Assembly (NCBI GenBank): GCA_963701075.1 | Contig: OY969559.1 | Location: forward strand, 960,001 to 1,024,000 | Direction of reading: 5' to 3' | DNA: 64,000 nt | DNA from: an uncultured Nitrososphaerota archaeon | GTDB taxonomy: Archaea; Thermoproteota; Nitrososphaeria; Nitrososphaerales; Nitrosopumilaceae | In this document: one piece after another, positions 1-64,000 of the stretch | Layout: each line of letters starts with the position of its first letter | How positions within the stretch are numbered: position 1 is the stretch's first letter | Made by a program: the position numbers and the translations under genes | The notes under the pieces: model-generated | Seen by the model: the letters and a program-made list of their open reading frames with translations, nothing else | Database searches by the model: none | Told to the model about the DNA's origin: nothing

Positions 1-67
1 TCTCTAGAAGTTCATCTGCAAGCTTGTCTATCCAAGTTCCTTTTCCTATTATTTTTTGTTCTTCCAT
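1..67 (-). CDS. lysS: Lysyl-tRNA synthetase, class I (5' end only, runs off the window)
   Basis: Manual translation MEEQKIIGKGTWIDKLADELLE matches the thaumarchaeal class I LysRS N-terminus; start overlaps the elp3 stop. Confidence 0.7.
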   Translation of the reverse strand, partial: MEEQKIIGKGTWIDKLADELLE

Positions 68-1653
68 TATGACAATTCCTTTGACATGTATGGACCGTCA
101 ATCAAGTAACCTAACTTTCTATAGTATTCTCTTGTACCAACCGCGCTTATGACTAGTAATCTCTTTGCGTCAAACTCTTCTCTTGAAATTCTCTCTGCTT
201 CTCCCATCAGGTTCTTTCCAAGCCCTAGGTGTTGAACGCTGTCTTTATCGCGCTCTCCAAGCTTGAGCGATTTGCCATACACATGCAATTCTCTTACTAT
301 GCATGTGTTACTGGTAACTTCGCTCCTGTGTGCCATGTTGCTTGGTTTTCGCAGTCTCAAAAATCCAAATATCCTGTCTTTTGAATCGTCATACGACAGA
401 AACACTTCCTGTCCACTTGAGGATTCATAGCTATCTTGATTCAACTTAATGTCATCAATGTTAATTGTATTCTCAGACAAGCCAGCTTCTCTGCACCTGA
501 TGCATTTGCAAGAGAGATTTTGCTTTTTGAGATTGTGTTGGACCATCTGGCGCAGGTTGCCAAGATTGGGGCCTGCAATAATTTGATCAGATGAGATCTC
601 CCTCTGCATCCTCATTATTCGTGCCCATCTTGGTATGATCTTTTTCATCTCGGTTAATACTGTCATCATGTCATCTTGGGAATATGGTGTGAACTTGCCT
701 TCTTTGTATGACTGGTATAATGCAGTATTTTCAAGAACCAGTGTTGGATAGATCTTTAGCATGTCTGGTTTGAGAGCAGGATCAGAAAATAGTCTTTTGA
801 AATCCTCAATATCTTCTTCTGGAGTCATGGTTGGCAGACCGGGCATCATGTGTGCCACAATCTTGTAACCTGCATCTTTTGACATCTGAAATGATTCTAC
901 TACGTCTTCAAACGTATGACCTCTGTTGACTATTTGATAAACTCTTTCATGAAGGCTCTGAACGCCAATCTCAACTCTTGTTATTCCGTAGTCAAGCATC
1001 CAGTCCACATGCTGTGTCTTGCAATAATCTGGCTTTGTCTCTATGGTAAAACCAACATTTCTTATGTTTGCCTTTTCATTATTTTTTTTGGCTGATTCCA
1101 AGTCTGGTGAATCAAACCCATTCAATGCATCAAAACACGACTTGATAAAAGATATTTGGTAATCACGAGGCATGAAAAGAAATGTTCCTCCAACAATTAC
1201 TATCTCAATCTTGGTACTGTCATGTCCATATCCAATCAGATGATTAAGTTTGTCAAGAACCTGTTTCTTTGGATCATAACTGTTTGCTATGGCATTTTGT
1301 GTGGATGGCTCTCGTCCTGTATAGCTATTGGGCGTGTTGAATTCAATCCCGCCAGGACAGTATGTGCATCTCCCATGAGGGCAGGCATATGGTTTTGGCA
1401 TGAGTGCAATCACGGCTACTCCCGAAGCGGTCTTTACAGGCTTTCTGATCAAAGCCTTTTGGAGCTTTACAAAGTCTTGCCCACTAACTGATGCAAGAAT
1501 CTCATAATTTCTTGGTATTCGTTCTAGCGAATATCTCACGCAAACGCGCTTGATCTCACGCTTTACATCTTTGTTTGTAGGTTCTGATATGGCAAGTAGA
1601 TTGTGAGAAATTTCTCTACATGCATCTTCAAAGCTTATCCCTATCTGTTGCAC
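67..1653 (-). CDS. elp3: Elp3 radical SAM/GNAT tRNA uridine(34) acetyltransferase
   Basis: CPHGRCTYCPGG radical-SAM motif, KTASGVAV, RELHVYG, QHLGLGKNLM GNAT motif, ISAVGTREYY. Confidence 0.95.
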   Translation of the reverse strand: MQQIGISFEDACREISHNLLAISEPTNKDVKREIKRVCVRYSLERIPRNYEILASVSGQDFVKLQKALIRKPVKTASGVAVIALMPKPYACPHGRCTYCPGGIEFNTPNSYTGREPSTQNAIANSYDPKKQVLDKLNHLIGYGHDSTKIEIVIVGGTFLFMPRDYQISFIKSCFDALNGFDSPDLESAKKNNEKANIRNVGFTIETKPDYCKTQHVDWMLDYGITRVEIGVQSLHERVYQIVNRGHTFEDVVESFQMSKDAGYKIVAHMMPGLPTMTPEEDIEDFKRLFSDPALKPDMLKIYPTLVLENTALYQSYKEGKFTPYSQDDMMTVLTEMKKIIPRWARIMRMQREISSDQIIAGPNLGNLRQMVQHNLKKQNLSCKCIRCREAGLSENTINIDDIKLNQDSYESSSGQEVFLSYDDSKDRIFGFLRLRKPSNMAHRSEVTSNTCIVRELHVYGKSLKLGERDKDSVQHLGLGKNLMGEAERISREEFDAKRLLVISAVGTREYYRKLGYLIDGPYMSKELS

Positions 1654-1755
1654 ATCTTGTCTGAATGAGTTTGGGTATTAAATCCTAATCTGGATATGTC
1701 AAAACACAACCCTTTTTGGCAATCATGATGATCTTAACATTGAGAGCATGATGAA

Positions 1756-1980
1756 ATGACGATTGGATATGTGGCTATACACTGCGATACAGGCAGAGAA
1801 GTATACGTCTACGAGCGTATTGTGGACATATCTCATGTAAAGGAAGCAAGCATTGTGATGGGGCTCTATGATGTCATGTGCAAAATAGAAGTAAGCAGTA
1901 CAAAAGAATTAGAAGATACAGTTATGAAGATAAGGAAAATTTCTCACGTGCAGACCACCATGACGCTGCTTGTACTCTGA
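1756..1980 (+). CDS. Lrp/AsnC ligand-binding (RAM) domain protein
   Basis: 74 aa, VMGLYDVMCKIE...IRKISHVQTTMTL pattern. Confidence 0.8.
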   Translation: MTIGYVAIHCDTGREVYVYERIVDISHVKEASIVMGLYDVMCKIEVSSTKELEDTVMKIRKISHVQTTMTLLVL

Positions 1981-1984
1981 CAAT

Positions 1985-3007
1985 TCATGCTATCTTCAGG
2001 GAATCAACAAATACACCCTTTTTATCTCTGATCTCACCAATCTGCCTGCTTTGTAGTCCGTATTTTTTGAATATTTTATCAATTCTCTCCTCTTCTTCTT
2101 CTGGTGCAATCAAGCAAAAACCAATTCCCATGTTGAATGTCTTGTACATTTCTTCTTTTTCTACATCTTGGTTTTCTATCAACTGGAATATTTCTGGAGG
2201 CTCTGGAAGATTATCGATCACATATCCTGTTTTTTTGAGGCGCAAAAGTTTGGTAAAAGAACCACCTGTTATGTGTGCAAGTCCGTGAACATCGCATTCT
2301 TTTATGGCTTCAAGTACTGGCTGAACATATACCTCAGTTGGTTCCAAAAGTGCCTCCCCTAATACACCTAATCCCTTTATCTTGTCACGCAAAGAATATT
2401 TTGAAAGTAAAACTTTTCTGGCAAGAGAGTATCCATTAGAATGCAATCCGCTACTTTTTACACCAATTATTATGTCTCCAGGATTAATCATATCTCCAAG
2501 AATCATGTTTTGTTTATTCAGTATTCCTACTACCATTCCTGCTAAATCAAATGAAAAGTTTTTTCCTGCTATTAGATCTGGTAGTATGGCCGTTTCGCCA
2601 CCTACTATTGGCACTTTGGCTTTCTTGGCTCCCCTTACAAGGCCACGGACAATTTCTTTGAAGATCTCTTGGTCATTTCTGTTTGCCGCAATATAATCAA
2701 CAAAGGAGATTGGAACGGCTCCAGTGCATATGATGTCATTCACATTCATTGCTATGCAGTCTATGCCAATAGTGTCATATTTTTTCATCATCTGTGCGAT
2801 TATTACCTTTGTACCGACACCGTCTGTGTGCGTAGCCAATAACTTTCCGCCTGGAATCTCTACAATCCCTGCGTAGTGCCCAAATCCAGACATTATCTTT
2901 ATTCCTTTTTGCAATTTATGAGTTGATGAAATTAGCCTGCCAATGCTATCTTGACTTTGTTTTATTTTCCTAATGTCAATTCCGGCATCTTTGTATGTGA
3001 CTCCCAA
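1985..3007 (-). CDS. purM: Phosphoribosylformylglycinamidine cyclo-ligase
   Basis: YKDAG, TDGVGTK, GGETA, SSGLHSNGYSL, HITGG, FNMGIG motifs. Confidence 0.97.
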   Translation of the reverse strand: MGVTYKDAGIDIRKIKQSQDSIGRLISSTHKLQKGIKIMSGFGHYAGIVEIPGGKLLATHTDGVGTKVIIAQMMKKYDTIGIDCIAMNVNDIICTGAVPISFVDYIAANRNDQEIFKEIVRGLVRGAKKAKVPIVGGETAILPDLIAGKNFSFDLAGMVVGILNKQNMILGDMINPGDIIIGVKSSGLHSNGYSLARKVLLSKYSLRDKIKGLGVLGEALLEPTEVYVQPVLEAIKECDVHGLAHITGGSFTKLLRLKKTGYVIDNLPEPPEIFQLIENQDVEKEEMYKTFNMGIGFCLIAPEEEEERIDKIFKKYGLQSRQIGEIRDKKGVFVDSLKIA

Positions 3008-3073
3008 TGAATCTGCTCCAGTTGCTCAGAATAAAAGAATTTTGTATCGCGTTATGTTTATACAGTCAACAGA

Positions 3074-3418
3074 CTAGTTGGTTTTTTGCGTAAACAGGTT
3101 CAACATAGTTCTTCCTTTGTCTGTTATAAAATAAACCATGTTTGATCCAATCGGTTCTTTTCGTATGAAATTGTATGCCATACAAAGATGGAGATAGTTC
3201 AGAAAGGATCTTTTCATTCTAATGTTTGATTTTACATAAAGATCTGAAAATGTTATTGGCTCGCACCTTAGTTGGTATAATAGTTTAAGGATGGAAATTG
3301 TACTAAAATCTCGAGTCCTAGCCTTGACCGCATCCAATATTTGCTCATCCCTTTTTATTATAAACTCCGAAAACTGATCGGCTACTTCCACTGGTATGTA
3401 AGTCATTCTAGTTCGCAT
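3074..3418 (-). CDS. Winged-helix DNA-binding protein
   Basis: C-terminal YFITDKGR wHTH signature. Confidence 0.7.
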   Translation of the reverse strand: MRTRMTYIPVEVADQFSEFIIKRDEQILDAVKARTRDFSTISILKLLYQLRCEPITFSDLYVKSNIRMKRSFLNYLHLCMAYNFIRKEPIGSNMVYFITDKGRTMLNLFTQKTN

Positions 3419-3634
3419 ATTACAGTATAGGTACGGTAATATACCTTATTAAATTAGCTTGTGGAATTTTTGAGCTAATCAGTATCTTTTTTGAACGTGT
3501 ATGCACCATACCAAATAAACTAAGACGTACCAAATACGAAAATTTTTAATTTATGAAGAAAAAATGGCGTAGAATGCATATAGTTAGTTTGGAAGATGCA
3601 ATTTGTTTTTATTCAAGGCATGTTGAAACCCAAC

Positions 3635-3871
3635 ATGCCTAGTGCATTTGTTCTTATGAATGCTGAACTTGGAAAGGAAAATCATATTGTCAATGAGATT
3701 AAAAAAATTGCTAATGTTAAGGAGGTCTATCCAGTTTATGGTGTTTATGATGTTTTAATGATAATAGAGTCAGACTCTATGGAAGTCTTGCGTGAAACAA
3801 TAACTTCTAAGATAAGAAAATTGGATGGCATAAAATCAACCCTCACTATGATAATTGTTAAAGATCAATAA
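3635..3871 (+). CDS. Lrp/AsnC ligand-binding domain protein
   Basis: MPSAFVLMNAELG...VYGVYDV...IRKLDGIKSTLTM; start moved to the internal Met. Confidence 0.85.
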   Translation: MPSAFVLMNAELGKENHIVNEIKKIANVKEVYPVYGVYDVLMIIESDSMEVLRETITSKIRKLDGIKSTLTMIIVKDQ

Positions 3872-3924
3872 CGCGCACTTGTTTTCTATCATTTAATAGA
3901 AGTTATTTCAACAGGATATGGTAA

Positions 3925-4929
3925 TTGACTAACAATTTTATCATGCTTCTAGCATGGTTAGGAGAACTACTCGTGTCAAGCTGGCTGCTCTCAGAAGGAG
4001 CAGAACATCTGTCAGGACGATGGGGAGGAAGATTTGTTGGCAGAACGCTACTTAGTGTTGCGACTACCTTGCCTGAAATTGGCATTGTTGTGGCTGCCGC
4101 AAGGAATGGATCCTACGATGTGGCACTGGGTTCAGCCCTTGGAAGCAACCTGTTCATGATGACATTGGGTTTGTCAGTTATGTTGATAATCGCAACCACA
4201 CGTCTCTCAAAATCGCCGCAGAAATTTATTGATGTCAAGGAGTTTAAGATGGATAAAATACTTCTTGTGGTAACAGCGATTATCGGTGCCATTGCATTTG
4301 TAAATGGATATGACATAACAGATGGAATATTATTTTCTGGACTGTTTGGAACATATCTATATCTTGCTTATCGCGAAATGAAAAAAGAGAAAGAACAAGA
4401 GAGATTTGAGACTGACCTTCATGATCTTGACCGAAAAACGTCGAAAAAGCATTTCAGTCGTTCCATGATTTTCTTTGTTATTGGTACAATTGGAATCTTT
4501 GTTGGAGCTGAGCCTTTTGTTCATACTTTACAAGGATCAGCATCCGACTTTGGGGTATCAGCTGTAATACTTGCTGTAATTATAAGTCCAATCGCAGGGG
4601 AGATGCCTGAGAAGATATCTATGATTCTCTTGGCAAGAAAGGGAAACAAAGGTGCATCGATTGCAGTTGCAAACGTACTTGGCTCCAAGATAGTCAATAA
4701 CACATTGTTGTTATCCGTAGCTATTTTTGCAGCAATAAGTTACAAAGGATTGAGTGCAAAGATCCCAAACACATCGCTTTTAGAAAACCAGATGATACTT
4801 GTCACTGTCATAACAATTATTGCGTTGATACCGATGTTCCGAAACAAGTTAGGTCTGCGTTCAGGTCTGCTGTTGTTGGCGCTCTATGCAGTTGGCATTG
4901 GGTTCCAATTTGTACTTTCTGGCCATTAA
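3925..4929 (+). CDS. Sodium:calcium exchanger (CaCA) family antiporter
   Basis: Alpha-repeats ATTLPE...GSALGSN and GEMPE...NVLGSK, about 10 TM segments. Confidence 0.88.
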   Translation: MTNNFIMLLAWLGELLVSSWLLSEGAEHLSGRWGGRFVGRTLLSVATTLPEIGIVVAAARNGSYDVALGSALGSNLFMMTLGLSVMLIIATTRLSKSPQKFIDVKEFKMDKILLVVTAIIGAIAFVNGYDITDGILFSGLFGTYLYLAYREMKKEKEQERFETDLHDLDRKTSKKHFSRSMIFFVIGTIGIFVGAEPFVHTLQGSASDFGVSAVILAVIISPIAGEMPEKISMILLARKGNKGASIAVANVLGSKIVNNTLLLSVAIFAAISYKGLSAKIPNTSLLENQMILVTVITIIALIPMFRNKLGLRSGLLLLALYAVGIGFQFVLSGH

Positions 4930-6281
4930 ATAGGAATCACTTTGATTTCATCTACCTTGACAGAAGGTGTAACGCAGGGAAGGGCACTCCACTGAAGTAC
5001 ATTTTGAGAATCATTTCCTATATCTGATATGTTCTGGAGCAGTGTGGGTAAACTATGTACTATTCTTACAGACTTGCCAGAACTTACTATTTTACCGTCT
5101 TCTATTATCCTAACACCACTTCTAGCAGTACATGAAAAATCCCCACGTTCTGGATTGACTGCATATGTGTACCAGAGCCTTCCTACAAGCAAGCCCTTTC
5201 TAGTCTCTTTTATCATCTCATCTCTGCCTGTATTGCCTTCTTTTATTCTCAGATTATGCGGAATTGGGCTTGGTATGGGGGTTGCAGCTCTTCCCATTGG
5301 AGATCCCATTCTACCTGCATTGCCTGTTGTTTGAAGATTTTCTTTGAAGGCATGGTAAGAATCTGAATATATGTCTGAAAAAATTCCCGACTCTATTAGG
5401 TACCTTGTTTTTGTTGGGGTACCTTCGTCATCAAAGGGCTTACTTCCTATGCCGTCTGGAAAGTGAGGATCGTCAATCAAGCTAAATTTCTCTACTGCGA
5501 TTTCCTTGCCAAGTTTTTCAGCAAAACAACTTCTCTTTTCAGAATATGTCTTTAGATTGAAATTTGAGGCAAAAACAAATGCAAGCATCTCTCCAATCGC
5601 ATATGGTTCAAAAATTACAGAATATGTTTCTGGATTGCAACCTTGTGGATTAATTGAATTGATGCACATCTCTCTTGCATCGCTTCCAACTCGCTGCGGA
5701 AAAAATGAATTCATGGTTCTTGAAGATAATGCACCAATCCCGCTTACTGGAGTATTTCCATAATCTGAATCAGCATTGATGGTTCCAGCTATGTATGTAG
5801 CCTTGTCTGAACATCTCAAGCCATTGGTATTTTCAATCTCGAATTCTTCCGATACAATATTCAACGATCCAGAAATTCTTGTTATTTTTTCATGTGATGC
5901 AGAATTTATCATAATATTTGCTATCTCTATTGCTTCAAGCCCTGTTATGCTCTCTAGTTTTTCATCAAAGGTTTTTTCGACTTTTGTAAACTTTGCAGGA
6001 TGGGCAAGTGACTTCCAGAAACTTTTAGGCTGCATGAAAGATTTTGTCTGCAGAGCTCTTTCAACCAAACATGTATCTTCTATATCGTTGGTAACAGCAG
6101 ATAGAATCTTTTTTTCATGTATTATTCTTATTCCTAATCCTTGTTCATCGTTTTGTTTTATCTCTGCTATTTCAGAGTCAGTTATTCTGACAGTAATGAT
6201 CTTTTTTCTGACATATACTGCTTCGCATTCATCAATATGCAATCTTGTTGCTTTGCGAAGGATAGATTCGCAATTTGACAA
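4926..6281 (-). CDS. TldD/PmbA family protein
   Basis: GLGIRII, PFDDEGTPT, TTGNA, GDFS motifs. Confidence 0.9.
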   Translation of the reverse strand: MSNCESILRKATRLHIDECEAVYVRKKIITVRITDSEIAEIKQNDEQGLGIRIIHEKKILSAVTNDIEDTCLVERALQTKSFMQPKSFWKSLAHPAKFTKVEKTFDEKLESITGLEAIEIANIMINSASHEKITRISGSLNIVSEEFEIENTNGLRCSDKATYIAGTINADSDYGNTPVSGIGALSSRTMNSFFPQRVGSDAREMCINSINPQGCNPETYSVIFEPYAIGEMLAFVFASNFNLKTYSEKRSCFAEKLGKEIAVEKFSLIDDPHFPDGIGSKPFDDEGTPTKTRYLIESGIFSDIYSDSYHAFKENLQTTGNAGRMGSPMGRAATPIPSPIPHNLRIKEGNTGRDEMIKETRKGLLVGRLWYTYAVNPERGDFSCTARSGVRIIEDGKIVSSGKSVRIVHSLPTLLQNISDIGNDSQNVLQWSALPCVTPSVKVDEIKVIPI

Positions 6282-7547
6282 CTAATTTCGCCTGTTATTT
6301 TTGTACCTGTATCTATCTAGTTTTATTAATTCTTGATAAGAGCCAAATCGGTTGACATCTTCCACTTTGTCAAGCATATCTTCTTCTTCGCCTGAATTGA
6401 ACCTCTTGATTATCTTATATCTTGTTGTTCTCTGGGCAGGGATCCTTCCTATCTCTCTTACAAGATGCCTTATTTCACGTGGTCTTATGATCTGACCGTG
6501 ACCTGCTCCTGCGGCAGTTGAGATGCTCTCATTGATGAGGGTTCCTCCAAAATCATTGGCGCCACATGTTAGCAATAGCTGTGACATGTTGGTGCCTTCT
6601 TTGACCCATGATGTCTGAATGTTATTGATGCAGTTGTTTAACATGATGCGTGAAATGGCATGCGTCAATATGACATCTCTTCCATCAGCTCCGCTCTTTA
6701 TTCCGTCATGCAGTTTTTCCTTAAACATGGGAGCTTCAGTATGAATGAAATTCAATGGAACAAATTCAGTAAAGCCACCAGTTTCCTTTTGTATGTCTCG
6801 AAGGATACCGATGTGCTTTGCTCTATCTTCCGGTGTTTCAAGGTGCCCAAACATCATGGTAGATGTAGATGGAATTCCCATCTTGTGAGCTGTCTTTATT
6901 ACCTCAATCCATTTTTTCACACTGATTCTTCCAGGTGAAATTTTATCGCGCAGTGATTGATCCAAGATCTCTGCAGCAGTACCAGGGAGTGAGTTTACTC
7001 CAGCATCCTTTAACCTTTGTAAATATTCCTGAATCGAAAGACTTGATCTAGTCGCACCATAGAGAACTTCTTCTGGTGAAAAACCATGTATGTGAATGTC
7101 TCTAATCTCTTTTTTTATTGACTTGCAGATATTCTCATAAGTACCTCCATCCATATCGGGGGGAAGCCCTGCTTGTACACATACCTCGGTTGCACCAAGT
7201 GCGCTTGCCTCCTTTGCTCTCTTTACTATTTCCTCTATTGGTAAAAAATATCCCTCCTCTTCACGAAAGTCTCTACTAAATGCACAAAAGCCGCACTGTT
7301 TGATACAGACATTGGTAAAGTTGATGTTTCTATTCACAACATAAGTGACTATCTCTCCTACACGTCTCTTGCGAAGCTCATCTGCTACCATGACCACAAG
7401 ATGAAAGTCTATTCCATTTGCAGAAAATAATCTTGTAGCTTCCGGTATAGTTACTTCTTTTTCTCCTAGGGCTCTGTCTAACGTCTCTGCAATAAAAGGA
7501 TCAGCATGCCTGAGAAGAGAATCAAAAAGGGCCGTCTGTATTTTCAT
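6282..7547 (-). CDS. cofH: FO synthase subunit CofH
   Basis: NINFTNVCIKQCGFCAF, LPGTAAEILD, NIQTSWVK, GANDFGGTL; adjacent to cofG. Confidence 0.93.
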   Translation of the reverse strand: MKIQTALFDSLLRHADPFIAETLDRALGEKEVTIPEATRLFSANGIDFHLVVMVADELRKRRVGEIVTYVVNRNINFTNVCIKQCGFCAFSRDFREEEGYFLPIEEIVKRAKEASALGATEVCVQAGLPPDMDGGTYENICKSIKKEIRDIHIHGFSPEEVLYGATRSSLSIQEYLQRLKDAGVNSLPGTAAEILDQSLRDKISPGRISVKKWIEVIKTAHKMGIPSTSTMMFGHLETPEDRAKHIGILRDIQKETGGFTEFVPLNFIHTEAPMFKEKLHDGIKSGADGRDVILTHAISRIMLNNCINNIQTSWVKEGTNMSQLLLTCGANDFGGTLINESISTAAGAGHGQIIRPREIRHLVREIGRIPAQRTTRYKIIKRFNSGEEEDMLDKVEDVNRFGSYQELIKLDRYRYKNNRRN

Positions 7548-8713
7548 TTCAGGTACTCCTTATTTACAAGACAACTAGAGTCAGCAATCTCTAGCATCTT
7601 AGATCTCAAACTAGAATTCACCATGGGGAAGAACTCGGGATAGACTGGAAATCGTGCCCTAAGCTCAAATCCTGCATTTTCACAATTTTTCTGCACAGTA
7701 TCAATTGAAGGCCAAGAAAACTCAGGATTTACATAATCTGGAGTTATTGGAGATATTCCTCCCCAGTCATTTATGCCAGTTTGAAGAAAATCTTGGTAAG
7801 AACTAGGAGATAGATTTGGCGGAATTTGTATATTCATTTCTGGCATAATTAATCTAGTCAAAGCAACAATAGTCTTGAAATATCTTTCTTCTGGTCCAGG
7901 TACGTTTTGCATCATAGTATTGGGCTTTGGTTGAAAGTTTTGCAATATTATTTCTTGAATGTGACCATATTTTTGATGAATCGATTTTATGGCAAAGATG
8001 GAGTCAATTATCTCAAAGGGGCTCTCACCAATTCCTATCAAGAGTCCAGTTGTCATTGGTATGGACAGCTCACCGGCGTTCTCTAATACGTGAATTCTGG
8101 CTCTTGGCTTCTTGCTTGGTGCAAATTCGTGAGGCATGTCTTTTTTTCCAAGTCTCTCGCTTGAGTTTTCAAGCATCACTCCAAGGCTTGGATTAGTCTT
8201 TCTGAGTTGGCTCATCTCAGATTTTGTTAGATTTCCAGCATTGGTGTGTGGAAACAGTCCTGCATTCAACGCTATTTCTGATGCATGAATGAGATATTCT
8301 GCAGTACTTGCAAAGCCATTTTCTTTAAGCCACATTCTGGCTTCGTCATATTTCTGCTCTGGTCTTTCGCCTGTGACAAATAATGCCTCTGTACACTTGT
8401 GATTACTTCCTACGGACGCAAGATTTGAGATATCTTGCTTTGACATCATGGATGTTTTGGATTCCCGTGGTTCTGACTTGTAAGTACAATAAGAACAAGT
8501 ATCTCGGCAGAGATTGATCAAATTAAAAAAAACTTTTCTTGAGTACGTGACAATTCTTCCCTTGTTTTTATCTCTGAGAATCTGTGATGCTTTATAAATC
8601 TCAAATGTACTGCTTTCTGATTCCTGATAAATCTGATATGCGTCAGTATTTGTAATTTCTTTCCCGTCGAATACTTTGTTTAATAATTCAGAATTTAGAA
8701 CTATCTCGCTCAA
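7544..8713 (-). CDS. cofG: FO synthase subunit CofG
   Basis: CRDTCSYC, PHTNAG, QIPPNL, DWGGISP, DYVNPE. Confidence 0.93.
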   Translation of the reverse strand: MSEIVLNSELLNKVFDGKEITNTDAYQIYQESESSTFEIYKASQILRDKNKGRIVTYSRKVFFNLINLCRDTCSYCTYKSEPRESKTSMMSKQDISNLASVGSNHKCTEALFVTGERPEQKYDEARMWLKENGFASTAEYLIHASEIALNAGLFPHTNAGNLTKSEMSQLRKTNPSLGVMLENSSERLGKKDMPHEFAPSKKPRARIHVLENAGELSIPMTTGLLIGIGESPFEIIDSIFAIKSIHQKYGHIQEIILQNFQPKPNTMMQNVPGPEERYFKTIVALTRLIMPEMNIQIPPNLSPSSYQDFLQTGINDWGGISPITPDYVNPEFSWPSIDTVQKNCENAGFELRARFPVYPEFFPMVNSSLRSKMLEIADSSCLVNKEYLK

Positions 8714-8753
8714 CTAGTTTTGTAGCTTAGGGGGGGTTGTATTTATTCTTGTA

Positions 8754-9878
8754 CTAGAACTGACTTGGTCTTTCCTGAAGAGTAAGAGTAATCTGCATGG
8801 TTTTACCATCGCGAATTATTGTCAGAGTCATATTGTCGCCCACTGCCTTTTGATCCTGCAGATAGTTGAGCAAATCTTCTATTTTTTGAATAGGGTGACC
8901 ATCAGCTGCTATTATGATGTCTCCGCCTATTTGATACTGTGTACCGTTGATGGTTTTTGTTTCCTTGTATCCGTGAACCCCTGCCTTTGCAGCTGAACTA
9001 TTTGGAACTACCGTATTAACCATGAAACCAGACGAGACTGGCAATTGTAAAGTACTGGATAAGTCTGGGTCTACACTTATCCCAGTTATGCCAAGCCATG
9101 GATGTTCATAGTGGCCAGTTTGTATGAGAACGGGAACTATTTTTTTCATGGTATTTGATGGAATCGAAAAACCTATGCCAGAAAATTCTCCCGTCTCAGA
9201 CTGGATTGCGGTATTTATGCCAATTACTTCTCCTTGCATATTAAGAAGAGGACCTCCAGAATTGCCTGGATTTATTGGTGTGTCTGTCTGAATAACATTT
9301 GGTATAGAAAAGGAACTATTTGGAGGATCAAGAAGTCTACCTAACTGACTTACTATTCCAGATGTTATTGAACCACTAAGGCCGAAAGGATTTCCAATTG
9401 CAGCTACTTGGTCTCCAATTCTAAGATCAGACGAATTTCCAAGTGGCAAAGGGTGTAAAACATATGTATCGGGTACTACTTTGACAACTGCAAGATCAGC
9501 ATATGGATCTGTGCCAACTATTGTAGCTGGTAATGACTCTCCATCATGAAAAACAACTCGAATCTTGGTGCTATCTTGTACCACGTGATTGTTTGTTATG
9601 ATGTGACCGCTTGTATCGTAAACAATTCCTGAACCAAGATCTCTTTCAGGTAAAGAACCGTTTGATTTGTCAACTATTATTTGAACCACGCCTTGATCAG
9701 ACTGGGCAAAAAGATCAGCCAAGCTCAGTTGGGAATCTTTCACGGTTTGATCGAATGGGTTACTCTGAACTATCTGATGTGAACCATCAAGTTTGAATGG
9801 AGATGCAACAAAAATGGATATCAAAGCTAATACTACTACGCAATACATTCCACCTAAAACGGCACTAGTCTTATCCAA
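8754..9878 (-). CDS. HtrA/DegP-like serine protease with PDZ domain
   Basis: TNNHV, DLAV, INPGNSGGPL catalytic triad; N-terminal TM; C-terminal PDZ. Confidence 0.93.
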   Translation of the reverse strand: MDKTSAVLGGMYCVVVLALISIFVASPFKLDGSHQIVQSNPFDQTVKDSQLSLADLFAQSDQGVVQIIVDKSNGSLPERDLGSGIVYDTSGHIITNNHVVQDSTKIRVVFHDGESLPATIVGTDPYADLAVVKVVPDTYVLHPLPLGNSSDLRIGDQVAAIGNPFGLSGSITSGIVSQLGRLLDPPNSSFSIPNVIQTDTPINPGNSGGPLLNMQGEVIGINTAIQSETGEFSGIGFSIPSNTMKKIVPVLIQTGHYEHPWLGITGISVDPDLSSTLQLPVSSGFMVNTVVPNSSAAKAGVHGYKETKTINGTQYQIGGDIIIAADGHPIQKIEDLLNYLQDQKAVGDNMTLTIIRDGKTMQITLTLQERPSQF

Positions 9879-10006
9879 GGATGTGGATTATAGTTGGTAG
9901 TCATATAATATTTTGTTTCGCGCAATAAAACTCGAAAAATGTTGGAATTGCTGGGTTTTATCAGATTGTGATGATTACAGTTTAACTGAAGACATTTAAT
10001 TAATTG

Positions 10007-10918
10007 CTAATTTTGATGAACTTTTTCAACATTCTTACTTTCTTTTGTGACAAGATAGATACCTGTTAACATTAACGCAATAGCCAAAATCTGATACCAC
10101 CCAATTTTTTCATGTAAAAATATCGATGCAAACAGCAAACCAAATACCGTACCAGTAGAATAAATTAACATGGTTTTTACAGTCCCTATTCTTCTAAGGC
10201 TGTGTAAAAATAGGTAGAGCGAGATACCGAAACCTACCATTCCGACTAGAAGTATATTTGGAATTTCCATGAGTGTGATATTCACTGGAATCTTGATAGC
10301 TAGCGCAAAAACAAAGAGTATACTGCCTCCAATGAGACCCTTGAGCTGTACTAGTCTTGAAATATCAACGCGTTGCGCTGCTATCTTGCTTATATTATTA
10401 TCCAATGCCCACAGTGACATTGACAATATTATCAGCACGTTACCTTCATTTTTTAGGTTTGAAAGAAAGCCTGAAAACTGAAGATTTGTTGTAACAATAA
10501 CCACGCCAGTCAGAACCAACGCTACAGCTAGATAACCACGTGGCCTGAGTTTCTCTTTGAAAAATATCAACGCAAAAAGAACTGTAAATATGGTCTCTGA
10601 ATTGGACAAGATTGCAGTATCTGAGGCAGTTGTTTGTTCAAGTCCTATGAAAAATAAACTTGGCGCCAATACTGCGCCTGATATAGTTATTGCAAGTATG
10701 AGTGGCCAATCATTTGATCTAACCTGAAATCCTTTTACCTTGTAGGATAAAGGAACAGAAACAAGTGAAGCCAGCAAGTATACTAATGCAGCATACATCA
10801 AAGGATTTGTATTTACTAGTACAGGCTTGGAAGCAGTAGAGATCGACCCCACCAGAACAGCACACAGAACAGCTGACGCATATCCTATCCTTGTAGACTT
10901 GATGTTTGATTGGGCCAA
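10007..10918 (-). CDS. DMT/EamA family transporter
   Basis: About 10 TM, duplicated EamA pattern (FFKEKL / FLHEKI). Confidence 0.88.
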   Translation of the reverse strand: MAQSNIKSTRIGYASAVLCAVLVGSISTASKPVLVNTNPLMYAALVYLLASLVSVPLSYKVKGFQVRSNDWPLILAITISGAVLAPSLFFIGLEQTTASDTAILSNSETIFTVLFALIFFKEKLRPRGYLAVALVLTGVVIVTTNLQFSGFLSNLKNEGNVLIILSMSLWALDNNISKIAAQRVDISRLVQLKGLIGGSILFVFALAIKIPVNITLMEIPNILLVGMVGFGISLYLFLHSLRRIGTVKTMLIYSTGTVFGLLFASIFLHEKIGWYQILAIALMLTGIYLVTKESKNVEKVHQN

Positions 10919-11015
10919 TGTGGTTTAAGAAATCTGAGGGTATCTAAACTTCTTTCTTATTTGTCAAGACAAAACTAAATTATTTCTCAACTCTTATTTC
11001 CTTACACTGGTTCAC

Positions 11016-12224
11016 TTACAAACTAATAGAGTTTTGAGTAGTGTCTATCATTGAATATGTCCTGCCTCTCCAAGTTACAGCCTTGTTACTTTTTGCATTT
11101 AAAATCCCACTTGCAAATCCTCCGACAATTATGGAACTTCCAAGAGGTGAACATAAGGCATACTTGGCAGAAAGTCCCAATCCCTTTGTGGCGTCCATAG
11201 TGCTTGCAAGATAAACAAGACCTACTGTAATCAATGACACTACAAACAGTATTGTAAATGACAAGGACAGGGGTTCGAAGATTGCAGAATAAGCAAGAAT
11301 CGGGAACGGCATAAACAACAAAAACAGTATTGCAATAAAGATTCCAATAGCAATACCGCTTGTTTGAAGATACAATGGGGTCATCAGTCGTTTTAATGCA
11401 TGCCATAGTGTTGACCAGTCTCTTGCCCAAACCGCCTCGACTAGATGCTCACCGCGAACCATCTTCATCTTAAACCCTGCTTCCTTTACTTTTCTGCCAA
11501 GTGCCCCGTCTTCAACTATCTCACTTTTTACACCTTCATGTGTACCAACTTTTTCATACGTATCTCTTCTCATGATGAAAAAACTACCAAAAAAATAACC
11601 TGTCTTTTTTGACGAATCGTTTACACGAAGAGCAGAAAATCTTGTATGCAAAAATGTTGATAGTACAGGCAAGGTGATCTTTGTCCATATGTCAAGACAG
11701 AGCATCTTTGGAATTACAGTCAAGGCATCCAAACCATAGCTTAGAAGATGTGACACAGAAAGAGAAATGGTACTTCGTGAATGTATCGTATCTGCATCTG
11801 TGAAAAGCAACAGTTCACCTGTAACTCTCTTGAAACCCTCTACACATGCCCAATTTTTTCCCATCCACTTCTCAGGCTTGGGTGCTGCAAGAACATACTT
11901 TATTTTTGGATTGCTCTGAGAAATCTTCTTAATTATTTCGCCTGTTTTATCGTCTGATCTGTCATCGATCGCAATTATCTCATAATTTTCATAGTCTTGA
12001 TCAATTAGCGAGTTTAGGCATTTATCGATGAAACCTTCTTCATTTCTTGCGGGTAAAATAACAGAAACTTTTGGGGTACCGTGTGGCTTTGGGTCAAACT
12101 TGTCTAAGAATGGAGAGTCGCGAAAGGTAATCCACATAGATCTGATTAAAAGAATCCACGTCAGTGAAACCCCTGACAGTATTGCAGCTAGAGTATAATT
12201 GAGCACATCTATGGCAATATTCAT
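11016..12224 (-). CDS. Glycosyltransferase family 2, membrane-bound
   Basis: VSVILPARNEE, DDRSDD, FTDAD, VEDGALG; start moved to MNIAID to avoid overlap. Confidence 0.9.
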   Translation of the reverse strand: MNIAIDVLNYTLAAILSGVSLTWILLIRSMWITFRDSPFLDKFDPKPHGTPKVSVILPARNEEGFIDKCLNSLIDQDYENYEIIAIDDRSDDKTGEIIKKISQSNPKIKYVLAAPKPEKWMGKNWACVEGFKRVTGELLLFTDADTIHSRSTISLSVSHLLSYGLDALTVIPKMLCLDIWTKITLPVLSTFLHTRFSALRVNDSSKKTGYFFGSFFIMRRDTYEKVGTHEGVKSEIVEDGALGRKVKEAGFKMKMVRGEHLVEAVWARDWSTLWHALKRLMTPLYLQTSGIAIGIFIAILFLLFMPFPILAYSAIFEPLSLSFTILFVVSLITVGLVYLASTMDATKGLGLSAKYALCSPLGSSIIVGGFASGILNAKSNKAVTWRGRTYSMIDTTQNSISL

Positions 12225-12231
12225 CGGGGGG

Positions 12232-12648
12232 TTATCTCTCGATTTCTTCTTTGATACTTTGAAGAGCCTGTTCGGTTCCACTCTGAATGTGTTTTTTGAT
12301 CATGCCGGTAAACATTCCCATCATACCTGAAAGTTTGATGTCCCAAACAGCCTCGACCTTCGTTTTCTCTCCCTGTGGAGATATCAGCACTGTTTTTGTT
12401 CCTTGAATGATTCCCTTTGTAAATTGAACATGGATCTTTTCCTTGGGATAAATGGTAACAGTCTGCATGCATTTTGAATCCTTAAAGGCAATAGTAACCT
12501 CTCGATTTACTGTATTGCCTTCTTTTGATATGTTTCGTATCTCCTTGGTTCCCTTCCAGAATTTTGGCTCTGAATCGAGATCTGATACAGTATTCCAGAC
12601 TTTATCAAGTGGGGCGTTGATCTCAATTGAAGCTTGAATCTCAGCCAT
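12232..12648 (-). CDS. SRPBCC/polyketide cyclase family protein
   Basis: SIEINAPLDKVW...D...PKFW signature. Confidence 0.85.
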   Translation of the reverse strand: MAEIQASIEINAPLDKVWNTVSDLDSEPKFWKGTKEIRNISKEGNTVNREVTIAFKDSKCMQTVTIYPKEKIHVQFTKGIIQGTKTVLISPQGEKTKVEAVWDIKLSGMMGMFTGMIKKHIQSGTEQALQSIKEEIER

Positions 12649-12808
12649 GTCTTGAGGGGTGCTGTCTTCCTATTTATTATATTTTATATCTCATCTGACT
12701 CTGCTGTCAGAGACATCGTGCTATCACGCATTCATTTTCATCATGAGTGTCGTATACATCAAATCCGATGGGAGAAAATGTAATTGAAAAGAGTTTAAGC
12801 ATTATAAC

Positions 12809-13825
12809 TTAGGTTTCTTCAGATTGAGAACTATTGGGTATTATCATTTGGATCGCTGAATTCATAGATTTTTCGGGACAACTCATCTTTAAATTCAATT
12901 TATCTGGCATTTTTATGTCTAACAATTCTCGTAATCCCTTACATCTGTTTCTTATTGTAACTTCTGTAACTCCAGCTGCTAAAGCGATAACCTTTTGTGT
13001 TGTATCTTCTTTGTTTATGACACATGAAAGATACAATGCGGCTGCAGCTAGCCCCATAGGATCCTTTCCTGCTGTAATCTCCATCTTATTTGCATCTTCT
13101 AAAATTGTAAGAGCTCGTCGTTTTACTTTTTCACTTAGACCTGCCTGGCTTGATATTCGTGACATACATTTTATGGGATCTAATACGGGCATTTTCAGAT
13201 CGAGTTCTTTTAAGAGTAGCCTGTAACATCTTGACACATCTTTTCTTTTTATGTTGATTTGGCGTGCCACCTCATTCAATGTTCTTGGAGTACCAGTGTC
13301 TCTGCATGCCAAGTACATTGCTGCAGCAATCAGTCCCGGAATCGATCTACCTCTTGCAAGATTTTTCTCTAATGCTTTTCTGTAAATGTATGCGGTCTTT
13401 TCAACCACAGAATCCGATAATGCAAGTTTGTCTTTCATTCTGCTAAGCTCGCTGAATGCCTGCCTAAAGTTTCTCTCTTGTGATTCATGGACTTGACTCC
13501 TGCTGTCCCATGTTCTAAGACGTGTTATAGTGCTCTTCATTGATATTGAAAGCGGTTTTCCAGTTGCGTCCTTATTATCATGTCCTATCATTGTTGCAAG
13601 ACCCATGTCGTGGATTGCAAGAGACGATGGCCCGCCTGTTCTCGATCTATCTTCATGTTCATCTTTTGAGAATGAACGTCTCTCAGGACCAGAATCTTCT
13701 ATTTGTTCATCAATGACAAAACCGCATACTCCACAAAACCTCTCTCCGGTGGAACCATCCGTTACCATGGCACTCTTTCCACAGCGAGCACATTTCATAT
13801 GCGAGTCAGAATCAAGAGAAAGCAT
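12809..13825 (-). CDS. tfb: Transcription initiation factor IIB paralog
   Basis: CxxC..CxxCG Zn ribbon, HDMGL, GKDPMGLAAAALY, AGVTEVTIRNR. Confidence 0.95.
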   Translation of the reverse strand: MLSLDSDSHMKCARCGKSAMVTDGSTGERFCGVCGFVIDEQIEDSGPERRSFSKDEHEDRSRTGGPSSLAIHDMGLATMIGHDNKDATGKPLSISMKSTITRLRTWDSRSQVHESQERNFRQAFSELSRMKDKLALSDSVVEKTAYIYRKALEKNLARGRSIPGLIAAAMYLACRDTGTPRTLNEVARQINIKRKDVSRCYRLLLKELDLKMPVLDPIKCMSRISSQAGLSEKVKRRALTILEDANKMEITAGKDPMGLAAAALYLSCVINKEDTTQKVIALAAGVTEVTIRNRCKGLRELLDIKMPDKLNLKMSCPEKSMNSAIQMIIPNSSQSEET

Positions 13826-14079
13826 CAGTTTATCACGATATTATACGTCTGTCAAGCAATAAGAACGATGGTATTGCACGTTTTTTATTTTCATAAGTTA
13901 TAATCAAATTTCAACAAAAATGAAGAGTTCTATTTTGATAGAACTGCAGTGACGATTCCGACTCCAATAATTTCTGGACCATTTCTCTTAAGTGATGTTA
14001 CTAGCGTAAACTCATAGCAACTAGATCGTTGAACTAAGATTTAAACGGAGGTCACTAGTTTTGATAACTGGTCCATAGC

Positions 14080-14184
14080 TCATCGGCTCTTGTCCCAATG
14101 ACAATCACAATTACATCCTTCCTTGCATTTTACTCTTTTACAATCCGAACACAAGTCTTGCCTCGAAAAATGGCTTCTTTCCAT
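14080..14184 (-). CDS. Small Cys/His-rich putative metal-binding protein (34 aa, not in ORF track)
   Basis: Manual translation MERSHFSRQDLCSDCKRVKCKEGCNCDCHWDKSR; TTAAGTA TATA-like element about 25 bp upstream. Confidence 0.55.
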   Translation of the reverse strand: MERSHFSRQDLCSDCKRVKCKEGCNCDCHWDKSR

Positions 14185-14235
14185 GAAATTATTAGCACGT
14201 GACGCTACTTAAGACAGCTGAACTGGCAGTAAAAC

Positions 14236-15036
14236 TCAATTTATTATCCTTGACATTACATCAGATGGGTGTTCAACAGTCAGGCCTCTTTTAGCAAAGA
14301 ATCTTGAAATATTTGTGATATCTCTTTGAAGAAATTCTTTTGCATTTCTGTGTCGTATATCAACGGCTGATCCTAGATCAAAAAGAATCAACCCATTTTC
14401 TGTTTTGAAAATATTGTATTCTGAGAAATCAGCATGTACAAGTTCGGCTTTTTTGTAAAGCTGAGAAATAATTGAAATTGCATCTCTGTAATCATTTTCA
14501 TCAATTTCTGATTCTACAAGAGTTTTTGCTGGAACGCCATTTTTTCCTACAAATTCTAACACCAAGACATTTTTTAGAACGCGAATTGGTTTGATTGAGG
14601 GAATGCCACTTTTAACACATTGGGTTAGGTTACGAAATTCTTTTTGTGCCCAAAGCTCTACCATATTCCTTGTCCCTTTTTTAATGCGAGAAAATCTTGG
14701 GTCATCCACAAGGTATGGCTTTCTTTTTTTAAAAGTTGAAGCTGTTACTAGATATATCTTGAGAGCAACATCCTTCCCATCATTGTCCACAGCCCAATAC
14801 ATCTTGGCTTCCTTGCCAGAGCCAACTACCCCATTGACATATGATATGGTGCCTGAATTTATCAACTTGGACAGAGTCATTATTGAGGTCTTGTCCAGAA
14901 CGTCGTCCATGACCTTTTTTTTATCAAAGACGCCTTTCTCTGATACTCCGCGTCTTTCATTTTTTAAAAGTTGATTATCAACACGTCTTGCTAATTTTTT
15001 TCCAAGATCATCTGATGATAGTGTGATTTCTGACAT
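14236..15036 (-). CDS. rio1: RIO1 family serine/threonine kinase
   Basis: GSGKEA, ALKIY, WAQKEFRNL, LVHADFSEYNI, FDLGSAV. Confidence 0.93.
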   Translation of the reverse strand: MSEITLSSDDLGKKLARRVDNQLLKNERRGVSEKGVFDKKKVMDDVLDKTSIMTLSKLINSGTISYVNGVVGSGKEAKMYWAVDNDGKDVALKIYLVTASTFKKRKPYLVDDPRFSRIKKGTRNMVELWAQKEFRNLTQCVKSGIPSIKPIRVLKNVLVLEFVGKNGVPAKTLVESEIDENDYRDAISIISQLYKKAELVHADFSEYNIFKTENGLILFDLGSAVDIRHRNAKEFLQRDITNISRFFAKRGLTVEHPSDVMSRIIN

Positions 15037-15098
15037 CTATTGTATACGGGTTCAGCACTAATAACAGTATGTAAAGAACATCATTCGTGGTGCCGTAA

Positions 15099-15323
15099 TT
15101 AGAGAATCTTCTCATGTCGATACCTGTTTTTGATGTATCTGGTATGATATTGTCCATGGGATAAAACGGATTTCATCAACCCATCGTAGATCTTTTTTGG
15201 CACACCAAAGTACTGATAGACTCCACCATGATGAAATTCTATTTCCAATATTTGCATTGATTCATCATAGCCAACTGACTTTAGATCATTGGACTTGATT
15301 CGCATTCTGTCCACACTTGTCAT
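15099..15323 (-). CDS. KTSC domain protein
   Basis: SVGYD...LEIEF..GGVYQYFGVP...S.G.Y..RYIK. Confidence 0.9.
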   Translation of the reverse strand: MTSVDRMRIKSNDLKSVGYDESMQILEIEFHHGGVYQYFGVPKKIYDGLMKSVLSHGQYHTRYIKNRYRHEKIL

Positions 15324-15496
15324 ATGTCATGGAATCATCTAAATCATTGGTTCAAATCATATGACACCCACCTACTATTTTGGATCATCGCATCCTCATG
15401 TTATGGATCTGGAATGAAGACTACAAATCATGTGCAAACTAGTAGGTTTGATGTATGCTTCGAAATCAATTTTAATGAGGCAGAAAAAGACTTTCT

Positions 15497-15823
15497 GTGG
15501 ATACTGCAACTTATGATGATTTTGCTAAATTAGACATTCGTGTGGCAAAAATAATTGAAGTAGAAAGGATCCCTGGCAAGTCCAAAATCATAAAGGGCAC
15601 TATAGATTTAGGTGAAGAAAAAAGGCAAGTAATAATCGGCGGTGCAGAATATTATCAACCCGAAGAACTGATAAACAAAAAAGTCATAGTAATATCGAAT
15701 TTGGAACCACGAAAAATTGCCGGCGTAGAGTCTAACGCAATGCTTTTGGCTGCAGACCTAAACGACAGACCTTTTTGGCTTACTGTGAATGAAGACGTCC
15801 CACTTGGCACGAAGATAAAGTAG
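15497..15823 (+). CDS. tRNA-binding OB-fold protein (Trbp111/CsaA-like)
   Basis: DDFAKLDIRV, NLEPRKIAGVESNAMLLAA. Confidence 0.9.
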   Translation: MDTATYDDFAKLDIRVAKIIEVERIPGKSKIIKGTIDLGEEKRQVIIGGAEYYQPEELINKKVIVISNLEPRKIAGVESNAMLLAADLNDRPFWLTVNEDVPLGTKIK

Positions 15824-15842
15824 ATGCCTAATTCCTAGTATT

Positions 15843-17264
15843 CTATTGGATGACTTTCTTACCTGGGTTGAGAGTATTGGTAGGGTCAAAGAACTGCTTT
15901 ATTTTTTTAAAAACTGAATAGGTGTCACTTCCATATTGTAGTTTTACAAACTCTGATCTTGCAAGGCCATCTCCGTGTTCCCCTGTTATGGTGCCACCTA
16001 TGCTTATAACGCCCGAGAAAAATTCTAGTGCAATTTTCTTGATTAGACCCTTGTCTTTCTTCTTTAAAATTGGTCTAATGTGTAAATTGCCATTGCCGGC
16101 ATGACCATAGATGATCACTCTCATGGGGTATTGAGATATTAAATATTTGACTAAATCAAGTAGGAGAGGCAGTCTATGTACTGGTACTGTAGCATCTTCT
16201 ATTATGGAAGAGACTATTTCCTGTTTTGAAATGCTCTTCAAACTGTATGATAATGCAGAGTTTCTATAATTCCACCATTGGGCTATCTGATTGTATCTTG
16301 TGGTAGACAAAATTGTTTTACCAGATGATATTTGTTGAACCGCGATTCTCTTTTTTGATACTCTATTATCAAACTCTACAAAGAGAAGACATTTTGTATT
16401 GTTTGGCATCTTGTGTTCGATATGTTGAATGATATTGTAATCGATTATCTCTACTGCGGACGGCCCAAGTTTTAGAATTTTTGGCACGTCAATGACTGCT
16501 TCCTTTAGTGTCTTGTATGCAATTATTATGAGAACAGCTTGTTTTGGAAGCAAGAAAGTTTTGAGCTTGGCCGATGTGATTATTCCAAGAGTTCCCTCAG
16601 AACCCGCCATGATTTTTTGCACATCTGAATATGACGTAACTTTGTCAATTCTGTAACCACAAGAATTCTTTGATACGCACGGAAATCGCTTTTGGGTTTG
16701 CAGTCTTGTCATTCCGAGAATTTTTTTTGTTATGTGACCTTTCTTGGGAAGAACCACGATATTTCCCTTGGATGTAACCATTCTTGTCTGAATCAAGTTA
16801 TCTATGGTGCTACCGTACTTTAATGAGTGACTCCCACTTGCGTTGGTTCCTATCATTCCACCTATGGTGCAGAATGGTCCAATTGATGGATTTGGACCAA
16901 AAAATTTTCCATGTTTTCTCAGTATATTATCTAGTTCTCCCTTGAAAACTCCGCTTCCAGTTTGTACAAATCCTCGTCCAATCTTGATTTTATCAAAATG
17001 TTTCATGTCTAAAATGATTCCAGTTCCAAGATCTCCCCCAACAAGTCCAGTACCAGCACCTCTTGGCGTAACGGAAATTTTATGGCGAGAAGCAAATCTA
17101 AGAATTCTAATAACATCTTTTTCATTCTTGGGAAACGCTATTGCAGACGGTCTTACGATGTAAGAACTGGCATCTACTGAATAAAGATCTAATGTTTGTT
17201 TATCAAACGATATCCTGCAGGTTACTGTTTTTGTAAGTTTTTTACCTATCTGGCTTGACAGCAT
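15843..17264 (-). CDS. FAD-binding oxidoreductase (GlcD/D-lactate dehydrogenase family)
   Basis: PRGAGTG, GSEGTLG, GHAGNGNLH, GEHGDG, LNPGK. Confidence 0.9.
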   Translation of the reverse strand: MLSSQIGKKLTKTVTCRISFDKQTLDLYSVDASSYIVRPSAIAFPKNEKDVIRILRFASRHKISVTPRGAGTGLVGGDLGTGIILDMKHFDKIKIGRGFVQTGSGVFKGELDNILRKHGKFFGPNPSIGPFCTIGGMIGTNASGSHSLKYGSTIDNLIQTRMVTSKGNIVVLPKKGHITKKILGMTRLQTQKRFPCVSKNSCGYRIDKVTSYSDVQKIMAGSEGTLGIITSAKLKTFLLPKQAVLIIIAYKTLKEAVIDVPKILKLGPSAVEIIDYNIIQHIEHKMPNNTKCLLFVEFDNRVSKKRIAVQQISSGKTILSTTRYNQIAQWWNYRNSALSYSLKSISKQEIVSSIIEDATVPVHRLPLLLDLVKYLISQYPMRVIIYGHAGNGNLHIRPILKKKDKGLIKKIALEFFSGVISIGGTITGEHGDGLARSEFVKLQYGSDTYSVFKKIKQFFDPTNTLNPGKKVIQ

Positions 17265-17342
17265 GTTCTTTCTTGATATCTTGAGTTAAAAACAATTTCA
17301 ATTTCTCACAAAGATTTAATTTAGATTGTATAAGCTTTTTCC

Positions 17343-18467
17343 ATGTTGGATTTTCTAGGAATTAACGCAAGTAATCTTCTCAATACTAATGATAATTCCA
17401 ATCCATTAATGTGGTTGGTGTGGATTGTTCCAATCTTTGTCTTTATGCTTTATGGGCAAAAGATCCAATTGCAGGTTACCTCCTCAGAAATTAACAAATC
17501 GCTTGAAAAGTTGAAAATGTATAGGGATGATACTAGGAAAGAATTGATAGATTATATCAAAACTACGCTGAAACCAAATTGGGATGTCTCGCCTAGGCTT
17601 GACAGGTATCTTGAGTACTTTACAATAATGCCAGTTGATATGGATCCAAACGGAATTGTTTCTAAAATTAGACATATCATGAGGACTCGTGAAGACTTTA
17701 CAAGAGAACAGGTCAAGACACTAGCCACAGAATTGAATTCACTTGAAGCAAGTAAGATAGCAAATATCCTTGAAGTGGTTACAACCATACACTTACTTTA
17801 CAAGAGTGTACGACATCTTTTTCTAACTGCAAAAAAACAAAACAACTTTCCTTTGATTTTACCTTTGCAAATGATGATACCATTTATCATGGAAGAAGCT
17901 GAAGCTCTCAGAACTGCTGTACCTGCATTCAAACAAGGCCAACCAATCGGTGATGGTATAGGTCCCATGATCGTAGGAAAGATGATGATTGATACCAAGA
18001 AGATGGAAGTTGCATATGAGACAGTTTGGAGTGAAAAGGAGTTCGAGGGACGAAAACTCTTACTAATGAAGGCGGAAGGCCCATCTGGCACTGTAGGAAG
18101 ACCCGGAGAGGCAACTGAAAAAATCATCTCTACGATAAAGCCTGATATCATTATAATGGTAGATGCGGCCCTAAAGCTAGAAGGGGAAACAACCGGATCT
18201 ATATCTCAGGGATTTGGAGCTGCAATTGGAGGTATTGGTACAGAAAAATTCCAAATTGAGGAGGCAGCTACCAAACATAACATTCCAATCTATGCAGTTG
18301 TGATAAAACAGTCAATCAAAGAAGCTATCACATTGATGAAAAAAGAGATTGCAGATGCATCCGAGGAAGCAACATCTCAAATTTATGATATGATAAAAGA
18401 GAACACAAAAACAGGTCAGGCTGTTTTGATAATTGGCGTTGGAAATACAATAGGCGTGTCACAATGA
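17343..18467 (+). CDS. DUF1512 family membrane-anchored protein
   Basis: PIGDGIGP, VDAALKLEGE, IGVGNT; conserved next to map. Confidence 0.8.
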   Translation: MLDFLGINASNLLNTNDNSNPLMWLVWIVPIFVFMLYGQKIQLQVTSSEINKSLEKLKMYRDDTRKELIDYIKTTLKPNWDVSPRLDRYLEYFTIMPVDMDPNGIVSKIRHIMRTREDFTREQVKTLATELNSLEASKIANILEVVTTIHLLYKSVRHLFLTAKKQNNFPLILPLQMMIPFIMEEAEALRTAVPAFKQGQPIGDGIGPMIVGKMMIDTKKMEVAYETVWSEKEFEGRKLLLMKAEGPSGTVGRPGEATEKIISTIKPDIIIMVDAALKLEGETTGSISQGFGAAIGGIGTEKFQIEEAATKHNIPIYAVVIKQSIKEAITLMKKEIADASEEATSQIYDMIKENTKTGQAVLIIGVGNTIGVSQ

Positions 18468-18652
18468 TATTCTCTAGGAAAAAGCAAGAGATCATAGATC
18501 CATATACTGTTGAACAATGTACCTCATGCAATATGACTAAAAAAAGAAAATTTGTAGAGGGTGATTACATCTTTAAGACAATTGGCAAATGTTCATCTTG
18601 TAACAATGGGCAGATATCTATATCCAAAATCTTCGGCGAAGTCATCAAATAG
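18464..18652 (+). CDS. Small Zn-ribbon protein
   Basis: CTSC...GDYIFK...CSSC; start overlaps upstream stop. Confidence 0.7.
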   Translation: MIFSRKKQEIIDPYTVEQCTSCNMTKKRKFVEGDYIFKTIGKCSSCNNGQISISKIFGEVIK

Positions 18653-19535
18653 TTGTCACAGTAACCCCGTTTTCTTGAGGTATGAAGGTATGCTCTGCTT
18701 GAGCCACTCTTTGGTTATTTGCTTCTACTAAAACAGGATATGATCTGACAATTTTATTCTGGATCAATTTGTCTAAAAGTGTCCTAGCAGTTTTTTCATC
18801 CCATTCTGGCATGAACCATCTTAATGCAAATGGCAACATGTTGAATTTTTGCCAGATAAAATCAATGAACTTGTTTGCATCATCATCTTTTGCACGCTTT
18901 CTTGTGGCTAGTGAAAAAATATTTCTTGTCTTGCCCTCTCGAACAAACCCTAGACCATCTCGTGTTGTAACAAATGGTTCACATGCGTATGCTTCTGTTG
19001 ACTGGAAAGAAAATGATCCAATAGACCATATGTTTGGCACAGATTTTCCTGCATGTATGGTGAATCGTTCAAGAGAATGGCCACTGAGGTTTGCAATTGG
19101 TATGCCTCCCATTTGTTTTGCTGTATTTTCTATAATTTTTCCAACATCACTTGATTTTGTACCGACACGTATGATGGAGATTGCCTCTCTTAGGGCAGCT
19201 TCTGCAGCTTGGACAAGATAATCGTAATTTGGATCATAGCATACTGTTACTGCAGTATCTGCAATGTATCCGTTTATCTGCACACCCAAATCGATTTTAA
19301 GAAGATCAGTTTCTTTGACAACTATGCTGTCATTTGGTTCTGCAGTATAATGCGCTGCGATCTCATTTAAGCTGGCATTTACAGGAAAAGCACATTTGCC
19401 TCCTTTTCGCTCTATCTCCTTTTCAATTGATTCACAAACTTCTAACAGCGTTGAGCCAACATGATATTTTTTCCTAGCATTTTCTCTAACCTCAGCTGCG
19501 ATTTTACCTGCACTAATGTAGTCTTGAACCTGCAT
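18645..19535 (-). CDS. map: Methionine aminopeptidase type II
   Basis: AAHYT, DLGVQINGYIADTA, GHS, EPF, AQAEHT. Confidence 0.96.
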   Translation of the reverse strand: MQVQDYISAGKIAAEVRENARKKYHVGSTLLEVCESIEKEIERKGGKCAFPVNASLNEIAAHYTAEPNDSIVVKETDLLKIDLGVQINGYIADTAVTVCYDPNYDYLVQAAEAALREAISIIRVGTKSSDVGKIIENTAKQMGGIPIANLSGHSLERFTIHAGKSVPNIWSIGSFSFQSTEAYACEPFVTTRDGLGFVREGKTRNIFSLATRKRAKDDDANKFIDFIWQKFNMLPFALRWFMPEWDEKTARTLLDKLIQNKIVRSYPVLVEANNQRVAQAEHTFIPQENGVTVTTI

Positions 19536-19622
19536 TAGTTTAACATTGAATAGATTTGTTATTTAAAATCATCATCTCATATGGGAAGCTTAAATTGGGG
19601 ACTTTTTTGTGCATTCAACATC

Positions 19623-19696
19623 GGGATCGTGGTCTAGCTTGGTATGATGCGGGTTTTGGGTACCTGAGGTCGTCGGTTCAAATCCGGCCGATCCCA
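19623..19696 (+). tRNA. tRNA-Pro (TGG), intronless, CCA not encoded
   Basis: Acceptor GGGATCG/CGATCCC, anticodon arm CGGGT-TTTGGGT-ACCTG, T arm GTCGG-TTCAAAT-CCGGC. Confidence 0.95.
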
Positions 19697-19906
19697 TCTT
19701 TTGTATTTTATATTACTAAAATCATCACATGTCATTTCAATTAGTTATTATCTGACTTTCACACAATCTGATGAGTCAGGCGATGAAGAAGAGTTAGAGA
19801 CATGATAAAAAGATGAATGTGAATTCAGTGACTCGGAGCCTGGCGTATCTCATAGGTCACATTGAACAAAATTTACGCCTTAAATTGTGTTGGTGTATGA
19901 TATCAT

Positions 19907-21151
19907 ATGAGTGAATTCCAGAGAATAGCAAACAATGACATACATAATTCTGTTAGAGACGTTGAGCGATATAAAAATATCTTACAGAAATTCAAGAACG
20001 GTTCTGACTGTATAAAATTTTTGGATGCGTTACTTTTGTCAGGCAGAAGCTGGATTCGAATTGCAACTTATGCTTATTCATGTCAGAAGATTCTTCAGCT
20101 CAAAGACGATAAACCAATAATCTCATGGACTCGCGAGGATTGCGAAGAGATTGTAAAAAAGTTTGTAATTGCAAACATATCAAACGCTACAAAGGAGGGC
20201 CACTTGCGTACCCTCAAACGTTTGGTACACAGGTGCAAGACAAAGAAACTGATTCAAAAGGGTAGGGAAGACTATTGCGAAGAAGTTGCCTGGATTACGC
20301 CCGGATCTTTCTACGACAAATACGAAAAAATCCAGTCAAAAGACTTGATAAAAGACAATGAAATTCTTGCCATGATAAACGCTGTCAAGAAAATGGGAGG
20401 AAAATATGTAAAGAGAAACATTCTTGTCTTGTTTCTTCTACTTGATGGAAGCTTCAGGCCTGCAGAGCTTCTCAATATCACCATTGGTGGCATCGAATTT
20501 GGTACTGATTTTGTGAGGGTTCATACAACTGGCAAGACAGGCCCAAAAAGGCTCACCTTGGTAACAAGCTTCGTACCAATGAAAGAATGGATACAGGAGC
20601 ACCCCGATGCTGAAAATCCAGAAGCATATCTTCTATGGGAAGACAAGGAGGAAGGCAGGATGTCATACTGGCAGTTATGGCGTCTTGTAAAACGTTCGGC
20701 TCAAAAGGCTGGTATTAAGAAAAGAATCTGGCTCTACCTTTTCAGGCATACCAGTATTACAGAACATGTTAAGCGTCTTGGTCGTGTAGCTGCGGTTTAT
20801 GGAAATTGGAGTCCACGAAGTAAAATGTTGCAAAAGTACACGCACCTGGCAGATTCCGACCAGGAGGATGCTATCCTGAAGCTGCATGGCCTAAAAAAAG
20901 AGGACAACACTGATTCTATATTATTTGCAAAGATGTGTCCCCAATGCCACAAGGGAAACAGTGCAGATAAATCTCATTGCAGCAATTGTGGTACAATTCT
21001 TTCCAAGAAACTAGCCCAGATTCGCGAATCTAGAAATATGACTGATGTACTGAGGTTTGAAAGAAAATTCTCTTCAGAAATAAAGAGTCTACGGAAAACT
21101 ATAGAAGAACAACAAAAAATGTTTGAAGTCTTGCTAAAAAGTAAAAATTAA
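19907..21151 (+). CDS. Tyrosine integrase/recombinase with C-terminal Zn ribbon
   Basis: RPAEL (R), GKTG (K), YLFRH, GNW, KYTH (Y); CPQC..CSNCG. Confidence 0.92.
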   Translation: MSEFQRIANNDIHNSVRDVERYKNILQKFKNGSDCIKFLDALLLSGRSWIRIATYAYSCQKILQLKDDKPIISWTREDCEEIVKKFVIANISNATKEGHLRTLKRLVHRCKTKKLIQKGREDYCEEVAWITPGSFYDKYEKIQSKDLIKDNEILAMINAVKKMGGKYVKRNILVLFLLLDGSFRPAELLNITIGGIEFGTDFVRVHTTGKTGPKRLTLVTSFVPMKEWIQEHPDAENPEAYLLWEDKEEGRMSYWQLWRLVKRSAQKAGIKKRIWLYLFRHTSITEHVKRLGRVAAVYGNWSPRSKMLQKYTHLADSDQEDAILKLHGLKKEDNTDSILFAKMCPQCHKGNSADKSHCSNCGTILSKKLAQIRESRNMTDVLRFERKFSSEIKSLRKTIEEQQKMFEVLLKSKN

Positions 21152-21267
21152 TATTGTTTTCCTTTTAATTTTTTTTCAAGCTTTGTTACTTGCTCAAGCA
21201 TTTTTTCATTCTCTTCTTTGAGCCTGAGAATTAATTCTTTTGGTACATCTATTGTTTTTTCATTCAT
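21148..21267 (-). CDS. Small coiled-coil protein (39 aa, not in ORF track)
   Basis: MNEKTIDVPKELILRLKEENEKMLEQVTKLEKKLKGKQY; convergent with integrase, stops overlap. Confidence 0.4.
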   Translation of the reverse strand: MNEKTIDVPKELILRLKEENEKMLEQVTKLEKKLKGKQY

Positions 21268-21355
21268 AGTACATTCTACAGCAATTTTAGTTTTTAAAGT
21301 CAACACAAAGTTGATCAGAATATCCATCCAATAAATCTAATAAATGACCTTGTCT

Positions 21356-21393
21356 AGTACACCCCCGTGTACTTAGTACACCCACATGTACTT
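21356..21393. repeat. Tandem pair of 18-bp palindromes
   Basis: AGTACACCCCCGTGTACT-T-AGTACACCCACATGTACT-T. Confidence 0.9.
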
Positions 21394-21490
21394 GCATTCA
21401 TAAATGGTTGTAGACGCTCGAATGGTGCTTAATGCCAAACATTGCACAATCTTGCAACACGAGAGAAATTTCTACCTCCTGATGCAGGAC

Positions 21491-21527
21491 TCCTTGTAAA
21501 GTTTACAAGTTGTAAACTTTACAAGGA
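21491..21527. repeat. Perfect inverted repeat, 18-bp arms, built from two TTGTAAAnTTTACAA palindromes
   Basis: TCCTTGTAAAGTTTACAA-G-TTGTAAACTTTACAAGGA. Confidence 0.95.
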
Positions 21528-21547
21528 ATAGGCATATTGCTTATAAT

Positions 21548-21587
21548 GTAGACATTGTAGACAATATTTGTCGACATTGTCTACAAT
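21548..21587. repeat. Four-box GTMKAC palindromic site, left copy
   Basis: GTAGAC att GTAGAC aatattt GTCGAC att GTCTAC aat; box spacing 9/13/9; runs into ATG at 21586; TTATAA at 21541. Confidence 0.95.
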
Positions 21588-22764
21588 GAACAATCCATTC
21601 AACCCAGGCTCGGGAGTGCCTCCTCCTTATCTTGCTGGAAGGCAAGAGCATTTGGCAAGGTTTGAACAAATGTTAAAGAGCATTAATGACGGCCATGTTG
21701 AGAATCTGATAGTATATGGTTTACGAGGGACTGGAAAAACGGTCCTCATGGAAGAATTTAGTAAGTTGTGCATAAGTCACAGGTTCATTCCTATCAAGAG
21801 AGCACAGTTTAGTAAGAAATACTGTGACCCAGATGAGTTTACCAAGGCATTAAAATATGACATAAAGACTGCAATAGGTACATTTTCCAGGGTCAAGCGA
21901 ATAAAAGACAAGTTTACTTCAATTCTCTCTTATGTTAGACCAAAACATGTGGGAATCCCAGATGTTTTCTATTATGAACCGTCTTACAGTTCAGCTTCCG
22001 GCGTACCATTTGAGGATCATCTGAAGGAATATCTTACCAAGAATTGGAAAATCTTTGAAAACAGTAATTACAAAGGGGTTATCTTTCTCTTTGATGAATT
22101 TCATTCAATCTATGACGTACCATACAAAAAGTGGTTTGTTCTTTCTGATTTTATGGGGGTACTAAATGAAGTACAAAAGACTGGCTGTAGATATTTTGCA
22201 GTTTTTTCTGGCCTGCCAAACCTTCATCTCAATATTAAAGAAGCAAGATCGTATTCTGAACGCATGTACAAATCATTGGAAGTTGGAAATCTAAGTGAAG
22301 AAGAGGCAACATCTGCAATTACAAATCCGTTAGTTAAAAGTGAGTACAAGTTTGAAAAATCTCTTGTTGAAAAGATTGTAGTCGAAACTGGTCAGTATCC
22401 ATATTTTATTCAATTCTATTGTAAAGAGTTAATCAATATGAGTGATAAGAAGAAAATTTCTCTAAGTGAATACGAGAGAATCAGTCCTATGATTACAAAA
22501 CAACTCGATGATGACTTTTTTGATCCCAGACTGGAGATATTGAGTGATGATGAACAAAAAGTGATTGTTTCCATGGCACGTGCAACTGATACTGACATAC
22601 CGTTTGATTTTATCAAGAAAAAGACAAGAATGGAACGAACTACATTATCAAAATATATGAAAAGGCTCGAGGAGAAGGGTCTGGTTTATAACTACAAACG
22701 TGGAATTTACCGTTTCTCTGTCCCATTGCTAAAGCAGTATCTTGTACGAAAGTCGACAATGTAG
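21586..22764 (+). CDS. AAA/STAND-like ATPase with C-terminal winged HTH
   Basis: NPFNPG..PPYLAGR, Walker A GLRGTGKT, Walker B FLFDEFH, TGQYPYFIQ, C-terminal RLEEKGLV...GIYRF. Confidence 0.9.
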   Translation: MNNPFNPGSGVPPPYLAGRQEHLARFEQMLKSINDGHVENLIVYGLRGTGKTVLMEEFSKLCISHRFIPIKRAQFSKKYCDPDEFTKALKYDIKTAIGTFSRVKRIKDKFTSILSYVRPKHVGIPDVFYYEPSYSSASGVPFEDHLKEYLTKNWKIFENSNYKGVIFLFDEFHSIYDVPYKKWFVLSDFMGVLNEVQKTGCRYFAVFSGLPNLHLNIKEARSYSERMYKSLEVGNLSEEEATSAITNPLVKSEYKFEKSLVEKIVVETGQYPYFIQFYCKELINMSDKKKISLSEYERISPMITKQLDDDFFDPRLEILSDDEQKVIVSMARATDTDIPFDFIKKKTRMERTTLSKYMKRLEEKGLVYNYKRGIYRFSVPLLKQYLVRKSTM

Positions 22765-22791
22765 ACATTATTTGTCTACATCGTCTACAAT
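22752..22791. repeat. Four-box GTMKAC palindromic site, right copy
   Basis: GTCGAC aat GTAGAC attattt GTCTAC atc GTCTAC aat; 35/40 identical to 21548-21587; contains the ATPase stop codon. Confidence 0.95.
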
Positions 22792-22847
22792 TTGGCGCTT
22801 GTTATAGGAATTGGTACGGATAGTGCGCCAAACTATTTGATAAAGTA

Positions 22848-22877
22848 AAATCTGGAATCTGGACTTTATAACAAATG
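22848..22877 (+). repeat. 30-bp direct repeat, copy 1 (contains TTTATAA)
   Basis: AAATCTGGAATCTGGACTTTATAACAAATG, 28/30 identical to 23199-23228. Confidence 0.9.
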
Positions 22878-22929
22878 AGTTCCTTAAATGGCACATGATA
22901 TCTTGTAGATCATATATGCATTTTGTATC

Positions 22930-22965
22930 GTATGCAAAATTGCATACGTATGCAAAAATGCATAC
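22930..22965. repeat. Tandem pair of 18-bp palindromes
   Basis: GTATGCAAAATTGCATAC GTATGCAAAAATGCATAC, with a degenerate third copy at 22914-22929. Confidence 0.92.
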
Positions 22966-22983
22966 GGGATACTTGATTCAGCT

Positions 22984-23018
22984 ATTACGCCATTTAGCGT
23001 AACGCCTTTTGGCGTAAT
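22984..23018. repeat. Overlapping pair of palindromes
   Basis: ATTACGCCATTTAGCGTAACGCCTTTTGGCGTAAT. Confidence 0.85.
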
Positions 23019-23198
23019 GGATTCAAACTTGATACTTTCATGTCCATCATCCCTAGGGTCGTTATAGAACCTGGATTCTATCCCGGAATAGAGGCGGCTG
23101 GCAAAAACATCCTGCATTATAGGACCAAATTCTGATCCTATAACGCAAGATGAAGTCAACACAAGCTCGCTAATGCAAGTTTACTTACTTTATAAGGT

Positions 23199-23228
23199 AA
23201 ATCTGGAATCAGAACTTTATAACAAATG
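23199..23228 (+). repeat. 30-bp direct repeat, copy 2
   Basis: AAATCTGGAATCAGAACTTTATAACAAATG. Confidence 0.9.
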
Positions 23229-23737
23229 GAATTACTGATCGTCTGATTCCACGGATCAGGGAAGCTGCATCTTAAGATCAAAGTTTCAAGCGACTTTACA
23301 TTCGTAATGGGGACGAAAATCTAGTCATATCGACTCCTTTACTTGATGATGAGGGCGTCATTATAGCTAAAAAAATTTTTAGCTGAGTTGTTATACCATA
23401 TCTCAAACCGGGAAGTATATGGCCTGTAACGAACTAGTCATAAGTTGATGGTCTGCCTTCTGGAATGCTCTTTGGTAATAATATTATCACCATTTTTTAA
23501 AAGACATGCAACGATCTCCTATCTTATTGATAAAAAGATCACCTGGTATGATAAATAGTGCACCTAACAAAAAATATGGTTTGCCATCTATAACATACGG
23601 ATCAAAAGAGGCTCTGGAGTCTCAAGATGCTACTGATGATAGTGTTTCAGGGTTGATTCCGTCAAGCGTATACAGAGCAAAAATGCGAGAATACAACCAT
23701 TGGAACCTGAAGCTTAGAGTCAGGCTCACTCTCATGC

Positions 23738-24274
23738 TTGGTGCTTGACACACTTTATGATGCAATCAAGATGACACTACAGGAACTGCATCAGGCCACA
23801 AATGGTGACGTGAGGATGACTATTCACAGGCTCAGAAAAAAGGAGATGGTGACACAAAACGACGACAAAACATACTCACTGACAGAGCTTGGAAGATGGT
23901 TTACTATCTCAACCAGACTGAAACTCTCCTTTCTTGAGCTCTGCCTGCTCGCATGCGCTTGCTGTGTTCAGGCTAGGTATGCAAGGGATTCGAAGATCGG
24001 TTTTTACATGCGGCCAGCGTTTGATCGCATCTTTGGCAGGTTTTATACCAAAAAATACATCTCTGTCGTATTTTCTACACTGAAGAAGAAGGGTTATGCA
24101 GTAAAATTTTCCTACAAGACCATACGCGTGTACCCAAAGACATGCGAGGGTCTCATGTCGATGTATGGGGAGGACTTTAAGGGACTGGAGAGGTGGCTTG
24201 ACAGTGTAGAGGAAAACCAGCTGTACATTGCATGTGAGGTAACTGAAGGCTTGTTGAAGAATCATGCTGACTAG
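23738..24274 (+). CDS. Putative winged-helix protein; N-terminus possibly frameshifted
   Basis: RLRKKEMV...YSLTELGR and second LKKKGY motif; overlapping upstream ORF ends at 23748. Confidence 0.5.
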   Translation: MVLDTLYDAIKMTLQELHQATNGDVRMTIHRLRKKEMVTQNDDKTYSLTELGRWFTISTRLKLSFLELCLLACACCVQARYARDSKIGFYMRPAFDRIFGRFYTKKYISVVFSTLKKKGYAVKFSYKTIRVYPKTCEGLMSMYGEDFKGLERWLDSVEENQLYIACEVTEGLLKNHAD

Positions 24275-24824
24275 ATCGGAGAGAAGGCTTGTTCAGAATC
24301 CCAACGGGCTTCCATAAAGCTAGGTGTGGGTTAACAGATGCAGGATAAACAAGAAGATAAGAAGATTCGTATCAGACCTCAAGGTTATCAGTGAAAAAAA
24401 AAAACGATGAGCTTCACTTGAATCGTCATGTACTTGATGAGCTTTTAGGGGCAAAAAAGGCATTACAGAATTCTGTAAGGTCTAGTCAAAAAACCATATC
24501 TGATTCTGAAAATACCAGAAGTTCAGTTTTAGACAGACTAGAGAACTGGTAGTTCGTAACTCCTTAAAAAGAAAACCAATTTTGTGCCTGAGTAATACCA
24601 ACTCAAAAACAAAACAACACGAATCCGACATGCACATGCAAACTGGTAACATCACCACCAACCATACAGTCTAGAATTTTTTCACATTTCCAAAACACAA
24701 AAGCTCCAAAATTACAAACCAATTTACACCAAAACATTTCAAAATACTGTAATGTCTGTATGGCTCTTTTTTGGGCAATTCGTAAAACAAAACTCTCTCC
24801 TTAAATCCAACACCATACTAGCAT

Positions 24825-25004
24825 GTGTTGAAAATCGTACTGCAAAAGCAAAGGTCAAGGAACTACAACGGTGCCAACTACTACAAGTACCGTGTTACCA
24901 TACCCATACAAATTGTAGGGCAACTCAAACTAGAAGGAGGAGAAGAGCTTGAGATCTCTGTTGTGGAAGATGCAATCGTAATCAGGGAAACCCTTAACAT
25001 ATAA
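24825..25004 (+). CDS. AbrB/MazE/SpoVT family DNA-binding protein (59 aa, not in ORF track)
   Basis: Manual translation MLKIVLQKQRSRNYNGANYYKYRVTIPIQIVGQLKLEGGEELEISVVEDAIVIRETLNI; VTIP..I...L....G.EL signature. Confidence 0.8.
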   Translation: MLKIVLQKQRSRNYNGANYYKYRVTIPIQIVGQLKLEGGEELEISVVEDAIVIRETLNI

Positions 25005-25219
25005 AAAATCACATCAAAAATCTATCTAGTCCTCAGGTTCCTTGTTCCCCATATCTTTTATAACTTCTTTCTTTTTTTCTTTAATAATTTTTTTAGACTG
25101 TCTAACGACATTTTCTTTTTACAAACTTTATGATCTTTGTTATTTTTCCAGTGTTACTATCATTCTTAGCTATCTTGTGACTATTCCAACTGAATGAAGT
25201 GTCTTTTCGACCTCGCTCA

Positions 25220-25612
25220 TTATCCTTTTCTTATTTCACTAAGATCTTTTTCCACTGTTGACAGACTACTTCCTATTTTTTGTGCAATTTCCTTTTGCTT
25301 GTAACCTTCCAAGAATAGTTTCCTCACCTGATTTCTCCTGCCACTCACTTTGTCCTGCACCACCAGTTCCTTTTTCTCAGTCAGCAACTTGACTATGCCG
25401 CTGTTGAACTGTATCTGGATCTCCTTTGTTTTTTTGATCATTGTAACTAGGCCTAGGAATATCTCTTGCATCTTTTTTGTGAGATCACTGAGTGGAGGAT
25501 CTGTCTTGTTTGATTCCTCATATTTTTTTAGAATCTCGTTGTAAAGTTCGATGTCTTCTAGATGATGTCTGTTGTTTTGCTCGATTAGTTCGATGGCTTT
25601 CTTGACCGTCAT
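25220..25612 (-). CDS. Protein with C-terminal LuxR/sigma70-r4-like HTH
   Basis: RRNQVRKLFLEGYKQKEIAQKIGSSLSTVEKDL. Confidence 0.7.
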   Translation of the reverse strand: MTVKKAIELIEQNNRHHLEDIELYNEILKKYEESNKTDPPLSDLTKKMQEIFLGLVTMIKKTKEIQIQFNSGIVKLLTEKKELVVQDKVSGRRNQVRKLFLEGYKQKEIAQKIGSSLSTVEKDLSEIRKG

Positions 25613-25970
25613 ACGCCATATTCAAAACAGTTCTACACAAATTGCTGGTAACTCTATAATCTTCCTTTTCTTGCATACTACATTACATCAATCCTCTCAA
25701 ACTTTTTTTATTGATAGAATTAAAGTCATGTCTTAATCATAGGCTTTTAACAGAATATCATTCTAGGATAATTTTTTTTATGCTACAATGATACTGTCAA
25801 AAGAGGAACTCCAGGCAATAGTTCCAAAGTTACGAAGAAACTAGAAATGTTTAGGAAGATGTTTGGAGCTGTTTTGAGCCTTTTATGACCCACAACCAAG
25901 GAAATCTGTTCAAACATTGATTGATTGTTATGGACAGCCTGGCATAAAAATCTGCATGTCCTCGTAAACA

Positions 25971-27533
25971 CTATTTTGATTTAAGACGTAACAGAATTAG
26001 ATTAGTTTCCATTCTGCCATATTTTGTAGGATATTTGTCCTTCAGTTCTGTGATTAAAAGAGTAGCAGCAACGTTTGCTCCACCTTCACCATAATAATTA
26101 TCAAGATTTTCAATAATTTGTTTATCAAACACCTTACTTAGATCCTGAAAAAAGATCTCTTTAGATACGTTCATTTTTTGCGCCTGCATGTTTCGTTGAA
26201 GTAGATTAACTAATCTAAACAGAACACTAATTCCTCTGTTATGACCAAAATATGTTCCTGCCTTAAATGAATAATCTGGCATGTATTGCTGCATGTAAGT
26301 AAAAATCTCCTTCAACTTTTTGTTAGTAGTAGAAACTGTTTCTTGTACCAGATTGTTGCTAATCATTGCAGAAACAAGCGTAGTTAGAGTAATTTTGTCA
26401 CCTTTTTGTTCATCTGCCATTCCAAAATAGATCCTATTTTTGAAAAATGAATGATTTAGCTCGTCTGCGACTCCGACTGATATTTTTTCTTTAAACTCTC
26501 TTGTTCCTTCCTTCCAATCTAAATCAGCCTTTAGCAGTAGTATTAGGTTACCGTCTATTCTTTGTTGTTTTGAATTAATATCAACAAATGTCTTGATCTC
26601 CTTTTTTCTATCATAATCTTGTAATGCAATAACTGGCATAGAGTACATCTTCTGAATTTCCGATGATACTACTGAAAAACCCAAAAGCCTGTGCTGTCCG
26701 TCAATTATTCTACAAGTATTGTAACTTAATGGAAATTGTATTTTTACAACTTTTGGGCAATCCTCTGGTGGGAGTATTTTATTCGTCATATCAGGCACAT
26801 TTATCAAAATAGAATTTGGAAAGGAAAGTCCTTCTCCTTTTTTGATATTATTAGATATGTTGATCATTCTGTGTTCTTTCAAGGTCCTCTGATAACCCAC
26901 GTCTTTGGTTCTTCGTCTTGAAACATAACATGTGTGTAGTAAATTAAAGACTCTTTCTACAAAACAAAATACTGGTATGTCACCAATATAATATTGAATT
27001 GCATCAATCTGTTTTGATGTTTTCTCATCTTCAAATTCCAACCAATCAAGCAAGTCATTTTTAGCCCAAAGTCCAATTTTCTTGTAACAGTTTAAAAAAT
27101 ATTCATAATCATCTAGATATGCAACTTTGTTTAGTTTACCACTTTGTGTCATACGCTGAACTTCATGAGATGGATTTTCTGGAGTTTTAGTAGATAGATC
27201 AAAATATACTCTAATTACTTTTCTTGGTCTTAATTGGTATAGTTTGTTGACAATTGCCAAATTGTCACGATCTTCCCATTTAATAAAAAACGCATTTTTC
27301 TTATTACTAGAGTGTTTATCCTTACTCACCTCTACAAGAAACAAATAATCTTTGAAGGTGAAAATTAGATCAATTTCACCTATCCTTTGAGTTGATGAAT
27401 TTGTAATTATGGAATTTGCATCTACAAAAGTAAATCCTAATTTGAAAAGTAGATCTGCTACTTCACGCTCATTTTTATTTTCAATTTTAGCGATCTTTTG
27501 CTCTGTTTCTAAAATTTGGTCTTTTTCCATCAT
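25971..27533 (-). CDS. DGQHR (DndB-like) domain protein with N-terminal PD-(D/E)xK-like domain
   Basis: GYQR, FPNSILIN, IIDGQHRL, FVDINSKQ; N-terminal GEIDLIF...FLVEVSK. Confidence 0.85.
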   Translation of the reverse strand: MMEKDQILETEQKIAKIENKNEREVADLLFKLGFTFVDANSIITNSSTQRIGEIDLIFTFKDYLFLVEVSKDKHSSNKKNAFFIKWEDRDNLAIVNKLYQLRPRKVIRVYFDLSTKTPENPSHEVQRMTQSGKLNKVAYLDDYEYFLNCYKKIGLWAKNDLLDWLEFEDEKTSKQIDAIQYYIGDIPVFCFVERVFNLLHTCYVSRRRTKDVGYQRTLKEHRMINISNNIKKGEGLSFPNSILINVPDMTNKILPPEDCPKVVKIQFPLSYNTCRIIDGQHRLLGFSVVSSEIQKMYSMPVIALQDYDRKKEIKTFVDINSKQQRIDGNLILLLKADLDWKEGTREFKEKISVGVADELNHSFFKNRIYFGMADEQKGDKITLTTLVSAMISNNLVQETVSTTNKKLKEIFTYMQQYMPDYSFKAGTYFGHNRGISVLFRLVNLLQRNMQAQKMNVSKEIFFQDLSKVFDKQIIENLDNYYGEGGANVAATLLITELKDKYPTKYGRMETNLILLRLKSK

Positions 27534-27615
27534 TTTTGTTATAATTAATCAGTTATTACAAATTGTGTTTTTTAAAACCGAATAATGTCTATAAAGACCA
27601 AATCCTTCTCGTTTT

Positions 27616-29106
27616 ATGTTGTCTGATAAAGTAACTTTCGAATTTCTCAAGAATCATCTCTGGAAAGCAGCTGATATTCTAAGAGGTTCTTTAGACGCAG
27701 GTGAATATCGTCAGCCAGTCATGACTCTGCTTTTTCTAAAAAGACTAAATGACACATTTGAAGAAAATGCAGAAAAATTGCTCAAAGCAGGAAAGAGTCA
27801 GAAAGAAGCATATGAAAATCCTGCAAGACATAATTTTTTTATTCCAAAACAAGCACGCTGGAAAATATTATCAGAAACAACTGAAAAGGTTGGCGAAACA
27901 ATAGATCATGTCTGCAAATTAATAGAAAGAGAAAATCCAGATCTAGATGGTGTGATGACAAATACAAAGTATAGCGATAGAAGAAAATATCCTGACGATA
28001 AATTACGACAATTAATTTCTCACTTTAATTATCCATCATTAAAAAATTCTGATTTAGAAAAAGAAGACATTTTTGGTGATGCATATGAATATCTTTTAGC
28101 AGAATTTGCTGATGAAACAAAGAAGAAAGGTGGTGAGTTCTTTACTCCAAGAGAAATTGTTCGTCTTTTAGTTAGTTTAGTAGAGCCAAAAGAAGGTATG
28201 AAGATCTGTGATCCTACTTGTGGTTCTGGTGGAATGTTGATTGAATCAAGAAAATATGTGGAGCGTTCTGGTGGCAATCCACGAAATTTGATTTTAGAAG
28301 GGCAGGAAAGCAACTATGGAAATTTAGCCATGTGCAAGATGAACATGGTACTGCATGATATTATTGATTTTAAGATAGAATATGGAGATGTGTTATCAAA
28401 TCCAAAACTAGTAGAAGGTGGAAGGCTCAAAACCTACGACCGAGTTCTTGCTAATTTTCCTTTTAGTATGAATTGGGATAGTAAAATCGCTGCAAAAGAC
28501 TCATACAATAGATTCCGATTTGGTGTGCCGCCTGCAAAAGATAAGGCTGATTTTGCCTTTATTCAACACATGTTTTCTTGCTTAAATGGAAAAGGACAGG
28601 CTGCCATAATTTGTTCTCAGGGAGTATTGTTTAGGGGTGGTGAAGAGGTAAAGATTCGTGAGGGAATGATAAAAGAAGATGTAATAGAAGGAATTGTTGC
28701 ACTACCTTCCAATCTGTTTTATGGTACCGGAATACCTGCGTGTGTTTTGATATTAGATAGAAATAAACCTGCAAACCGTAAAAATAAAATAATTTTCATT
28801 CATGGCGCAAAAGACTATCAAGAGGGCAAAACTCGTAATACATTACGAGATTCTGATATAAAGAAAATTGTATCTGCTTTTAAGAATTACAAAGACATTG
28901 ACGGATATTGCCACATTGCGAATCTTGAAGAACTGCAAGAAAATGAGTTTAATCTTAATGTGCCAAGATATGTTGACATTTCAGAACATGAAGAAGAGAT
29001 TGATATTCAAAAAACAATTGATGAATTAAAAAAACTAGAGAAGGAAAAACAAGAACTTGAAGTTAGAGTAATTTCTAATCTAAAAGAATTGGGTTTTAAG
29101 GTTTAG
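27616..29106 (+). CDS. hsdM: Type I R-M methyltransferase subunit
   Basis: LWKAADILRG, GEFFTP, DPTCGSGG, motif IV variant NFPF, FNLNVPRYV. Confidence 0.95.
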   Translation: MLSDKVTFEFLKNHLWKAADILRGSLDAGEYRQPVMTLLFLKRLNDTFEENAEKLLKAGKSQKEAYENPARHNFFIPKQARWKILSETTEKVGETIDHVCKLIERENPDLDGVMTNTKYSDRRKYPDDKLRQLISHFNYPSLKNSDLEKEDIFGDAYEYLLAEFADETKKKGGEFFTPREIVRLLVSLVEPKEGMKICDPTCGSGGMLIESRKYVERSGGNPRNLILEGQESNYGNLAMCKMNMVLHDIIDFKIEYGDVLSNPKLVEGGRLKTYDRVLANFPFSMNWDSKIAAKDSYNRFRFGVPPAKDKADFAFIQHMFSCLNGKGQAAIICSQGVLFRGGEEVKIREGMIKEDVIEGIVALPSNLFYGTGIPACVLILDRNKPANRKNKIIFIHGAKDYQEGKTRNTLRDSDIKKIVSAFKNYKDIDGYCHIANLEELQENEFNLNVPRYVDISEHEEEIDIQKTIDELKKLEKEKQELEVRVISNLKELGFKV

Positions 29107-29109
29107 AAA

Positions 29110-30402
29110 ATGCAAATTGAAAAACAAAGACAAGGTTACAAACTAATTCAGATTCAATCTAGAAGATATGAAGAGATTCCAAATGATTGGAATGTTGTTA
29201 CATTAAAAAACTTGATAACTGACATAAAATCTGGTTTTGCATCTGGTGCGCGTGATGAAAATGGAGTAATTCAACTAAGAATGAATAACATTACTGATTA
29301 TGGAACACTAGATTTTAGTAAAATTCTGAAAGTTCCAATACCTGAGGATATTGATCAGTATGATCTGAAAAAAGACGATGTGCTTTTCAATAATACTAAC
29401 AGTCTTGATCTAATAGGAAAAACCACGATTGTTGATAACCTCATAGATCATACCTTCTCAAATCACATAACAAGAATAAGGACAGACAAGACAAAACTTG
29501 TTCCTTATTTCTTGATGTTGCTATTCTTAAAATACAAAGAACAAGCAATATTCCGTTCCATATGTAATACTCATGTGGGTCAATCTGGCATAAGCAAGAA
29601 TGAATTACTTAGGCTCAAAATCATCTGCCCACCATTAATAGAACAACAAAAAATTGCTTCAATTCTTTCATATGTTGATTATCTAATCAATCAAACACAA
29701 AAAATCGTTGAACAAACTCAGAGACTCAAGAAAGGAATATTGGAAAAGTTATTAACAAAAGGAATTGGACACACAAGATTCAATAAAACAAAACTTGGTG
29801 AAATTCCAGAAGAATGGAAAATTGAAAAACTTGAAAACATTTGTAAAATAACAGATACTCCGCATTATACATCGCCTTTGTTTAAAGACGGAATACCAGT
29901 TATTACTACCGCCGATTGTGATGAAAGTGGTAGAATAGATTATACACATGTAAATTTTACAACTAGAGAAGAATATCAAAAAAGACGGGAAACAATAAAT
30001 CCAGAAAAAGATGATGTGTTGTTTACTAGAGAAGCTCCATTAGGTATTGCAGTTGTAGTTGATAGAGACGAAATTGCGGTTGGTCAGAGAATTATTTTAT
30101 TAAAATTAGATAAAAAATTGATCAACAATATGTTCCTTATAACATTTCTAAATTCAGCAAGAGGTATTTATCAATCTAATTCTTTTGCCATAAAAACCAC
30201 AGTTGAACGAGTTAACATATCGGACATAAAGAAATTTGTAATTCCACTTCCTTCAATTTTAGAACAACAAAAAATTTCCAATATTTTATCAAATGTTGAT
30301 TTACAAATTCAAAAAGAACAAGAATACAAATCCAATCTTGAAACTCTCAAAAAAGGATTAATGCAAAAACTTCTCACAGGACAAATCAGGGTAAAAGTTT
30401 GA
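29110..30402 (+). CDS. hsdS: Type I R-M specificity subunit
   Basis: Two TRDs, repeated EIP..W and P...EQQKI..IL conserved regions, LKKGLMQKLLTG. Confidence 0.95.
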   Translation: MQIEKQRQGYKLIQIQSRRYEEIPNDWNVVTLKNLITDIKSGFASGARDENGVIQLRMNNITDYGTLDFSKILKVPIPEDIDQYDLKKDDVLFNNTNSLDLIGKTTIVDNLIDHTFSNHITRIRTDKTKLVPYFLMLLFLKYKEQAIFRSICNTHVGQSGISKNELLRLKIICPPLIEQQKIASILSYVDYLINQTQKIVEQTQRLKKGILEKLLTKGIGHTRFNKTKLGEIPEEWKIEKLENICKITDTPHYTSPLFKDGIPVITTADCDESGRIDYTHVNFTTREEYQKRRETINPEKDDVLFTREAPLGIAVVVDRDEIAVGQRIILLKLDKKLINNMFLITFLNSARGIYQSNSFAIKTTVERVNISDIKKFVIPLPSILEQQKISNILSNVDLQIQKEQEYKSNLETLKKGLMQKLLTGQIRVKV

Positions 30403-33377
30403 ACTTTGACGTAGCAGATAACGACGAAGGAAACAAGTCAGAGCGACCAGCCTTAGAGCAACTATACGCTATGGGATATGATTATCTAAGCCAAAATGAC
30501 CTAAACAAAACACGAAGAGATTACCGTGAAGTTTTGCTTTATGACAGGCTAGAAAAGGCAATCAGAAAACTCAATCCCGAATTTGATGATGACGGTGTAA
30601 GAGACGCACTCACACAAATCAGTGAATTATCATATCCGTATACACTAGATCCAATGGATACAAACGAAAAGATTAGAGCAAAACTTGTTGAACTATCAAG
30701 ATCAAATGGATTAGAACCAATAATTGTAACTCAAAACTTTGGAGAAGGTCCTGAAGAAAAAACTGTAAAACTATTCGATTTTGATAATCCTGAAAATAAT
30801 GACTTTCTAGCAACTAACCAATTTCAGCTAGATGGTTTTAAAAATCCAATATATCCAGACATTGTAATTTTTGTAAATGGTATACCATTAGTTATAATAG
30901 AATGTAAATCGCCTTCAATTCCAGATCCTATAGGAGAAGCAATAGAAAGAAAAAACTTTGCACATTATCAAACAAGGGGATTAGGATTTGAAAGATTGCT
31001 TTTCTATAATCACTTTCTTGTTGCAACATGTGGAACACTTGCAAGACACGGAACTCTTGGTTCTAGCATAAATCATTATGCAAGATGGTCAGAAGCATAT
31101 CCGCTAACTATAGAAGAGATTGAAAAAATATGTAAAAGAAAACCACGAGAGCAAGAAATTCTTATTGCAGGCATGTTATCAAAGTCACATCTTTTAGATC
31201 TACTCAAAAACTATGTCCTATACGAAGATGTAAACAACAAAAAAATAAAAAAGATTGCAAAACACCAACAGTATAGGGTAGTTACAAAAGCAGTCAACAG
31301 ATTACATCTTGAAGGAAACATTGCAGACAAAGGTGGAGTTATCTGGCACACTCAGGGATCAGGAAAATCACTTTCAATGCTCTGGTTTGCAACGCAATTA
31401 ATGTTCAAGTTCAAAAACCCAGCCATAATTATCGTTACAGACAGAAAGCAACTAGACAGGCAGATTCATGACACCTTTAGAGCATGTGGCTTTGCAGAAC
31501 CTGAAAAAGCCAAGAGTTCAAGACATTTGGCAGAACTATTCCAAAATGCAAAAGGTAAGACCATAATGACAACCATTCAAAAGTTTGCTACGGAAGGTGC
31601 TCAAATCCACACAGATGAGAAGGCAATCGTACTAGTAGATGAGGCACATCGAACTCAATACAAGTTTAATGCGGAAGATATGCGAGCAGCCATTCCAAAT
31701 GGCGTATTTTTTGCATTTTCAGGTACTCCAATTGACAAGAAAAACAAGAGCACTTACAGAGTCTTTGGTCCAATGCTTGACAAGTATTCCTTTGAAGAAT
31801 CTAAAGCAGATGGTGCAACTTTGTCAATATTATACGAAGGTCGTATGCCTCATCTTTTTGTTGAAGGAGAAGATACAATAGACAAAATATTTGAAAGAGT
31901 ATTTTCTGATCTTGACAAAGAAACTAAAGCCAAGCTAAAATCACAATATGTAACAAAAGGAAAAATCGCAGAAGCACCTGCAAGAATTAGAAAGATATGC
32001 ATTGACTTGGTTGATCATTTTACTAAACATATACAGCCAAACGGTTACAAGGCTATAGTTGTTGCATCATCAAGAGAAGCCGCAGTTCTTTACAAAAGAG
32101 AACTAGACAAACTAAATGCGCCGCAATCAAGAATCATAATGACTTCACAACTTGGTGAAAAAGGAAAAGATGGTAGTAACTGGGATGAATATTTCCTAAC
32201 TCCTGAACAGCGTGAAATAAAATCTGAAGAGTTCAAAAAACCTGAAGACTCAACAAAGATCCTAATTGTTGTTGACATGCTTCTTGTAGGTTATGATGTT
32301 CCAATTGCTCAAGTGTTGTATCTTGATCAGGGACTAAAAGAACACAATTTACTTCAGGCAATTGCTAGGGTAAACAGACCGTACGATGAAGCAAAAACCT
32401 ATGGCTTGATAATAGATTATTGCGGAGTAACAAATGAGTTACAAAAGGCACTTGCTATTTTTGAAGAAGAAGATATTCAGGGCGCACTAGAACCTCTAAA
32501 AGGAGAACTAGAAGAACTGAGGCTACGGCATTTAGACGTAATGTCTCATTTCAAGGATGTAGACAGAAACGATGACGATGCAATAATTACCAAGTTTGAA
32601 CCTGTAGATATTCGGGATAAATTTGAGTATGATTTTAAGATGTTCTCAAAGGCTCTAGACGTAGTACTTCCTGACAAAGAAGCAGATCCGTACATTGCAG
32701 ATTTTAAATTTGTTAGCAAAATCAGACAGATGATTCGTACGTATTATGAAGGTGTAAAGCCAAGCATTAGGGAATTTGGCAAAAAAGTGCAGCAACTAAT
32801 TGATGATCACATTAGATCTTTGAATATTTCTGAATTGATGGACCCACGTGAAATTACCTATGATAATTTTATTGCATATGCAAAGAAATTCAAAAGTGAC
32901 AGGGCAAGAACTGCCTTAATTAAAAACAAGGCAAGGCAGATAATTCGTGAACTAGCACCAAACAACCCTGCATATTATGAAAGATTGAGAGAAAGACTAG
33001 AAAAAATAATCACAGAAGAAGAAATTCGACGTAAAGAAAGTGCCGATTATTTTAACAAATATTTGGAAATTTATGAATCTGCACTAAATGAGAAAAAAGA
33101 AAGGGAAAAACTAGGATTTGAAACACCTTTTGAGTTTGCAGTATTTGGTGAATTACAAAACATAAAAAATAATGAAGAAAATTCAAAGCAAATCACCAAA
33201 ACAATATATCAAAAGATAAAAAAAGAGACAGAAATAATAGGCTGGAAAACAAAAACAAGCACAGAAAAGAATTTGCGTGTTATAATATTGGACATTTTAT
33301 CAGAAAATAAATTCAAGGAAGAAAAAATAGGTGAATTAAGTCGCAAAATAATAGATTTGGCAAAACATCACTTGTAA
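30399..33377 (+). CDS. hsdR: Type I R-M restriction subunit
   Basis: PDIVIFVNGIPLVIIECK nuclease, WHTQGSGKS, DEAHR, QAIARVNR. Confidence 0.96.
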   Translation: MNFDVADNDEGNKSERPALEQLYAMGYDYLSQNDLNKTRRDYREVLLYDRLEKAIRKLNPEFDDDGVRDALTQISELSYPYTLDPMDTNEKIRAKLVELSRSNGLEPIIVTQNFGEGPEEKTVKLFDFDNPENNDFLATNQFQLDGFKNPIYPDIVIFVNGIPLVIIECKSPSIPDPIGEAIERKNFAHYQTRGLGFERLLFYNHFLVATCGTLARHGTLGSSINHYARWSEAYPLTIEEIEKICKRKPREQEILIAGMLSKSHLLDLLKNYVLYEDVNNKKIKKIAKHQQYRVVTKAVNRLHLEGNIADKGGVIWHTQGSGKSLSMLWFATQLMFKFKNPAIIIVTDRKQLDRQIHDTFRACGFAEPEKAKSSRHLAELFQNAKGKTIMTTIQKFATEGAQIHTDEKAIVLVDEAHRTQYKFNAEDMRAAIPNGVFFAFSGTPIDKKNKSTYRVFGPMLDKYSFEESKADGATLSILYEGRMPHLFVEGEDTIDKIFERVFSDLDKETKAKLKSQYVTKGKIAEAPARIRKICIDLVDHFTKHIQPNGYKAIVVASSREAAVLYKRELDKLNAPQSRIIMTSQLGEKGKDGSNWDEYFLTPEQREIKSEEFKKPEDSTKILIVVDMLLVGYDVPIAQVLYLDQGLKEHNLLQAIARVNRPYDEAKTYGLIIDYCGVTNELQKALAIFEEEDIQGALEPLKGELEELRLRHLDVMSHFKDVDRNDDDAIITKFEPVDIRDKFEYDFKMFSKALDVVLPDKEADPYIADFKFVSKIRQMIRTYYEGVKPSIREFGKKVQQLIDDHIRSLNISELMDPREITYDNFIAYAKKFKSDRARTALIKNKARQIIRELAPNNPAYYERLRERLEKIITEEEIRRKESADYFNKYLEIYESALNEKKEREKLGFETPFEFAVFGELQNIKNNEENSKQITKTIYQKIKKETEIIGWKTKTSTEKNLRVIILDILSENKFKEEKIGELSRKIIDLAKHHL

Positions 33378-33475
33378 AAAGAAAGCTCCAGTATGGCACT
33401 AGTACTCTAGAATATTCTATAGTTAAAAGTAGACGCAGAAAAACATCTGAAATTATTGTAGATAAAGACGGAATT

Positions 33476-34081
33476 ATGATTCGTACACCCTATAACAAAC
33501 CAATTTCGGAAATTCAACAAATAATTCAGATAAAAAAAGGCTGGATTTTTAAAAAACATCTGGAATTTAAAAAAAGAACATCTGAAATTCCAATTTTCAC
33601 CTATAAATCAGGGACAAAATTACCTTACTTAGGACAAAATTACACTCTAACTGTACTGAAAGGCCAGAAAAAAGAAGGCATTGCATTTTCTAAAAAAGGA
33701 TTTTTTGTCAACTTAAAAACCAATGACCTAAAACAAGTAAAGTCATTATATGAAAAATGGTTATTTTCAAGAGCTCAAAAGATTTTTGAAAATAAAATCA
33801 AACTTTATTCTACAAAATTAGGTCTAAAGCCAGAGAAAATCATCATAAAAAATTTAAAAAACCGATGGGGAAGTACAACTAAGAATAATATCATTAATTT
33901 GAACATGAATTTAATTAAAACACCGCAAGAAATTATTGGATATGTAATATTACACGAGCTATGTCACCTCAAAATTAAAGATCACTCGTATCATTTTTGG
34001 GATTTAGTAAGAAAATTCATGCCTAATTATCCAGAAAAAAAGTGTTGGCTTGAAGTGAATAGTACCAGAATTGTTGATTAA
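33476..34081 (+). CDS. M48/YgjP-like (DUF45) metal-dependent hydrolase
   Basis: RWGS, YVILHELCH, HSYHFW; typical position after hsdR; reading frame stays open upstream to about 33335. Confidence 0.9.
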   Translation: MIRTPYNKPISEIQQIIQIKKGWIFKKHLEFKKRTSEIPIFTYKSGTKLPYLGQNYTLTVLKGQKKEGIAFSKKGFFVNLKTNDLKQVKSLYEKWLFSRAQKIFENKIKLYSTKLGLKPEKIIIKNLKNRWGSTTKNNIINLNMNLIKTPQEIIGYVILHELCHLKIKDHSYHFWDLVRKFMPNYPEKKCWLEVNSTRIVD

Positions 34082-34123
34082 TTCATTTGTGTTTCATTAT
34101 ATAAATATAAACTTTATGGTTAT

Positions 34124-34179
34124 TTTATTATCAAAAAATCACATAACTATTTAAAGAACTGTGATCTTATGATAATAAA
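34124..34179. promoter_or_regulatory. 20-bp inverted-repeat operator flanking a TATA box
   Basis: TTTATTATCAAAAAATCACA - 16 bp containing TATTTAAA - TGTGATCTTATGATAATAAA; 18/20 complementary; ends at the ATG. Confidence 0.8.
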
Positions 34180-36266
34180 TGGATACTACTGCAATAAACA
34201 TAATCAGAGAAGTAGCCAATGGCAATTCAGACCCCAAGGCAATAATGCAGAATGTTGGAATAAAGGAGTGGCAACTAAATTCAAAATTAAAAGATCTCAT
34301 ACAGCAGGGTTATCTGCAAAAGGAGGAATCTACCGTCAGATTTCAAGACAATGCCAAACCTACAACTATTCGAAATTTAATAAAAAAGTTCAACATAGAA
34401 AAAATACTTCGTGGAGCAAACGAAATCATCTTTTCATATTTGACAGAACCAATATCCATCAATGAAATTATTTCAAAAACAGATTTATCGACGTCTACAG
34501 TTTACCGAGCTATATCTGATTTTGAATCTATAGGCGCAATTACAAAAGAGGATGACAAGATTTCAGTAAACAATTCCGATGATCAATTAACACTTTTGGC
34601 CAGCATATTAAAGACAGAACGGGATAACATGTACGAACCAAATGCAGAAATAATTTATCAAGATGCGTCTAAAGTTCTAAAAAAAGTAATACGGGGGAAA
34701 ATTACTGAGGGGCAACTCACAGGTTTTTCTTTGTTTAACGAGTATGGAATTGAATATCACACAAATTTCGATTATTACATAAAACAGGATATTCCCTTAG
34801 ATGTTCAACATGTATTAATTCATGCAGTATATGATACACAGAAAAATCAAGACAAAACTGGCCTTACAATGGCGATAATTTTTTATCTAAAAAATAAAAA
34901 TAAGATGGATGTTCTTAATATCAGACAGATAGCTGAATCATTTAAGATCGCACATGTTTGGATAGATATAGAGGGGTACATAAGAAATAACGAATTAAAA
35001 AATACACATCTGTTCCTTTCAAAACAAGAGTTCATGGAAAAAGCTGATCTTTATGATGTATCACCTGATTTGTATACACTTCCGGAAGGACACCCAAAAC
35101 TATTTGATGATATTGGTACAAGCGTACCTCAGTTTGCAAGAACTTACTTGATTGGTGGAGAAAACATGAGAATCAAGGGATTAAAGGCAAGAACCAAGGA
35201 TATAGACTTGGTAGTTGAAACAAAAGAGGATTACGAATCAATCGTAACAGCACTCACAAAATTAGGATATGAACCCAGAACGAATGATGTATTTTCACGG
35301 GAGGATTTGAGAGTATACCCATCAATAATAATGACTCATCCTAATAGAAGTCAAATCGATTTATATACAAAGAAAATTCTACGAACACTCTCCTTATCGA
35401 GTACGATGATAAGCCGAGCAGACTTGGAAGATCATGGCTATTTACGCTTAGGGTTGCTACGAAATGAGGATCTATTCTTGTTAAAAGCTGTTACTAGTAG
35501 AGAAGGAGACATTCAAGACATGGCCTTACTTGCAAGATTGAGTTATGTCGGTGATGGAAAATTCCGACAACCAGAATTTAATTGGGATATAGTATGGGAT
35601 GAAATATTACGGCAAGAAGAAGAAAACAAAATTCAATCGTTTAGTGATGTCATATTAGAAAACATAGAATGGTTGATAGAACAGACCGGAATAATACCAC
35701 CGTTTCGTAACAAATTACAGAGATTTGTATTAGATCAAAAAATAAGAAAGCTTGTACGTGAAGGGAAAATACCATTAAAAGAAATAGTGAATTTGCTAGA
35801 AAGTGATGACAATCCAGAATCAACAATAAGAAATCGTATAGAAGCACTAGTCAAAGAAGGAATACTAAAAAAAGAATATGAAAACAATGATGTCTTTGTA
35901 TTACCCATACAAGAAATCGTTTTTCCAGAACCAGATTGGAAGATTACATCCGAGAGTTTAGAAACTTATCTACGATGGAAATTTCCTACAAGAAAAGTTG
36001 CCACTCCCTTACAGATTCAAAAATTTGTAGATGAGGTGTTATCTACTGGAAATACGACCATTGTAGATCTTGACAAATTAGTACAGAATATAGTTTGTAA
36101 ATTAAAAGAATATGAGAAGGTGTATTATCCCAAAGAACGACTAAGTCAAACTGGGGCCTTAAGGGTGTGTATTGGATTTTCTGATCCCAAATTGGGAAAA
36201 AATGGAACTACCAACTTTTACATCAGTGACTTTGATAAATTTGCAAAGATCGGAGGGTTAAATTAA
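34179..36266 (+). CDS. Fused wHTH + nucleotidyltransferase (AbiEii/DUF6036-like; type IV TA-like)
   Basis: N-terminal HTHs (LSTSTVYRAI), YLIGGENM...RTKDIDLVV, LFLLK...REGDIQDM, further HTH (ESTIRNRIEALVKEG). Confidence 0.75.
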   Translation: MDTTAINIIREVANGNSDPKAIMQNVGIKEWQLNSKLKDLIQQGYLQKEESTVRFQDNAKPTTIRNLIKKFNIEKILRGANEIIFSYLTEPISINEIISKTDLSTSTVYRAISDFESIGAITKEDDKISVNNSDDQLTLLASILKTERDNMYEPNAEIIYQDASKVLKKVIRGKITEGQLTGFSLFNEYGIEYHTNFDYYIKQDIPLDVQHVLIHAVYDTQKNQDKTGLTMAIIFYLKNKNKMDVLNIRQIAESFKIAHVWIDIEGYIRNNELKNTHLFLSKQEFMEKADLYDVSPDLYTLPEGHPKLFDDIGTSVPQFARTYLIGGENMRIKGLKARTKDIDLVVETKEDYESIVTALTKLGYEPRTNDVFSREDLRVYPSIIMTHPNRSQIDLYTKKILRTLSLSSTMISRADLEDHGYLRLGLLRNEDLFLLKAVTSREGDIQDMALLARLSYVGDGKFRQPEFNWDIVWDEILRQEEENKIQSFSDVILENIEWLIEQTGIIPPFRNKLQRFVLDQKIRKLVREGKIPLKEIVNLLESDDNPESTIRNRIEALVKEGILKKEYENNDVFVLPIQEIVFPEPDWKITSESLETYLRWKFPTRKVATPLQIQKFVDEVLSTGNTTIVDLDKLVQNIVCKLKEYEKVYYPKERLSQTGALRVCIGFSDPKLGKNGTTNFYISDFDKFAKIGGLN

Positions 36267-36297
36267 TGTACACAGAAATTAATATGAGGTTATCAAA

Positions 36298-37177
36298 ATG
36301 AGTGTGGAAGAACGATTAAACACAATTCTCCCTGCAGCAGAAGCAGAACTAGGGAATAGAAACTTTGTTGCGATACTTGGTCTGTCTGGTGTAGGAAAAA
36401 CTGTATTGGTGACATTGCTTGGACATGCATTAGACAAATATTTTCTAAAGAAACAATCAGAAATCAAAGGACGTATCACTGGAGGAAGGGTATTTTTGGA
36501 AACATGTGAAAATGGAATGTTAGATGGCATATTCCCAGAAAGAACTCAGCTTCTAGCAAGAGAGGAAATCGTTATAGAAATGAACAGAAGCGGTGGAACT
36601 GGAAAAGCCATTGAAATTAGATTGCCAGATATCTCAGGTGAAACTTTTAACACCCTGTGTTTAGGTGATGAGATATCAGCTGAAAGAGAGAGCCTTAAAG
36701 ATATTTGAAACATCCAAACCAAAAGGCAAGACTTTTGGAGATATGACATACGTCATTTATGCTAAAATTTATCTCATTCTGTTAGATTGTTCAAAAATAG
36801 GCGAATGGGAAAAATTAGCAATCAGACATAATCAAGCATTAGCAACAATCAAAGAATTACAAAGTGTTAGACTAAAAAAAGAAATCAACAAAATAGAAAG
36901 TCCGATAGGAATTGTTTTAACAAAATCAGATACACTATCCAATCCAGATGAACCTGCAAAATCTGTGGTGGACAACAATATGGGAAGATTTCTTAACACA
37001 CTAGATTCGTTACATAAAGGTGAAAAAGAATTTTTTAAACTTCACGTGGATGTTGAACGAAATACAGATAATGCAATCACAGATCCAACTGCGTTAAAAG
37101 TAAGAAGACCGTTGACGTATAGTCACGATGAATACATGAGATTGCTCAAGTGGATTCATGATAACAGCTCGGAATAA
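36298..37177 (+). pseudogene. TRAFAC-class GTPase (DO-GTPase-like), split by a +1 frameshift near 36685
   Basis: G1 GLSGVGKT, G2 PERT and G3 DISGE in 36298-36708; G4 TKSD in 36665-37177; overlap contains GAAAGAGAGAGCC. Confidence 0.75.
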
Positions 37178-37179
37178 AA

Positions 37180-38469
37180 TTGCCAACTTGTGAACATTTC
37201 ATTTATACCGCAGGAAAGATCGGCACCAAAGAAGGATATCAGATCATTGCCAGGAGCGAAGGAATTTCTGATAGAATCGTTGATAATCTTTTAGAATACC
37301 TGTTTCCCATAGGTGTAAAATCTGAAGAATTCACAGAATCAAGATCACTTTTAGTTTTTGATAAAACCAAGATTGCTTACAGTATAATAAAAAACTTAGG
37401 AATCGGCTACGACGGTAGACGTGGTACTTTATACAATCATACTTTCATAATAAACAAAGATGATTTTGAAAAATTAAATTATGATTCCAGAGTATTCGAG
37501 AGTTTCTTCATACAAAACCCATCAATTCGCGGTAGACTAGAACCTATTAAAATAAACACAACAGCCAAACTACCACGTTTAGAATTACTTCAAAAATTGG
37601 ATGAAAAGATCCTTAGTGAAATCTTACATGCCTTGCTTAAAAAAACAAAAATTGCCCTGGTGAAGCTTGATGATTTGGAACTGATACCTAATCTACTTGC
37701 ACTGCTGCCACCGCCTCTACGACTAGTCTCATTTTCTACCCTAGTTAATGATCCAGATAAGCAATACAAGTATGACCTTATTCAGATCCCCGAACGAGCA
37801 CAGAATAAAGTTGGACGAGGCTTTACCGTAATTAGTCATGACTTAACAAAGATTTCAAAGCATGATGATCCCTTTAACGAATCAGTCCAGCTTCTTGTTA
37901 ACGTTGTTAAGACAAAAAATACAGTACAATTAGAAAAGATTTTCAGCGACTTTCAGAAAATCTCTGTACACGTATCTCAAGTACGAAATATTGAGCTTAA
38001 AGAAATTTTCAATCAAGATGAATTCAAACATCTTGAAAAGAAAGAGAAATTTGCAAAAATGACTCAAAAAATTCAAGAACTTTATTCAAGCTCGTCATTT
38101 AATCAAGCGCCAACGCGAGTCGTCGTATCAATTACAAAGAAACTAAGAAAGACAATCGAACATGCTTTGAAAAGACAACAGAAATCCAAAACCCCATCAC
38201 AAGCAGACACAGACAAGCTGCTGGCGGCTGTAAAAGTTTTGCTAGATTGTATGTATTACACAAAAAACTATAGCGGTAAAAAGATTTCTCCATCAACAAA
38301 AAAAGACATTATTTCAGAGATAACAATCTTAGAAGAAATTATGAAAAAATACAAAATTAAAGATTCAAAGGCTAAATTTGATCCCTATGAATATGCAGCA
38401 ATGGCGTTTGAACAAACTATGAAATATAGTCAGGCATTATTACGATTATGGTTTGTACCTCGAGGTTAG
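37180..38469 (+). CDS. GAP1-N2/GAP1-M-like (DENN-like) GTPase-associated protein
   Basis: HFIYT...GYQIIARSEGI...DGRRGTLYNHTFII and LLALLPPPLRLVSFST motifs; 2 bp after the GTPase. Confidence 0.65.
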   Translation: MPTCEHFIYTAGKIGTKEGYQIIARSEGISDRIVDNLLEYLFPIGVKSEEFTESRSLLVFDKTKIAYSIIKNLGIGYDGRRGTLYNHTFIINKDDFEKLNYDSRVFESFFIQNPSIRGRLEPIKINTTAKLPRLELLQKLDEKILSEILHALLKKTKIALVKLDDLELIPNLLALLPPPLRLVSFSTLVNDPDKQYKYDLIQIPERAQNKVGRGFTVISHDLTKISKHDDPFNESVQLLVNVVKTKNTVQLEKIFSDFQKISVHVSQVRNIELKEIFNQDEFKHLEKKEKFAKMTQKIQELYSSSSFNQAPTRVVVSITKKLRKTIEHALKRQQKSKTPSQADTDKLLAAVKVLLDCMYYTKNYSGKKISPSTKKDIISEITILEEIMKKYKIKDSKAKFDPYEYAAMAFEQTMKYSQALLRLWFVPRG

Positions 38470-38642
38470 AAATCACACACTCAAAGAGGCTTTAAAAATA
38501 GGAGTTTCAAGAAGAACGTACTTTGATTGGCAAAAGAAAATAAGAGATGGAATTCCTTTTTCGTTAAAAACAAAGACTTTAAAAAAATTATTAATTTCTT
38601 ACTGAAAACTTATCTTGTTGGACAATAATAAAATGATTCTAG

Positions 38643-41600
38643 ATGATCCAACTTACTGAAATTGAGAGTCGTATTTTTACAGAACTATCTAAGATAGACA
38701 CAAAAATTTCAGATATTTATTATGGCGCAATATCCGTACTTGATAGAGAGACCAGTTTTTCCATAGGTATACAAGAATCGAGCTTACCACAAGATTCTAG
38801 TTCACAACAAAGACCAAATCCAGAAAGATTATTTCATGCAGCTCATTCTCTACGCGAAACATTAAATGTTCTTTTAAGAAGAATAGAAATACCAGAACAG
38901 TCTGATGCTTTCAGAGAAAAGATAAAAAAATTTGCAGATCCATTAGGACAACTTCCTGATAATCTTCATGGCTTATTTAATGAATTATTTGATTTACATA
39001 GATGGTTCACAAGTGTTTCACATCATGGACGTTATCCAACCGATGGTGAATTTTTAGATAAATTTGAAAAATTCAATTCAACCTTAGTTCGAATCCTTAC
39101 ACCACATTTTGTATCCCTAGGAGAAATGGATAAACTCATAGCTATTGACAATCCCACAGAAGAGGATATGGAAAAAATATTGCCACTCATGTCAAAAAAT
39201 TATTCTTCTTACGGCCATTTCTTTACTACTGCAAATAGTAATTGGATTACTTTACTGAAAAACAAGGGCTTTTTCCAAAATCCGCCCATACCAAAACGTG
39301 AAGGAAACTTTATTCAATTTCCTTCATGGCCAGAATCATATTATCTGGCTAAAATTGCTGCTGAAAAACCCGATATAGTTTATACAACAATTAGAGAATG
39401 TAAAATATCATCTAACAAAGATGAATGGAATCCCAGAGTTCTTGAAGATTTTGTAAAAGCTGCAATACGTATGCCATGTGAATATGCATCGAAAATGTCC
39501 ACACTGATTGTTGAGAATAAGTGGCAAGATACAAGAACCCTTTCGTTACTTAATACAGAGTTATCAAATCTAATGGAAAAATTATCTGATTGTGGTGATA
39601 TTGAATCATCTATAGAACTTGGTAGTATGTTGCTAGATGTGGATATTGTAGAATTATCTCCGAGAGGGAGTATCGAAAATGTGGAATAAAGAAGTACAAA
39701 GTAAAATCGATAATTATACTTATGAAGAGATACTTAAAAAAATACCAAAATTAGCTGAGAAAGATCCCATTGCTGCTACAAAATTACTTGCAGATAAACT
39801 CAATAAGGCCATATTTTTAGAACAAAAGAAAAATTCGAATAAAGCAAGTGATGACGACTATTCATATTATTGGAGACCGGCCATAGAAGAGCACTCCAAT
39901 AATTGGGAGACTCAAAACATAAAATCAATGCTGGTAAAATCACTAAGAGATGTACTAGAAACATCTGGTTACAAAAACATTGAAACTCTAAAGAAAATAC
40001 TTGAAATTCTAAAAGAAAAAAACTATCATATTTTTAGGCGGTTGGAACTTCATGTATATCGTCTCTTTCCTAATGAATTTAAGAATGAAATTGAAATAAT
40101 TGCTGTAGATTATTTTGGTAAGGCGAGTTTTCTACATGAATATTATCTCTTATTACAACAAAATTATGCCACATTGACAAAATTCACACAAGAAAAAATT
40201 CTTGCCTTGATTGAACAAGGCCCTAATTTTGATAGATTTCGTGGAACAAAAGAAGAATTTGAACAATACAAAAAATATTGGAAAGCATCCAAACTTGAAC
40301 CAATTATCAAATATTTACCAATTGAAAAACAGCAGGAATATGATAACCTAGTACACGAGGTAGGCCCTCTTGAATTAACAAACTTTTCAATGTCTCAGTC
40401 GGCATTTCAACAAATAGTATCACATACTGAATTATCTGAAGAAATGAATGTGGATCAAGTTATTGCATTTATCAAATCATACCGATTAAAGGACGAACAT
40501 TTTATGGAGGATGATGGTACTGCAACGAAATTCAAGGAGTTTGTAGAGAAAATGCCTCTGGAATATTCGTCTATGGCATTAGAACTTCTTTCTGCACACC
40601 CTGTATTTTCTTATGAATTATTTTGGGGTTTATCTGATGCATTAAAAAACAAGAAAAAAATTGAATGGGTGCCTGTTATAACACTCTGTGAAAAAATACT
40701 GGAAAATTCTCAAGACTCACGATATGAGAAAACCCTTGGAAACATCATAAGTTTCATGGCAGATCTACTTGAAACTAATATGTTACATACAGATTTGTCC
40801 ATAGGATTTGAAATGCGTGATAGAGTATGGCAAATATTGAAAAAATTGGTTGAACTAGCGGCCGATGATTCCACATGGGCAAGTAGTTATCCTAAAAGGA
40901 ATTTTGATTCTTTTACAATATCAATAAACAGCGAAATAGGAAGATCCATGAATGCGGTTATGCAATATTCTGTGTGGTGCTATCACGGCTTAAAAAAGAA
41001 AACACATGATAAAGATGGGTTAGTGAATGAAGTAAAAAAATTGTTAAGTGAAAGATTAGATCCTAAAATTGACAGTACGGTATCTACTCATGCAGTTTTT
41101 GGTTTTCATTTAGCCAATCTCTTTGCATTAGATAAAGAGTGGACAAGAGAGAATTTAAAGAAAATATTTCTTACGGGGGAATTAGAAATTCTTGGGTATG
41201 CTGCTTGGGATGCATATCTCCATCAGCAAATATATTCAAACGTTTTTGTTGAAATGAAAGAAGAATATGCCAATCAAATTAACAAACTAAATTCAAAAGA
41301 ACCAGAAGAAGAGATAAAAAAACATGTGGAGAAGAGATTAGCAGAACAAATTGGGTTAACATACATGTTAAAAATAAAAGAAAGTGAACCACTCTTCAAT
41401 CTATTTATGAGTAAAGCTCCCCCTAGATTAATGGGGTACTGTATTGAGTTCATTGGCAGGCAATTGGAATACTACAAGAAAGATGGAAAGACACCTGAAC
41501 AAGATATTAAACAACTTTGTAATAAAAAAGAGATACAAAAATACCCTGAGGCTGGCTGGTTATTTTTAAATAGTGTTCTTGACAAGAATTTTAATATACA

Positions 41601-41892
41601 TTTACTTCTTGAAACGCTCAATCAAACTCACGGTAAGATTGAACCAATATACCAAATTCCAAAAGAACTTGTATCCTATGCAAAAGACTTTCCGATAGAA
41701 GTTTTACAATGTATGGAAAAGATCATCCAAGCATATCAGAAAACCTTTGAAATTCCAATGATGAAAGATCATTTAAGAGAAATCATCAAGATTGTAAAAG
41801 ATAGTAGCGATTCTACAGGAATAAGTAAGGCTGCAGAACTAGTTAATTTCCTTGGTTCTCTTGGTTATGAAGAATATAGGGATCTATTATAA
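38643..41892 (+). pseudogene. Large (~1080 aa) putative defence protein, HEPN-like N-terminus plus helical region, split by a +1 frameshift near 39652-39689
   Basis: NPERLFHAAHSLRE and RWFTSVSHH at N-terminus; WPESYYL and YWRPAIEEH; ORFs 38643-39689 and 39679-41892 overlap. Confidence 0.6.
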
Positions 41893-41942
41893 TAAAAAGA
41901 TGATATGTCAAAGTTGAAATTCCATAGTTTCTATTCTCAGAT

Positions 41943-42629
41943 GTGACTGTTAAAAATAACGATATTACTCCTACGCAATCTTGTCTGATTCAATTAAATC
42001 ACATAGCGTACCGTTTGAGTTGGACAAACAGTCTGCTTGATAAGATCATACCAGAAATTCCAGGAGTGATTCTACAAGGTGGAGAAGATGAAAAAAAAGC
42101 AAAAACAATCGAAGCTCAAGTAAGAATATTTCTTGATTATACTTTTCTGAACTTGTATCAACTAATTGAGATTCATGACACTCAAGTGGGAAGGATCTTG
42201 AAGGATTTGGGTCATATTGAACTTGAAAAATCGCTGGTTGAACTATGGACTCCTATAAAACAACTCGGAACAAAGATCGAACTTTGGCGAAATTCTTATG
42301 TAGCACATTCGAAAGGGCAAGCAATTAATTTCAAAGATTTTCATGAAATAGACCCTGATTATTCAAATACTTTAAAAAAAACATTACTTGCATCCAGATT
42401 AGCCTCCCTTTACATTGCTGGAATATTTACCAATCTGAAAGCCGATTATAAACTTGCCTTATCAAATCAACAAGCAAAATCTGCAGGTAGTTCAGTAGTG
42501 TGGGCTGACTTTAAGAAATGGTGGCTAGAAATGAATAAGGAAACAGAAAAAATATTGGATCAAACCAACGCGCGAATTAAACAAGGTGGTTATGATAAAA
42601 TTCAACCACTAAAGTATCTAGGTCAATAA
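41943..42629 (+). CDS. HEPN (AbiU2-like) putative RNase
   Basis: Alpha-helical character, RNSYVAH = Rx4-6H motif. Confidence 0.6.
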   Translation: MTVKNNDITPTQSCLIQLNHIAYRLSWTNSLLDKIIPEIPGVILQGGEDEKKAKTIEAQVRIFLDYTFLNLYQLIEIHDTQVGRILKDLGHIELEKSLVELWTPIKQLGTKIELWRNSYVAHSKGQAINFKDFHEIDPDYSNTLKKTLLASRLASLYIAGIFTNLKADYKLALSNQQAKSAGSSVVWADFKKWWLEMNKETEKILDQTNARIKQGGYDKIQPLKYLGQ

Positions 42630-42645
42630 TCTTATAAAACTTCAG

Positions 42646-42978
42646 TTATATTCCAATTGTAGAACATTCAGGCAAGTTCATCAAAAGATCATCATCACCA
42701 AGTTTTGGATAACTTATGTAATACATATCCTCATCAACATCAGCTTCTACACTCACTGATCTTAATCCATCCTTTGATTTTACTTCAAAATCATAAATTC
42801 CTTTATGTATTGTTTGACCTTCTATGATCTCGTATTCATTTTTATTTTGAACTTCATAAACCTGTTTAGCAGTCCAATGACGGGTGAGTTTGCTACCTAA
42901 GTCACTTTGCTCTTCTGTTGTTATTCCCACTATCTTACCCTTTTTTCTTGTAGCACAAATTATGAAACGTATTGTCAT
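42646..42978 (-). CDS. DUF3892-like small protein
   Basis: I...RKKGKI N-terminus and LMNLPEC C-terminus. Confidence 0.5.
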   Translation of the reverse strand: MTIRFIICATRKKGKIVGITTEEQSDLGSKLTRHWTAKQVYEVQNKNEYEIIEGQTIHKGIYDFEVKSKDGLRSVSVEADVDEDMYYISYPKLGDDDLLMNLPECSTIGI

Positions 42979-43110
42979 ATTAGATAATGTGATGAATGAT
43001 CTAGTTAGGTTTTATGATGAGAAAACTTAACATTACAAATTTAAAATAAAATAGTGAATAACTCGAAAATTCGTAATAATTCCTATATAGCCTAATTCTA
43101 ACTCATAAAT

Positions 43111-44325
43111 ATGAATGATAAAATACCAAGGAAAAAATCAAAAAAATCACTTCGAGACGTATTACGAATTATTAGTCCAATCATAGAAACATTTCTCACA
43201 TATTATTACGTATCAGCGCCTTTACTCATTGCATTACTTCTCTTGTTCTCTATCTATTCTTTAGAAAAACTTGGAATACATTCTACCTTAACAGATCCTA
43301 CTTTCAAAATAGGATTGTATTTTGCTATCTGGGGATTTGCTATTACACTTTTAATGTTAATTCAATCAGACATCAAGATAAATCGGTTAAAAAAGGAAAT
43401 TAAAGAGATCAAAGAATTTTTTGGTTTCAAAGATGAAAAAACAAAAATAGCTGAACTTGCACCAATACGGATTAAAATTAGACTGCCATTATACATAATA
43501 ATTCTCTTTTTAATTGCCTTTGGTTTTATACTGGCAGGAGGGTATTTTTATGCACCTCCAAATCAGACACCCGATCGTCCGGGTGCAGAAACTTGGGATG
43601 GAGTTAGTTTAACTCATGACAGTGGCATCAACTTTACTACTTTTGAGTTTAATTTTGTTACCTCAACAAAAAACCAATATTTGTTCATTTATTATATTAC
43701 TGACTTTCAAATGAAAGCGGGTACACACTATGCCATGCTTATCTTGCCATACGTGGGAAAATTAGAGGACGCATCTGCCGACGGTTGGAAACAGTACAAT
43801 GTATCTTCTTCAAATACCTCAATACTTTACAAGGAGTTTTACTGTCCTGAACTCTATTCACCGAAATGCAATGATGCCCCAAACCTGTATTTTGATTTTC
43901 AGGATAAGATTGATGCTAAACAATACTATATTCATTCGATTAACATTCCCTTTACGACAACGTTACAACCTGATACATTAAATGAAGTAAATAACATAAC
44001 GAAAGAATACGACAGAAATCATGAATGGACTGTTAATAACCCACCTATAATAAGAGTCACCGTAAACGCAAGTGTTACACAATTAAATCCAATTCCGGAT
44101 GGATACATGACATCATTTGAACTAGAACCTACAAAGGTTAATGCTACAGTCTTTGTTTGGTCATTACCTAATCATGAGATAACATTTCATTTGGATTTTA
44201 TCAATCCGGGTGAAAGAAGAGCATTTGATGATCAAAGAAATCTCAGTTTAATTCTTTTTGGTATTGGCGCATCTTTTGGTGGCATAGGACTGGCTGAATG
44301 TAGGCGAAAAGGACGCAGAATTTAG
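43111..44325 (+). CDS. Hypothetical membrane protein (3 N-terminal TM, large loop, C-terminal TM)
   Basis: 404-aa ORF, hydrophobic segments, many N-x-S/T sequons. Confidence 0.7.
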   Translation: MNDKIPRKKSKKSLRDVLRIISPIIETFLTYYYVSAPLLIALLLLFSIYSLEKLGIHSTLTDPTFKIGLYFAIWGFAITLLMLIQSDIKINRLKKEIKEIKEFFGFKDEKTKIAELAPIRIKIRLPLYIIILFLIAFGFILAGGYFYAPPNQTPDRPGAETWDGVSLTHDSGINFTTFEFNFVTSTKNQYLFIYYITDFQMKAGTHYAMLILPYVGKLEDASADGWKQYNVSSSNTSILYKEFYCPELYSPKCNDAPNLYFDFQDKIDAKQYYIHSINIPFTTTLQPDTLNEVNNITKEYDRNHEWTVNNPPIIRVTVNASVTQLNPIPDGYMTSFELEPTKVNATVFVWSLPNHEITFHLDFINPGERRAFDDQRNLSLILFGIGASFGGIGLAECRRKGRRI

Positions 44326-44377
44326 TGACTTACACTAGTGCAAAATGTACAGTTCCAACTATATCCCCAGCCACATA

Positions 44378-44400
44378 ATGGGATCGGGTAAAATTGAACC
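44378..44400 (-). repeat. Degenerate inverted copy of tRNA-Pro 3' end (att-like)
   Basis: Reverse complement GGTTCAATTTTACCCGATCCCAT vs 19675-19697 GGTTCAAATCCGGCCGATCCCAT, 18/23. Confidence 0.55.
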
Positions 44401-44565
44401 TAGCTTATTTTCCATTGCTTTTGTCATAGATATCTAATCAAGCAGATCGCAGTTTGATAAAAAGTAATATAGAAGTTATTCATTATGAGCTTGCAGTGAT
44501 GCAAGTCTCAGTGACTCTGAGTACTGGCATACCTATTTATTGAAATTTTTTATTCAAAGAATATC

Positions 44566-44814
44566 TTGGGATTTGAAAAACGTGAAATCTTGCTGATCCT
44601 AGGAGTTTTGTTTCTGATGATAGGACTGCTGCCATTCTTGGCTCCAGTGTATGCAGTAATAATTGCAATTGTATCATACTTTGGGATCCGAGTATTTGTT
44701 GGAAGGCGAAAGAAACAGATTCAAAAAGCAATAGGGGAAGGAATGTGTGCAATATGTGGTGCTAGGATAATCCAGAACAAGTGCCCAAACTGTGATGAAC
44801 CAAAGACCGGTTAA
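44566..44814 (+). CDS. Small membrane protein with Zn ribbon
   Basis: Two TM segments then CAICG...CPNC. Confidence 0.75.
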   Translation: MGFEKREILLILGVLFLMIGLLPFLAPVYAVIIAIVSYFGIRVFVGRRKKQIQKAIGEGMCAICGARIIQNKCPNCDEPKTG

Positions 44815-44980
44815 TATTCATGTTTCATATCAAGATGATAAATTATACGAACGACTTATAATGAATTCAAGGCTAAGTTTACCTAAATGAGGTTAAAGGC
44901 ATATTGGGGATTAACAAGTACTCAACTTTTCCACAATTAACACCTAAAATTGTAATCTCTATGATGAAATGGTAGCATAG

Positions 44981-47900
44981 ATGAGATACTTGAGATCCTA
45001 CACTATTGTCAGCTTTTTAATTCTAATTTTAATTGGACAAACTTATTCTGCTTTAGGTCAGGCAGCCCCTATAGCAAATCATGTGGTGATAAATGAAGCT
45101 GATATAAATCCAGTCGGGGATGACACCAAATATCCCATAGATTGGGTGGAACTCTACAATCCTACTGCCAGTCCTGTAAATATTAGTGGGTGGACCATTG
45201 GCGCAACAACTGGATTACAGCAAATCTACACGATACCAAGTAGCACAATAATTCAGAGCAAACAATTCATGGTATTTGTAGATGGTCCAATGTGGTTTCC
45301 GCATGCCGGTGCAGTTATCCAATTAAAAAATGATAGCGGGACAATAATTGATCAAACTCCGCCGCTGACTGATCTTCAAGGAGGTGGCAATTCGTGGCAA
45401 AGGTTAGCCGATGGTTATGACACAGGTTCTTCAAGCGATTGGGTTTACAAAGTGGCCACTCCAGGATCATCTAACGGCCAACTCGCTACAACAACCACTG
45501 CTGCCAAAAATACAATGACCGTCACCACAGACAAAACCAGTTATATCTTCGGAGATACTGTAACAATGAGCGGAAAAGTTTCAGCACTTCTAACTGATCC
45601 TGTTTTAGGATATCCTCTGGCGGTTAACATGGTGGTGTCTGGACCATCCGGTTTTCAAAAAACATTCACTCTGTATCCAAACACTAATCTGCAATTTAGC
45701 ACATCTATGACCACTGGTCAGGTAGTGGGATTTCCAGAAGGAAATTACACCATCTCAGCATCATATGGAAGCCTTACCGCATCATCTGCTTTCATGCTTG
45801 GTTCTACATCATTTACTCCTCCAACCCAGGCCGCTTCAGTTACCATGTCTATGTCAACAGACCAGTCAAGTTATACTATATCACACCCAATTACACTTAG
45901 CGGAACTGTTTCTCAAGTTATTCCATTGACCCCAGTGGTTTACAAAGTCTATAATCCGAACGGTACCATGATATATCAAGGAAATCTTTTTCCTGATTCC
46001 CAAGGTCATTTTACCACCTATAGCCAATACCAATCTAGCCCGGGCACATCTGGAATTACGATAAACACTGTTAATCCAATTTATGGAAAATATGTAATTA
46101 CTGCAAGCTATAGCACTGCAACAACTACTACTTCCTTTACATTGGTATCTCAACAAGCACAAACTGCGCCATTATTGATATCAACTGATAAACAAGTATA
46201 TGGTCTTGGGGACACGGTAAAGATGAGTGGGAGCACTCAACTAACAGGTCTGCAAAATTCTGGACTCTCTCCATCTTTGGAAATTGTGCAATCTACTGCA
46301 GCATCTGCGGTTCGGGGAATTGTACCACAAACTCTCGACATTAAAACATTTGTCAATATAACCCCGTCTGATACATTCACTTACAATTTTACTATTCCAA
46401 ATGATCCAAGCAGGCTTGGAAATTACAGAGCAATATTATCTACGTCTTCTGCAACTGCTGAAGCTGATTTTGTAGTCGCGCAAAACCCAAGCACTTATCA
46501 ACCTACAACACAAACAGGCCCATTCATTATGACTACTGACAAGACACTGTATGCATATGGAGATTCAATTGTTATTTCGGGCAGAATACAACCAAACATG
46601 ACACTTCAGGGTACTCAGATCCAGATCTTAGTTTTCAATTCCACAGGAAACCAGTTGTATTCCCAAACTTCAAATTTAGTTAGTGGGTCGGCTATTAGCC
46701 AATCAACTCCACTGGCTTTCTTTGCATATCCAGACACCAGTGGAAACTTTGTTATTCAACAGTCTATTACTCCTAGTGTTTTTACGGCAGGCACGTACAC
46801 TCTAAAAGCCTCATATGGTAACCTTCAGACGTCTACTACCTTTTCAGTGTACAACCCACTTAACACCGGTAGCCAAGGTCCTATGGTGGCTAATATTGAT
46901 AAACAAGTGTATGGAGTAGGCGATACAGTCCATCTGACTGGAAAAATATCTAGCCTGACGGGAACTTCTGCATATACACTGAACCTCCTACAACCTGATG
47001 GGAAAATAATCACCACTAATCTGGCGTTGAATAATGGGCTTTTCTCATGGAATTATACGGTCCCAAGTCAAGCGACTTTTAACACTGCTTCTACAATTAC
47101 CACTAGAAATAGCATGACAACATCTAACGCAAACTCGCAGACCAACCTGTATGGAATCTATAGTATAACCATCAATTCTGACATTGGCAGTTCACAATTG
47201 TTCTTCCAAGTATCTCCAAATCCGCAAAATCAAACTACTATCTCTCCATTTACTGTAGAGACTGACAAGACAGCATACATGAGCAGCGATGTATTGGATA
47301 TTTTAGGACAGGCATTACCGCAACCAAATACCTCATCTCAATCTATTAACAACCAAGTTCAAATATCGATTTATACTCAAACTGGGGAAGAAATTTACAG
47401 CGGCTTTGCCAATCTGAACCCGGGCGGCCAATTCAATGTACTAGTACCCATGCAACCTGGCGTTTGGACAACAGGGACTTACACAATTTACGCACAATAT
47501 CTTACTCACAATACTCAGACAACATTTCAAGTGACAGATTCACTTGTAGTTAACTCAGGAAAACCTCAACTTTTCATGGCAACAGATCATGCTCAATATA
47601 TTCCTGGTCAGACAGTTCTGGTTACGGGCAGGACCAGTTACATCATATCAGTTAACAACGCTTATCTTACATTTGGCTTGGCAAACGATACCATGATCAG
47701 TGAAGGCCAACCTATATCGCAAAAGGGTTACACATTACAGGAGGCCACTGTCTCTTTTGATCAGAATGGTTACTTTGGCTATAATTATACAATTCCAAAA
47801 TCTATCCCTATTGGAACTTACATTGTAATAGCTCAGGTGCCGTTTGGATTCTTTAATGCAACATATCAGGTAGTTAATCAACTACCTCAAGTAAACGTCA

Positions 47901-48475
47901 CATCGCAAACAAATGCCACTCAAGTGACACCTCCACTTGTAAACACAACTCAAGTAACACCGCCGTCTACAAATGCTACCAAAGTCCAGCAAGAACCAAC
48001 TGTGATTCCAACTAGTGTAGGACCAACACAAACGAGAACCACCAAATCTATGATTGTAGACAAGGAGAACATGATATCAAGTTCGCTCATTCCAATAAAT
48101 CTAAGTGAAAAGGTCAACGGCAGTCAAACTTATTATCCTAGGGAGATAGATGGATTGCTTCGTGTAAATCCAGGTGACGAAAATGCGGTTAGTTTTAAGG
48201 TGATCTCACCTAACGGTACTTGTATAATTGGTTCAAGTACCGACTGCGCGGTATCACAATCAACATTTCAAGGTAGCTCGCTTTACCAGACTGTAAAAAT
48301 TGGAAATGAAAGCCTTTTGGTGGGATTTTCTGGCTCGGATCAGAGAATACAACAATTCAGTCTTCTTCCATCTAATGCAAATACTAGTCTCCAAGTTGGT
48401 CAGTGGAATGTACAGATCATAAAAAATGATCAAGTCTCTAGATTCTATTACCAAGTAACTTATCTGACGCAATAA
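44981..48475 (+). CDS. Secreted lamin-tail-domain protein with repeated Ig-like modules
   Basis: Signal peptide, VVINE...DWVELYNP...ISGWTI LTD motif, repeated TDK-x-x-Y-x-x-GD motifs, S/T rich. Confidence 0.85.
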   Translation: MRYLRSYTIVSFLILILIGQTYSALGQAAPIANHVVINEADINPVGDDTKYPIDWVELYNPTASPVNISGWTIGATTGLQQIYTIPSSTIIQSKQFMVFVDGPMWFPHAGAVIQLKNDSGTIIDQTPPLTDLQGGGNSWQRLADGYDTGSSSDWVYKVATPGSSNGQLATTTTAAKNTMTVTTDKTSYIFGDTVTMSGKVSALLTDPVLGYPLAVNMVVSGPSGFQKTFTLYPNTNLQFSTSMTTGQVVGFPEGNYTISASYGSLTASSAFMLGSTSFTPPTQAASVTMSMSTDQSSYTISHPITLSGTVSQVIPLTPVVYKVYNPNGTMIYQGNLFPDSQGHFTTYSQYQSSPGTSGITINTVNPIYGKYVITASYSTATTTTSFTLVSQQAQTAPLLISTDKQVYGLGDTVKMSGSTQLTGLQNSGLSPSLEIVQSTAASAVRGIVPQTLDIKTFVNITPSDTFTYNFTIPNDPSRLGNYRAILSTSSATAEADFVVAQNPSTYQPTTQTGPFIMTTDKTLYAYGDSIVISGRIQPNMTLQGTQIQILVFNSTGNQLYSQTSNLVSGSAISQSTPLAFFAYPDTSGNFVIQQSITPSVFTAGTYTLKASYGNLQTSTTFSVYNPLNTGSQGPMVANIDKQVYGVGDTVHLTGKISSLTGTSAYTLNLLQPDGKIITTNLALNNGLFSWNYTVPSQATFNTASTITTRNSMTTSNANSQTNLYGIYSITINSDIGSSQLFFQVSPNPQNQTTISPFTVETDKTAYMSSDVLDILGQALPQPNTSSQSINNQVQISIYTQTGEEIYSGFANLNPGGQFNVLVPMQPGVWTTGTYTIYAQYLTHNTQTTFQVTDSLVVNSGKPQLFMATDHAQYIPGQTVLVTGRTSYIISVNNAYLTFGLANDTMISEGQPISQKGYTLQEATVSFDQNGYFGYNYTIPKSIPIGTYIVIAQVPFGFFNATYQVVNQLPQVNVTSQTNATQVTPPLVNTTQVTPPSTNATKVQQEPTVIPTSVGPTQTRTTKSMIVDKENMISSSLIPINLSEKVNGSQTYYPREIDGLLRVNPGDENAVSFKVISPNGTCIIGSSTDCAVSQSTFQGSSLYQTVKIGNESLLVGFSGSDQRIQQFSLLPSNANTSLQVGQWNVQIIKNDQVSRFYYQVTYLTQ

Positions 48476-48540
48476 TTACTTGATGAAAACCATATATAAA
48501 ATATCGAATAATTTATTTTTCAATAGATTGTAGTGATAAA

Positions 48541-49050
48541 ATGGAAGTCCAAGTTTTTATGTTGAGACAAGACGACCCAACAAAATGTACTGCTGCAAAA
48601 TTGGTAAAGTTTGGATTGGCAAGACCGATAAGAAGAACAATAAGGCCTACCATGGTTTTAGATCCTTTTGCAGCAAAGATAGTTTTGAAAACTGATGGAA
48701 ACGTTGTTAACTCTATTACAGCTATTGACTGTTCTTGGGAGTTTGCAAAAAAAACATTTACCCGAAATTTCTCAGGATTTTCTCGCAGACTACCACCGTT
48801 ACTTGCTGGCAATCCTGTAAACTATGCCAAAATAGGAAAGCTTACCACTGCAGAAGCAATTGCGGCAGCTCTTTTCATTATGGGATTTGACGATCAGGCT
48901 CATGCAATATTGAACAAATTCAAATGGGGGCATACGTTTTTTGATCTTAACCAAGATCTTTTAAAAGACTATTCAAACGCAGATACCCAAGAAAAAACGG
49001 TTGAGATATCAAATGACTATGGCATGGCACCTAAAACATTTCTGGAATAA
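48541..49050 (+). CDS. tsr3: 16S rRNA aminocarboxypropyltransferase Tsr3 (DUF367)
   Basis: DDPTKCTAAKL, DCSW, RRLPPLLAGNPVNY, FKWGHTF. Confidence 0.93.
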   Translation: MEVQVFMLRQDDPTKCTAAKLVKFGLARPIRRTIRPTMVLDPFAAKIVLKTDGNVVNSITAIDCSWEFAKKTFTRNFSGFSRRLPPLLAGNPVNYAKIGKLTTAEAIAAALFIMGFDDQAHAILNKFKWGHTFFDLNQDLLKDYSNADTQEKTVEISNDYGMAPKTFLE

Positions 49051-49226
49051 ATATGACTTGATAAACTCACATGTAATTTGAGCTGGAAAGAAGTCCAAAT
49101 AGGCATTTGGTCCAAAGACAACGGTCTTGCAAAATCAAGAAAAGAAACAACTTCTCATGAAGACTATTGCATCTGAAATGTAGACTTGCCAATGCTAAAA
49201 TAGAATCCCTCCTAATCCTAGATAGG

Positions 49227-49506
49227 GTGCGAGCCGGTGAATGAGGCACTGCTACGGCAGAGGAAACTCCTCCCTCCATGCAGCAAATGTGATCCGGAGA
49301 CGGATAGCCAGAGATGGTTGGCAACAGAACAGAAAATTATCCTATCTGGGGCACTGTGATGGTGATGCCTGAGATTCCCAGTAAGGAATGAAAGAGCTGT
49401 CCCGCATGGAGCAAGGCCAAATCAAACTATAAGCGCTGCACTTTGTTTAGGTAGGCCGCATAGCGAAATCTCGTAAAACAGAAGGAGGGTTACAGCTGGC
49501 ACGCAC
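49227..49506 (+). ncRNA. rnpB: RNase P RNA
   Basis: GAGGAAACTCC (CR-I), ACAGAA, TGAAA, GAGCAAGG, AACAGAAGGAGGGTTA (CR-V); terminal pairing GTGCG.GCC/GGC.CGCAC; followed by T-tract. Confidence 0.92.
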
Positions 49507-49550
49507 TTTATTTTTTTAAATGACAAAATGTTGTTATTGTTTGAAGTTTT

Positions 49551-50801
49551 TTAGATAGCTGATCTCTTTGGCTTGTCGTCTGGATTGCTTGGTTGATTCC
49601 CTGTGCTAGTTACACCGCCAGGTGCGCCATCAAACTTGTCTGCCCAGTGATGTCTTTCTTCGTATTGTATAGGTCCTGTATCGACCTCTTTTATGACTTC
49701 CTTCATCTTTTTGTTACTCCACCAGAATATTCCTATGGCTATTACTCCGGCAAAGCCTGCCATTCCATATACCATCATTGTTGACGTTCCAAACGCTGTG
49801 GCATTTGAAACTCCAGCAGCTGCTTGGGCGGTTGTTGCAAAAGTCCATCCTCCTTGAACTTGGTTTGGATTTGCGTGGCCTTCTACGTTAATGGTTCCAG
49901 CATTTGCCTGCTCTCTTGTTGAAATGTGATACTTGACACCATCAGAACCTGTAAAATCCTCATCAACATTGTTTACCTTCAATGTTCCTGAGAAAGCATT
50001 GCTAACTCCTGAAGAAAACGTAGTAACTGCTACCTTTTGTCCTTGGTATCCATATCCTGCTGTCTCAGATAAAGTATATGCAGGATCAAAAAGACTATCC
50101 CATTTATCAAGTGACTGTTGGCTGAAGAGTCCTGTCGCATCCATCAAATTTGGAGATTGGAATACGCCGTATGCGTCGGTACCTTTGAGTGCATTGTACA
50201 GGTCTGGCAGTTGACTTTGGATGGAGTCTATTGGATAGTTGATTTCCATGGATCCATATGGACTGGATATGGTGACAGGAGAACTGGCATTGAATGCCAT
50301 CCAAGATGCATCAAATGTTTCAGGTATGTCTCCACTAGCTTGGTTCAAGACATAGCCTGTCACGGTAGGGGTTAGTACAACTTTGTAATCAAAAGAAGCA
50401 TGATCGGAATATCCGTTTATAGCTAATTGATAATCAACAACTAAATTAGTCATAACCGCGGAGCTATGCTCGTTTGTAGCAATATCCGTGTTAATTTGGT
50501 CCATAAACGTCTTGATGACAGGATCATTGGTAGAGTTGTCAGTAAATGCTACCGTCACGTTTTTGTCCTGAAGTATACTTTGTAGCTTACTGCCAGCCGG
50601 ATAATCTACGTAGAAACTCTTTTCAAAGTCATAAGTGGGATTAATGGGGTTGCCTGCAAGAGGTAAAGTAGCACTAAAATTAACTGTTGCAAAACTTGGA
50701 GCGATTGCACCTAAAAGCAACAAGCCTGTTATCACTGGGACAACTAAAAGCCTCCTAGTCACGTTCCCGATCATCTCCAAGTCAGTAATAAATCTTAGCA
50801 T
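49551..50801 (-). CDS. Hypothetical exported protein with C-terminal membrane anchor
   Basis: Signal peptide, C-terminal TM YGMAGFAGVIAIGIFWW. Confidence 0.75.
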   Translation of the reverse strand: MLRFITDLEMIGNVTRRLLVVPVITGLLLLGAIAPSFATVNFSATLPLAGNPINPTYDFEKSFYVDYPAGSKLQSILQDKNVTVAFTDNSTNDPVIKTFMDQINTDIATNEHSSAVMTNLVVDYQLAINGYSDHASFDYKVVLTPTVTGYVLNQASGDIPETFDASWMAFNASSPVTISSPYGSMEINYPIDSIQSQLPDLYNALKGTDAYGVFQSPNLMDATGLFSQQSLDKWDSLFDPAYTLSETAGYGYQGQKVAVTTFSSGVSNAFSGTLKVNNVDEDFTGSDGVKYHISTREQANAGTINVEGHANPNQVQGGWTFATTAQAAAGVSNATAFGTSTMMVYGMAGFAGVIAIGIFWWSNKKMKEVIKEVDTGPIQYEERHHWADKFDGAPGGVTSTGNQPSNPDDKPKRSAI

Positions 50802-50892
50802 TGATTTTTTTACAATAATTATCTTTGAATTTTTATTGGCAAGAGTAATATGGTATTGACATCTCTTAGTATCTTCATAGGGAACTGAAAAA

Positions 50893-51816
50893 ATGATAAC
50901 GATTCTTGCGGGGGGAACTGGTTCTGTAAAACTTGTACGAGGAGTAGCCTCACAAACACGTGATCTATCTGTAATCTCTAATGTTGGTGATAATTACTGG
51001 TTATACGGTCTTTACATTTGTCCTGATATCGATACAATACTTTATGGGCTTGGGGATATTCTTGATACTGAAAGAGGATGGGGAATAAAGAAAGACACAT
51101 TTGGATTTTTGCGCCAAATGGAAATGCTTGGAGAAGAAACTTGGTTCAAAATAGGAGATAGAGACGCAGCCATACACCTCCTAAGAACTAACATGCTCAA
51201 GAACGGGAAGAATCTATCTGATATTACTGAATGGATGTGTCAAAAATTTGCTGTTGACACAAAGATAATTCCTGTGACAGACAATAGCGTTGAAACTAGG
51301 ATTGTGACAAACAAAGGGGAACTTCACCTACAAGAATTCTGGGTAAAATACAAAGGTCAGGACAAGGTGGAGGGAATAAAATATCTGGGCGCAGATAAGG
51401 CACGAGCAAATCCAGCTGCAGTAAACGCCATTCATGACTCAAAGCTGGTGATAATTGCTCCAGGTAACCCATTAACTAGTATTGGTCCTATACTTTCCAT
51501 TAAGGGAATAAGAAAAGAATTATCAAAGTCAAAGAAAAAAGTTGTAGTGGTAAGTCCACTCGTAGGAAATACTGCAATAAGCGGACCTGCTGCAAAGTAC
51601 TTGGAAGCGGCAGGAATAGAAGTTTCTGTATATGGCCTTGCCAAGATGTATTCAGAGGTAGCGTCACACATGATAATAGACTCTGCTGATAGAATCCACA
51701 CAAGAAAGATTGAGAATCTGGATATGAAAGTGTATGAAACAAAGATAAAGATGAAGGAAAAGAAAGATGAAGAAGCTCTTGCATCTTTCATTCTAAAACA
51801 AATGCATGTCGTCTAA
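50893..51816 (+). CDS. cofD: 2-phospho-L-lactate transferase
   Basis: LAGGTG, PDIDTILY, IGDRD, HLQEFW, NPLTSIGPIL, SGPAAK. Confidence 0.95.
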   Translation: MITILAGGTGSVKLVRGVASQTRDLSVISNVGDNYWLYGLYICPDIDTILYGLGDILDTERGWGIKKDTFGFLRQMEMLGEETWFKIGDRDAAIHLLRTNMLKNGKNLSDITEWMCQKFAVDTKIIPVTDNSVETRIVTNKGELHLQEFWVKYKGQDKVEGIKYLGADKARANPAAVNAIHDSKLVIIAPGNPLTSIGPILSIKGIRKELSKSKKKVVVVSPLVGNTAISGPAAKYLEAAGIEVSVYGLAKMYSEVASHMIIDSADRIHTRKIENLDMKVYETKIKMKEKKDEEALASFILKQMHVV

Positions 51817-52447
51817 GCTGCGCATAGGCGCAATAGTACCTGTAAAGACATTTTCAAGAGCAAAGACACGTCTTACCATGTCTTCTGAAAAGACAGAAAA
51901 AATTTGCAGAATAATGTTAGAGTCTGTGCTAGGTACGCTTCTGCAATCTAAAATTATTGAAAGGGTTGTTATTGTAAGTAAGGATGAGACTGCTCTTGAA
52001 ATTGGAAAAAAATTTGGTGCGGTACAAATCTATGATCGAGAAGAACTTGGAGTTAATAATGCAGTAAAGCTTGCAGATGATTATTTGTTGAAGGAAGACT
52101 TTGATTCTACCATGGTTTTTCCTCAAGACATACCGCTAATTCAAGTAGAGGATATTGATGCATTATTGAATTTTAGGATTAAGAATAGATGTGTACTTGT
52201 GGTACCATCGAGGAAATTTGATGGAACCAACGCATTGTTTAGGATGCCACTTGATGTTATGGAAACTCATTATGATGAAGACAGTTACAAAATACATCTA
52301 GATACTGCAGAGAAAAGAAACGCCACATCGTCTCTTGTACTTATTAGAAGAATCATGTTAGATGTAGATGATCAATCTGATCTGAATTTAATAATGAGTT
52401 ATAATCTGCCAGTATCGAAATCACTTAGCAATGCCATCATTCGATAG
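51806..52447 (+). CDS. cofC: 2-phospho-L-lactate guanylyltransferase
   Basis: VPVK...AKTRL, DIPL, GTNAL, DVD; follows cofD. Confidence 0.93.
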   Translation: MSSKLRIGAIVPVKTFSRAKTRLTMSSEKTEKICRIMLESVLGTLLQSKIIERVVIVSKDETALEIGKKFGAVQIYDREELGVNNAVKLADDYLLKEDFDSTMVFPQDIPLIQVEDIDALLNFRIKNRCVLVVPSRKFDGTNALFRMPLDVMETHYDEDSYKIHLDTAEKRNATSSLVLIRRIMLDVDDQSDLNLIMSYNLPVSKSLSNAIIR

Positions 52448-52475
52448 TTTTTTTATCCGTTTAGAATTTCATATC

Positions 52476-53474
52476 TTAGAATTGGCTGATTGTGGTTGAT
52501 TCTCGCTTAGATATTACGTAGTTGAGAATCTTGATGGATATGGCTATTGCGCCAGTGACTATTAGTAATTGTTCAAGTGTATTGGAAAAGGGATTTGCAG
52601 TTTCATCCGAAATGGGAACTTGACCTATGGCTGATATAAAAAATAGGTATGAGTAAATGAAATAGTTTGTACTCCAGTGAATAAGAATAGCAGGACCCAG
52701 TCCATATCTTACATAGACCCATCCAATTATTATTCCAGCTATTGCAGCTTGAGTGAATTTTCCTGGACTCCAGGGAGTACCAGAAATTATGTGAGCGGCG
52801 CCAAAAAATATGCCCACAGTGATTATTAATGCCATAACTTTCCTGTAGTTCGTGATGTGAAGGTATGAAGCTGGCCTCCACAACGATTTAAAGAAAAGTT
52901 TCCATGATGCACGGTGTGAAAAGATGAGAAATAGAGGAACTCCTATCAGCAATACTCTAAAACCAGACTCTTCTGTCAAAGGCGCGATCGTAATCTGGAA
53001 AAACTGAATCAAGTTATTTTGAGACTGTGGTGATTCTATCTTTACTCCAAAACTTTCTTGAACAAAATCTATTGCGACTGAAAATAAGATCAGTATTGCA
53101 AACCATGCTATCATGTTTGTAAGTCCATTGTCTTTTAGACCTCGCCAACCTTCTGCCATGACGCTAGACAATGTGCTTGTTAAACTTCCACGAGGGCCAA
53201 TAAATGAAATAGAAAATAGTATCAAGTAAATTGACCATGCTATGATGAAAGCATCTCCGAGTTGAAACGAAATTGGTAACTTGTCACTAATTCCGCCTAT
53301 GAAGAAATTAAGTCCGTCTGTTGGATACTGGAAGTTTATGTCATTTCCTATGTTTGAGTTAAAGACAATATATGCTCCTATGGGAAATGATAAGATCATT
53401 ATTCCAAAAATCACAGATATGAACGCAGAGTAAGGAATGGAAAGAACCCTGCTTATCTTATCTATGTGTAACAA
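52476..53474 (-). CDS. CPBP (CAAX/Abi) intramembrane glutamic protease
   Basis: APLTEESGFR, FGAAH, ILIHW..N. Confidence 0.88.
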   Translation of the reverse strand: MLHIDKISRVLSIPYSAFISVIFGIMILSFPIGAYIVFNSNIGNDINFQYPTDGLNFFIGGISDKLPISFQLGDAFIIAWSIYLILFSISFIGPRGSLTSTLSSVMAEGWRGLKDNGLTNMIAWFAILILFSVAIDFVQESFGVKIESPQSQNNLIQFFQITIAPLTEESGFRVLLIGVPLFLIFSHRASWKLFFKSLWRPASYLHITNYRKVMALIITVGIFFGAAHIISGTPWSPGKFTQAAIAGIIIGWVYVRYGLGPAILIHWSTNYFIYSYLFFISAIGQVPISDETANPFSNTLEQLLIVTGAIAISIKILNYVISKRESTTISQF

Positions 53475-53481
53475 GTTGAAT

Positions 53482-53790
53482 TCAATGAACTTCTATACTA
53501 GATTCTAAAAATCCGAGTTTTACTAATGTCCCTTTTATTGTATCGCGATGATCTCCTTGGAGGAAAATGTATCCGTCTTTAACTGTTCCACCGCAAGCAT
53601 ATCTCGCCTTTAACTCTCTAACCACCTTTCCAAGATCATTCATCTTTGGATTAACCCCCTCAATCATAGTACCTTTCTTTCTAAAACGTCGCTCTTCAAT
53701 TCTAACCACGATTTGGGTTTGATCTTTTTCGAGTTCACCGCAGGCACATAAATCGTTGGGAAGTCCGCAAGTATTGCAGATTACCGCCAT
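53482..53790 (-). CDS. sui1: Translation initiation factor SUI1/aIF1
   Basis: CNTCGLP..LC, ELK..YACGGTVK, LQGDHR. Confidence 0.93.
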   Translation of the reverse strand: MAVICNTCGLPNDLCACGELEKDQTQIVVRIEERRFRKKGTMIEGVNPKMNDLGKVVRELKARYACGGTVKDGYIFLQGDHRDTIKGTLVKLGFLESSIEVH

Positions 53791-53857
53791 TCAAAATAAA
53801 AAGCTGGAATCCTACTATTAAGCCTTGTTCATATGTATCTTTTTTATGTAGATTCGA

Positions 53858-54205
53858 TTGATTCAAGATATGTCAAAAGAGCTTACAAAAAAAGCTGTAG
53901 AGATGCTTCTGAAGGGGGCTACCTTGGTAAGCGATCCATGTCCCTATTGTAAAGGTGTAAGAATCATCAAGGAAGGGAACGCGTTTTGTGTAAACTGTGG
54001 CAGGGAAGGAAAAGACAAGAACATTTCCCAAGATGAAAAACTGAAAGGTAAGACGAAGGAATACTCTGCACTTGACAAACTTGATCAAAAGCTAAAAGAT
54101 CTAACTGATGAACTACAACAAGAAAAGGATCATGCCAAACAGCAACAGATCCTCAGGTCGATCAATGATATAATTGCGATTAAAGAGAGACTTGAGAAGA
54201 TCTAG
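53858..54205 (+). CDS. UPF0148/autoantigen p27 Zn-ribbon protein
   Basis: MLLKGATL...CPYC...FCVNC. Confidence 0.85.
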   Translation: MIQDMSKELTKKAVEMLLKGATLVSDPCPYCKGVRIIKEGNAFCVNCGREGKDKNISQDEKLKGKTKEYSALDKLDQKLKDLTDELQQEKDHAKQQQILRSINDIIAIKERLEKI

Positions 54206-54246
54206 TCACAAAAGTATTTATTTAAACAGGGATGCCATATAGTGAT

Positions 54247-54411
54247 ATGAGCAGCAAGAAGTCAGCACCACTACCCGCATCAAGCGCGGGTCTTCTGAGA
54301 TTCTTTGAGGATGAAACTAAGGGATACAAGTTGAAACCAGAGGTTGTGATAGCCATTCCAAGCGCACTCATTGCCATGTCGTGGATTTTGAAAATATTCT
54401 TCTCACCATGA
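54247..54411 (+). CDS. secG: Preprotein translocase subunit Sec61beta (not in ORF track)
   Basis: Manual translation MSSKKSAPLPASSAGLLRFFEDETKGYKLKPEVVIAIPSALIAMSWILKIFFSP. Confidence 0.9.
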   Translation: MSSKKSAPLPASSAGLLRFFEDETKGYKLKPEVVIAIPSALIAMSWILKIFFSP

Positions 54412-56141
54412 CCGCGAGTTCTGATAATGTGTCCCGTATACACAAGCGGTATACACTTACAACATTTACTCCTACCTCGCCATATGTCTCACTTGCAATT
54501 TCAATTGTTATTGCATGCGTGATAGTTTCTTTATCTGATCTTTATTACTTCAAGTCAAGCGATAGACTTGCCTTTAGTATGCTACTAGTCATAGCCGCGT
54601 TAGTTGTAACTCAGTTCATCGATTCTAGATTACTGAAAACCAATTATTCTAAATCTTTACACATGTCTGCTTTTGGAAATCTTCTCTGGCTTGTAACAAT
54701 AATTGGTGGTTTGCTCTCTGTTTACGTTTTTTCAAAACCGCACTTATCCCAAGTTTACATAGCTGAGGGCATGCTTCTCTTTGCAGGTTTCAGAATAGGG
54801 TTGTTCACATCAGTAATTGGAGCCAAAGTAAAGACTGCCTTGGCAGTATGTCTTATACAACCACTTGCAATGTTTATGTCATTTGTCCCGCCTGAACAAT
54901 GGTTTCCAATACTTTCCGATCCTAGGGGGATTGTTTTTGGCTTGGTTTTCATTTTCCTTGGTACTGCATGGACAATACTTACTGATAGAGCTGCAGGAAA
55001 GGTTGCAAACGCTCACAAGTTCCTGCAGGCATACATTGCAGCAGCCACAAAAAATGATGCATCAGATATGGAAACAATGATGGAGGCGCGTTCCCAACCT
55101 TCAAAGGTTTCAACATTTCAAATTTTATTTAAAACAAAAAATAATGAATGTAGGCTTGTTTTACCTGATGTTCATCCAGGACCGTTTCATCCAATAGGTG
55201 GTAGCAATATCACTTATCTAATTTACAAGAATCTTAATTCATCTGCAATGGTCATGCACAGTGTATCGAATCATTCTCTTAATCTCCCTTCTAAATCTCA
55301 AGTTGAACAATATCTTGCTAGTCTACAAAAGAGCTCAACTATACAACAAGGATTTAGCTGCACAAAACCAGTAACAGTTCAGGTAAACAAAGCCAGATCC
55401 GTAGGGTTACTGTTTGACAAGACGGCAGTTCTAATTCTATCCCTTTCCCCTCATGGAATGGAAGATGTTCCAACATATGTAAAAACGGAACTTGAACAAT
55501 ATGGCAAAAATCGAGGCTTTGAACGAGTATTGATTGTTGACAGCCACAATGCCATGGGTGAAGAAATATCAAAATTAGATGCAGATGATCTTTTAAAAGC
55601 ATCCAAGTCCAACTTGGACACTTTAATAACAAAAGAAGCAATGCCCATAGAGATTGGATTTGCAAATGCAGAAAATCTCAAAATTGAGACCGATGATCTT
55701 GGCCCGGGAAAGGTGGCTATTATGTGTATGAAGATAGGCGATGAAAAATTCTTCTTAGGTTGGGCAGATGCTAACAACATGCAGAATGGGTTAAGAGAAG
55801 AAATTGCAAATCACTTCTCAAAAAACGGGTATAGCCTACTTGAGGTCTGCACTTCAGACACACATTACAAGTCAAGAAACGCTAGGAACAAACATGGATA
55901 TTTCGAGTTTGGCAGCTTGTCAAAATCTGATGATGCGGCATCATGGTTTTTACAGCTTGCTAAAAAAGCTGAGCAAAACATTTCCTCATCATCGTTTGAA
56001 TTACTTGCACAAGAAACAACTGTAAAAGTTATGGGCGACAAGCAGTTTGAAGATTATTCAAAATCTCTAGACAGGGCAATGCGTATAACACAAGGATTTC
56101 TTGTTGTAACAACTGCATTTTTCTTTTATACTATGATTTAG
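54408..56141 (+). CDS. DUF2070 family membrane protein
   Basis: N-terminal TMs, PDVHPGPF..GGS, DSHN, DANNM, TSDTH; ATGA overlap with secG. Confidence 0.85.
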   Translation: MTASSDNVSRIHKRYTLTTFTPTSPYVSLAISIVIACVIVSLSDLYYFKSSDRLAFSMLLVIAALVVTQFIDSRLLKTNYSKSLHMSAFGNLLWLVTIIGGLLSVYVFSKPHLSQVYIAEGMLLFAGFRIGLFTSVIGAKVKTALAVCLIQPLAMFMSFVPPEQWFPILSDPRGIVFGLVFIFLGTAWTILTDRAAGKVANAHKFLQAYIAAATKNDASDMETMMEARSQPSKVSTFQILFKTKNNECRLVLPDVHPGPFHPIGGSNITYLIYKNLNSSAMVMHSVSNHSLNLPSKSQVEQYLASLQKSSTIQQGFSCTKPVTVQVNKARSVGLLFDKTAVLILSLSPHGMEDVPTYVKTELEQYGKNRGFERVLIVDSHNAMGEEISKLDADDLLKASKSNLDTLITKEAMPIEIGFANAENLKIETDDLGPGKVAIMCMKIGDEKFFLGWADANNMQNGLREEIANHFSKNGYSLLEVCTSDTHYKSRNARNKHGYFEFGSLSKSDDAASWFLQLAKKAEQNISSSSFELLAQETTVKVMGDKQFEDYSKSLDRAMRITQGFLVVTTAFFFYTMI

Positions 56142-56758
56142 GAACGAAGTTCTTCTAGGTTGCCATAGAACTCATCACAGAATGCATCTAACTGATAGAT
56201 GGGTATTACAGGGACTTTTTCAATAAATCTTGTTTCATGCTGGTATAGTGTAACTATGGCCGGTACTGCAGCTTGTATTTTTTCCTTTGACAAAAAGTGT
56301 TTGGTGCGCTCAATTTGTTTTTTTACCGCCTTCTCAAGAGCTGACTGGCTCATTCGGTTCCAATGTTTGCAGTCTATTAAAATTGCAATTCCTGACTTTA
56401 TGCCGATTACATCGATTTGCATTCTGGGATTTGTCAATATGACATTACGTATGGTATCAAAATCTCTCTTCTCAAGTATCTCTGCAGTAAGTGATTCAAA
56501 ATCTTGCCATTCAAGTAGGCTTGAAATTTCCTCAATTGGAACGCCCATGCTAATTGCCAAAATCCCTGTCTTTAGTCTGTCATTTTCTTTAAAATGTATG
56601 ACGTTATTTTCATATGTTCCTATTCCATTCTGCATAAGGTTATCTAGTATCTCAACTGACATCTCTTCACTAGTACTAGTAGCCATTGCAAAGTCCTTTA
56701 CAGATATTTCTCCTGGTATTATTCCCTTAATGCCCTTGACAAGCATCTGTAGATTCAT
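56138..56758 (-). CDS. NERD/Mrr-like PD-(D/E)xK domain protein
   Basis: WQDFE, QIDVIG...IDCKHW. Confidence 0.75.
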   Translation of the reverse strand: MNLQMLVKGIKGIIPGEISVKDFAMATSTSEEMSVEILDNLMQNGIGTYENNVIHFKENDRLKTGILAISMGVPIEEISSLLEWQDFESLTAEILEKRDFDTIRNVILTNPRMQIDVIGIKSGIAILIDCKHWNRMSQSALEKAVKKQIERTKHFLSKEKIQAAVPAIVTLYQHETRFIEKVPVIPIYQLDAFCDEFYGNLEELRS

Positions 56759-56911
56759 TATAACTCATTCATCTCTTATTTTTGAAATATTATCCACTGC
56801 AAATAAAGATCAGGGTATAGCAATGAATTGCATTAAATTTTTTTATTTTGTATTATTTGTTTTCTAAAATAAATAGGCGATGGTTATATACAGTCCAAAT
56901 CAAAGCAAATC

Positions 56912-59383
56912 ATGAAATTAATGCTAGTTGTTATACTAGCACTCTTTATTCTGGGAGCAAAGGTTTCATTTGGTGAAAAAGGAACTTATGTCGACAAAGT
57001 AGAGTTCATACAATATTCTGATTCCAACACAGCAATAGAAGAAATAAAAAATGGTAACTTGGATATCTACTATTCATCAATCCCATCAGATAGAATAGAT
57101 CCACAACTAAGACAAGATCTAAACGTATTCCAATCCACCGGTACTGAATACAGTCTTCTTGTAAATCCTGCCCCTTCTGAAAAATTCAATCCATTCTCAA
57201 TAAGAGAAGTTCGTTATGCTCTAAACTACCTAGTAGACAGAAACATGATCGTAGATGAAATACTAAATGGTTATGGTTCACCGATGATATCGGCATACAA
57301 GCCATATGATCCAGATTATCTTTTAATTCTGGGCAAACTTCAATCATTTAACTTTCGATATGATCCGTCACTTGCAGACCAAATGATTTCAGATGCACTT
57401 ACAAAAGCAGGAGCACAAAAAGTAGATGGAAAGTGGTACTATGATTCAAAGCCCATTGAGATTACTATCTTTATCAGAAACGATGACCAAGTAAGAAAGT
57501 CTATCGGAGAAATTCTCTCATCACAACTACAAAAGATTGGATTTGTAGTAAAGCCTGATTATGGAGATCTCTCAAAGGCATTTTCAGTTGTATATGGGTC
57601 AAATCCTGCAGACATGGAGTGGAACATATATACCGAAGCATACACTGTTGGCGGATTTGTACGGTATGATTCTGTAATTGTCGCTCAAATGTATTCTCCT
57701 TGGTTTTCAAACATGCCGGGATTTAATAATCTAGGATATTGGAATTATGAAAACAATTCTTTGGATTCTATATCACAGGCAATCTTTGTAGGAAATTTTA
57801 CCTCTTCTGCAACTCGTGCTGAATTGATAAATGATGGGGTTGTTGATGGCATACAAGAATCAGTGAGGATCTTTCTTGCAGCTCAAGTAGACCAATACGT
57901 TGCTGCCAAGAAAGTTCAGGGAATAATAAATGATTTTGGTGCTGGTATTACAAGTCGACTTACTCCAATAAATTCTCGTGACAACTCTGATACGATAAAA
58001 ATTGGTGTTGGGCAAATCTATCAAGGTGCATGGAACCCAATAGCTGGATTTACTGATTCATACAGTCAAGAAATGTCAGCACCTGTAATGGACCCTGGTG
58101 ACTTTAAAAATCCGTATACTGGGATTACAATTCCTGTGCGAACAACATGGGATGTCAAGACAGCAGGCCCTATGGGAAAACTCGATGTTCCAAACGATGC
58201 AATTCGTTGGGATCCAGTACAACAAAAATGGATTCAAGTTGGACCGGGTATAAAGTCTACAAGTAAGATAACATATCATATGAAATTTAGCAATTGGCAT
58301 GACGGTCGCCCTATGGACATGAATGATGTGCTTTACGGGATTTACTTTCTTTATCAGTGGGGCTGGGATCAGGCATCTCAAACTGAGACATTTGATTCTG
58401 AATATTCTCCAAAGGCAAATCAGACTGCAAAGACACTGATAGGAGTTAGAGTTATTGATAATGATACCATTGAGGTATATCAGAATTATTGGCATTTTGA
58501 CGATCGTGAGATCGCAGATTCTGCTCAGGTCTGGCCTGACATGCCGTGGGAATTAATGTATGCAATGGAAAAGTCAGTCACAGATGGAAAACTTGCATTC
58601 TCAAGGTCAGACGCAATAAGTAAAAATGTTGACTGGTTATCATTAATTGTCCCAAAAGATGCCAAGATTATGGAATCTAATCTTCAAGAATTTGAGAAAG
58701 ATAACATCGTGCCAAAAGCATTGATAGGTCTTGTTGACTCAAATTATTGTGATTTAAGATATAATTCTTCAATATCATGGATAGATAAACACAACAATGC
58801 AATGATAAGTAATGGCCCGTTCTATCTTGACAACTATTTGCCAGAAGCAAGAACTATCTCTCTAAAATCATTTGATGATCCTACGTACCCATTTGGTGTA
58901 GGGTATTGGAAGGAATTTGAACAAATACAACTTCCAAAAATAGAAAAAGTAAATGTGCCAACAGTTGTAACAATTGGGCAAGATCTAGATATTCCAGTTT
59001 TAGTCACACCTGATTCTGATGTATATTATTATTTTATTAACGCTCAGGGTAATCTAGTCTACAGCGGAGTGCAAAATTCAAGCAATGGAAATTTCAGTAT
59101 CGTGGTCCCAGCAACAAAGACAATGAATTTCACTGTTGGCGCAAATGATTTGCAAATCTTCACTATATCAGACTATGCCTATAGACCAGATACGTTTAGC
59201 ACTAGTTTTCTTGCTATGGAAAAAGGATATGAAATTCCGTCTGAGAACATTACTGCTGTAACACAGAATACGACTGATGGTCAGAACTATGTTGTGGTTA
59301 TTCTTTTGATAATGATAGGTATGACAATCGCTTTTGTATATAAGAAGAGAAGGAAAAAGCAAACTTCAAAACTGGAGTTGTAA
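56912..59383 (+). CDS. Peptide ABC transporter substrate-binding protein (family 5)
   Basis: VRYALNYLVDR, WHDGRPMDMNDV, SNGPFYL; C-terminal TM anchor. Confidence 0.88.
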   Translation: MKLMLVVILALFILGAKVSFGEKGTYVDKVEFIQYSDSNTAIEEIKNGNLDIYYSSIPSDRIDPQLRQDLNVFQSTGTEYSLLVNPAPSEKFNPFSIREVRYALNYLVDRNMIVDEILNGYGSPMISAYKPYDPDYLLILGKLQSFNFRYDPSLADQMISDALTKAGAQKVDGKWYYDSKPIEITIFIRNDDQVRKSIGEILSSQLQKIGFVVKPDYGDLSKAFSVVYGSNPADMEWNIYTEAYTVGGFVRYDSVIVAQMYSPWFSNMPGFNNLGYWNYENNSLDSISQAIFVGNFTSSATRAELINDGVVDGIQESVRIFLAAQVDQYVAAKKVQGIINDFGAGITSRLTPINSRDNSDTIKIGVGQIYQGAWNPIAGFTDSYSQEMSAPVMDPGDFKNPYTGITIPVRTTWDVKTAGPMGKLDVPNDAIRWDPVQQKWIQVGPGIKSTSKITYHMKFSNWHDGRPMDMNDVLYGIYFLYQWGWDQASQTETFDSEYSPKANQTAKTLIGVRVIDNDTIEVYQNYWHFDDREIADSAQVWPDMPWELMYAMEKSVTDGKLAFSRSDAISKNVDWLSLIVPKDAKIMESNLQEFEKDNIVPKALIGLVDSNYCDLRYNSSISWIDKHNNAMISNGPFYLDNYLPEARTISLKSFDDPTYPFGVGYWKEFEQIQLPKIEKVNVPTVVTIGQDLDIPVLVTPDSDVYYYFINAQGNLVYSGVQNSSNGNFSIVVPATKTMNFTVGANDLQIFTISDYAYRPDTFSTSFLAMEKGYEIPSENITAVTQNTTDGQNYVVVILLIMIGMTIAFVYKKRRKKQTSKLEL

Positions 59384-59387
59384 TGTT

Positions 59388-60440
59388 ATGGGATTCAAGA
59401 AATATCTTGCAAAACGCGCAATCACGATGTTTGGTGTGCTGATGGCTACCCTTTTGATCACGATTGCACTTGTTGGCTCTAACATGGACGCAATATTGAA
59501 GCAGAGTGTGGCACTAGAGATTAGGCAACAGGTGACAAACAATAAAAGTCTAGTCTCAAGCTTCAAGACCCCCGATCAACTGAACTCGTATATCCAAAAT
59601 CAGATCAAACAGCGAGTAGTGGCACTGGGTCTTGATCAACCTTGGTATACTCCCCAAAGACTTGGGCTTGCTATGTACAAAATTTTAACATTAGACTTTG
59701 GCCATGCAAAATTTCTTACAAGTGACACGGGTTCTTCTGATGTCAAGGACATAATACTTGAAAGACTTCCAAACACCATTCTTCTTTTCACAACTGCTAC
59801 TGCAATAATATCACTGCTTGGTATATTGTTGGGCGCAATTGCTGCAAGCAAAGTCAACTCTAGAATTGATAAGATAACATCAGGTTTTGCCATCGTGAGT
59901 AGCAGTTTTCCTGTCTGGTGGGTTGGCCTTATTATGATCTTTTTGTTTGCATTCGTCTATCCTATATTTCCTGCAAGAGCAACTCCTACAATTCCTATGA
60001 CAGACCCTGGATACGCTGTATCTTTGTTGTATCACATGGCATTACCGTTAATCACTCTTGTTTTGATTGGATTTGGATCTTGGGCCTATCTTGTTCGAAA
60101 CTTTCTGGTCGGTGTTTTGCAAGAAGATTTCATTATGGCAAAGAAAACTGCTGGAATTGACAAGAAAAAAATCCTATATCGTCACGCATTGAAAAATGCC
60201 GCTCCTCCAATTATTACTGTTCTTGCTCTAAGTCTTTCCGGTTCTCTTGGGGGTGCGATAATCACAGAAGCTGTATTTGACTGGCCTGGTATGGGAAGAC
60301 TATACTATGAAGCGATAAGTGTTCTTGATCTACCTGTTATAATTGGTGCAACTTATGTCTTGACAGCGTTCTTTCTTGTCAGCATATTTTTGGCAGATAT
60401 TTTGTATGGATACTTTGATCCAAGGATAAGAAGACAATGA
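59388..60440 (+). CDS. Peptide ABC transporter permease (OppB/DppB-like)
   Basis: ERLPNT, HALKNA, ITEAVFDWPGMG, DPRIR. Confidence 0.92.
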   Translation: MGFKKYLAKRAITMFGVLMATLLITIALVGSNMDAILKQSVALEIRQQVTNNKSLVSSFKTPDQLNSYIQNQIKQRVVALGLDQPWYTPQRLGLAMYKILTLDFGHAKFLTSDTGSSDVKDIILERLPNTILLFTTATAIISLLGILLGAIAASKVNSRIDKITSGFAIVSSSFPVWWVGLIMIFLFAFVYPIFPARATPTIPMTDPGYAVSLLYHMALPLITLVLIGFGSWAYLVRNFLVGVLQEDFIMAKKTAGIDKKKILYRHALKNAAPPIITVLALSLSGSLGGAIITEAVFDWPGMGRLYYEAISVLDLPVIIGATYVLTAFFLVSIFLADILYGYFDPRIRRQ

Positions 60441-61795
60441 GTTTTTCTACAAAAGAAATTTGGAAAGAATTTTCAAGTAGCGGTATAGGTCTAGTAGGAA
60501 TAGGGATTTTGGTGGTACTATTTTGCATGTCAATAGCTGCTTTTATCGTCATTCCTGCTGAGACTTTTAAAGAGTGGAATGATCCTGCAAGTTGGCTCAC
60601 ATATCCAAAATCTGCACTTCCTATCTGGGTAAACTATTTTCTATCCAACAAGATTCCAGAACACATGATTTTGAAGCCTCAGGAATCTTATCAAAAGTCT
60701 GGGAATGTATCTGTCGTAACTGATGTCTTTGCAGTAGACTATGAGTATGACTCATTTCCAAGCGATTTTATCTATCAATATTCTGTTAGATACACTGGAG
60801 CACCATTAGTGCAACTATTGGTAACACGGCCAGATGGTCTAAGCTCCGTTCTCATATCTACCTCATTGCCTTATTCTTACAACGAAACAATGTTTAGCGG
60901 AATGCTATTTTCTACAGATGATTCGATGAAAAAGAACCTTGAAAACAATATTTTGTTCTCATTTCCTGTTACTGCCCTTCCTTCCCAGAATCTTGTTTTT
61001 TCAGACCTTGACCAAAACAAGGCTCTAAAGGGACATTATATTTTCAAGGCAAAGATCTATGACATAGATGGTAACATTACACCTGATCAATCAACATTTG
61101 TTCTAGGCGGTAAAGCATATGGGCTCATGGGTACAGACGAACTGAGACGTGACTTGGCAGTTGGGATTTTGTGGGGAACTCCATTGGCACTTTTTATTGG
61201 AATTACTGTCTCAATAGGTTCTGTAACGCTGGGACTTGTCTATGGGGTATTTGCCGGTTTTAAGGGAAAGACTACTGATGAAGCGATGATGCGTTTCAAT
61301 GATATCATATATGCCATGCCAGCACTTCCACTCTTAATTATTTTGGCAGTGACAATTGGAAACAGCATATTTCTCATAGTGGGGTTTTTGGTCATATTTG
61401 GTTGGGTAGGGATAGCCAAGGTATCAAGAAGTATGGCTATGCAGATTAAGACATTGCAATACATTGAGGCCTCAAAACTCATGGGACAAAAAGACTTTAA
61501 GATAATATTCAAACATGTACTACCGCAACTTCTTCCTTACACATTTGCAAGTATCGCAATCTCTGTTCCAGCAGCAATAACTACAGAGGCAGGGCTTAGC
61601 TTCTTGGGGCTAGGAGATCCAACCTTTCCTACGTGGGGTCAGATATTGCACGATGCTAGTGTCTACGGAGCTGCAGAAAGAGGACTCTGGTGGTGGATAC
61701 TTCCTCCGGGAATTATGATTGCAATAACTGGTCTTGCCTTTGTCTTTATTGGCCATGCGATGGACGCAATAGTTAATCCTAAGCTACGACGTTAG
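60437..61795 (+). CDS. Peptide ABC transporter permease (OppC/DppC-like)
   Basis: GTDELRRD, YIEASKLMG, EAGLSFLGLGDP, NPKLR. Confidence 0.92.
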   Translation: MSFSTKEIWKEFSSSGIGLVGIGILVVLFCMSIAAFIVIPAETFKEWNDPASWLTYPKSALPIWVNYFLSNKIPEHMILKPQESYQKSGNVSVVTDVFAVDYEYDSFPSDFIYQYSVRYTGAPLVQLLVTRPDGLSSVLISTSLPYSYNETMFSGMLFSTDDSMKKNLENNILFSFPVTALPSQNLVFSDLDQNKALKGHYIFKAKIYDIDGNITPDQSTFVLGGKAYGLMGTDELRRDLAVGILWGTPLALFIGITVSIGSVTLGLVYGVFAGFKGKTTDEAMMRFNDIIYAMPALPLLIILAVTIGNSIFLIVGFLVIFGWVGIAKVSRSMAMQIKTLQYIEASKLMGQKDFKIIFKHVLPQLLPYTFASIAISVPAAITTEAGLSFLGLGDPTFPTWGQILHDASVYGAAERGLWWWILPPGIMIAITGLAFVFIGHAMDAIVNPKLRR

Positions 61796-62108
61796 AATTG
61801 AACTGACGAATTATCTTTATTGTTTCATCATTAAGTCTAATGGTATATGCGGCAGAGTTAGGGTCTGTAGACTGGGCAAGTGATTCTGCAAATTGTGTCT
61901 TGTCTTTTCCTCTTTGGTACATACCTCCAGACTCTTTGATGCATAGTGGGAATTTTTGCAGTTTGAGTCCATTTTGGAAGAGATGAGCCATGAATTTTTT
62001 GTAATCTTCTGGAGAATACCACTCTGCATTTTTTTCTTCACAAAGCATTATCCAAGTGTCTATTGTATTCTGGAATAATGCTTTCTTTCTAAGATCTTCA
62101 AGGGTCAT
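61779..62108 (-). CDS. Hypothetical protein
   Basis: 109-aa ORF in operon-like spacing. Confidence 0.65.
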   Translation of the reverse strand: MTLEDLRKKALFQNTIDTWIMLCEEKNAEWYSPEDYKKFMAHLFQNGLKLQKFPLCIKESGGMYQRGKDKTQFAESLAQSTDPNSAAYTIRLNDETIKIIRQFNSNVVA

Positions 62109-62117
62109 TTTTAAATT

Positions 62118-62429
62118 TTAAAAGTCTGCTCTTTTCATCTTAGAGCCACATCTTGGACAGGTACCGCCTTTGAATCTATTATTGCATGCAAGACAGATGT
62201 ATTTGACTCCTTGACCTTGACCAAAGAACCCACCTCCGCCACTACCAGTGTCTGTTCCCATTCCTCCCATTCTTTTGAGCGCTCTATTTCTCAAGAAGAG
62301 GGGAAATACTATGAAAATTGCTAATGCAGCTATCAAACCAAATGGCCATGGTAAAAGCATCTGTAATCCTATGCTAACTGCAAGTGATCCAAAAAGGAAA
62401 ATGAGGTAAGTCTTGTAGTTTATCAACAT
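62118..62429 (-). CDS. Membrane protein with C-terminal Zn ribbon
   Basis: Two TM, Gly-rich linker, CLAC...CPRCGS. Confidence 0.75.
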   Translation of the reverse strand: MLINYKTYLIFLFGSLAVSIGLQMLLPWPFGLIAALAIFIVFPLFLRNRALKRMGGMGTDTGSGGGGFFGQGQGVKYICLACNNRFKGGTCPRCGSKMKRADF

Positions 62430-62462
62430 TACCTGTTATAGCAAAAAGCTTATAAATTTTTG

Positions 62463-62876
62463 TCATGATTTGTCCAAACTTATTGTTATTTCAAGTAGGT
62501 TTCCATCACGGTCGTAGGCAAATACGTCATTATCATCATACGGGGATTGCACAATTATTGAAACAAAACCAAAAAAATTGTGCAGATCAGTGACAGAAGG
62601 CTTTGCCACCCCGCTTGGGTGAGAGTGAACAGTGCCAACATAACTGGCATCTAGGGGCAGAAATGAATGTGGAAACCCTGCAAATGTAGGTCCCGTGTGT
62701 GAGAACGGCGGTATAACTAGACCATCGACAAAGACCTGTCCTTTCTTGTATTTGCCGCGTAAAATGAGAATTCCCTCGTTGGGATGATTCATCTTGCAGT
62801 AAGTGAGAATCCCGTCTCGGATTTGTTTAGTTACAGTTACGGTTCTACGTACTCCTTGCGTTCTCTTAAATATCAC
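62463..62876 (-). CDS. JAB1/MPN (Mov34) metalloprotease family protein
   Basis: HPNE, VHSHPSG...S..D JAMM motif. Confidence 0.9.
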   Translation of the reverse strand: MIFKRTQGVRRTVTVTKQIRDGILTYCKMNHPNEGILILRGKYKKGQVFVDGLVIPPFSHTGPTFAGFPHSFLPLDASYVGTVHSHPSGVAKPSVTDLHNFFGFVSIIVQSPYDDNDVFAYDRDGNLLEITISLDKS

Positions 62877-62930
62877 AGTATAACCTTTACATAGAAACTA
62901 ATTAACCTTAGAAAATCGAGATTTCGAATT

Positions 62931-64000
62931 CTATGTCTTAATGATGACCTTTCCATTATTTAGGCGGGTCATCTTCGCTTCTATCTCTAATTTTATAGTA
63001 TTATGCTCTGACTCATTCTCTTTGATCTCTTTTTCTATTTTTTCATCAGATGCTTCCAAGTCAGCTATGTTTGATCTTGCCTTTTCAAGTTCTCTTTCTT
63101 TTACTTCTAATGTTTTTACATCAAATACGTTTAAACTAACTTCTAGATCAGTAATCTTCTTTGCAAAAGTAGCTTTTAGTTTTAAAAATTCATCCAGTCT
63201 ATCTATTGTTTCTTCAATTAGTTCTATTGCCTTGTCTGAATCTTTTACTGAGACATTTCCTGCCACAACTGACTTTGCAGCTGCCTGTAAAATCTCAATT
63301 ACTGGTTCTTTGTTGTGGATTGAAATAACTTCGTAGGGATCAGAAATAAGTTCCTCCATCAACTTTTTCATTGGCTTGTCAAATGAAGAAACATAACTAT
63401 ACTTGCTGAGTGGTCTTGCAATCTTGGTAAACTGTGCATCTATTTTTCTCTTTATTTCGTGTTTCTCATGAGATAGTAAATCTATTTTTTTTCGTACTTC
63501 TAAGAATTCTCTATGTTCAGGTTTTGCTCTTAGTCCAGATATCTCTAGTTCAAGTCTTGCAACTGTGTGCAACGTCTCCTTTTTCTCATTTCTAACCTCA
63601 ATTAACCTGTGATTTTTTTGTCTTTCTTCAATTTTTAAATTGTCAATTTTTTTAATGAGATCAAGTATGTATGAACAATCTGATTTGAAACTTTCATGTT
63701 CATTTATTAATATCTGTAAGGCGTTTCTATTTTGGGCAAGCTTTGCAATCTCTTCTTTGAGTTTATCCGCATATTTTCTTGCAAAAACATGCATCACTCT
63801 TGTATGTAATCCCAAAATGTCTCCTATTCTCTTGAGTGTTTGACTAACTTCATTATTGACGGCTACTACATCCTCATATCTCTGAATATTGGTTAATTTG
63901 ACGCTAGTTTCCTTCTTGATGGTTGACACCACCGCATCTTTGCCTCTCTTTCCAACTGTCTTTAGATTCTTGTCCACATCATCAAGTTTTAGGTCATCTG
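62931..64000 (-). CDS. Coiled-coil protein (5' end probably beyond the window)
   Basis: K/E-rich heptads; frame is open up to the window edge. Confidence 0.7.
   Translation of the reverse strand, partial: DDLKLDDVDKNLKTVGKRGKDAVVSTIKKETSVKLTNIQRYEDVVAVNNEVSQTLKRIGDILGLHTRVMHVFARKYADKLKEEIAKLAQNRNALQILINEHESFKSDCSYILDLIKKIDNLKIEERQKNHRLIEVRNEKKETLHTVARLELEISGLRAKPEHREFLEVRKKIDLLSHEKHEIKRKIDAQFTKIARPLSKYSYVSSFDKPMKKLMEELISDPYEVISIHNKEPVIEILQAAAKSVVAGNVSVKDSDKAIELIEETIDRLDEFLKLKATFAKKITDLEVSLNVFDVKTLEVKERELEKARSNIADLEASDEKIEKEIKENESEHNTIKLEIEAKMTRLNNGKVIIKT

Follow-up and report, generated by a model that had tools for sequence, protein, structure and literature searches.

The window, i.e. the whole stretch of 64,000 nucleotides analysed here from an uncultured Nitrososphaerota archaeon, harbours an integrated element whose integration target is a tRNA-Pro gene (TGG; 19623..19696, plus strand; ARAGORN, Rfam). 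Beside it lies the gene of a tyrosine integrase with a C-terminal zinc ribbon (19907..21151, plus strand; Pfam Phage_integrase, 47 bits), 92-95% identical at the DNA level to its counterparts in locus L112 and genome G302, and then a 59-aa ORF on the minus strand (21148..21327), which has no family match and is conserved beside the first of the palindromic sites, S1. A direct repeat of the 3' end of the tRNA-Pro, which would define where the element stops on its far side, was not found within the window.

The palindromic sites, to which no strand is assigned, follow the integrase. S1 (21355..21392) is a solo tandem dyad of two 19-bp units, each AGTACAC-N4-GTGTACT; S2 (21491..21527), likewise solo, has two 16-bp units, each TTGTAAA-S-TTTACAA, and is additionally a perfect 18+18 inverted repeat. 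Next comes a gene (21586..22764, plus strand) for an ATPase that bears a wHTH (winged helix-turn-helix), assigned to AAA_16 plus winged helix with an Orc1/Cdc6-like fold from Pfam, AlphaFold2 and Foldseek. It is enclosed by two four-box GTAGACA sites, the left one (21547..21587) abutting the ATG and the right one (22752..22790) overlapping the last codons and the stop. Further downstream are S3 (22929..22966; two 18-bp units, each GTATGCA-N4-TGCATAC), again a solo tandem dyad, and S4 (22985..23017; two 15-bp units with an ACGCC-N4-GGCGT core, in full TTACGCC-N5-GCGTAA/CGCC-N4-GGCGTAA). These two are preceded by DR1 (22834..22877, plus strand), a promoter-like 44-bp repeat whose second copy, DR2 (23186..23228, plus strand), is direct and 86% identical. 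An inverted repeat with TTATAGGA arms (23108..23152), a single inverted repeat (23204-23213/23242-23251) and two overlapping ORFs of 80 and 178 aa (23506..24274, plus strand), which correspond to one 206-aa ORF next to the site array of metagenome locus L123, complete the locus.

The four gene-less double palindromes reported in the preliminary description are all present, within 1-2 nt of the coordinates given there, and so are its single inverted repeats, at 22791-22832, 23064-23081 and the two positions just mentioned. The arms of 22791-22832 and 23064-23081 are not kept in related loci, and these two repeats are therefore probably outside the system; DR1/DR2, which had escaped that description, are part of it. 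The proposal that most sites share one four-box design with those bounding the ATPase has to be abandoned, for S1-S4 are laid out dyad after dyad (-> <- -> <-), whereas the GTAGACA sites have two direct boxes facing two inverted ones (-> -> <- <-). Against a genome-wide background of 0.61 perfect inverted repeats per kb (arm of at least 7, loop of at most 6), five were observed in 21328-21585 (0.16 expected) and four in 22765-23505 (0.42 expected), numbers that 500 dinucleotide shuffles never attained in either interval. A strict scan of the 1,915,938-bp genome for two adjacent units at least 80% identical, each with an inverted repeat, gave five matches, namely S1, S2, S3, a copy of S4 at genome position 6962 and, in front of an ArsR-type gene, a site resembling an operator; repeated on three Markov simulations, the scan gave 1, 0 and 0. 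As tandem dyads, S1-S4 clearly exceed what chance would give. Each site motif occurs in one or two places in this 1.9-Mb genome.

In related archaea, most of these palindromes bracket single ATPase genes. The orthologous tRNA-Pro/integrase locus of G302 (L101, in which 5084-2689 matches window positions 19001-21393 at 94.7%) carries S1 at 1507-1547 and at 2689-2730, around the gene (1549-2694) of a 381-aa PF01637 ATPase-wHTH protein, and the same site encloses an ATPase of the 381-aa type in metagenome loci L115 and L122. S2 lies at 2742-2772 and 3953-3983 in L123, around a 392-aa PF01637 ATPase; S3 brackets a 393-aa PF01637 ATPase in three loci (L116, L117, L120), and the DR repeat a 422-aa ATPase in L112 and in G344 (L072). 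To each protein type there corresponds one site, the 398-aa type of the window, its only filled cassette, being paired with GTAGACA. The upstream copy abuts the start codon or lies within about 30 bp of it, and the downstream one runs into the stop codon or comes shortly after it. Orthologous positions show both filled and empty alleles, which the preliminary description had suggested comparing across strains: the S1 place holds the gene in G302 and a single, empty S1 in the window and L112, and GTAGACA, which encloses a gene in the window, stands solo in G094, G306, G344 and G302. The earlier idea of empty scars or operators left by other wHTH cassettes, with two copies flanking a different ATPase-wHTH gene elsewhere, is thus supported for S1, S2 and S3; S4 was never found around a gene.

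In the loci compared, a flank-to-flank match score of at least 16 was reached by 20 of 31 different ATPase ORFs and a score of at least 18 by 1 of 62 non-ATPase ORFs, counts that are biased because several of the loci were retrieved via the sites themselves. Among 666 ORFs of the genome, its two GTAGACA ATPases rank 4th and 5th (scores 28 and 27.5; 99th percentile 23.7). By tblastn, no cognate ATPase for S1, S2, S3, S4 or DR is found in this genome, which makes these sites orphans, and a search of 21100-23600 for remnants of the 381-, 392- and 422-aa genes turned up nothing beyond faint similarity to the ATPase gene already there. An array made of solos alone, S2-S1-S3-S4-DR in about 530 bp, is found in L114.

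The orphan sites are well preserved. Between the window and L112, S1 is identical at 35 of 37 positions (hand count of both sequences) and S2 at about 97% over 38-39 nt, the DNA between them being 76% identical. Across 13 S3, 8 S4, 9 S1 and 3 S2 variants the half-sites are invariant, while spacers and linkers drift. That S1-S4 and DR remain intact despite the absence of their ATPases hints at an ATPase-independent function or at very recent loss. Single-unit searches of 63 genomes, with one mismatch allowed, returned mostly isolated matches for S3 (24/63) and S2 (30/63), to be read against reversed-pattern controls that also matched several genomes; the S4 and S2 patterns gave no match among viral contigs.

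Since most of the palindromes bracket single ATPase genes in related archaea, S1, S2, S3 and DR1/DR2 are probably leftover solo copies of bracket sites, which record how an integrated mobile element gained and lost small cassettes. A cassette, as found in related Nitrosotalea-type elements, consists of one gene for an Orc1/Cdc6-like P-loop ATPase with a C-terminal winged helix and the same 33-57-bp site at each end. The winged helix of each ATPase may bind, in dimeric form, the dyads that belong to it, so that a tandem site would take up two dimers, and the upstream copy, placed over the core promoter, would serve as an autoregulatory operator. Recombination between the bracket copies, or else an internal deletion, might remove the gene and leave a solo site, and solo arrays common to several elements could offer the homology for regaining cassettes in either orientation. 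In the literature searched, which included part of PMC6563490, there is no description of such cassettes, nor any paper tying PF01637 to cognate flanking sites.

An 80% identical paralogue of the resident cassette lies in another island of the genome, and homology stops at the sites. The two proteins have an identical recognition helix and go with the same box, eight homologues with different boxes have different helices, and a ninth homologue has no box; the earlier term self-recognising draws on this co-variation of protein and site, binding by the winged helix being the presumed link. The paralogue lies in an island with SIR2 and ApeA genes, and since none of the genus's other 62 genomes conserves its flanks, an empty allele could not be found there. 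The GTAGACA solos retain remnants of the gene tail (PLLKQ..KSM*), and in G344 a 15-codon mini-ORF fuses the N- and C-terminal ends of the gene; the solos are therefore internal deletions and not clean pop-outs. A 1349-bp cassette is inverted between G094 and G035 and 98.4% identical, in collinear flanks that are 84-90% identical. The S1 solo looks chimeric between the two S1 copies of G302. Contigs break at the sites, and their loose ends are other alleles of co-occurring strains.

Some of these features may also suit active landing pads, att-like sites where cassettes would be inserted, excised or inverted by a recombinase or by the ATPase itself, the solos being empty targets rather than scars. 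The inverted cassette, more alike than its flanks, the homology ending at the sites, the solo-only array and the intactness of solo sites all speak for it. So does a cassette bounded by terminal inverted repeats (TIRs; 84 bp in one cassette type) which, in other genomes, sits between S4 and S3 and always abuts an S4 unit. The empty S4-S3 alleles, on the other hand, have about 14 bp that are missing from the filled ones, so that insertion was not clean and no target duplication arose, and the gene tails in the solos also count against it. Moreover, no recombinase is common to the loci, which, like the two points before it, weighs against the bracket-site reading as well: the integrases of two site-bearing loci are unrelated (BLASTP), and among the ORFs tested from the island of the paralogue there is no homologue of an integrase. 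Core sites of tyrosine recombinases have crossover regions of 6-8 bp, longer than the 4-nt spacers seen here. Contigs of four DNA runs contain no cassette junctions, though contigs cannot show rare circles. All in all, landing pads are a possible but rather unlikely account. Somewhat less probable still is a bolder version, in which the site-gene-site unit is a mobile element without a recombinase of its own, the ATPase recognising its bracket dyads, homing to solo sites in other elements, bringing sites together in pairs and so having host recombination insert, invert and excise it, and the solo arrays of rival elements acting as landing pads or as decoys that titrate ATPases.

The cassettes sit in islands that also hold type I restriction-modification, DndB-like, SIR2 and ApeA/HEPN genes.

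The proteins themselves are, according to structural modelling, of an Orc1/Cdc6-like fold, and most fall within Pfam PF01637. The window ATPase matches AAA_16 (40.2 bits; cut-off 32.6) and stays below the PF01637 gathering cut-off of 33.2 (19.9 bits), which the 381-aa (64.8), 393-aa (51.5) and 392-aa (38.6 and 44.7) types pass. A PDB sequence search with it gave nothing significant, while its AlphaFold2 model (pLDDT 82.7) has Foldseek matches to 1fnn, 2qen, 2fna and 2qby, and resembles the PF01637 structures 2qen (PABY2304) and 2fna (SSO1545) at TM 0.54-0.61. Canonical PF01637 genes of other Thermoproteota differ from the cassettes in having no bracket repeats (0/13). The 381-, 392- and 393-aa types have profile matches to the candidate defence families PDC-S27/PDC-S01 of PADLOC (E-values 1.4e-12, 2.5e-9 and 7.6e-6, for models without cut-offs), whereas neither the window ATPase nor the 422-aa type has one. 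The location of the cassettes in the islands named above would agree with such a kinship; the PADLOC families are, however, candidates without assigned mechanism, and flanking sites are not mentioned for them.

With such a fold, the sites may be thought of as origin boxes (ORB-like) and the ATPases as Orc1/Cdc6-like initiators, the orphans being origins that have died or decoys that act in incompatibility by titrating the initiator of a rival. In other genera, homologues are followed by perfect tandem box arrays with 9-10-bp spacing (e.g. 40 bp x 5.1, 112 bp x 5.1). Haloarchaeal origins adjacent to orc/cdc6 genes, as described by Wu et al. 2012 (PMC3528665), combine an initiator gene with cognate ORB boxes, show linkage specificity and translocate with integrases. 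The cassettes resemble them in having an AAA+ and winged-helix protein of Orc1/Cdc6 fold beside repeated inverted boxes, in the box sequence peculiar to each protein family (here five protein types and five site types), and in the patchy distribution of the units, often beside integrases. They differ in that the cassette proteins fail the orc1/cdc6 model (TIGR02928, 22.2 bits against a cut-off of 181.3, below family membership), no AT-rich unwinding element lies between the inverted boxes, whose spacers are of 1-5 bp, the site occurs at both ends of the gene, overlapping start and stop codons, instead of on one side, and gene-less solos persist and cluster in arrays. Several cassettes in one small element would furthermore amount to several origins, and the PF01637-type members match candidate defence families, not initiators. 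An origin function is accordingly improbable.

S4 is a conserved member of the arrays that is always solo, never lying around a gene in 10 genome and 5 metagenome loci. In 8 of the 10 genome loci it lies about 35 bp past a conserved 125-aa gene, and a 46% homologue is encoded in the vicinity in G077 (unpublished). One might regard the sites as serving other regulators of the element, for instance the 125-aa protein next to S4 or the small wHTH-like ORFs at 23506-24274, as their operators or insulators, their adjacency to ATPases being secondary. The lack of an ATPase partner for S4, the upkeep of solos whose cognate ATPases are absent and the same tandem-dyad design before the ArsR-type gene would fit. 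Yet the 125-aa gene is missing from the window and from the S4-carrying metagenome arrays, and one specific type of ATPase is enclosed on both sides by each of S1, S2, S3 and DR, so that this explanation, too, appears improbable. Lastly, RNA or single-stranded DNA hairpins (terminators, small RNAs, REP-like elements) are very unlikely: all four sites can fold, S2 forms a perfect 18-bp stem, S4 follows directly upon a stop codon in most loci and one compensatory double change is seen in it (TTACGTC...GACGTAA in L037), but Rfam finds only the tRNA-Pro in 19000-26000 (E <= 1), the stems are invariant instead of covarying in 8-13 variants, the two S2 units of G077 have one and the same base at the centre, so that the long hairpin is broken but the half-sites are kept, upstream copies lie at promoters, and the number of copies per genome is unlike that of REP elements.

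The reading of the sites as solo copies of bracket sites has a parallel in retroelements, where recombination between the two LTRs leaves a single copy, the solo LTR. In both cases direct copies can collapse to one, and solos outnumber full units and record past insertions. Here, however, the repeats are 33-57-bp dyads of protein-binding type and not kilobase LTRs, no reverse transcription is involved, and many solos are internal deletions with gene tails.

Integrons, which have been reported in archaea, likewise place an integrase beside an array of short imperfect palindromes and strain-variable single-gene cassettes. Each integron cassette brings its own attC, so that the flanking sites differ; its ORFs are promoterless, and one IntI-type integrase serves the array. 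In the present loci, by contrast, a cassette has one and the same site on either side, the genes have promoter-like sites of their own, all cassettes encode one protein class, and neighbouring integrases are unrelated between loci. An integron cassette array was rejected for the identical site on both sides and the unrelated integrases. Insertion sequences and MITEs have terminal inverted repeats, duplicate their target site and either encode a transposase or exist in many non-autonomous copies; they were rejected for cassettes that encode the ATPase alone, show no junction duplication and number one or two copies per genome. REP/REPIN elements, with tens to hundreds of copies, were rejected on copy number.

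Winged-helix ATPases of the PF01637/AAA_16 kind are among the most expanded families of archaea without known function; 60 of 121 genomes of the phylum were matched, with up to 21 matches per genome. Each ATPase gene of this lineage has a readable candidate DNA target at both ends, which opens the DNA specificity of the family to direct tests. Alleles of the filled, solo and inverted kinds provide a natural series for cassette exchange between archaeal mobile elements and defence islands, and solo-site arrays could mark past cassette content in metagenomes.

The genome is a single contig of 1.916 Mb with 38.6% G+C, and the array of sites lies just within an element integrated at tRNA-Pro (19623-19696). 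The tyrosine integrase (19907-21151) and a minus-strand 59-aa ORF (21148-21327) are followed by two gene-less tandem dyads, S1 (21355-21392) and S2 (21491-21527), by the ATPase-wHTH gene (21586-22764) with a GTAGACA four-box site at each end, by the first copy of a 44-bp direct repeat (DR1, 22834-22877), by two further dyad pairs, S3 (22929-22966) and S4 (22985-23017), and by the second repeat copy (DR2, 23186-23228). Downstream of DR2 come small wHTH-like ORFs, a DndB-like gene and a type I restriction-modification system; the defence-type cluster of this island (25971-33377) consists of a 520-aa protein showing weak resemblance to UPF0102 and DndB in parts, then hsdM, hsdS and hsdR. Overlapping ORFs of 80 and 178 aa at 23506-24274, the latter beginning MTLQELHQ, correspond to one 206-aa ORF that adjoins the site array in the metagenome locus L123, pointing to either a frameshift or an internal start in the window. 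On the two strands taken together, the 64-kb window holds four copies of the word TTATAGGA, three of which (22802, 23117 and 23136) are gathered in 340 bp on the way from the cassette to DR2; two of these make up the arms of an inverted repeat at 23108-23152.

The four double palindromes of the preliminary description are all present, to within 1-2 nt of where it placed them, and their density does exceed that of shuffled sequence: two intergenic stretches contain five and four perfect inverted repeats versus 0.16 and 0.42 in dinucleotide shuffles, and none of 500 shuffles matched the observed count in either stretch. A strict scan of the whole genome, for two adjacent similar units with an inverted repeat in each, returned five sites, namely S1, S2, S3, an S4-type site at genome position 6962 and one directly before an ArsR-type gene, against 1, 0 and 0 in three Markov simulations of the genome. 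Each motif is confined to one or two genomic positions. The tandem palindrome ATTCCTATAAAGGAAT / ATTCCTGTAGAGGAAT, outside the window at G000:C1:721947-721978 and immediately 5' of an ArsR-type HTH gene, appears to be an ordinary autoregulatory operator that is likewise built of two dyads. The supposition that most of the gene-less sites share the four-box design of those bounding the ATPase has to be abandoned, S1-S4 being dyad beside dyad, whereas in the GTAGACA site a direct pair of boxes faces an inverted pair.

The GTAGACA cassette (site-gene-site) is filled in the window. Its left site runs up to the ATG and its right one codes for the final residues and the stop; gene and sites together (21541-22789) have a copy of 80% identity at position 1228766-1230014 of the genome, standing between SIR2-like and ApeA/HEPN genes, with homology ending at the sites. 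When the upstream flank was compared with the downstream one and their best match scored for 666 genomic ORFs of 300 aa or longer (median 8.5, 99th percentile 23.7), the two GTAGACA ATPase genes obtained 28 and 27.5 and ranked 4th and 5th, the other top scorers mostly resembling tandem paralogues or insertion-sequence ends. Three high-scoring paralogous ORFs of ~390 aa with a VLSVKC.. start and inverted matching flanks (G000:C1:170226-171416, 243803-244960 and 1776829-1777986) are probably insertion-sequence copies. Just beyond the upstream site, the paralogous cassette is adjoined by a 165-bp stretch (G000:C1:1450716-1450881 and L004 8066-8230) that has an 83% identical repeat elsewhere in the genome and a 77% identical one in G121. 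The GTAGACA site is single in the genomes G094, G306, G344 and G302; since these solos retain the 3' end of the ATPase reading frame, and in G344 a 15-codon ORF fuses the first and last codons of the gene, they are deletion scars of the cassette that is intact in the window.

The prediction that the gene-less motifs would elsewhere flank ATPase genes in two copies is borne out for S1 (381 aa), S2 (392 aa) and S3 (393 aa), and for S1 filled and empty alleles were found at one and the same locus, as had also been anticipated. In the orthologous locus of G302 (L101, contig C78), the alignment to the window (19001-21393 versus L101 5084-2689, 94.7% identity) stops at S1, and a 381-aa PF01637 gene (64.8 bits; L101 1549-2694) has one S1 tandem just 5' of its ATG (1507-1547) and another across its stop (2689-2730), an arrangement that recurs in the metagenome loci L115 and L122. 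A single S1 stands at the corresponding place in the window and in its orthologue L112 (91.7%). In sequence this solo is like a fusion of unit 1 from the integrase-side copy of G302 with unit 2 from the far copy; the likeness is suggestive of the chimera expected from a crossover between two S1 copies.

The exact S2 tandem occurs in the window, the unpublished G077, G302, G268 and L112, never in two copies around a gene, and the site is also found in public records of Nitrosotalea sp. and Nitrosopumilaceae MAGs; in L123, S2 tandems at 2742-2772 and 3953-3983 bracket a 392-aa PF01637 gene (2780-3958). Searching metagenomes for the S3 tandem gave ten loci, of which L116, L120 and L117 carry a 393-aa PF01637 gene between S3 tandems (in L116, gene at 1311-2492, tandems at ~1249-1284 and ~2501-2536). 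L116 and L120 appear to be the same sequence in two read directions; in the remaining loci S3 is solo, arrayed with S1, S4, S2 and DR. L114 packs S2-S1-S3-S4-DR into ~530 bp, and L121 bears a row of three S1 units. Three consecutive S3-like dyads (GTATGCACTTTTGCATAC x3) lie at L071 469-522 (G318:C128), near a D5-type primase-helicase gene (1670-3295, minus strand). The direct repeat, in turn, encloses a 422-aa P-loop ATPase gene in L112 and in G344 (L072), with bracket scores of 37 and 36, and in the window the DR1-DR2 interval of 310 bp holds S3 and S4 in place of a gene. With a TATA-like word and then an ATG at its end, the repeat would resemble a promoter.

The S4 tandem is present in 8 of 401 family genomes, all within the genus of the window (7 of its 62 other members), at ten loci, and a reversed control pattern gave no hits. 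The gene-flanking role proposed for this motif finds no counterpart in the loci examined, as no gene bracketed by S4 was seen in the ten genome loci or in five metagenome loci; in 8 of the 10, S4 follows, ~35 bp past the stop codon, a conserved 125-aa gene that belongs to no known family. S4 and S3 are spaced by 19-21 bp in the window, at genome 6961-7032 (in a second element, at tRNA-Ala) and in G344 C6, while in G094, G035 and G306 a 1349-bp cassette stands between them, in which 84-bp terminal inverted repeats enclose a 392-aa PF01637 gene; in G306 the outer part of the right repeat and S3 are deleted. The cassettes of G094 (L069 8848-10196) and G035 (L070 6813-8161) are 98.4% identical and in opposite orientation, between collinear flanks of 84-90% identity. 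The inner part of the 84-bp repeat contains the S2 half-site TGTAAAGTTTA. Comparison of filled and empty S4-S3 alleles revealed no target duplication at the cassette junctions, and the empty alleles are not clean, keeping TATGTGA beside S4 but also holding ~14 bp missing from the filled ones. The tRNA-Ala element (L003, G000:C1:1-14000, ~4800-8490) comprises an integrase-like ORF, the empty S4-S3 pair, the 125-aa gene, a frameshifted PF01637 ATPase gene (5104-6226), a partial GTAGACA box pair at 4826 and, at ~4900-5000, the remnant of a GTAAACA cassette, i.e. a site and ~45 nt of gene start followed by a short inverted piece.

Whole-genome tblastn with the 381-, 392- and 422-aa proteins as queries found no cognate ATPase for S1, S2 or DR; the sole match, a frameshifted PF01637 gene on the minus strand (genome 5104-6226, 32-36% identity to the 381-aa type), bears its own ACTAGT boxes, three at each end. 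Among 13 S3, 8 S4, 9 S1 and 3 S2 variants half-sites are nearly invariant and spacers variable, and one S4 variant (L037) shows a compensatory double change. Between the window and L112, S1 is identical at 35 of 37 positions and S2 at about 97% over 38-39 nt, the intervening DNA at 76%. Such conservation of orphan sites lends some weight to the readings that they are active landing pads, that they are origins or decoys, or that they are bound by other small regulators.

An AlphaFold2 model of the window ATPase, from an alignment of 11 sequences drawn from published genomes only (pLDDT 82.7, pTM 0.80), has as Foldseek neighbours the Cdc6/Orc1 structures 1fnn, 2qby, 1w5t and 2v1u and the PF01637 structures 2qen and 2fna (TM 0.54-0.61). 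Against the orc1/cdc6 family model it falls short (22 bits versus a cut-off of 181). Of the cassette proteins, those of PF01637 type match PDC-S27 and PDC-S01, two candidate defence families, and ATPase cassettes are located among defence genes. Homologues of the window ATPase occur in 18 of 201 family genomes, often as several or broken copies. Those at 40-41% identity, in the same and a sister genus, have GTAAACA four-box brackets (L016, L019, L119 and L017, the last from the unpublished genome G092), and those of other, G+C-richer genera have perfect tandem arrays downstream, with the related boxes GTCGACA, GTTGACA, GTTGTCA and GTCGGCA. The arrays adjoining other genera's homologues measure 40 bp x 5.1, 112 bp x 5.1, 100 bp x 3.4 and 72 bp x 2.2-2.5 (L014 1290-1494, L012 356-1124 and 2712-3281, L026 2673-3012, L010 2693-2871); their copies are 92-100% identical with 2-6 boxes per unit, and L012 contains in addition an unrelated perfect array, 48 bp x 16. 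The recognition helix is the same in the two GTAGACA proteins and differs in eight homologues with other boxes, a ninth being boxless; this co-variation of helix and box would be in keeping with self-recognition of the sites.

Across the retrieved loci, a bracket score of at least 16 was reached by 20 of 31 distinct ATPase ORFs, a figure inflated by the retrieval of several loci through the sites themselves, and one of at least 18 by 1 of 62 non-ATPase ORFs; L016 and L019, retrieved by homology, and the S2 bracket of L123 are free of that bias. None of 13 canonical PF01637 genes of other Thermoproteota scored at least 16; therefore, the bracket is a trait of this lineage, not of the PF01637 family. 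In the unpublished G077, whose orthologue of the window ATPase is 94% identical to it, the S2 centre bases are equal in both units, S4 occurs without S3, DR is single and the 125-aa gene has a 46% homologue; the main conclusions are independent of G077 and G092. Among the papers searched, including PMC6563490 (integrated elements of Thaumarchaeota) and PMC3528665 (orc/cdc6-adjacent origins), no description of ATPase genes bracketed by cognate dyads or of solo-site arrays was found.

To sum up, the array is explained most economically if S1, S2, S3 and DR are solo copies of the brackets of ATPase cassettes that this element has lost, S4 being a conserved member of the array. The winged helix of the ATPase would bind the dyads, the upstream copy of the site serving as an autoregulatory operator; cassettes would be lost via recombination between the two site copies or by internal deletion, and shared solo arrays may in turn offer the homology by which a cassette is regained, in either orientation.

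What the first reader, a model, noticed from the sequence alone, without database searches (positions are those of the whole stretch)
21548..22791. ATPase-wHTH gene exactly bracketed by two 40-bp four-box palindromic direct repeats: candidate self-addressed gene cassette
Seen: both copies have GTMKAC boxes spaced 9/13/9 around a 7-bp centre (AATATTT / ATTATTT), are 35/40 identical and lie 1204 bp apart. The left copy runs into the ATG and the right copy contains the TAG. An upstream operator is expected for autoregulation, but a matching copy on the stop codon is not. Inference: recombination between the centres would excise a promoterless 1204-bp circle carrying the whole ORF and leave one site, resembling the neighbouring orphan sites. 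Inverted arms around a 6-8 bp spacer is tyrosine-recombinase core geometry. An alternative is NTP-dependent looping or roadblock repression by the encoded protein.
Basis: partly seen in the sequence, partly recalled or inferred. Interest (0 to 1): 0.9.

Follow-up and report, generated by a model that had tools for sequence, protein, structure and literature searches.

The report
Self-bracketed ORC-like DNA-binding ATPase gene
An archaeal gene for an ORC/Cdc6-like ATPase with a DNA-binding winged helix is framed at its start and stop by two copies of a four-box site that most likely binds its own protein, a conserved self-contained control unit and probably not a self-excising cassette.

Summary
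Two 37-bp four-box palindromes (GTMKAC boxes, 9/13/9 spacing) lie 1204 bp apart. One fills the gap between a TATA-like box and the ATG. The other contains the TAG. The box pair is found nowhere else in the 64-kb window. In the 1.9-Mb genome it recurs only at an 81%-identical paralog with the same layout.

The gene encodes an AAA_16 ATPase plus a C-terminal winged helix, with an ORC/Cdc6-STAND-like fold. The family is uncharacterised and sits in defence islands, integrated elements, plasmids and prophages.

Thaumarchaeal homologs keep a site cluster on or just after the stop codon. The box sequence changes together with the recognition helix (GTAGAC, GTAAAC, GTATCC, GTCGAC and others). In some relatives the downstream site is amplified into long arrays. 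Both sites stay 84-89% identical where synonymous sites are saturated.

Between two strains the site-to-site unit is about 70% identical while its flanks are 93-100% identical.

Excision is not supported. The site centres differ, site orientation varies between direct and inverted, solo sites are decayed genes rather than clean scars, and no joint was seen.

Best reading: an autoregulated unit whose product binds both ends of its gene, by looping, sequestration or insulation. Its biological role is unknown.

The parts
19623..19696 (+). tRNA-Pro (TGG). Likely integration target at the left end of an integrated element or defence island.
   Evidence: ARAGORN and Rfam tRNA, 56.5 bits. No matching right-end repeat was found.
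19907..21151 (+). Tyrosine recombinase (integrase) with a C-terminal zinc ribbon.
   Evidence: PF00589, E = 3.2e-12, 47 bits against a cut-off of 27.1. XerA-like NCBIfam hit far below its cut-off.
21541..21547 (+). TATA-like box TTATAAT, directly abutting the left site.
   Evidence: Read. The same or a similar AT-box (TTATAAT or TTTATATT) abuts the site in L002, L003, L111, L114 and L115. Homology between units extends 7-12 nt upstream of the site, covering this box. Its promoter role is inferred.
21548..21584 (.). Left four-box site. Boxes at 21548-53, 21557-62, 21570-75 and 21579-84; AT-only centre at 21563-69. Proposed autoregulatory operator spanning the stretch from TATA to ATG.
21586..22764 (+). 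ORF of 392 aa (398 aa if read from TTG 21568). AAA_16 P-loop ATPase (Walker A GLRGTGKT, Walker B DEFH) plus helical lid plus C-terminal winged helix.
   Evidence: PF13191, E = 6.4e-10, above its cut-off; weak MarR/HTH_36 hits at residues 319-370. AlphaFold model with pLDDT 85. Fold matches to archaeal ORC/Cdc6, SSO1545, PABY2304 and CED-4. dN/dS of about 0.05-0.1 against relatives.
22752..22788 (.). Right four-box site. Boxes at 22752-57, 22761-66, 22774-79 and 22783-88; centre at 22767-73. The TAG stop (22762-64) lies inside box 2. Proposed second binding site for the gene's own product.
   Evidence: A stop codon inside or touching the downstream site was seen in all 12 paired-site loci read.
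21355..21392 (.). 'Orphan' tandem palindrome (GTACAC-N4-GTGTAC, twice, 19-bp period). Not part of the unit.
   Evidence: These are the only 2 genome matches.
21491..21527 (.). 'Orphan' tandem palindrome (TTGTAAAsTTTACAA, twice). Conserved as a module in the ortholog's flank.
   Evidence: 39 nt at 97% identity in L003 (unpublished genome G132).
22929..23020 (.). 'Orphan' palindrome module (TATGCA-N4/5-TGCATA twice, then TTACGCC..GGCGTAA). Recurs elsewhere in the genome.
   Evidence: 94 nt at 81% identity to genome 6953-7046.

Best explanation
The 1.25-kb stretch is a self-contained, autoregulated single-gene unit, in the order TATA box, left operator, ORF, right operator.

The ORF encodes an ORC/Cdc6-STAND-like AAA+ ATPase with a C-terminal winged helix. 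The winged helix reads 6-bp boxes set 9 bp apart, two direct plus two inverted boxes per site.

Bound at the left site, which fills the space between the TATA box and the ATG, the protein represses its own promoter.

The right site, on the stop codon, is a second high-affinity anchor for the same protein. ATP-dependent AAA+ oligomerisation would let the two bound complexes cooperate. That would loop out the gene, hold a reservoir of protein at the locus, and shield the gene from transcription coming from either neighbour.

Protein and both operators are co-adapted. They are therefore inherited, exchanged and lost as one block within defence islands and integrated elements.

Shown: the sites, their exclusivity in the genome, their conservation, their co-variation with the protein, and the block-wise replacement of the unit. 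Inferred: binding by the protein, repression, looping, and the ultimate biological role (unknown; the setting suggests a defence-island or mobile-element function).
For: 1. Exclusivity. The box pair occurs only at this gene and its paralog in 1.9 Mb (7 of 7 matches). The full site (2 or fewer mismatches) is found in only 3 of 301 family genomes: in G000 (4 sites) and G132 (2 sites) flanking the gene, and in G503 (1 site) at a contig end where no gene could be read.

2. Conservation. The paralog shares dS = 1.35 with the window gene, so synonymous sites are saturated, yet the left site is 33/37 and the right site 31/37 identical. Pairwise homology between units in unrelated contexts ends 7-12 nt before the left site and 1-2 nt after the right site (L001/L002, L001/L111, L114/L115, L021/L018).

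3. Co-variation. GTAGAC-type loci (L001, L002, L003, L111, L114, L115, L117), GTAAAC-type loci (L017, L018, L020, L021) and the GTATCC-type locus (L116) each have their own box at both gene ends. The predicted recognition helix differs between the groups (LSKY, LMEL and VIRS respectively). L004 keeps LSKY and uses GTCGAC, a box that also occurs within the window's own sites. L113 has LSTY and uses GTAGAT.

4. Prevalence. Up-flank versus down-flank alignment is strong (score 43-81) in 9 of 28 archaeal loci. In 18 of 27 archaeal loci a 6-mer is repeated in both flanks, against 22.6% of mismatched locus pairs.

5. Promoter geometry. A TATA-like box abuts the left site in 6 GTAGAC-type loci, and the ATG follows 1-3 nt after the site.

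6. Fold and domains. AAA+ core, a long helical insert after strand 2, a lid and a winged helix. Best matches are archaeal ORC2/Cdc6 and the archaeal ATPases 2qen and 2fna. Walker A/B residues and arginines are invariant across 32 homologs.

7. Amplification of the downstream site. In L004 the same box-3-box-7-box geometry is repeated about 6 times. Arrays of 9-bp units follow the stop codon in L005, L007, L011, L012, L014, L025 and L028. This fits a dosage-sensitive protein-binding function.

8. Block-wise replacement. Between G074 and G163 the flanks are 93-100% identical, while the unit from about 10 nt before the left site to the end of the right site is about 58-80% identical with dS = 2.6.
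Against: No binding, expression or transcript-end data exist. No RNA run holds the locus.

The role of the right site is inferred only. No T-tract or TATA box is consistently associated with it (read by eye).

In the array-type relatives the upstream region often lacks the array's box (0 copies in L004, L007 and L011). Autoregulation through the same box is therefore not universal.

Bacterial homologs rarely show a paired motif: 6 of 76 loci against 4.2% of mismatched pairs, and 1 of 18 viral-contig loci.

Co-variation of box and helix is confounded with shared descent, because sites and gene are linked.

GTAAAC-type sites also sit 55-100 nt upstream of other genes, as relics. Another factor could therefore use such sites.
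Confidence: 0.55

Rival explanations
1. Replicon or partition module of an integrated plasmid-like element. The ORC-like protein would be an initiator or centromere binder. The flanking box clusters would be iterons or origin halves, as in P1 incC-repA-incA, F incB-repE-incC or the bipartite oriC around dnaA in Bacillus (all recalled, not checked here). The upstream cluster would also autoregulate.
For: ORC/Cdc6-like fold, with a weak TIGR02928 hit at the N-terminus. The gene sits beside an integrase at a tRNA gene. Long downstream arrays of 9-bp direct repeats in relatives look like iterons or centromeres. Homologs occur on 98 plasmid records and at 20 viral-contig loci.
Against: In the 3 bacterial plasmids inspected the homolog lies among cargo genes, not beside rep or par genes.

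The paralog and other relatives sit between defence genes: ApeA-HEPN and SIR2, TIR, an OLD nuclease, a Cas4-like nuclease.

Two copies with the same box coexist in one genome. For iteron replicons that would mean incompatibility.

No extended AT-rich unwinding element is evident; the AT-only centre is just 7 bp.

The genome has two bona fide Orc1/Cdc6 genes elsewhere.
Confidence: 0.15
2. Recombination cassette. The two palindromes would be recombinase core sites. Recombination at their centres would excise, or for inverted copies invert, the ORF, catalysed by a recombinase supplied in trans such as the adjacent integrase.
For: Inverted arms around a 7-8 bp AT spacer have the geometry of a tyrosine-recombinase core (the geometry rule is recalled). 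The unit has sharp site-delimited boundaries and was swapped between otherwise near-identical strains. In GTAAAC-type loci the two sites are near-perfect inverted copies of each other, spacers included, as if homogenised. One relic sits 77 nt after an integrase.
Against: Left and right centres are not identical: they differ at 1, 1 and 4 of 7 positions.

Relative orientation is not conserved between groups.

In the strain swap the outer half-sites travel with the unit, so the break lies outside the sites and not at their centres.

No solo GTAGAC site was found in 301 genomes.

GTAAAC solo sites retain 5' ORF stubs of varying length.

No joint appears in contigs of 4 runs.

An integrase is adjacent in 1 of 11 paired-site loci.

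Because dS is saturated, sharp boundaries are also what plain purifying selection on the sites would give.
Confidence: 0.05
3. The sites are bound by another factor, or act as nucleic-acid hairpins at the mRNA ends, and the ATPase is merely the regulated cargo.
For: GTAAAC-type sites occur without an intact ATPase gene, upstream of other genes. Each site can fold as a 15-16-bp stem. The right arm of the left site is complementary to the left arm of the right site (13 of 15 positions, counted by eye).
Against: The solo sites are demonstrably relics carrying ATPase 5' codons. Arrays of direct 9-bp repeats in relatives cannot form hairpins. The box identity tracks the ATPase's own helix. The motif occurs nowhere else in the genome.
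Confidence: 0.1

Closest known systems
Archaeal Orc1/Cdc6 proteins, including the non-initiator regulator Orc1-2 of Sulfolobales
   Same: AAA+ core with a helical insert after strand 2, a lid and a C-terminal winged helix. These are among the top fold matches: 1w5t, 1fnn, 2qby, 2v1u. Orc1-2 is a precedent for an ORC-family protein acting as a transcription regulator (abstract of PMC9738581, seen in the listing).
   Different: Sequence membership fails: TIGR02928 scores 22 bits against a cut-off of 181. No Cdc6_C (PF09079) match was listed in the Pfam scan. The target is short 6-bp boxes in a two-direct, two-inverted layout that brackets the protein's own gene, not ORB elements around an unwinding element.
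Archaeal ATPase family PF01637 (structures SSO1545 2fna, PABY2304 2qen); function unknown
   Same: Best structural superpositions, TM 0.55-0.63. Same ATPase-plus-winged-helix plan. Expanded, patchy distribution. A split PF01637 gene sits in another island of this genome.
   Different: The PF01637 score is below the family cut-off (19.9 against 33.2 bits). I found no description of self-flanking sites for that family (searches returned nothing relevant).
Iteron-plasmid basic replicons (P1 incC-repA-incA; F incB-repE-incC) and the lambda immunity region (OL-cI-OR). All recalled, not read here.
   Same: A DNA-binding protein's gene is bracketed by clusters of its own sites. The promoter-proximal cluster autoregulates and the distal cluster cooperates by looping or handcuffing, or sequesters protein. 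The protein-plus-operators specificity block is exchanged as a unit between relatives.
   Different: The protein fold differs: an AAA+ ATPase instead of a WH1-WH2 Rep or a cI repressor. The unit is a single gene with no linked origin or lytic promoters shown. The distal site overlaps the stop codon.
ORC/Cdc6-clade ATPases with wHTH in BREX and related defence systems (BrxC, BrxD, DUF499)
   Same: An ORC/Cdc6-clade ATPase followed by a wHTH, in defence islands, with fast-evolving DNA-binding parts (passages of PMC12839542). Weak PF10923 hit.
   Different: 392 aa, stand-alone, no BREX partner genes nearby. The PF10923 score is below its cut-off (16.4 against 22.2). No PADLOC model matches beyond a stray hit at E = 7e-4.
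Integron gene cassettes with attC sites
   Same: A single ORF ending in an imperfect four-box palindrome. The unit is modular.
   Different: The unit has its own TATA box and a copy of the site at its 5' end. The boxes vary with the encoded protein. No conserved GTTRRRY core (consensus recalled) and no cassette array. No integron integrase: the adjacent recombinase scores 68.5 bits against a cut-off of 220 for the XerA/integron model.

Membership tests
Pfam PF13191 (AAA_16) | Score above the curated gathering threshold | tested here: met
   40.2 bits against 32.6, E = 6.4e-10, residues 16-98.
Orc1/Cdc6 replication initiators (TIGR02928; Cdc6_C winged helix) | Family-model score above cut-off | tested here: not met
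   TIGR02928 scores 22.2 bits against 181.3, over residues 13-60 only. Two genuine Orc1/Cdc6 genes score 357 and 228 bits elsewhere in the genome.
Orc1/Cdc6 replication initiators (TIGR02928; Cdc6_C winged helix) | AAA+ fold with a helical insert after strand 2 (ISM) and a C-terminal DNA-binding winged helix | tested here: met
   The model has strand 67-72, helices 77-112 and 142-158, then strand 164-169, and a winged helix at about 320-392. Top Foldseek hits are ORC/Cdc6. This is a fold-level likeness only.
Orc1/Cdc6 replication initiators (TIGR02928; Cdc6_C winged helix) | Acts at a replication origin (ORB elements flanking an AT-rich unwinding element) | not testable with these tools
   No extended AT-rich element was seen between or beside the sites. 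Origin activity needs an experiment.
Pfam PF01637 (ATPase_2, archaeal ATPase) | Score above the gathering threshold | tested here: not met
   19.9 bits against 33.2. Structurally the closest family: 2qen TM 0.57/0.63 and 2fna TM 0.55/0.60.
STAND NTPases (nSTAND1, PF20703) | Score above the threshold; NTPase fused to sensor repeats or effector domains | tested here: not met
   24.9 bits against 27.1. No repeat or effector domain within the 392 aa.
Tyrosine-recombinase recombination site pair | Identical 6-8 bp overlap (crossover) region in the two partner sites (rule recalled) | tested here: not met
   Centres are AATATTT and ATTATTT in the window and ATAATTT and ATTATTT in the paralog. They differ at 4 of 7 positions in the ortholog, which is from the unpublished genome G132.
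Tyrosine-recombinase recombination site pair | Recombination products exist (circle, empty site, inversion) | tested here: inconclusive
   No joints in contigs of 4 runs; contigs miss rare forms. No clean solo site in 301 plus 41 genomes. The solo sites found are gene relics.
Integron gene cassette / attC | Promoterless ORF followed by one attC, in an array beside intI-attI-Pc (recalled) | tested here: not met
   The unit has its own TATA-like box and a 5' copy of the site. The neighbouring palindromes differ in box and layout. The recombinase is far below the integron/XerA model cut-off.
Iteron-type replicon (Rep flanked by iteron clusters) | Initiator gene with its own binding sites both upstream (overlapping the promoter) and downstream | tested here: met
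   This is the architectural likeness only.
Iteron-type replicon (Rep flanked by iteron clusters) | Location in the replication/partition core of a plasmid or element | tested here: not met
   In 3 of 3 inspected bacterial plasmids the homolog lies among cargo genes. Archaeal copies lie among defence genes.

The most novel reading that the evidence does not exclude
The unit is a new kind of one-gene anti-invader sensor. The fast-diversifying winged helix of an ORC-like ATPase would be aimed at iteron-, origin- or centromere-like repeats of invading plasmids or viruses. The copies bracketing its own gene would be self-decoys that keep the protein repressed and parked. An invader carrying many cognate boxes would titrate the protein off its operators, de-repress the gene, and be blocked by ATP-driven assembly of the protein on its repeats. 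The site-delimited specificity blocks (protein plus both operators) would then be balanced alleles that are swapped whole between strains.
Probability: 0.1. Interest if true: 0.85.

Novelty: new variant of a known kind. Interest (0 to 1): 0.55.

Why it matters
This gives a concrete, testable handle on a large family annotated only as 'AAA family ATPase / ATP-binding protein'. The family had 598 hits with E <= 0.001 among the 4063 candidates scored. It also turned up on 98 plasmid records, at 20 viral-contig loci, and across many bacterial and archaeal phyla in the genome collection.

For many thaumarchaeal members the likely DNA target can be read straight off the gene's own flanks, and it changes with the recognition helix. 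That yields a natural set of matched protein-site pairs for studying how ORC/Cdc6-type winged helices read DNA. It also suggests candidate orthogonal regulators for archaea, which have few genetic tools.

The data also show a gene and both its operators being replaced as one block between near-identical strains. This is a clear prokaryotic example of a co-adapted specificity module. It does not, on present evidence, reveal a new mobile-cassette mechanism.

Tried and rejected
- attR search: no exact repeat of 14 nt or more of the tRNA-Pro 3' end in the genome, and only 11-12-nt chance matches by blastn.
- Rfam on 19000-26000 found only the tRNA.
- The sigma-70 promoter and terminator scan is uninformative for an archaeon.
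- Expression: no RNA holder listed for the locus.
- Read laying of contigs from X2, X3, X5 and X6 gave no joints. The loose ends only showed the same palindromes in other contexts.
- Complex prediction with two copies returned 'no answer'.
- PADLOC found no family for the ATPase. NCBIfam gave only weak hits. The ESM Atlas gave only unnamed AAA_16 clusters.
- Literature: searches and 88/89 found no description of this architecture. One search was a malformed term, corrected. Supplements were not opened.
- Viral targets: scanning IMG/VR for a three-box GTAGAC site hit one 55%-GC contig, with no similarity to the ATPase (tblastn, no hit at E <= 1e-3).
- Small replicon idea: G215 contig C2 (8.4 kb) carries ordinary-looking ORFs, named by eye from their first residues and not family-scanned. 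It has no terminal overlap.
- Sharp homology boundaries as proof of mobility: rejected. dS is 1.1-1.35 in those pairs, so neutral flanks would be unalignable anyway. Only the G074/G163 comparison, with near-identical flanks, is informative.
- The 439-aa ORF beside tRNA-Ala looked like an integrase, but it has no Pfam match and is not among the PF00589 hits in the genome.
Full report
1. What is in the sequence

The two sites exist exactly as described.
- Left site, 21548-21584: GTAGAC ATT GTAGAC AATATTT GTCGAC ATT GTCTAC.
- Right site, 22752-22788: GTCGAC AAT GTAGAC ATTATTT GTCTAC ATC GTCTAC.
- Box starts are spaced 9/13/9 in both, and the sites lie 1204 bp apart.
- The 40-nt copies match at 35 of 40 positions.
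- The ATG (21586) follows the left site after one base.
- The TAG (22762-22764) lies inside box 2 of the right site.

GTMKACNNNGTMKAC matches 4 times in the window, all at these two sites, against 0.01 expected. It matches 7 times in the whole 1.9-Mb genome. The other 3 matches flank a paralog. A TATA-like TTATAAT (21541-21547) abuts the left site.

2. The gene

The 392-aa product matches AAA_16 above its cut-off. It has weak MarR/HTH_36 hits at residues 319-370.

An AlphaFold model built on 32 homologs (pLDDT 85.4, pTM 0.81) shows:
- an AAA+ core;
- a long helical insert between strands 2 and 3;
- a lid;
- a C-terminal winged helix.

Foldseek places it with archaeal ORC2/Cdc6 (1w5t, 1fnn, 2qby, 2v1u), the uncharacterised archaeal ATPases SSO1545 and PABY2304 (best TM, 0.55-0.63), eukaryotic ORC subunits, and STAND proteins such as CED-4. 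By sequence it is not a member of Orc1/Cdc6 (22 bits against 181), of PF01637, or of nSTAND1. The genome has two genuine Orc1/Cdc6 genes elsewhere.

Walker A/B residues and several arginines are invariant across the 32 aligned homologs. dN/dS against relatives is about 0.05-0.1. The gene is therefore functional.

3. Setting

The organism is a thaumarchaeon. The closest database protein, 94% identical, is labelled Nitrosotalea sp..

The gene follows tRNA-Pro (19623-19696) and a tyrosine integrase (19907-21151). Downstream lie a DndB-like gene, what reads by eye as a type I restriction-modification system, and a Dsr1-like gene.

Neighbours of relatives are also defence genes:
- ApeA-HEPN and SIR2_2 around the paralog;
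- TIR next to L017 and L021;
- an OLD nuclease next to L113;
- a Cas4-like nuclease next to L117.

The family is patchy: 23 of 401 class genomes have a match, often in several copies or as fragments. It reaches bacteria at 25-30% identity, with 593 confirmed relatives in the genome collection. It also occurs on 98 plasmid records and at 20 viral-contig loci. In the three plasmids inspected it sits among cargo genes, not beside rep or par genes.

4. The paired sites are conserved and co-vary with the protein

The paralog (81% aa identity) has the same TATA-like box, a four-box left site, and a right site with TAG in box 2.

Metagenomic and genomic relatives show the following.
- GTAGAC boxes at both ends: L111 (68%), L114 (62%), L115 (59%), L003 (94%; unpublished genome G132). 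L117 is truncated at its 5' end, so only its downstream site is seen.
- GTATCC boxes at both ends: L116 (53%).
- GTAAAC boxes with 10/14/10 spacing: a 40%-identical group from the same genus, comprising L017, L018, L021 and L020 (G231, unpublished). Here the TAA stop lies in box 1, and the downstream site is the inverted copy of the upstream one.

In all 12 paired-site loci read, the stop codon lies in or touches the downstream site.

The predicted recognition helix differs between box groups: LSKY for GTAGAC and GTCGAC, LSTY for GTAGAT, VIRS for GTATCC, LMEL for GTAAAC, and others for GTTGAC, GTTGTC and GTYGGC.

Quantitatively, 9 of 28 archaeal loci have strong up-versus-down flank similarity. 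In 18 of 27 a repeated 6-mer is shared by both flanks, against 22.6% of mismatched pairs. Among bacterial loci the figures are 6 of 76 against 4.2%. Individual bacterial loci such as L096 and L106 do show cognate boxes at both ends.

Because sites and gene are linked, this co-variation is what binding predicts but does not prove it.

5. Both sites are under selection, and the unit is exchanged as a block

Between the window gene and its paralog dS is 1.35, so synonymous sites are saturated. The left and right sites are nevertheless 33/37 and 31/37 identical.

Homology between units in unrelated contexts stops 7-12 nt before the left site and 1-2 nt after the right site. With saturated dS this shows selection on the sites, not mobility.

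The informative case is G074 against G163.
- The flanks are 93-100% identical.
- The stretch from about 10 nt before the left site to the last base of the right site is 58-80% identical, with dS = 2.6.
- The G074 unit is 89% aa-identical to one in a different context in G291.
- The outer half-sites go with the unit.

The replaced block therefore includes both whole sites, and the breaks lie outside them, not at their centres. I read this as exchange of a co-adapted protein-plus-operators allele by ordinary recombination in the flanks.

6. Downstream sites are often amplified

L004 (58%) repeats a GTCGAC box-3-box-7-box unit about six times, with the same geometry as the window's site. L113 has two copies. 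Arrays of 9-bp units (AAAGTNNNC) in higher-order repeats begin within about 60 bp of the stop codon in L005, L007, L011, L012, L014, L025 and L028. Direct-repeat arrays argue for a protein-binding role on double-stranded DNA and against a hairpin role.

7. Tests of excision

- The full GTAGAC-type site (2 or fewer mismatches) occurs in 3 of 301 family genomes: flanking the gene in G000 and G132, and at a contig end in G503, where no gene could be read.
- GTAAAC-type sites occur in 7 of 41 genus genomes, some without an intact gene. These solo sites carry the first 10-50 nt of the ORF. One carries a remnant of the second site. The window's own genome has such a relic at C1:4902-4989. They are decayed or internally deleted genes, not clean single-site scars.
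- Left and right centres differ in every GTAGAC-type locus looked at.
- Relative orientation varies between groups.
- No contig in four metagenome runs joins across the gene. This test is weak, because contigs miss rare forms.
- The integrase is adjacent in only 1 of 11 paired-site loci.

8. The 'orphan' palindromes

These (21355-21392, 21491-21527, 22929-23020) have other boxes and a different layout: two tandem palindromes each. They are conserved as separate modules.
- One is 97% identical in the ortholog's otherwise unalignable flank (G132).
- Another recurs at genome 6953-7046, beside a 439-aa ORF next to tRNA-Ala.

They look like operators for other factors, not scars of this cassette.

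9. Mechanism

Most likely (0.55), the protein binds both sites.
- The left site spans the promoter from the TATA box to the ATG. Bound there, the protein would block polymerase recruitment, as known archaeal repressors that bind downstream of TATA do (recalled knowledge).
- The right site is a second anchor that cooperates through AAA+ oligomerisation. It could loop the DNA, sequester protein, or insulate the gene from neighbouring transcription.

Closest analogies, recalled and not read here, are P1 incC-repA-incA, F incB-repE-incC and lambda OL-cI-OR. ORC/Cdc6-clade ATPases with wHTH are recurrent in defence systems such as BREX (passages of PMC12839542). An ORC homolog acting as a regulator is known: Orc1-2 (abstract seen in the listing).

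Rivals are a replicon or partition module (0.15), binding by another factor or an RNA-level role (0.1), and a recombination cassette (0.05).

10. Limits

- There are no expression or binding data.
- Three unpublished genomes were read: G132, G231 and G327.
- These claims rest on G132: the 94% ortholog, its 4-of-7 centre difference, and its mosaic flanks.
- These claims rest partly on G231 and G327: membership of the GTAAAC group and the count of solo sites.
- I found no paper describing this architecture. That covers only the held library.

Noticed in passing
window 25971-44325: The low-GC stretch (about 32%) after the locus is a defence island. It holds a DndB-like DGQHR protein (25971-27533, minus strand), what reads by eye as a type I R-M system (hsdM 27616-29106, hsdS 29110-30402, hsdR 30399-33377), a multi-wHTH protein with CARF/Csa3-like hits (34179-36266), and a Dsr1-like protein lacking the N-terminal part (39679-41892).
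   Followed up: partly
window 22934-23025 and genome C1:6953-7046: A 94-bp module of two tandem palindromes is 81% identical, in inverted orientation, to a module beside a 439-aa ORF (no Pfam match) next to tRNA-Ala. A second short match links window 24551-24585 to genome 8370-8404. The two islands seem to share a regulatory or att-like scaffold.
   Followed up: partly
genome C1:4902-4989 (L157/L168): Relic of a GTAAAC-type unit (upstream site plus decayed first codons). It abuts a frameshifted PF01637 ATPase whose C-terminal winged helix is MCM_C-like (5104-6226, minus strand).
   Followed up: partly
L004, L005, L007, L011, L012, L014, L025, L028 (relatives at 37-58% aa identity): Long higher-order arrays of 9-bp units (for example AAAGTAGGC about 60 times in L007) begin right after the stop codon of homologs. 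They look like iterons or centromeres and might break assemblies.
   Followed up: partly
L159 2509-2548, L162 4487-4526, L161 2498-2537: Relic GTAAAC-type sites, with their promoter region, sit 55-100 nt upstream of other genes: an M10-like secreted protease homolog in two genomes and a nucleotidyltransferase (MNT-type) gene. The orphaned promoter-operator may have been co-opted.
   Followed up: no
window 21570-21584 versus 22752-22766: The right arm of the left site and the left arm of the right site are complementary at 13 of 15 positions (counted by eye). A transcript running from inside the left site to inside the right site could therefore pair its two ends. This follows automatically from the palindromes and is untested.
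   Followed up: no
window 22843-22877 and 23194-23228: A 35-nt direct repeat (89% identity), with each copy ending in CTTTATAACAAATG: a TATA-like box then an ATG. It might mark two small promoter or leader units in the 700-bp gap downstream of the locus.
   Followed up: no
L170/L171 (IMG/VR contig, 55% GC): An unrelated viral contig carries dense clusters of GTAGAC/GTCTAC boxes with 9-bp phasing at two places, resembling an iteron region. No ATPase homolog is present.
   Followed up: no

Follow-up and report, generated by a model that had tools for sequence, protein, structure and literature searches.

The locus studied here raises the question of whether a GTPase gene and the gene adjacent to it form part of a GTPase-centric conflict system in an archaeon, which genes such a system comprises, and whether the GTPase partner resembles the DENN modules of eukaryotes. 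The genes are located in a 64,000-nt stretch of DNA (the window, within which all positions are counted) from a Nitrosopumilus-like ammonia-oxidising archaeon (GCA_963701075.1, contig OY969559.1), where a first-pass annotation had described a repaired GTPase and a partner with a longin/DENN-like fold as a minimal two-gene version of such a system.

DO-GTPase/GAP1 systems are predicted microbial conflict systems, known from comparative genomics since 2020, when the pair was defined by Kaur, Burroughs, Iyer & Aravind (eLife 9:e52696; PMC7159879). In that description, a DO-GTPase has G motifs of the TRAFAC type and, behind the Walker B DxxG, a conserved glutamate. Systems of the N2 type are associated with GTPases bearing zinc ribbons, with membrane segments and with FNIII-repeat proteins, and their themes include tubulin, HSP70 or kinases (PMC7159879). 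Two paralogous GTPase copies occur in 38% of the systems and are hence not obligatory. The hosts include 'a few archaea'; the word stem 'thaumarchae' is absent from the main text, as is any mention of longin or DENN. Within the literature searched, no other paper uses the names DO-GTPase/GAP1, and profile searches of PDB sequences detected no member with a solved structure.

We consider it probable (roughly 0.6) that the locus represents an intact three-gene operon of the N2-type DO-GTPase/GAP1 systems in a compact, soluble form, in which GAP1 would set a GTPase switch and the enzyme encoded by gene 1 would be docked to the pair and released on a trigger. The three genes are closely packed on the + strand (Table 1) and their products are apparently soluble, transmembrane segments having been judged by eye. 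Pfam families for FNIII repeats, tubulin, HSP70, kinases and zinc ribbons are absent from all three.

Table 1. Features of the cassette and its surroundings, in window positions
Feature	Position	Strand	Remarks or basis
tRNA-Pro	19623-19696
Integrase	19907-21151
Gene 1, 695-aa MenT/AbiEii-like nucleotidyltransferase (NTase) protein	34179..36266	+	N-terminal winged helices (residues 1-130), NTase (~301-503), winged helix (512-579), C-terminal domain
NTase catalytic motif GGENMRIKGLKARTKDIDLV, G326-G327 ... D341-x-D343	35154..35207	+	Alignment of 36 sequences
Third acidic residue of NTase, D394	35358-35360	+	Nearly invariant in 36 sequences
Gene 1 C-terminal domain (~100 aa), residues 592-692	35952..36254	+	hhalign, BLAST
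Gene 2, DO-GTPase	36298..37177	+	292 aa without the probably spurious base 36682
G1, GLSGVGKT (G28-T35)	36379-36402	+
G2, T83	36544-36546	+
G3, DISGE (D111-I-S-G-E115), with the family glutamate after Walker B	36628-36642	+
Extra G splitting the GTPase, in GCT-G-AAA	36682..36682	+	Comparison with P0078 and contigs of 4 runs
G4, TKSD (T208-K-x-D211)	36920-36931	+
Gene 3, GAP1 protein (N2 type)	37180..38469	+	429 aa, TTG start, 2 bases after the GTPase
Predicted longin-like head of gene 3	37180-37509	+	AF2 model
Loop GIGYDGRRGTLYNHT, G-x-G-Y-D-G-R80-x-G-T-x-Y-N-H-T, between head strands 4-5	37399..37443	+	23 sequences
Predicted alpha/beta middle (GAP1-M), residues ~130-225	about 37567-37854	+	AF2 model, profile alignment
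Predicted helical tail of gene 3	about 37876-38451	+	AF2 model

Operon organisation and the variable first gene

A scan of species-representative genomes identified 12 related loci, all in Nitrosopumilus or Nitrososphaerota MAGs. A GTPase ORF is located directly upstream of the partner in all twelve, and likewise in L023-L026, in keeping with the co-occurrence expected of the two genes; no GTPase was found by BLAST beside the GAP1-like ORF of L027. In 10/12 loci, a gene 1 homologue of about 700 amino acids (41-64% identity) immediately precedes the GTPase, and there is often an overlap, or almost no gap, between its stop and the GTPase start. L009 instead begins with a gene for a 329-aa protein with a RelA_SpoT domain (Pfam: 79.3 bits), after which come a 330-aa GTPase and a 602-aa GAP1, while L011 has a pentapeptide-repeat protein in first position. 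The RelA/SpoT type recurs in L023 and the pentapeptide type in L025 and L026. The minimal two-gene version was rejected on these grounds, the NTase gene being part of a conserved operon and sharing its C-terminal domain with the RelA/SpoT substitute.

The gene 1 product contains at least three winged helices, which are of a nucleic-acid-binding kind, and the hallmarks of the MenT/AbiEii type, namely a Pol-beta NTase fold with hG[GS]...DxD and a third carboxylate. In an alignment of 36 sequences (the window protein, 33 of 221 matches and two locus ORFs), residues G326, G327, E328, N329, M330, K333, K336, D341 and D343 are invariant, as are K436 and R441. The AF2 model built from the same sequences (pLDDT 90.1) has MenT1 as its best Foldseek match (E 6.7e-4), and the nearest structural relatives of the NTase domain, among them MenT1 and MenT3/TglT, are toxins and small-molecule adenylyltransferases rather than cyclases. 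Sequence identity to MenT/AbiEii-type toxins is 12-16%. We regard an active minimal nucleotidyltransferase as the most likely identity of this domain. By analogy with the MenT enzymes its target may be tRNA, and we take both alternative first-gene enzymes, NTase and RelA/SpoT, to belong to families with known tRNA-targeting toxins (MenT and CapRel/FaRel-type, respectively).

The C-terminal domain of gene 1 aligns with residues 225-327 of the L009 RelA/SpoT-domain protein (hhalign 96.2%, E 2.2e-9), and BLAST detects it in L023 as well as in the L013-L017 NTase homologues. The domain has no Pfam match, the Atlas gave no usable feature match for it and all structural rows had a TM below 0.5. The pentapeptide-repeat first gene of L011 has no domain in common with the gene 1 family (hhalign probability 0.2%). 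Because two different nucleotide-handling enzymes carry the same domain in the same position beside a constant GTPase-GAP1 pair, it may serve as an adaptor to this pair. Additional gene 1 homologues stand without these neighbours and retain an intact C-terminal domain (L013-L015), lie beside a truncated GTPase remnant (L016 and L017) or have a different C-terminus (L018-L022). The solo copies are compatible with an enzyme held inactive until a switch acts on it, and they also show that coupling to the GTPase pair is not obligatory.

The cassette is situated in a stretch of 32-35% GC at roughly 26-44 kb, flanked by DNA of 37-40% GC. In addition to the tRNA-Pro and integrase genes, the island neighbours include genes for a STAND-like ATPase, a DndB-like protein, type I restriction (hsdM, hsdS and hsdR) and a YgjP-like metallopeptidase. 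A search at the far side of the island, covering 12 short repeat families, found no att-like direct repeat of the tRNA-Pro end. Downstream of the cassette, one gene gave a PADLOC match to the C-terminal part of Dsr1 (E 3.9e-42). A second frame break lies further downstream, at 39600-39760, for which a single surplus A in the run at 39676-39679 would account. The integrase, restriction genes and Dsr1-like gene around the cassette bear out the defence-island setting of the first-pass annotation. Its HEPN-like effectors were not supported, the downstream gene being Dsr1-like and a 228-aa ORF giving only a weak language-model lead to HEPN_AbiU2.

The Dsr1-like neighbour brings up the alternative of an enzyme that generates a signal instead of acting as a toxin. 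A nucleotide second messenger or alarmone would be produced by the NTase (or by the RelA/SpoT protein), with the GTPase switch in control, and a separate protein, such as the Dsr1-like one, would respond to it. Nucleotide-derived signals have been proposed for some GTPase-centric systems (PMC7159879), RelA/SpoT domains of the kind matched in L009 make alarmones, and a Dsr1-like gene adjoins the cassette in both the window and L009. This neighbour is, however, present in just one of the 12 related loci besides the window (L009, with L024 representing the same genome), no conserved receptor gene occurs in the operon across the related loci, and the structures nearest to the NTase domain are not those of cyclases. 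Signalling of this kind is therefore considered unlikely.

The proximity of the NTase domain to MenT1 and MenT3/TglT, the fusion of wHTH domains to it and the close packing of the three genes would also accord with a toxin-antitoxin-like arrangement, in which the NTase would be a toxin of the MenT/AbiEii type, the winged helices fused to it would correspond to an AbiEi-type regulator, and the GTPase and GAP1 would neutralise the toxin. An essential antitoxin role is, however, hard to reconcile with NTase homologues that retain the invariant catalytic residues and occur without GTPase or GAP1, or beside truncated remnants, and the GTPase-GAP1 pair is found with non-NTase first genes as well, making this arrangement quite unlikely. 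Unlike MenT1, MenT3 (TglT) and the AbiEii-type toxins, the NTase is embedded in a 695-aa protein with winged helices and a docking-like C-terminal domain, and no separate antitoxin-like gene was seen beside gene 1 in the window or the related loci, in contrast to the MenT/AbiEii-type systems.

Family assignment and predicted fold of the GAP1 partner

The gene 3 product scored 23.8 bits against GAP1-N2 (PF20013; E 5.1e-5), 0.2 bit below the gathering score of 24. Its relatives, 76 of which were obtained at E≤1e-3 among 8000 candidates scored, match this family more widely: 20 of the 23 aligned do so at E≤1e-3, and PF20013 is precomputed for many relatives. When 1.84 billion representatives were searched with the profile, 174 proteins emerged at E≤1e-3. 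A Pfam scan of 31 among those matches listed identified GAP1-N2 in 19 at E≤1e-3 (14 above 24 bits; best: 80.4), while three of the 31 passed GAP1-M (residues ~154-246) and a fourth fell short of its cut-off by 0.1 bit. The distant proteins P0348 and P0306 scored 41.9 and 25.3 bits, respectively, against GAP1-M (PF20014), and one of those scanned is fused to an HD domain. The profile of the partner family aligns over 261 columns with ten Pfam-positive GAP1-N2+GAP1-M proteins (hhalign 100%, E 4.4e-43), an alignment that is partly circular in that the ten were picked from the profile's own matches, with only their Pfam scores being independent. GAP1-M has no direct Pfam match in gene 3; the family profile aligns with PF20014-positive proteins through column 263. 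Taken together, this evidence leads us to accept the gene 3 product as a putative N2-type GAP1 protein with a GAP1-M domain, as initially assigned. Among the profile families named in the first-pass annotation, DO-GTPase thus matches (see below), GAP1-M is reached through profile alignment and GAP1-N2 narrowly misses its cut-off, while no Pfam DENN or longin family was matched by gene 3 at E≤0.1.

No Pfam family scored above threshold in residues 230-429, GAP1-C included. Only the 430-aa subfamily shows conservation of the helical tail, relatives of ~600 amino acids diverging after about residue 265. No further Pfam domain was found in either the GTPase or its partner, neither has a PADLOC or NCBIfam match, and the profile of each returned nothing significant from the PDB sequences.

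An AF2 model of the partner, built from 23 of the 76 matches (pLDDT 82.1, pTM 0.63), begins with a head whose elements are ordered strand-strand-helix-strand-strand-strand-helix-helix, which is the longin order, followed by an alpha/beta middle and a helical tail. In a Foldseek search (best E 1.1e-3, probability 1.00), ranks 1-11 comprised DENND1A and DENND1B with Rab35, a C9orf72-SMCR8 chain, FLCN-FNIP2 chains, the Lst4 longin domain, DENND10 and TagF. A second structural search, independent of Foldseek, covered 48,161 representative chains. Among the matches listed, only DENND10 (row values: 9.5, 263 and 5.4), DENND1A (9.4, 266 and 6.2) and TagF (7.8, 232 and 4.8) span the head, the middle and the start of the tail; other high rows were helical repeats aligned to residues 268-403 only. 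The longin/DENN-like fold supposed for this protein is accordingly supported in a confident predicted model, which has a DENN-like three-part layout.

Gene 3 differs from the eukaryotic DENN modules (DENND1A/1B-Rab35, DENND10, FLCN-FNIP and C9orf72-SMCR8) in lacking detectable sequence similarity to them, no DENN chain being found among its 13 PDB sequence matches at E≤10. Its putative partner is a DO-GTPase and not a Rab, Arf or Rag GTPase, and its predicted model superimposes on them with an rmsd of 5-6 A. We therefore claim likeness of fold and not DENN membership. TagF, a type VI secretion regulator (PDB 9t0n), scores lower than the DENN chains and has no sequence link to gene 3; its context is also unrelated, no secretion genes being present at the cassette. 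The open-access literature searched contained no report assigning GAP1 or TagF to DENN or longin.

The head contains a conserved loop whose residues G74, G76, Y77, D78, G79, R80, G82, T83, Y85, N86, H87 and T88 do not vary among 23 sequences. Its consensus G-R is kept in the profile-profile alignment with distant Pfam-positive GAP1 proteins, ten of which have one invariant G and one invariant R in the aligned region (G81 and R87 of P0348). Longin-type activators such as FLCN and Nprl2 use arginine fingers, and R80 is for this reason flagged as an arginine that may serve in catalysis or contact. Two co-folding runs without controls, combining the GTPase (alignment A4) and the partner (A2), each scored 0.00.

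The distribution of the partner is sporadic. It was found in 13/301 Nitrosopumilaceae genomes sampled (one match being only 22 residues long), in 0/37 other genomes of the window's own genus, in 3/201 genomes of the order sample and in 4/301 of the phylum sample, every match falling within the Nitrosopumilaceae and none in the other families sampled; the family, order and phylum counts represent samples rather than censuses. Gene 1 homologues are commoner, with a best E below 1e-100 in 21/301 family genomes. Matches at E≤1e-3 extend to 74 family genomes; those beyond the 21 are short and weak, and mostly concern winged-helix parts.

The longin/DENN-like predicted fold might also point to a housekeeping GTPase pair with a role in polarity, the cytoskeleton or membrane dynamics, comparable to MglA/MglB or to the Rab-DENN operons of Asgard archaea. 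The latter provide a precedent, an operon of this kind having been reported after the DENN module was said to be known 'only in eukaryotes' (10.1101/2020.10.19.343400). The restriction of the cassette to a small minority of the family genomes sampled, its location within a low-GC island alongside an integrase and genes for defence, its variable first gene and its frequent decayed copies, however, render such a function very unlikely.

The DO-GTPase and its apparent frame break

In the assembly as given, the GTPase is divided between two ORFs, namely 36298-36708 (136 aa), with the P-loop GLSGVGKT, and 36665-37177 (170 aa, +1 frame), with LTKSD. The N-terminal fragment scored 36.2 bits against DO-GTPase1 (Pfam cut-off: 27; E 5.3e-9), and the second fragment reached only 14.7 bits, for DO-GTPase2. 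When read through, the GTPase (Pfam DO-GTPase families PF19975/PF19993) scored 33.8 bits for DO-GTPase1 and 27.6 bits for DO-GTPase2 (cut-off: 27), compared to 33.4 and 27.6 bits for the intact relative P0078; 29/30 GTPase relatives match DO-GTPase1 and 29/30 match DO-GTPase2. Both genes of the first-pass annotation are at its stated positions on the + strand, and its DO-GTPase assignment stands. The core residues of G1-G4 are invariant across 30 aligned GTPases (26 protein-collection matches and four locus ORFs), and the gene 2 product is, by its sequence, a TRAFAC-type GTPase with all G motifs. The P-loop begins at residue 28, with no cysteine preceding it. The genome of the window has one GTPase copy, the two pieces belonging to the same gene, and each related operon likewise has one GTPase gene.

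P0078 is an intact 292-aa protein with 99% identity, differing from the read-through product only around '...EISAKERALK...', and the alignment of the two therefore places a single extra G at position 36682. Logan contigs (not raw reads) from four metagenome runs, namely X1, X2 and X3 of study P1 and X5 of study P2, were aligned to 36000-38600; the three P1 runs are not independent and include the possible source sample. Base 36682 is left out at full depth in 4/4 runs, and this region contains no other insertion or deletion and one substitution, in one run. The 17 sequencing runs listed for the region include no RNA run. Since the base is missing from the contigs of all four runs, the GTPase gene is most likely intact and the extra G an assembly error in this single-contig 1.9-Mb genome, so that the 'repaired' GTPase most likely corrects that error. 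That the gene is truly frameshifted in the organism, as the extra base in the assembly and the decayed copies elsewhere (L010, L016, L017 and the G434 place with stops) might imply, was rejected as extremely improbable, given the absence of the extra base from these contigs, including those of the possible source sample, and the retention of all G motifs.

Proposed mechanism and comparison with known systems

In the preferred reading of an intact GTPase-centric operon, the GTPase would function as the switch. GAP1 would bind it through the longin-like head and set its nucleotide state, possibly by means of the invariant R80, while the shared C-terminal domain would dock the gene 1 enzyme onto the GTPase-GAP1 pair. 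A trigger such as virus infection would then flip the switch and release the enzyme, which may modify tRNA 3' ends (or make or consume nucleotides), bringing translation to a stop and resulting in growth arrest.

As in the N2 systems of Kaur et al., a GAP1 gene with putative N2 and M domains comes after a DO-GTPase gene encoding the Walker B glutamate (DISGE), the constant pair is accompanied by a variable, effector-like gene, and the distribution is sporadic and mobile. Unlike those systems, the window cassette lacks zinc ribbons, an FNIII-repeat protein, tubulin, HSP70 and a kinase, and its variable gene encodes a MenT-like NTase, or elsewhere a RelA/SpoT protein, with a common C-terminal domain. 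It furthermore has one GTPase copy, in contrast to systems with a paralogous GTPase pair. The absence of the FNIII component, zinc ribbons and transmembrane segments leads us to call the cassette a variant of the systems of Kaur et al.

A broader reading, considered rather unlikely, goes further. GAP1 proteins would be true prokaryotic homologues of DENN, and the longin-DENN/GTPase pair would have arisen among bacteria and archaea, in mobile conflict systems, prior to its reuse by eukaryotes for membrane traffic. In the Nitrosopumilaceae, the pair would gate a tRNA-modifying NTase (or a RelA/SpoT pyrophosphokinase), docked via a previously unnamed C-terminal adaptor, as an abortive-infection switch.

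The Nitrosopumilus form is unusually simple: its three proteins are apparently soluble, it has a single GTPase, zinc ribbons are absent and the first gene encodes an enzyme of readable activity. It therefore represents a practical model for what the GTPase switch and GAP1 do. If confirmed, the DENN-like fold would extend the DENN module to mobile conflict systems of bacteria and ammonia-oxidising archaea, and the cassette constitutes a candidate virus-defence system for a globally abundant archaeal group.

Probable integrated island and downstream open reading frames

The region at 19623-44400 probably represents an integrated island, with a tRNA-Pro gene at its start, followed by a tyrosine integrase gene and several further genes (see the table), and its G+C content is 32-35% from approximately 26 to 44 kb of the window. 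An att-like repeat was sought at the island, with none found.

Features of the probable island and the open reading frames downstream of the GTPase-GAP1 pair
Feature	Coordinates	Strand	Remarks
tRNA-Pro	19623-19696		island
Tyrosine integrase	19907-21151		island
STAND-like ATPase	21568-22764		island
DndB-like protein	25971-27533	-	island
Type I R-M hsdM/S/R	27616-33377		island
YgjP-like metallopeptidase	33476-34081		island
Putative 50-aa ORF	38453-38605	+	overlaps GAP1 gene 3′ end
Dsr1-like gene, N part	38643-39689	+	348 aa
Dsr1-like gene, C part	39679-41892	+	737 aa
228-aa ORF	41943-42629	+	W-R-N-S-Y-V-A-H motif

The translated product of the putative 50-aa ORF (...GVSRRTYFDWQKK...) looks like a small helix-turn-helix protein, and Pfam returned nothing for it. 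The two ORFs of the Dsr1-like gene jointly correspond to a single 1072-aa protein in L009, a related locus with a RelA/SpoT-type first gene, with the N part sharing 30% amino acid identity (e-value: 7e-34) and the C part 29% across 742 aa. Furthermore, the C part matches the Dsr1 C-terminal region (PADLOC; e-value: 3.9e-42). The N part is not a SIR2 domain, and the corresponding region of the L009 relative shows a weak match to pP_pnuc_1. The overlap between the two falls at four consecutive A residues (39676-39679), and this split may represent a second assembly indel, besides the likely one in the GTPase gene. The first-pass annotation had described HEPN-like effectors next to the GTPase module. 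For the 228-aa ORF this survives as a weak lead, given its Rx5H motif and a language-model neighbor cluster in which 11% of the members carry HEPN_AbiU2 (score: 0.91), set against the lack of a match in Pfam, PADLOC and NCBIfam.

Truncated or split genes and a taxonomic label among the relatives

Truncated GTPase remnants adjoin intact NTase genes in the related loci L016 (4827-5186) and L017 (4810-5301), and GTPase or GAP1 genes occur as two ORFs each in L010 (7108-7997) and in L002 and L012 (8001-9284). These may partly reflect real decay and partly indels in long-read MAG assemblies. A partner homolog sharing 54% identity (P0007), on a contig of 1,835 bases, is labelled 'Patescibacteria group bacterium'; this label may be a binning error, as every other named relative belongs to the Nitrososphaerota.

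Other GTPase-GAP1 arrangements

Two GTPase-GAP1 pairs, separated by approximately 9 kb, are found in locus L026 (G248:C1:1440000-1459999) of a genome of approximately 3.9 Mb. In one pair the first gene encodes a pentapeptide-repeat protein. Both GTPases carry long N-terminal extensions (552 and 445 aa). The distant partner relatives P0269 (920 aa) and P0242 (1565 aa) are fused to further modules, for example GAP1-N2 with HD and HD_assoc_2. These fusions fit with the effectors joined directly to GAP1 that Kaur et al. describe (PMC7159879).
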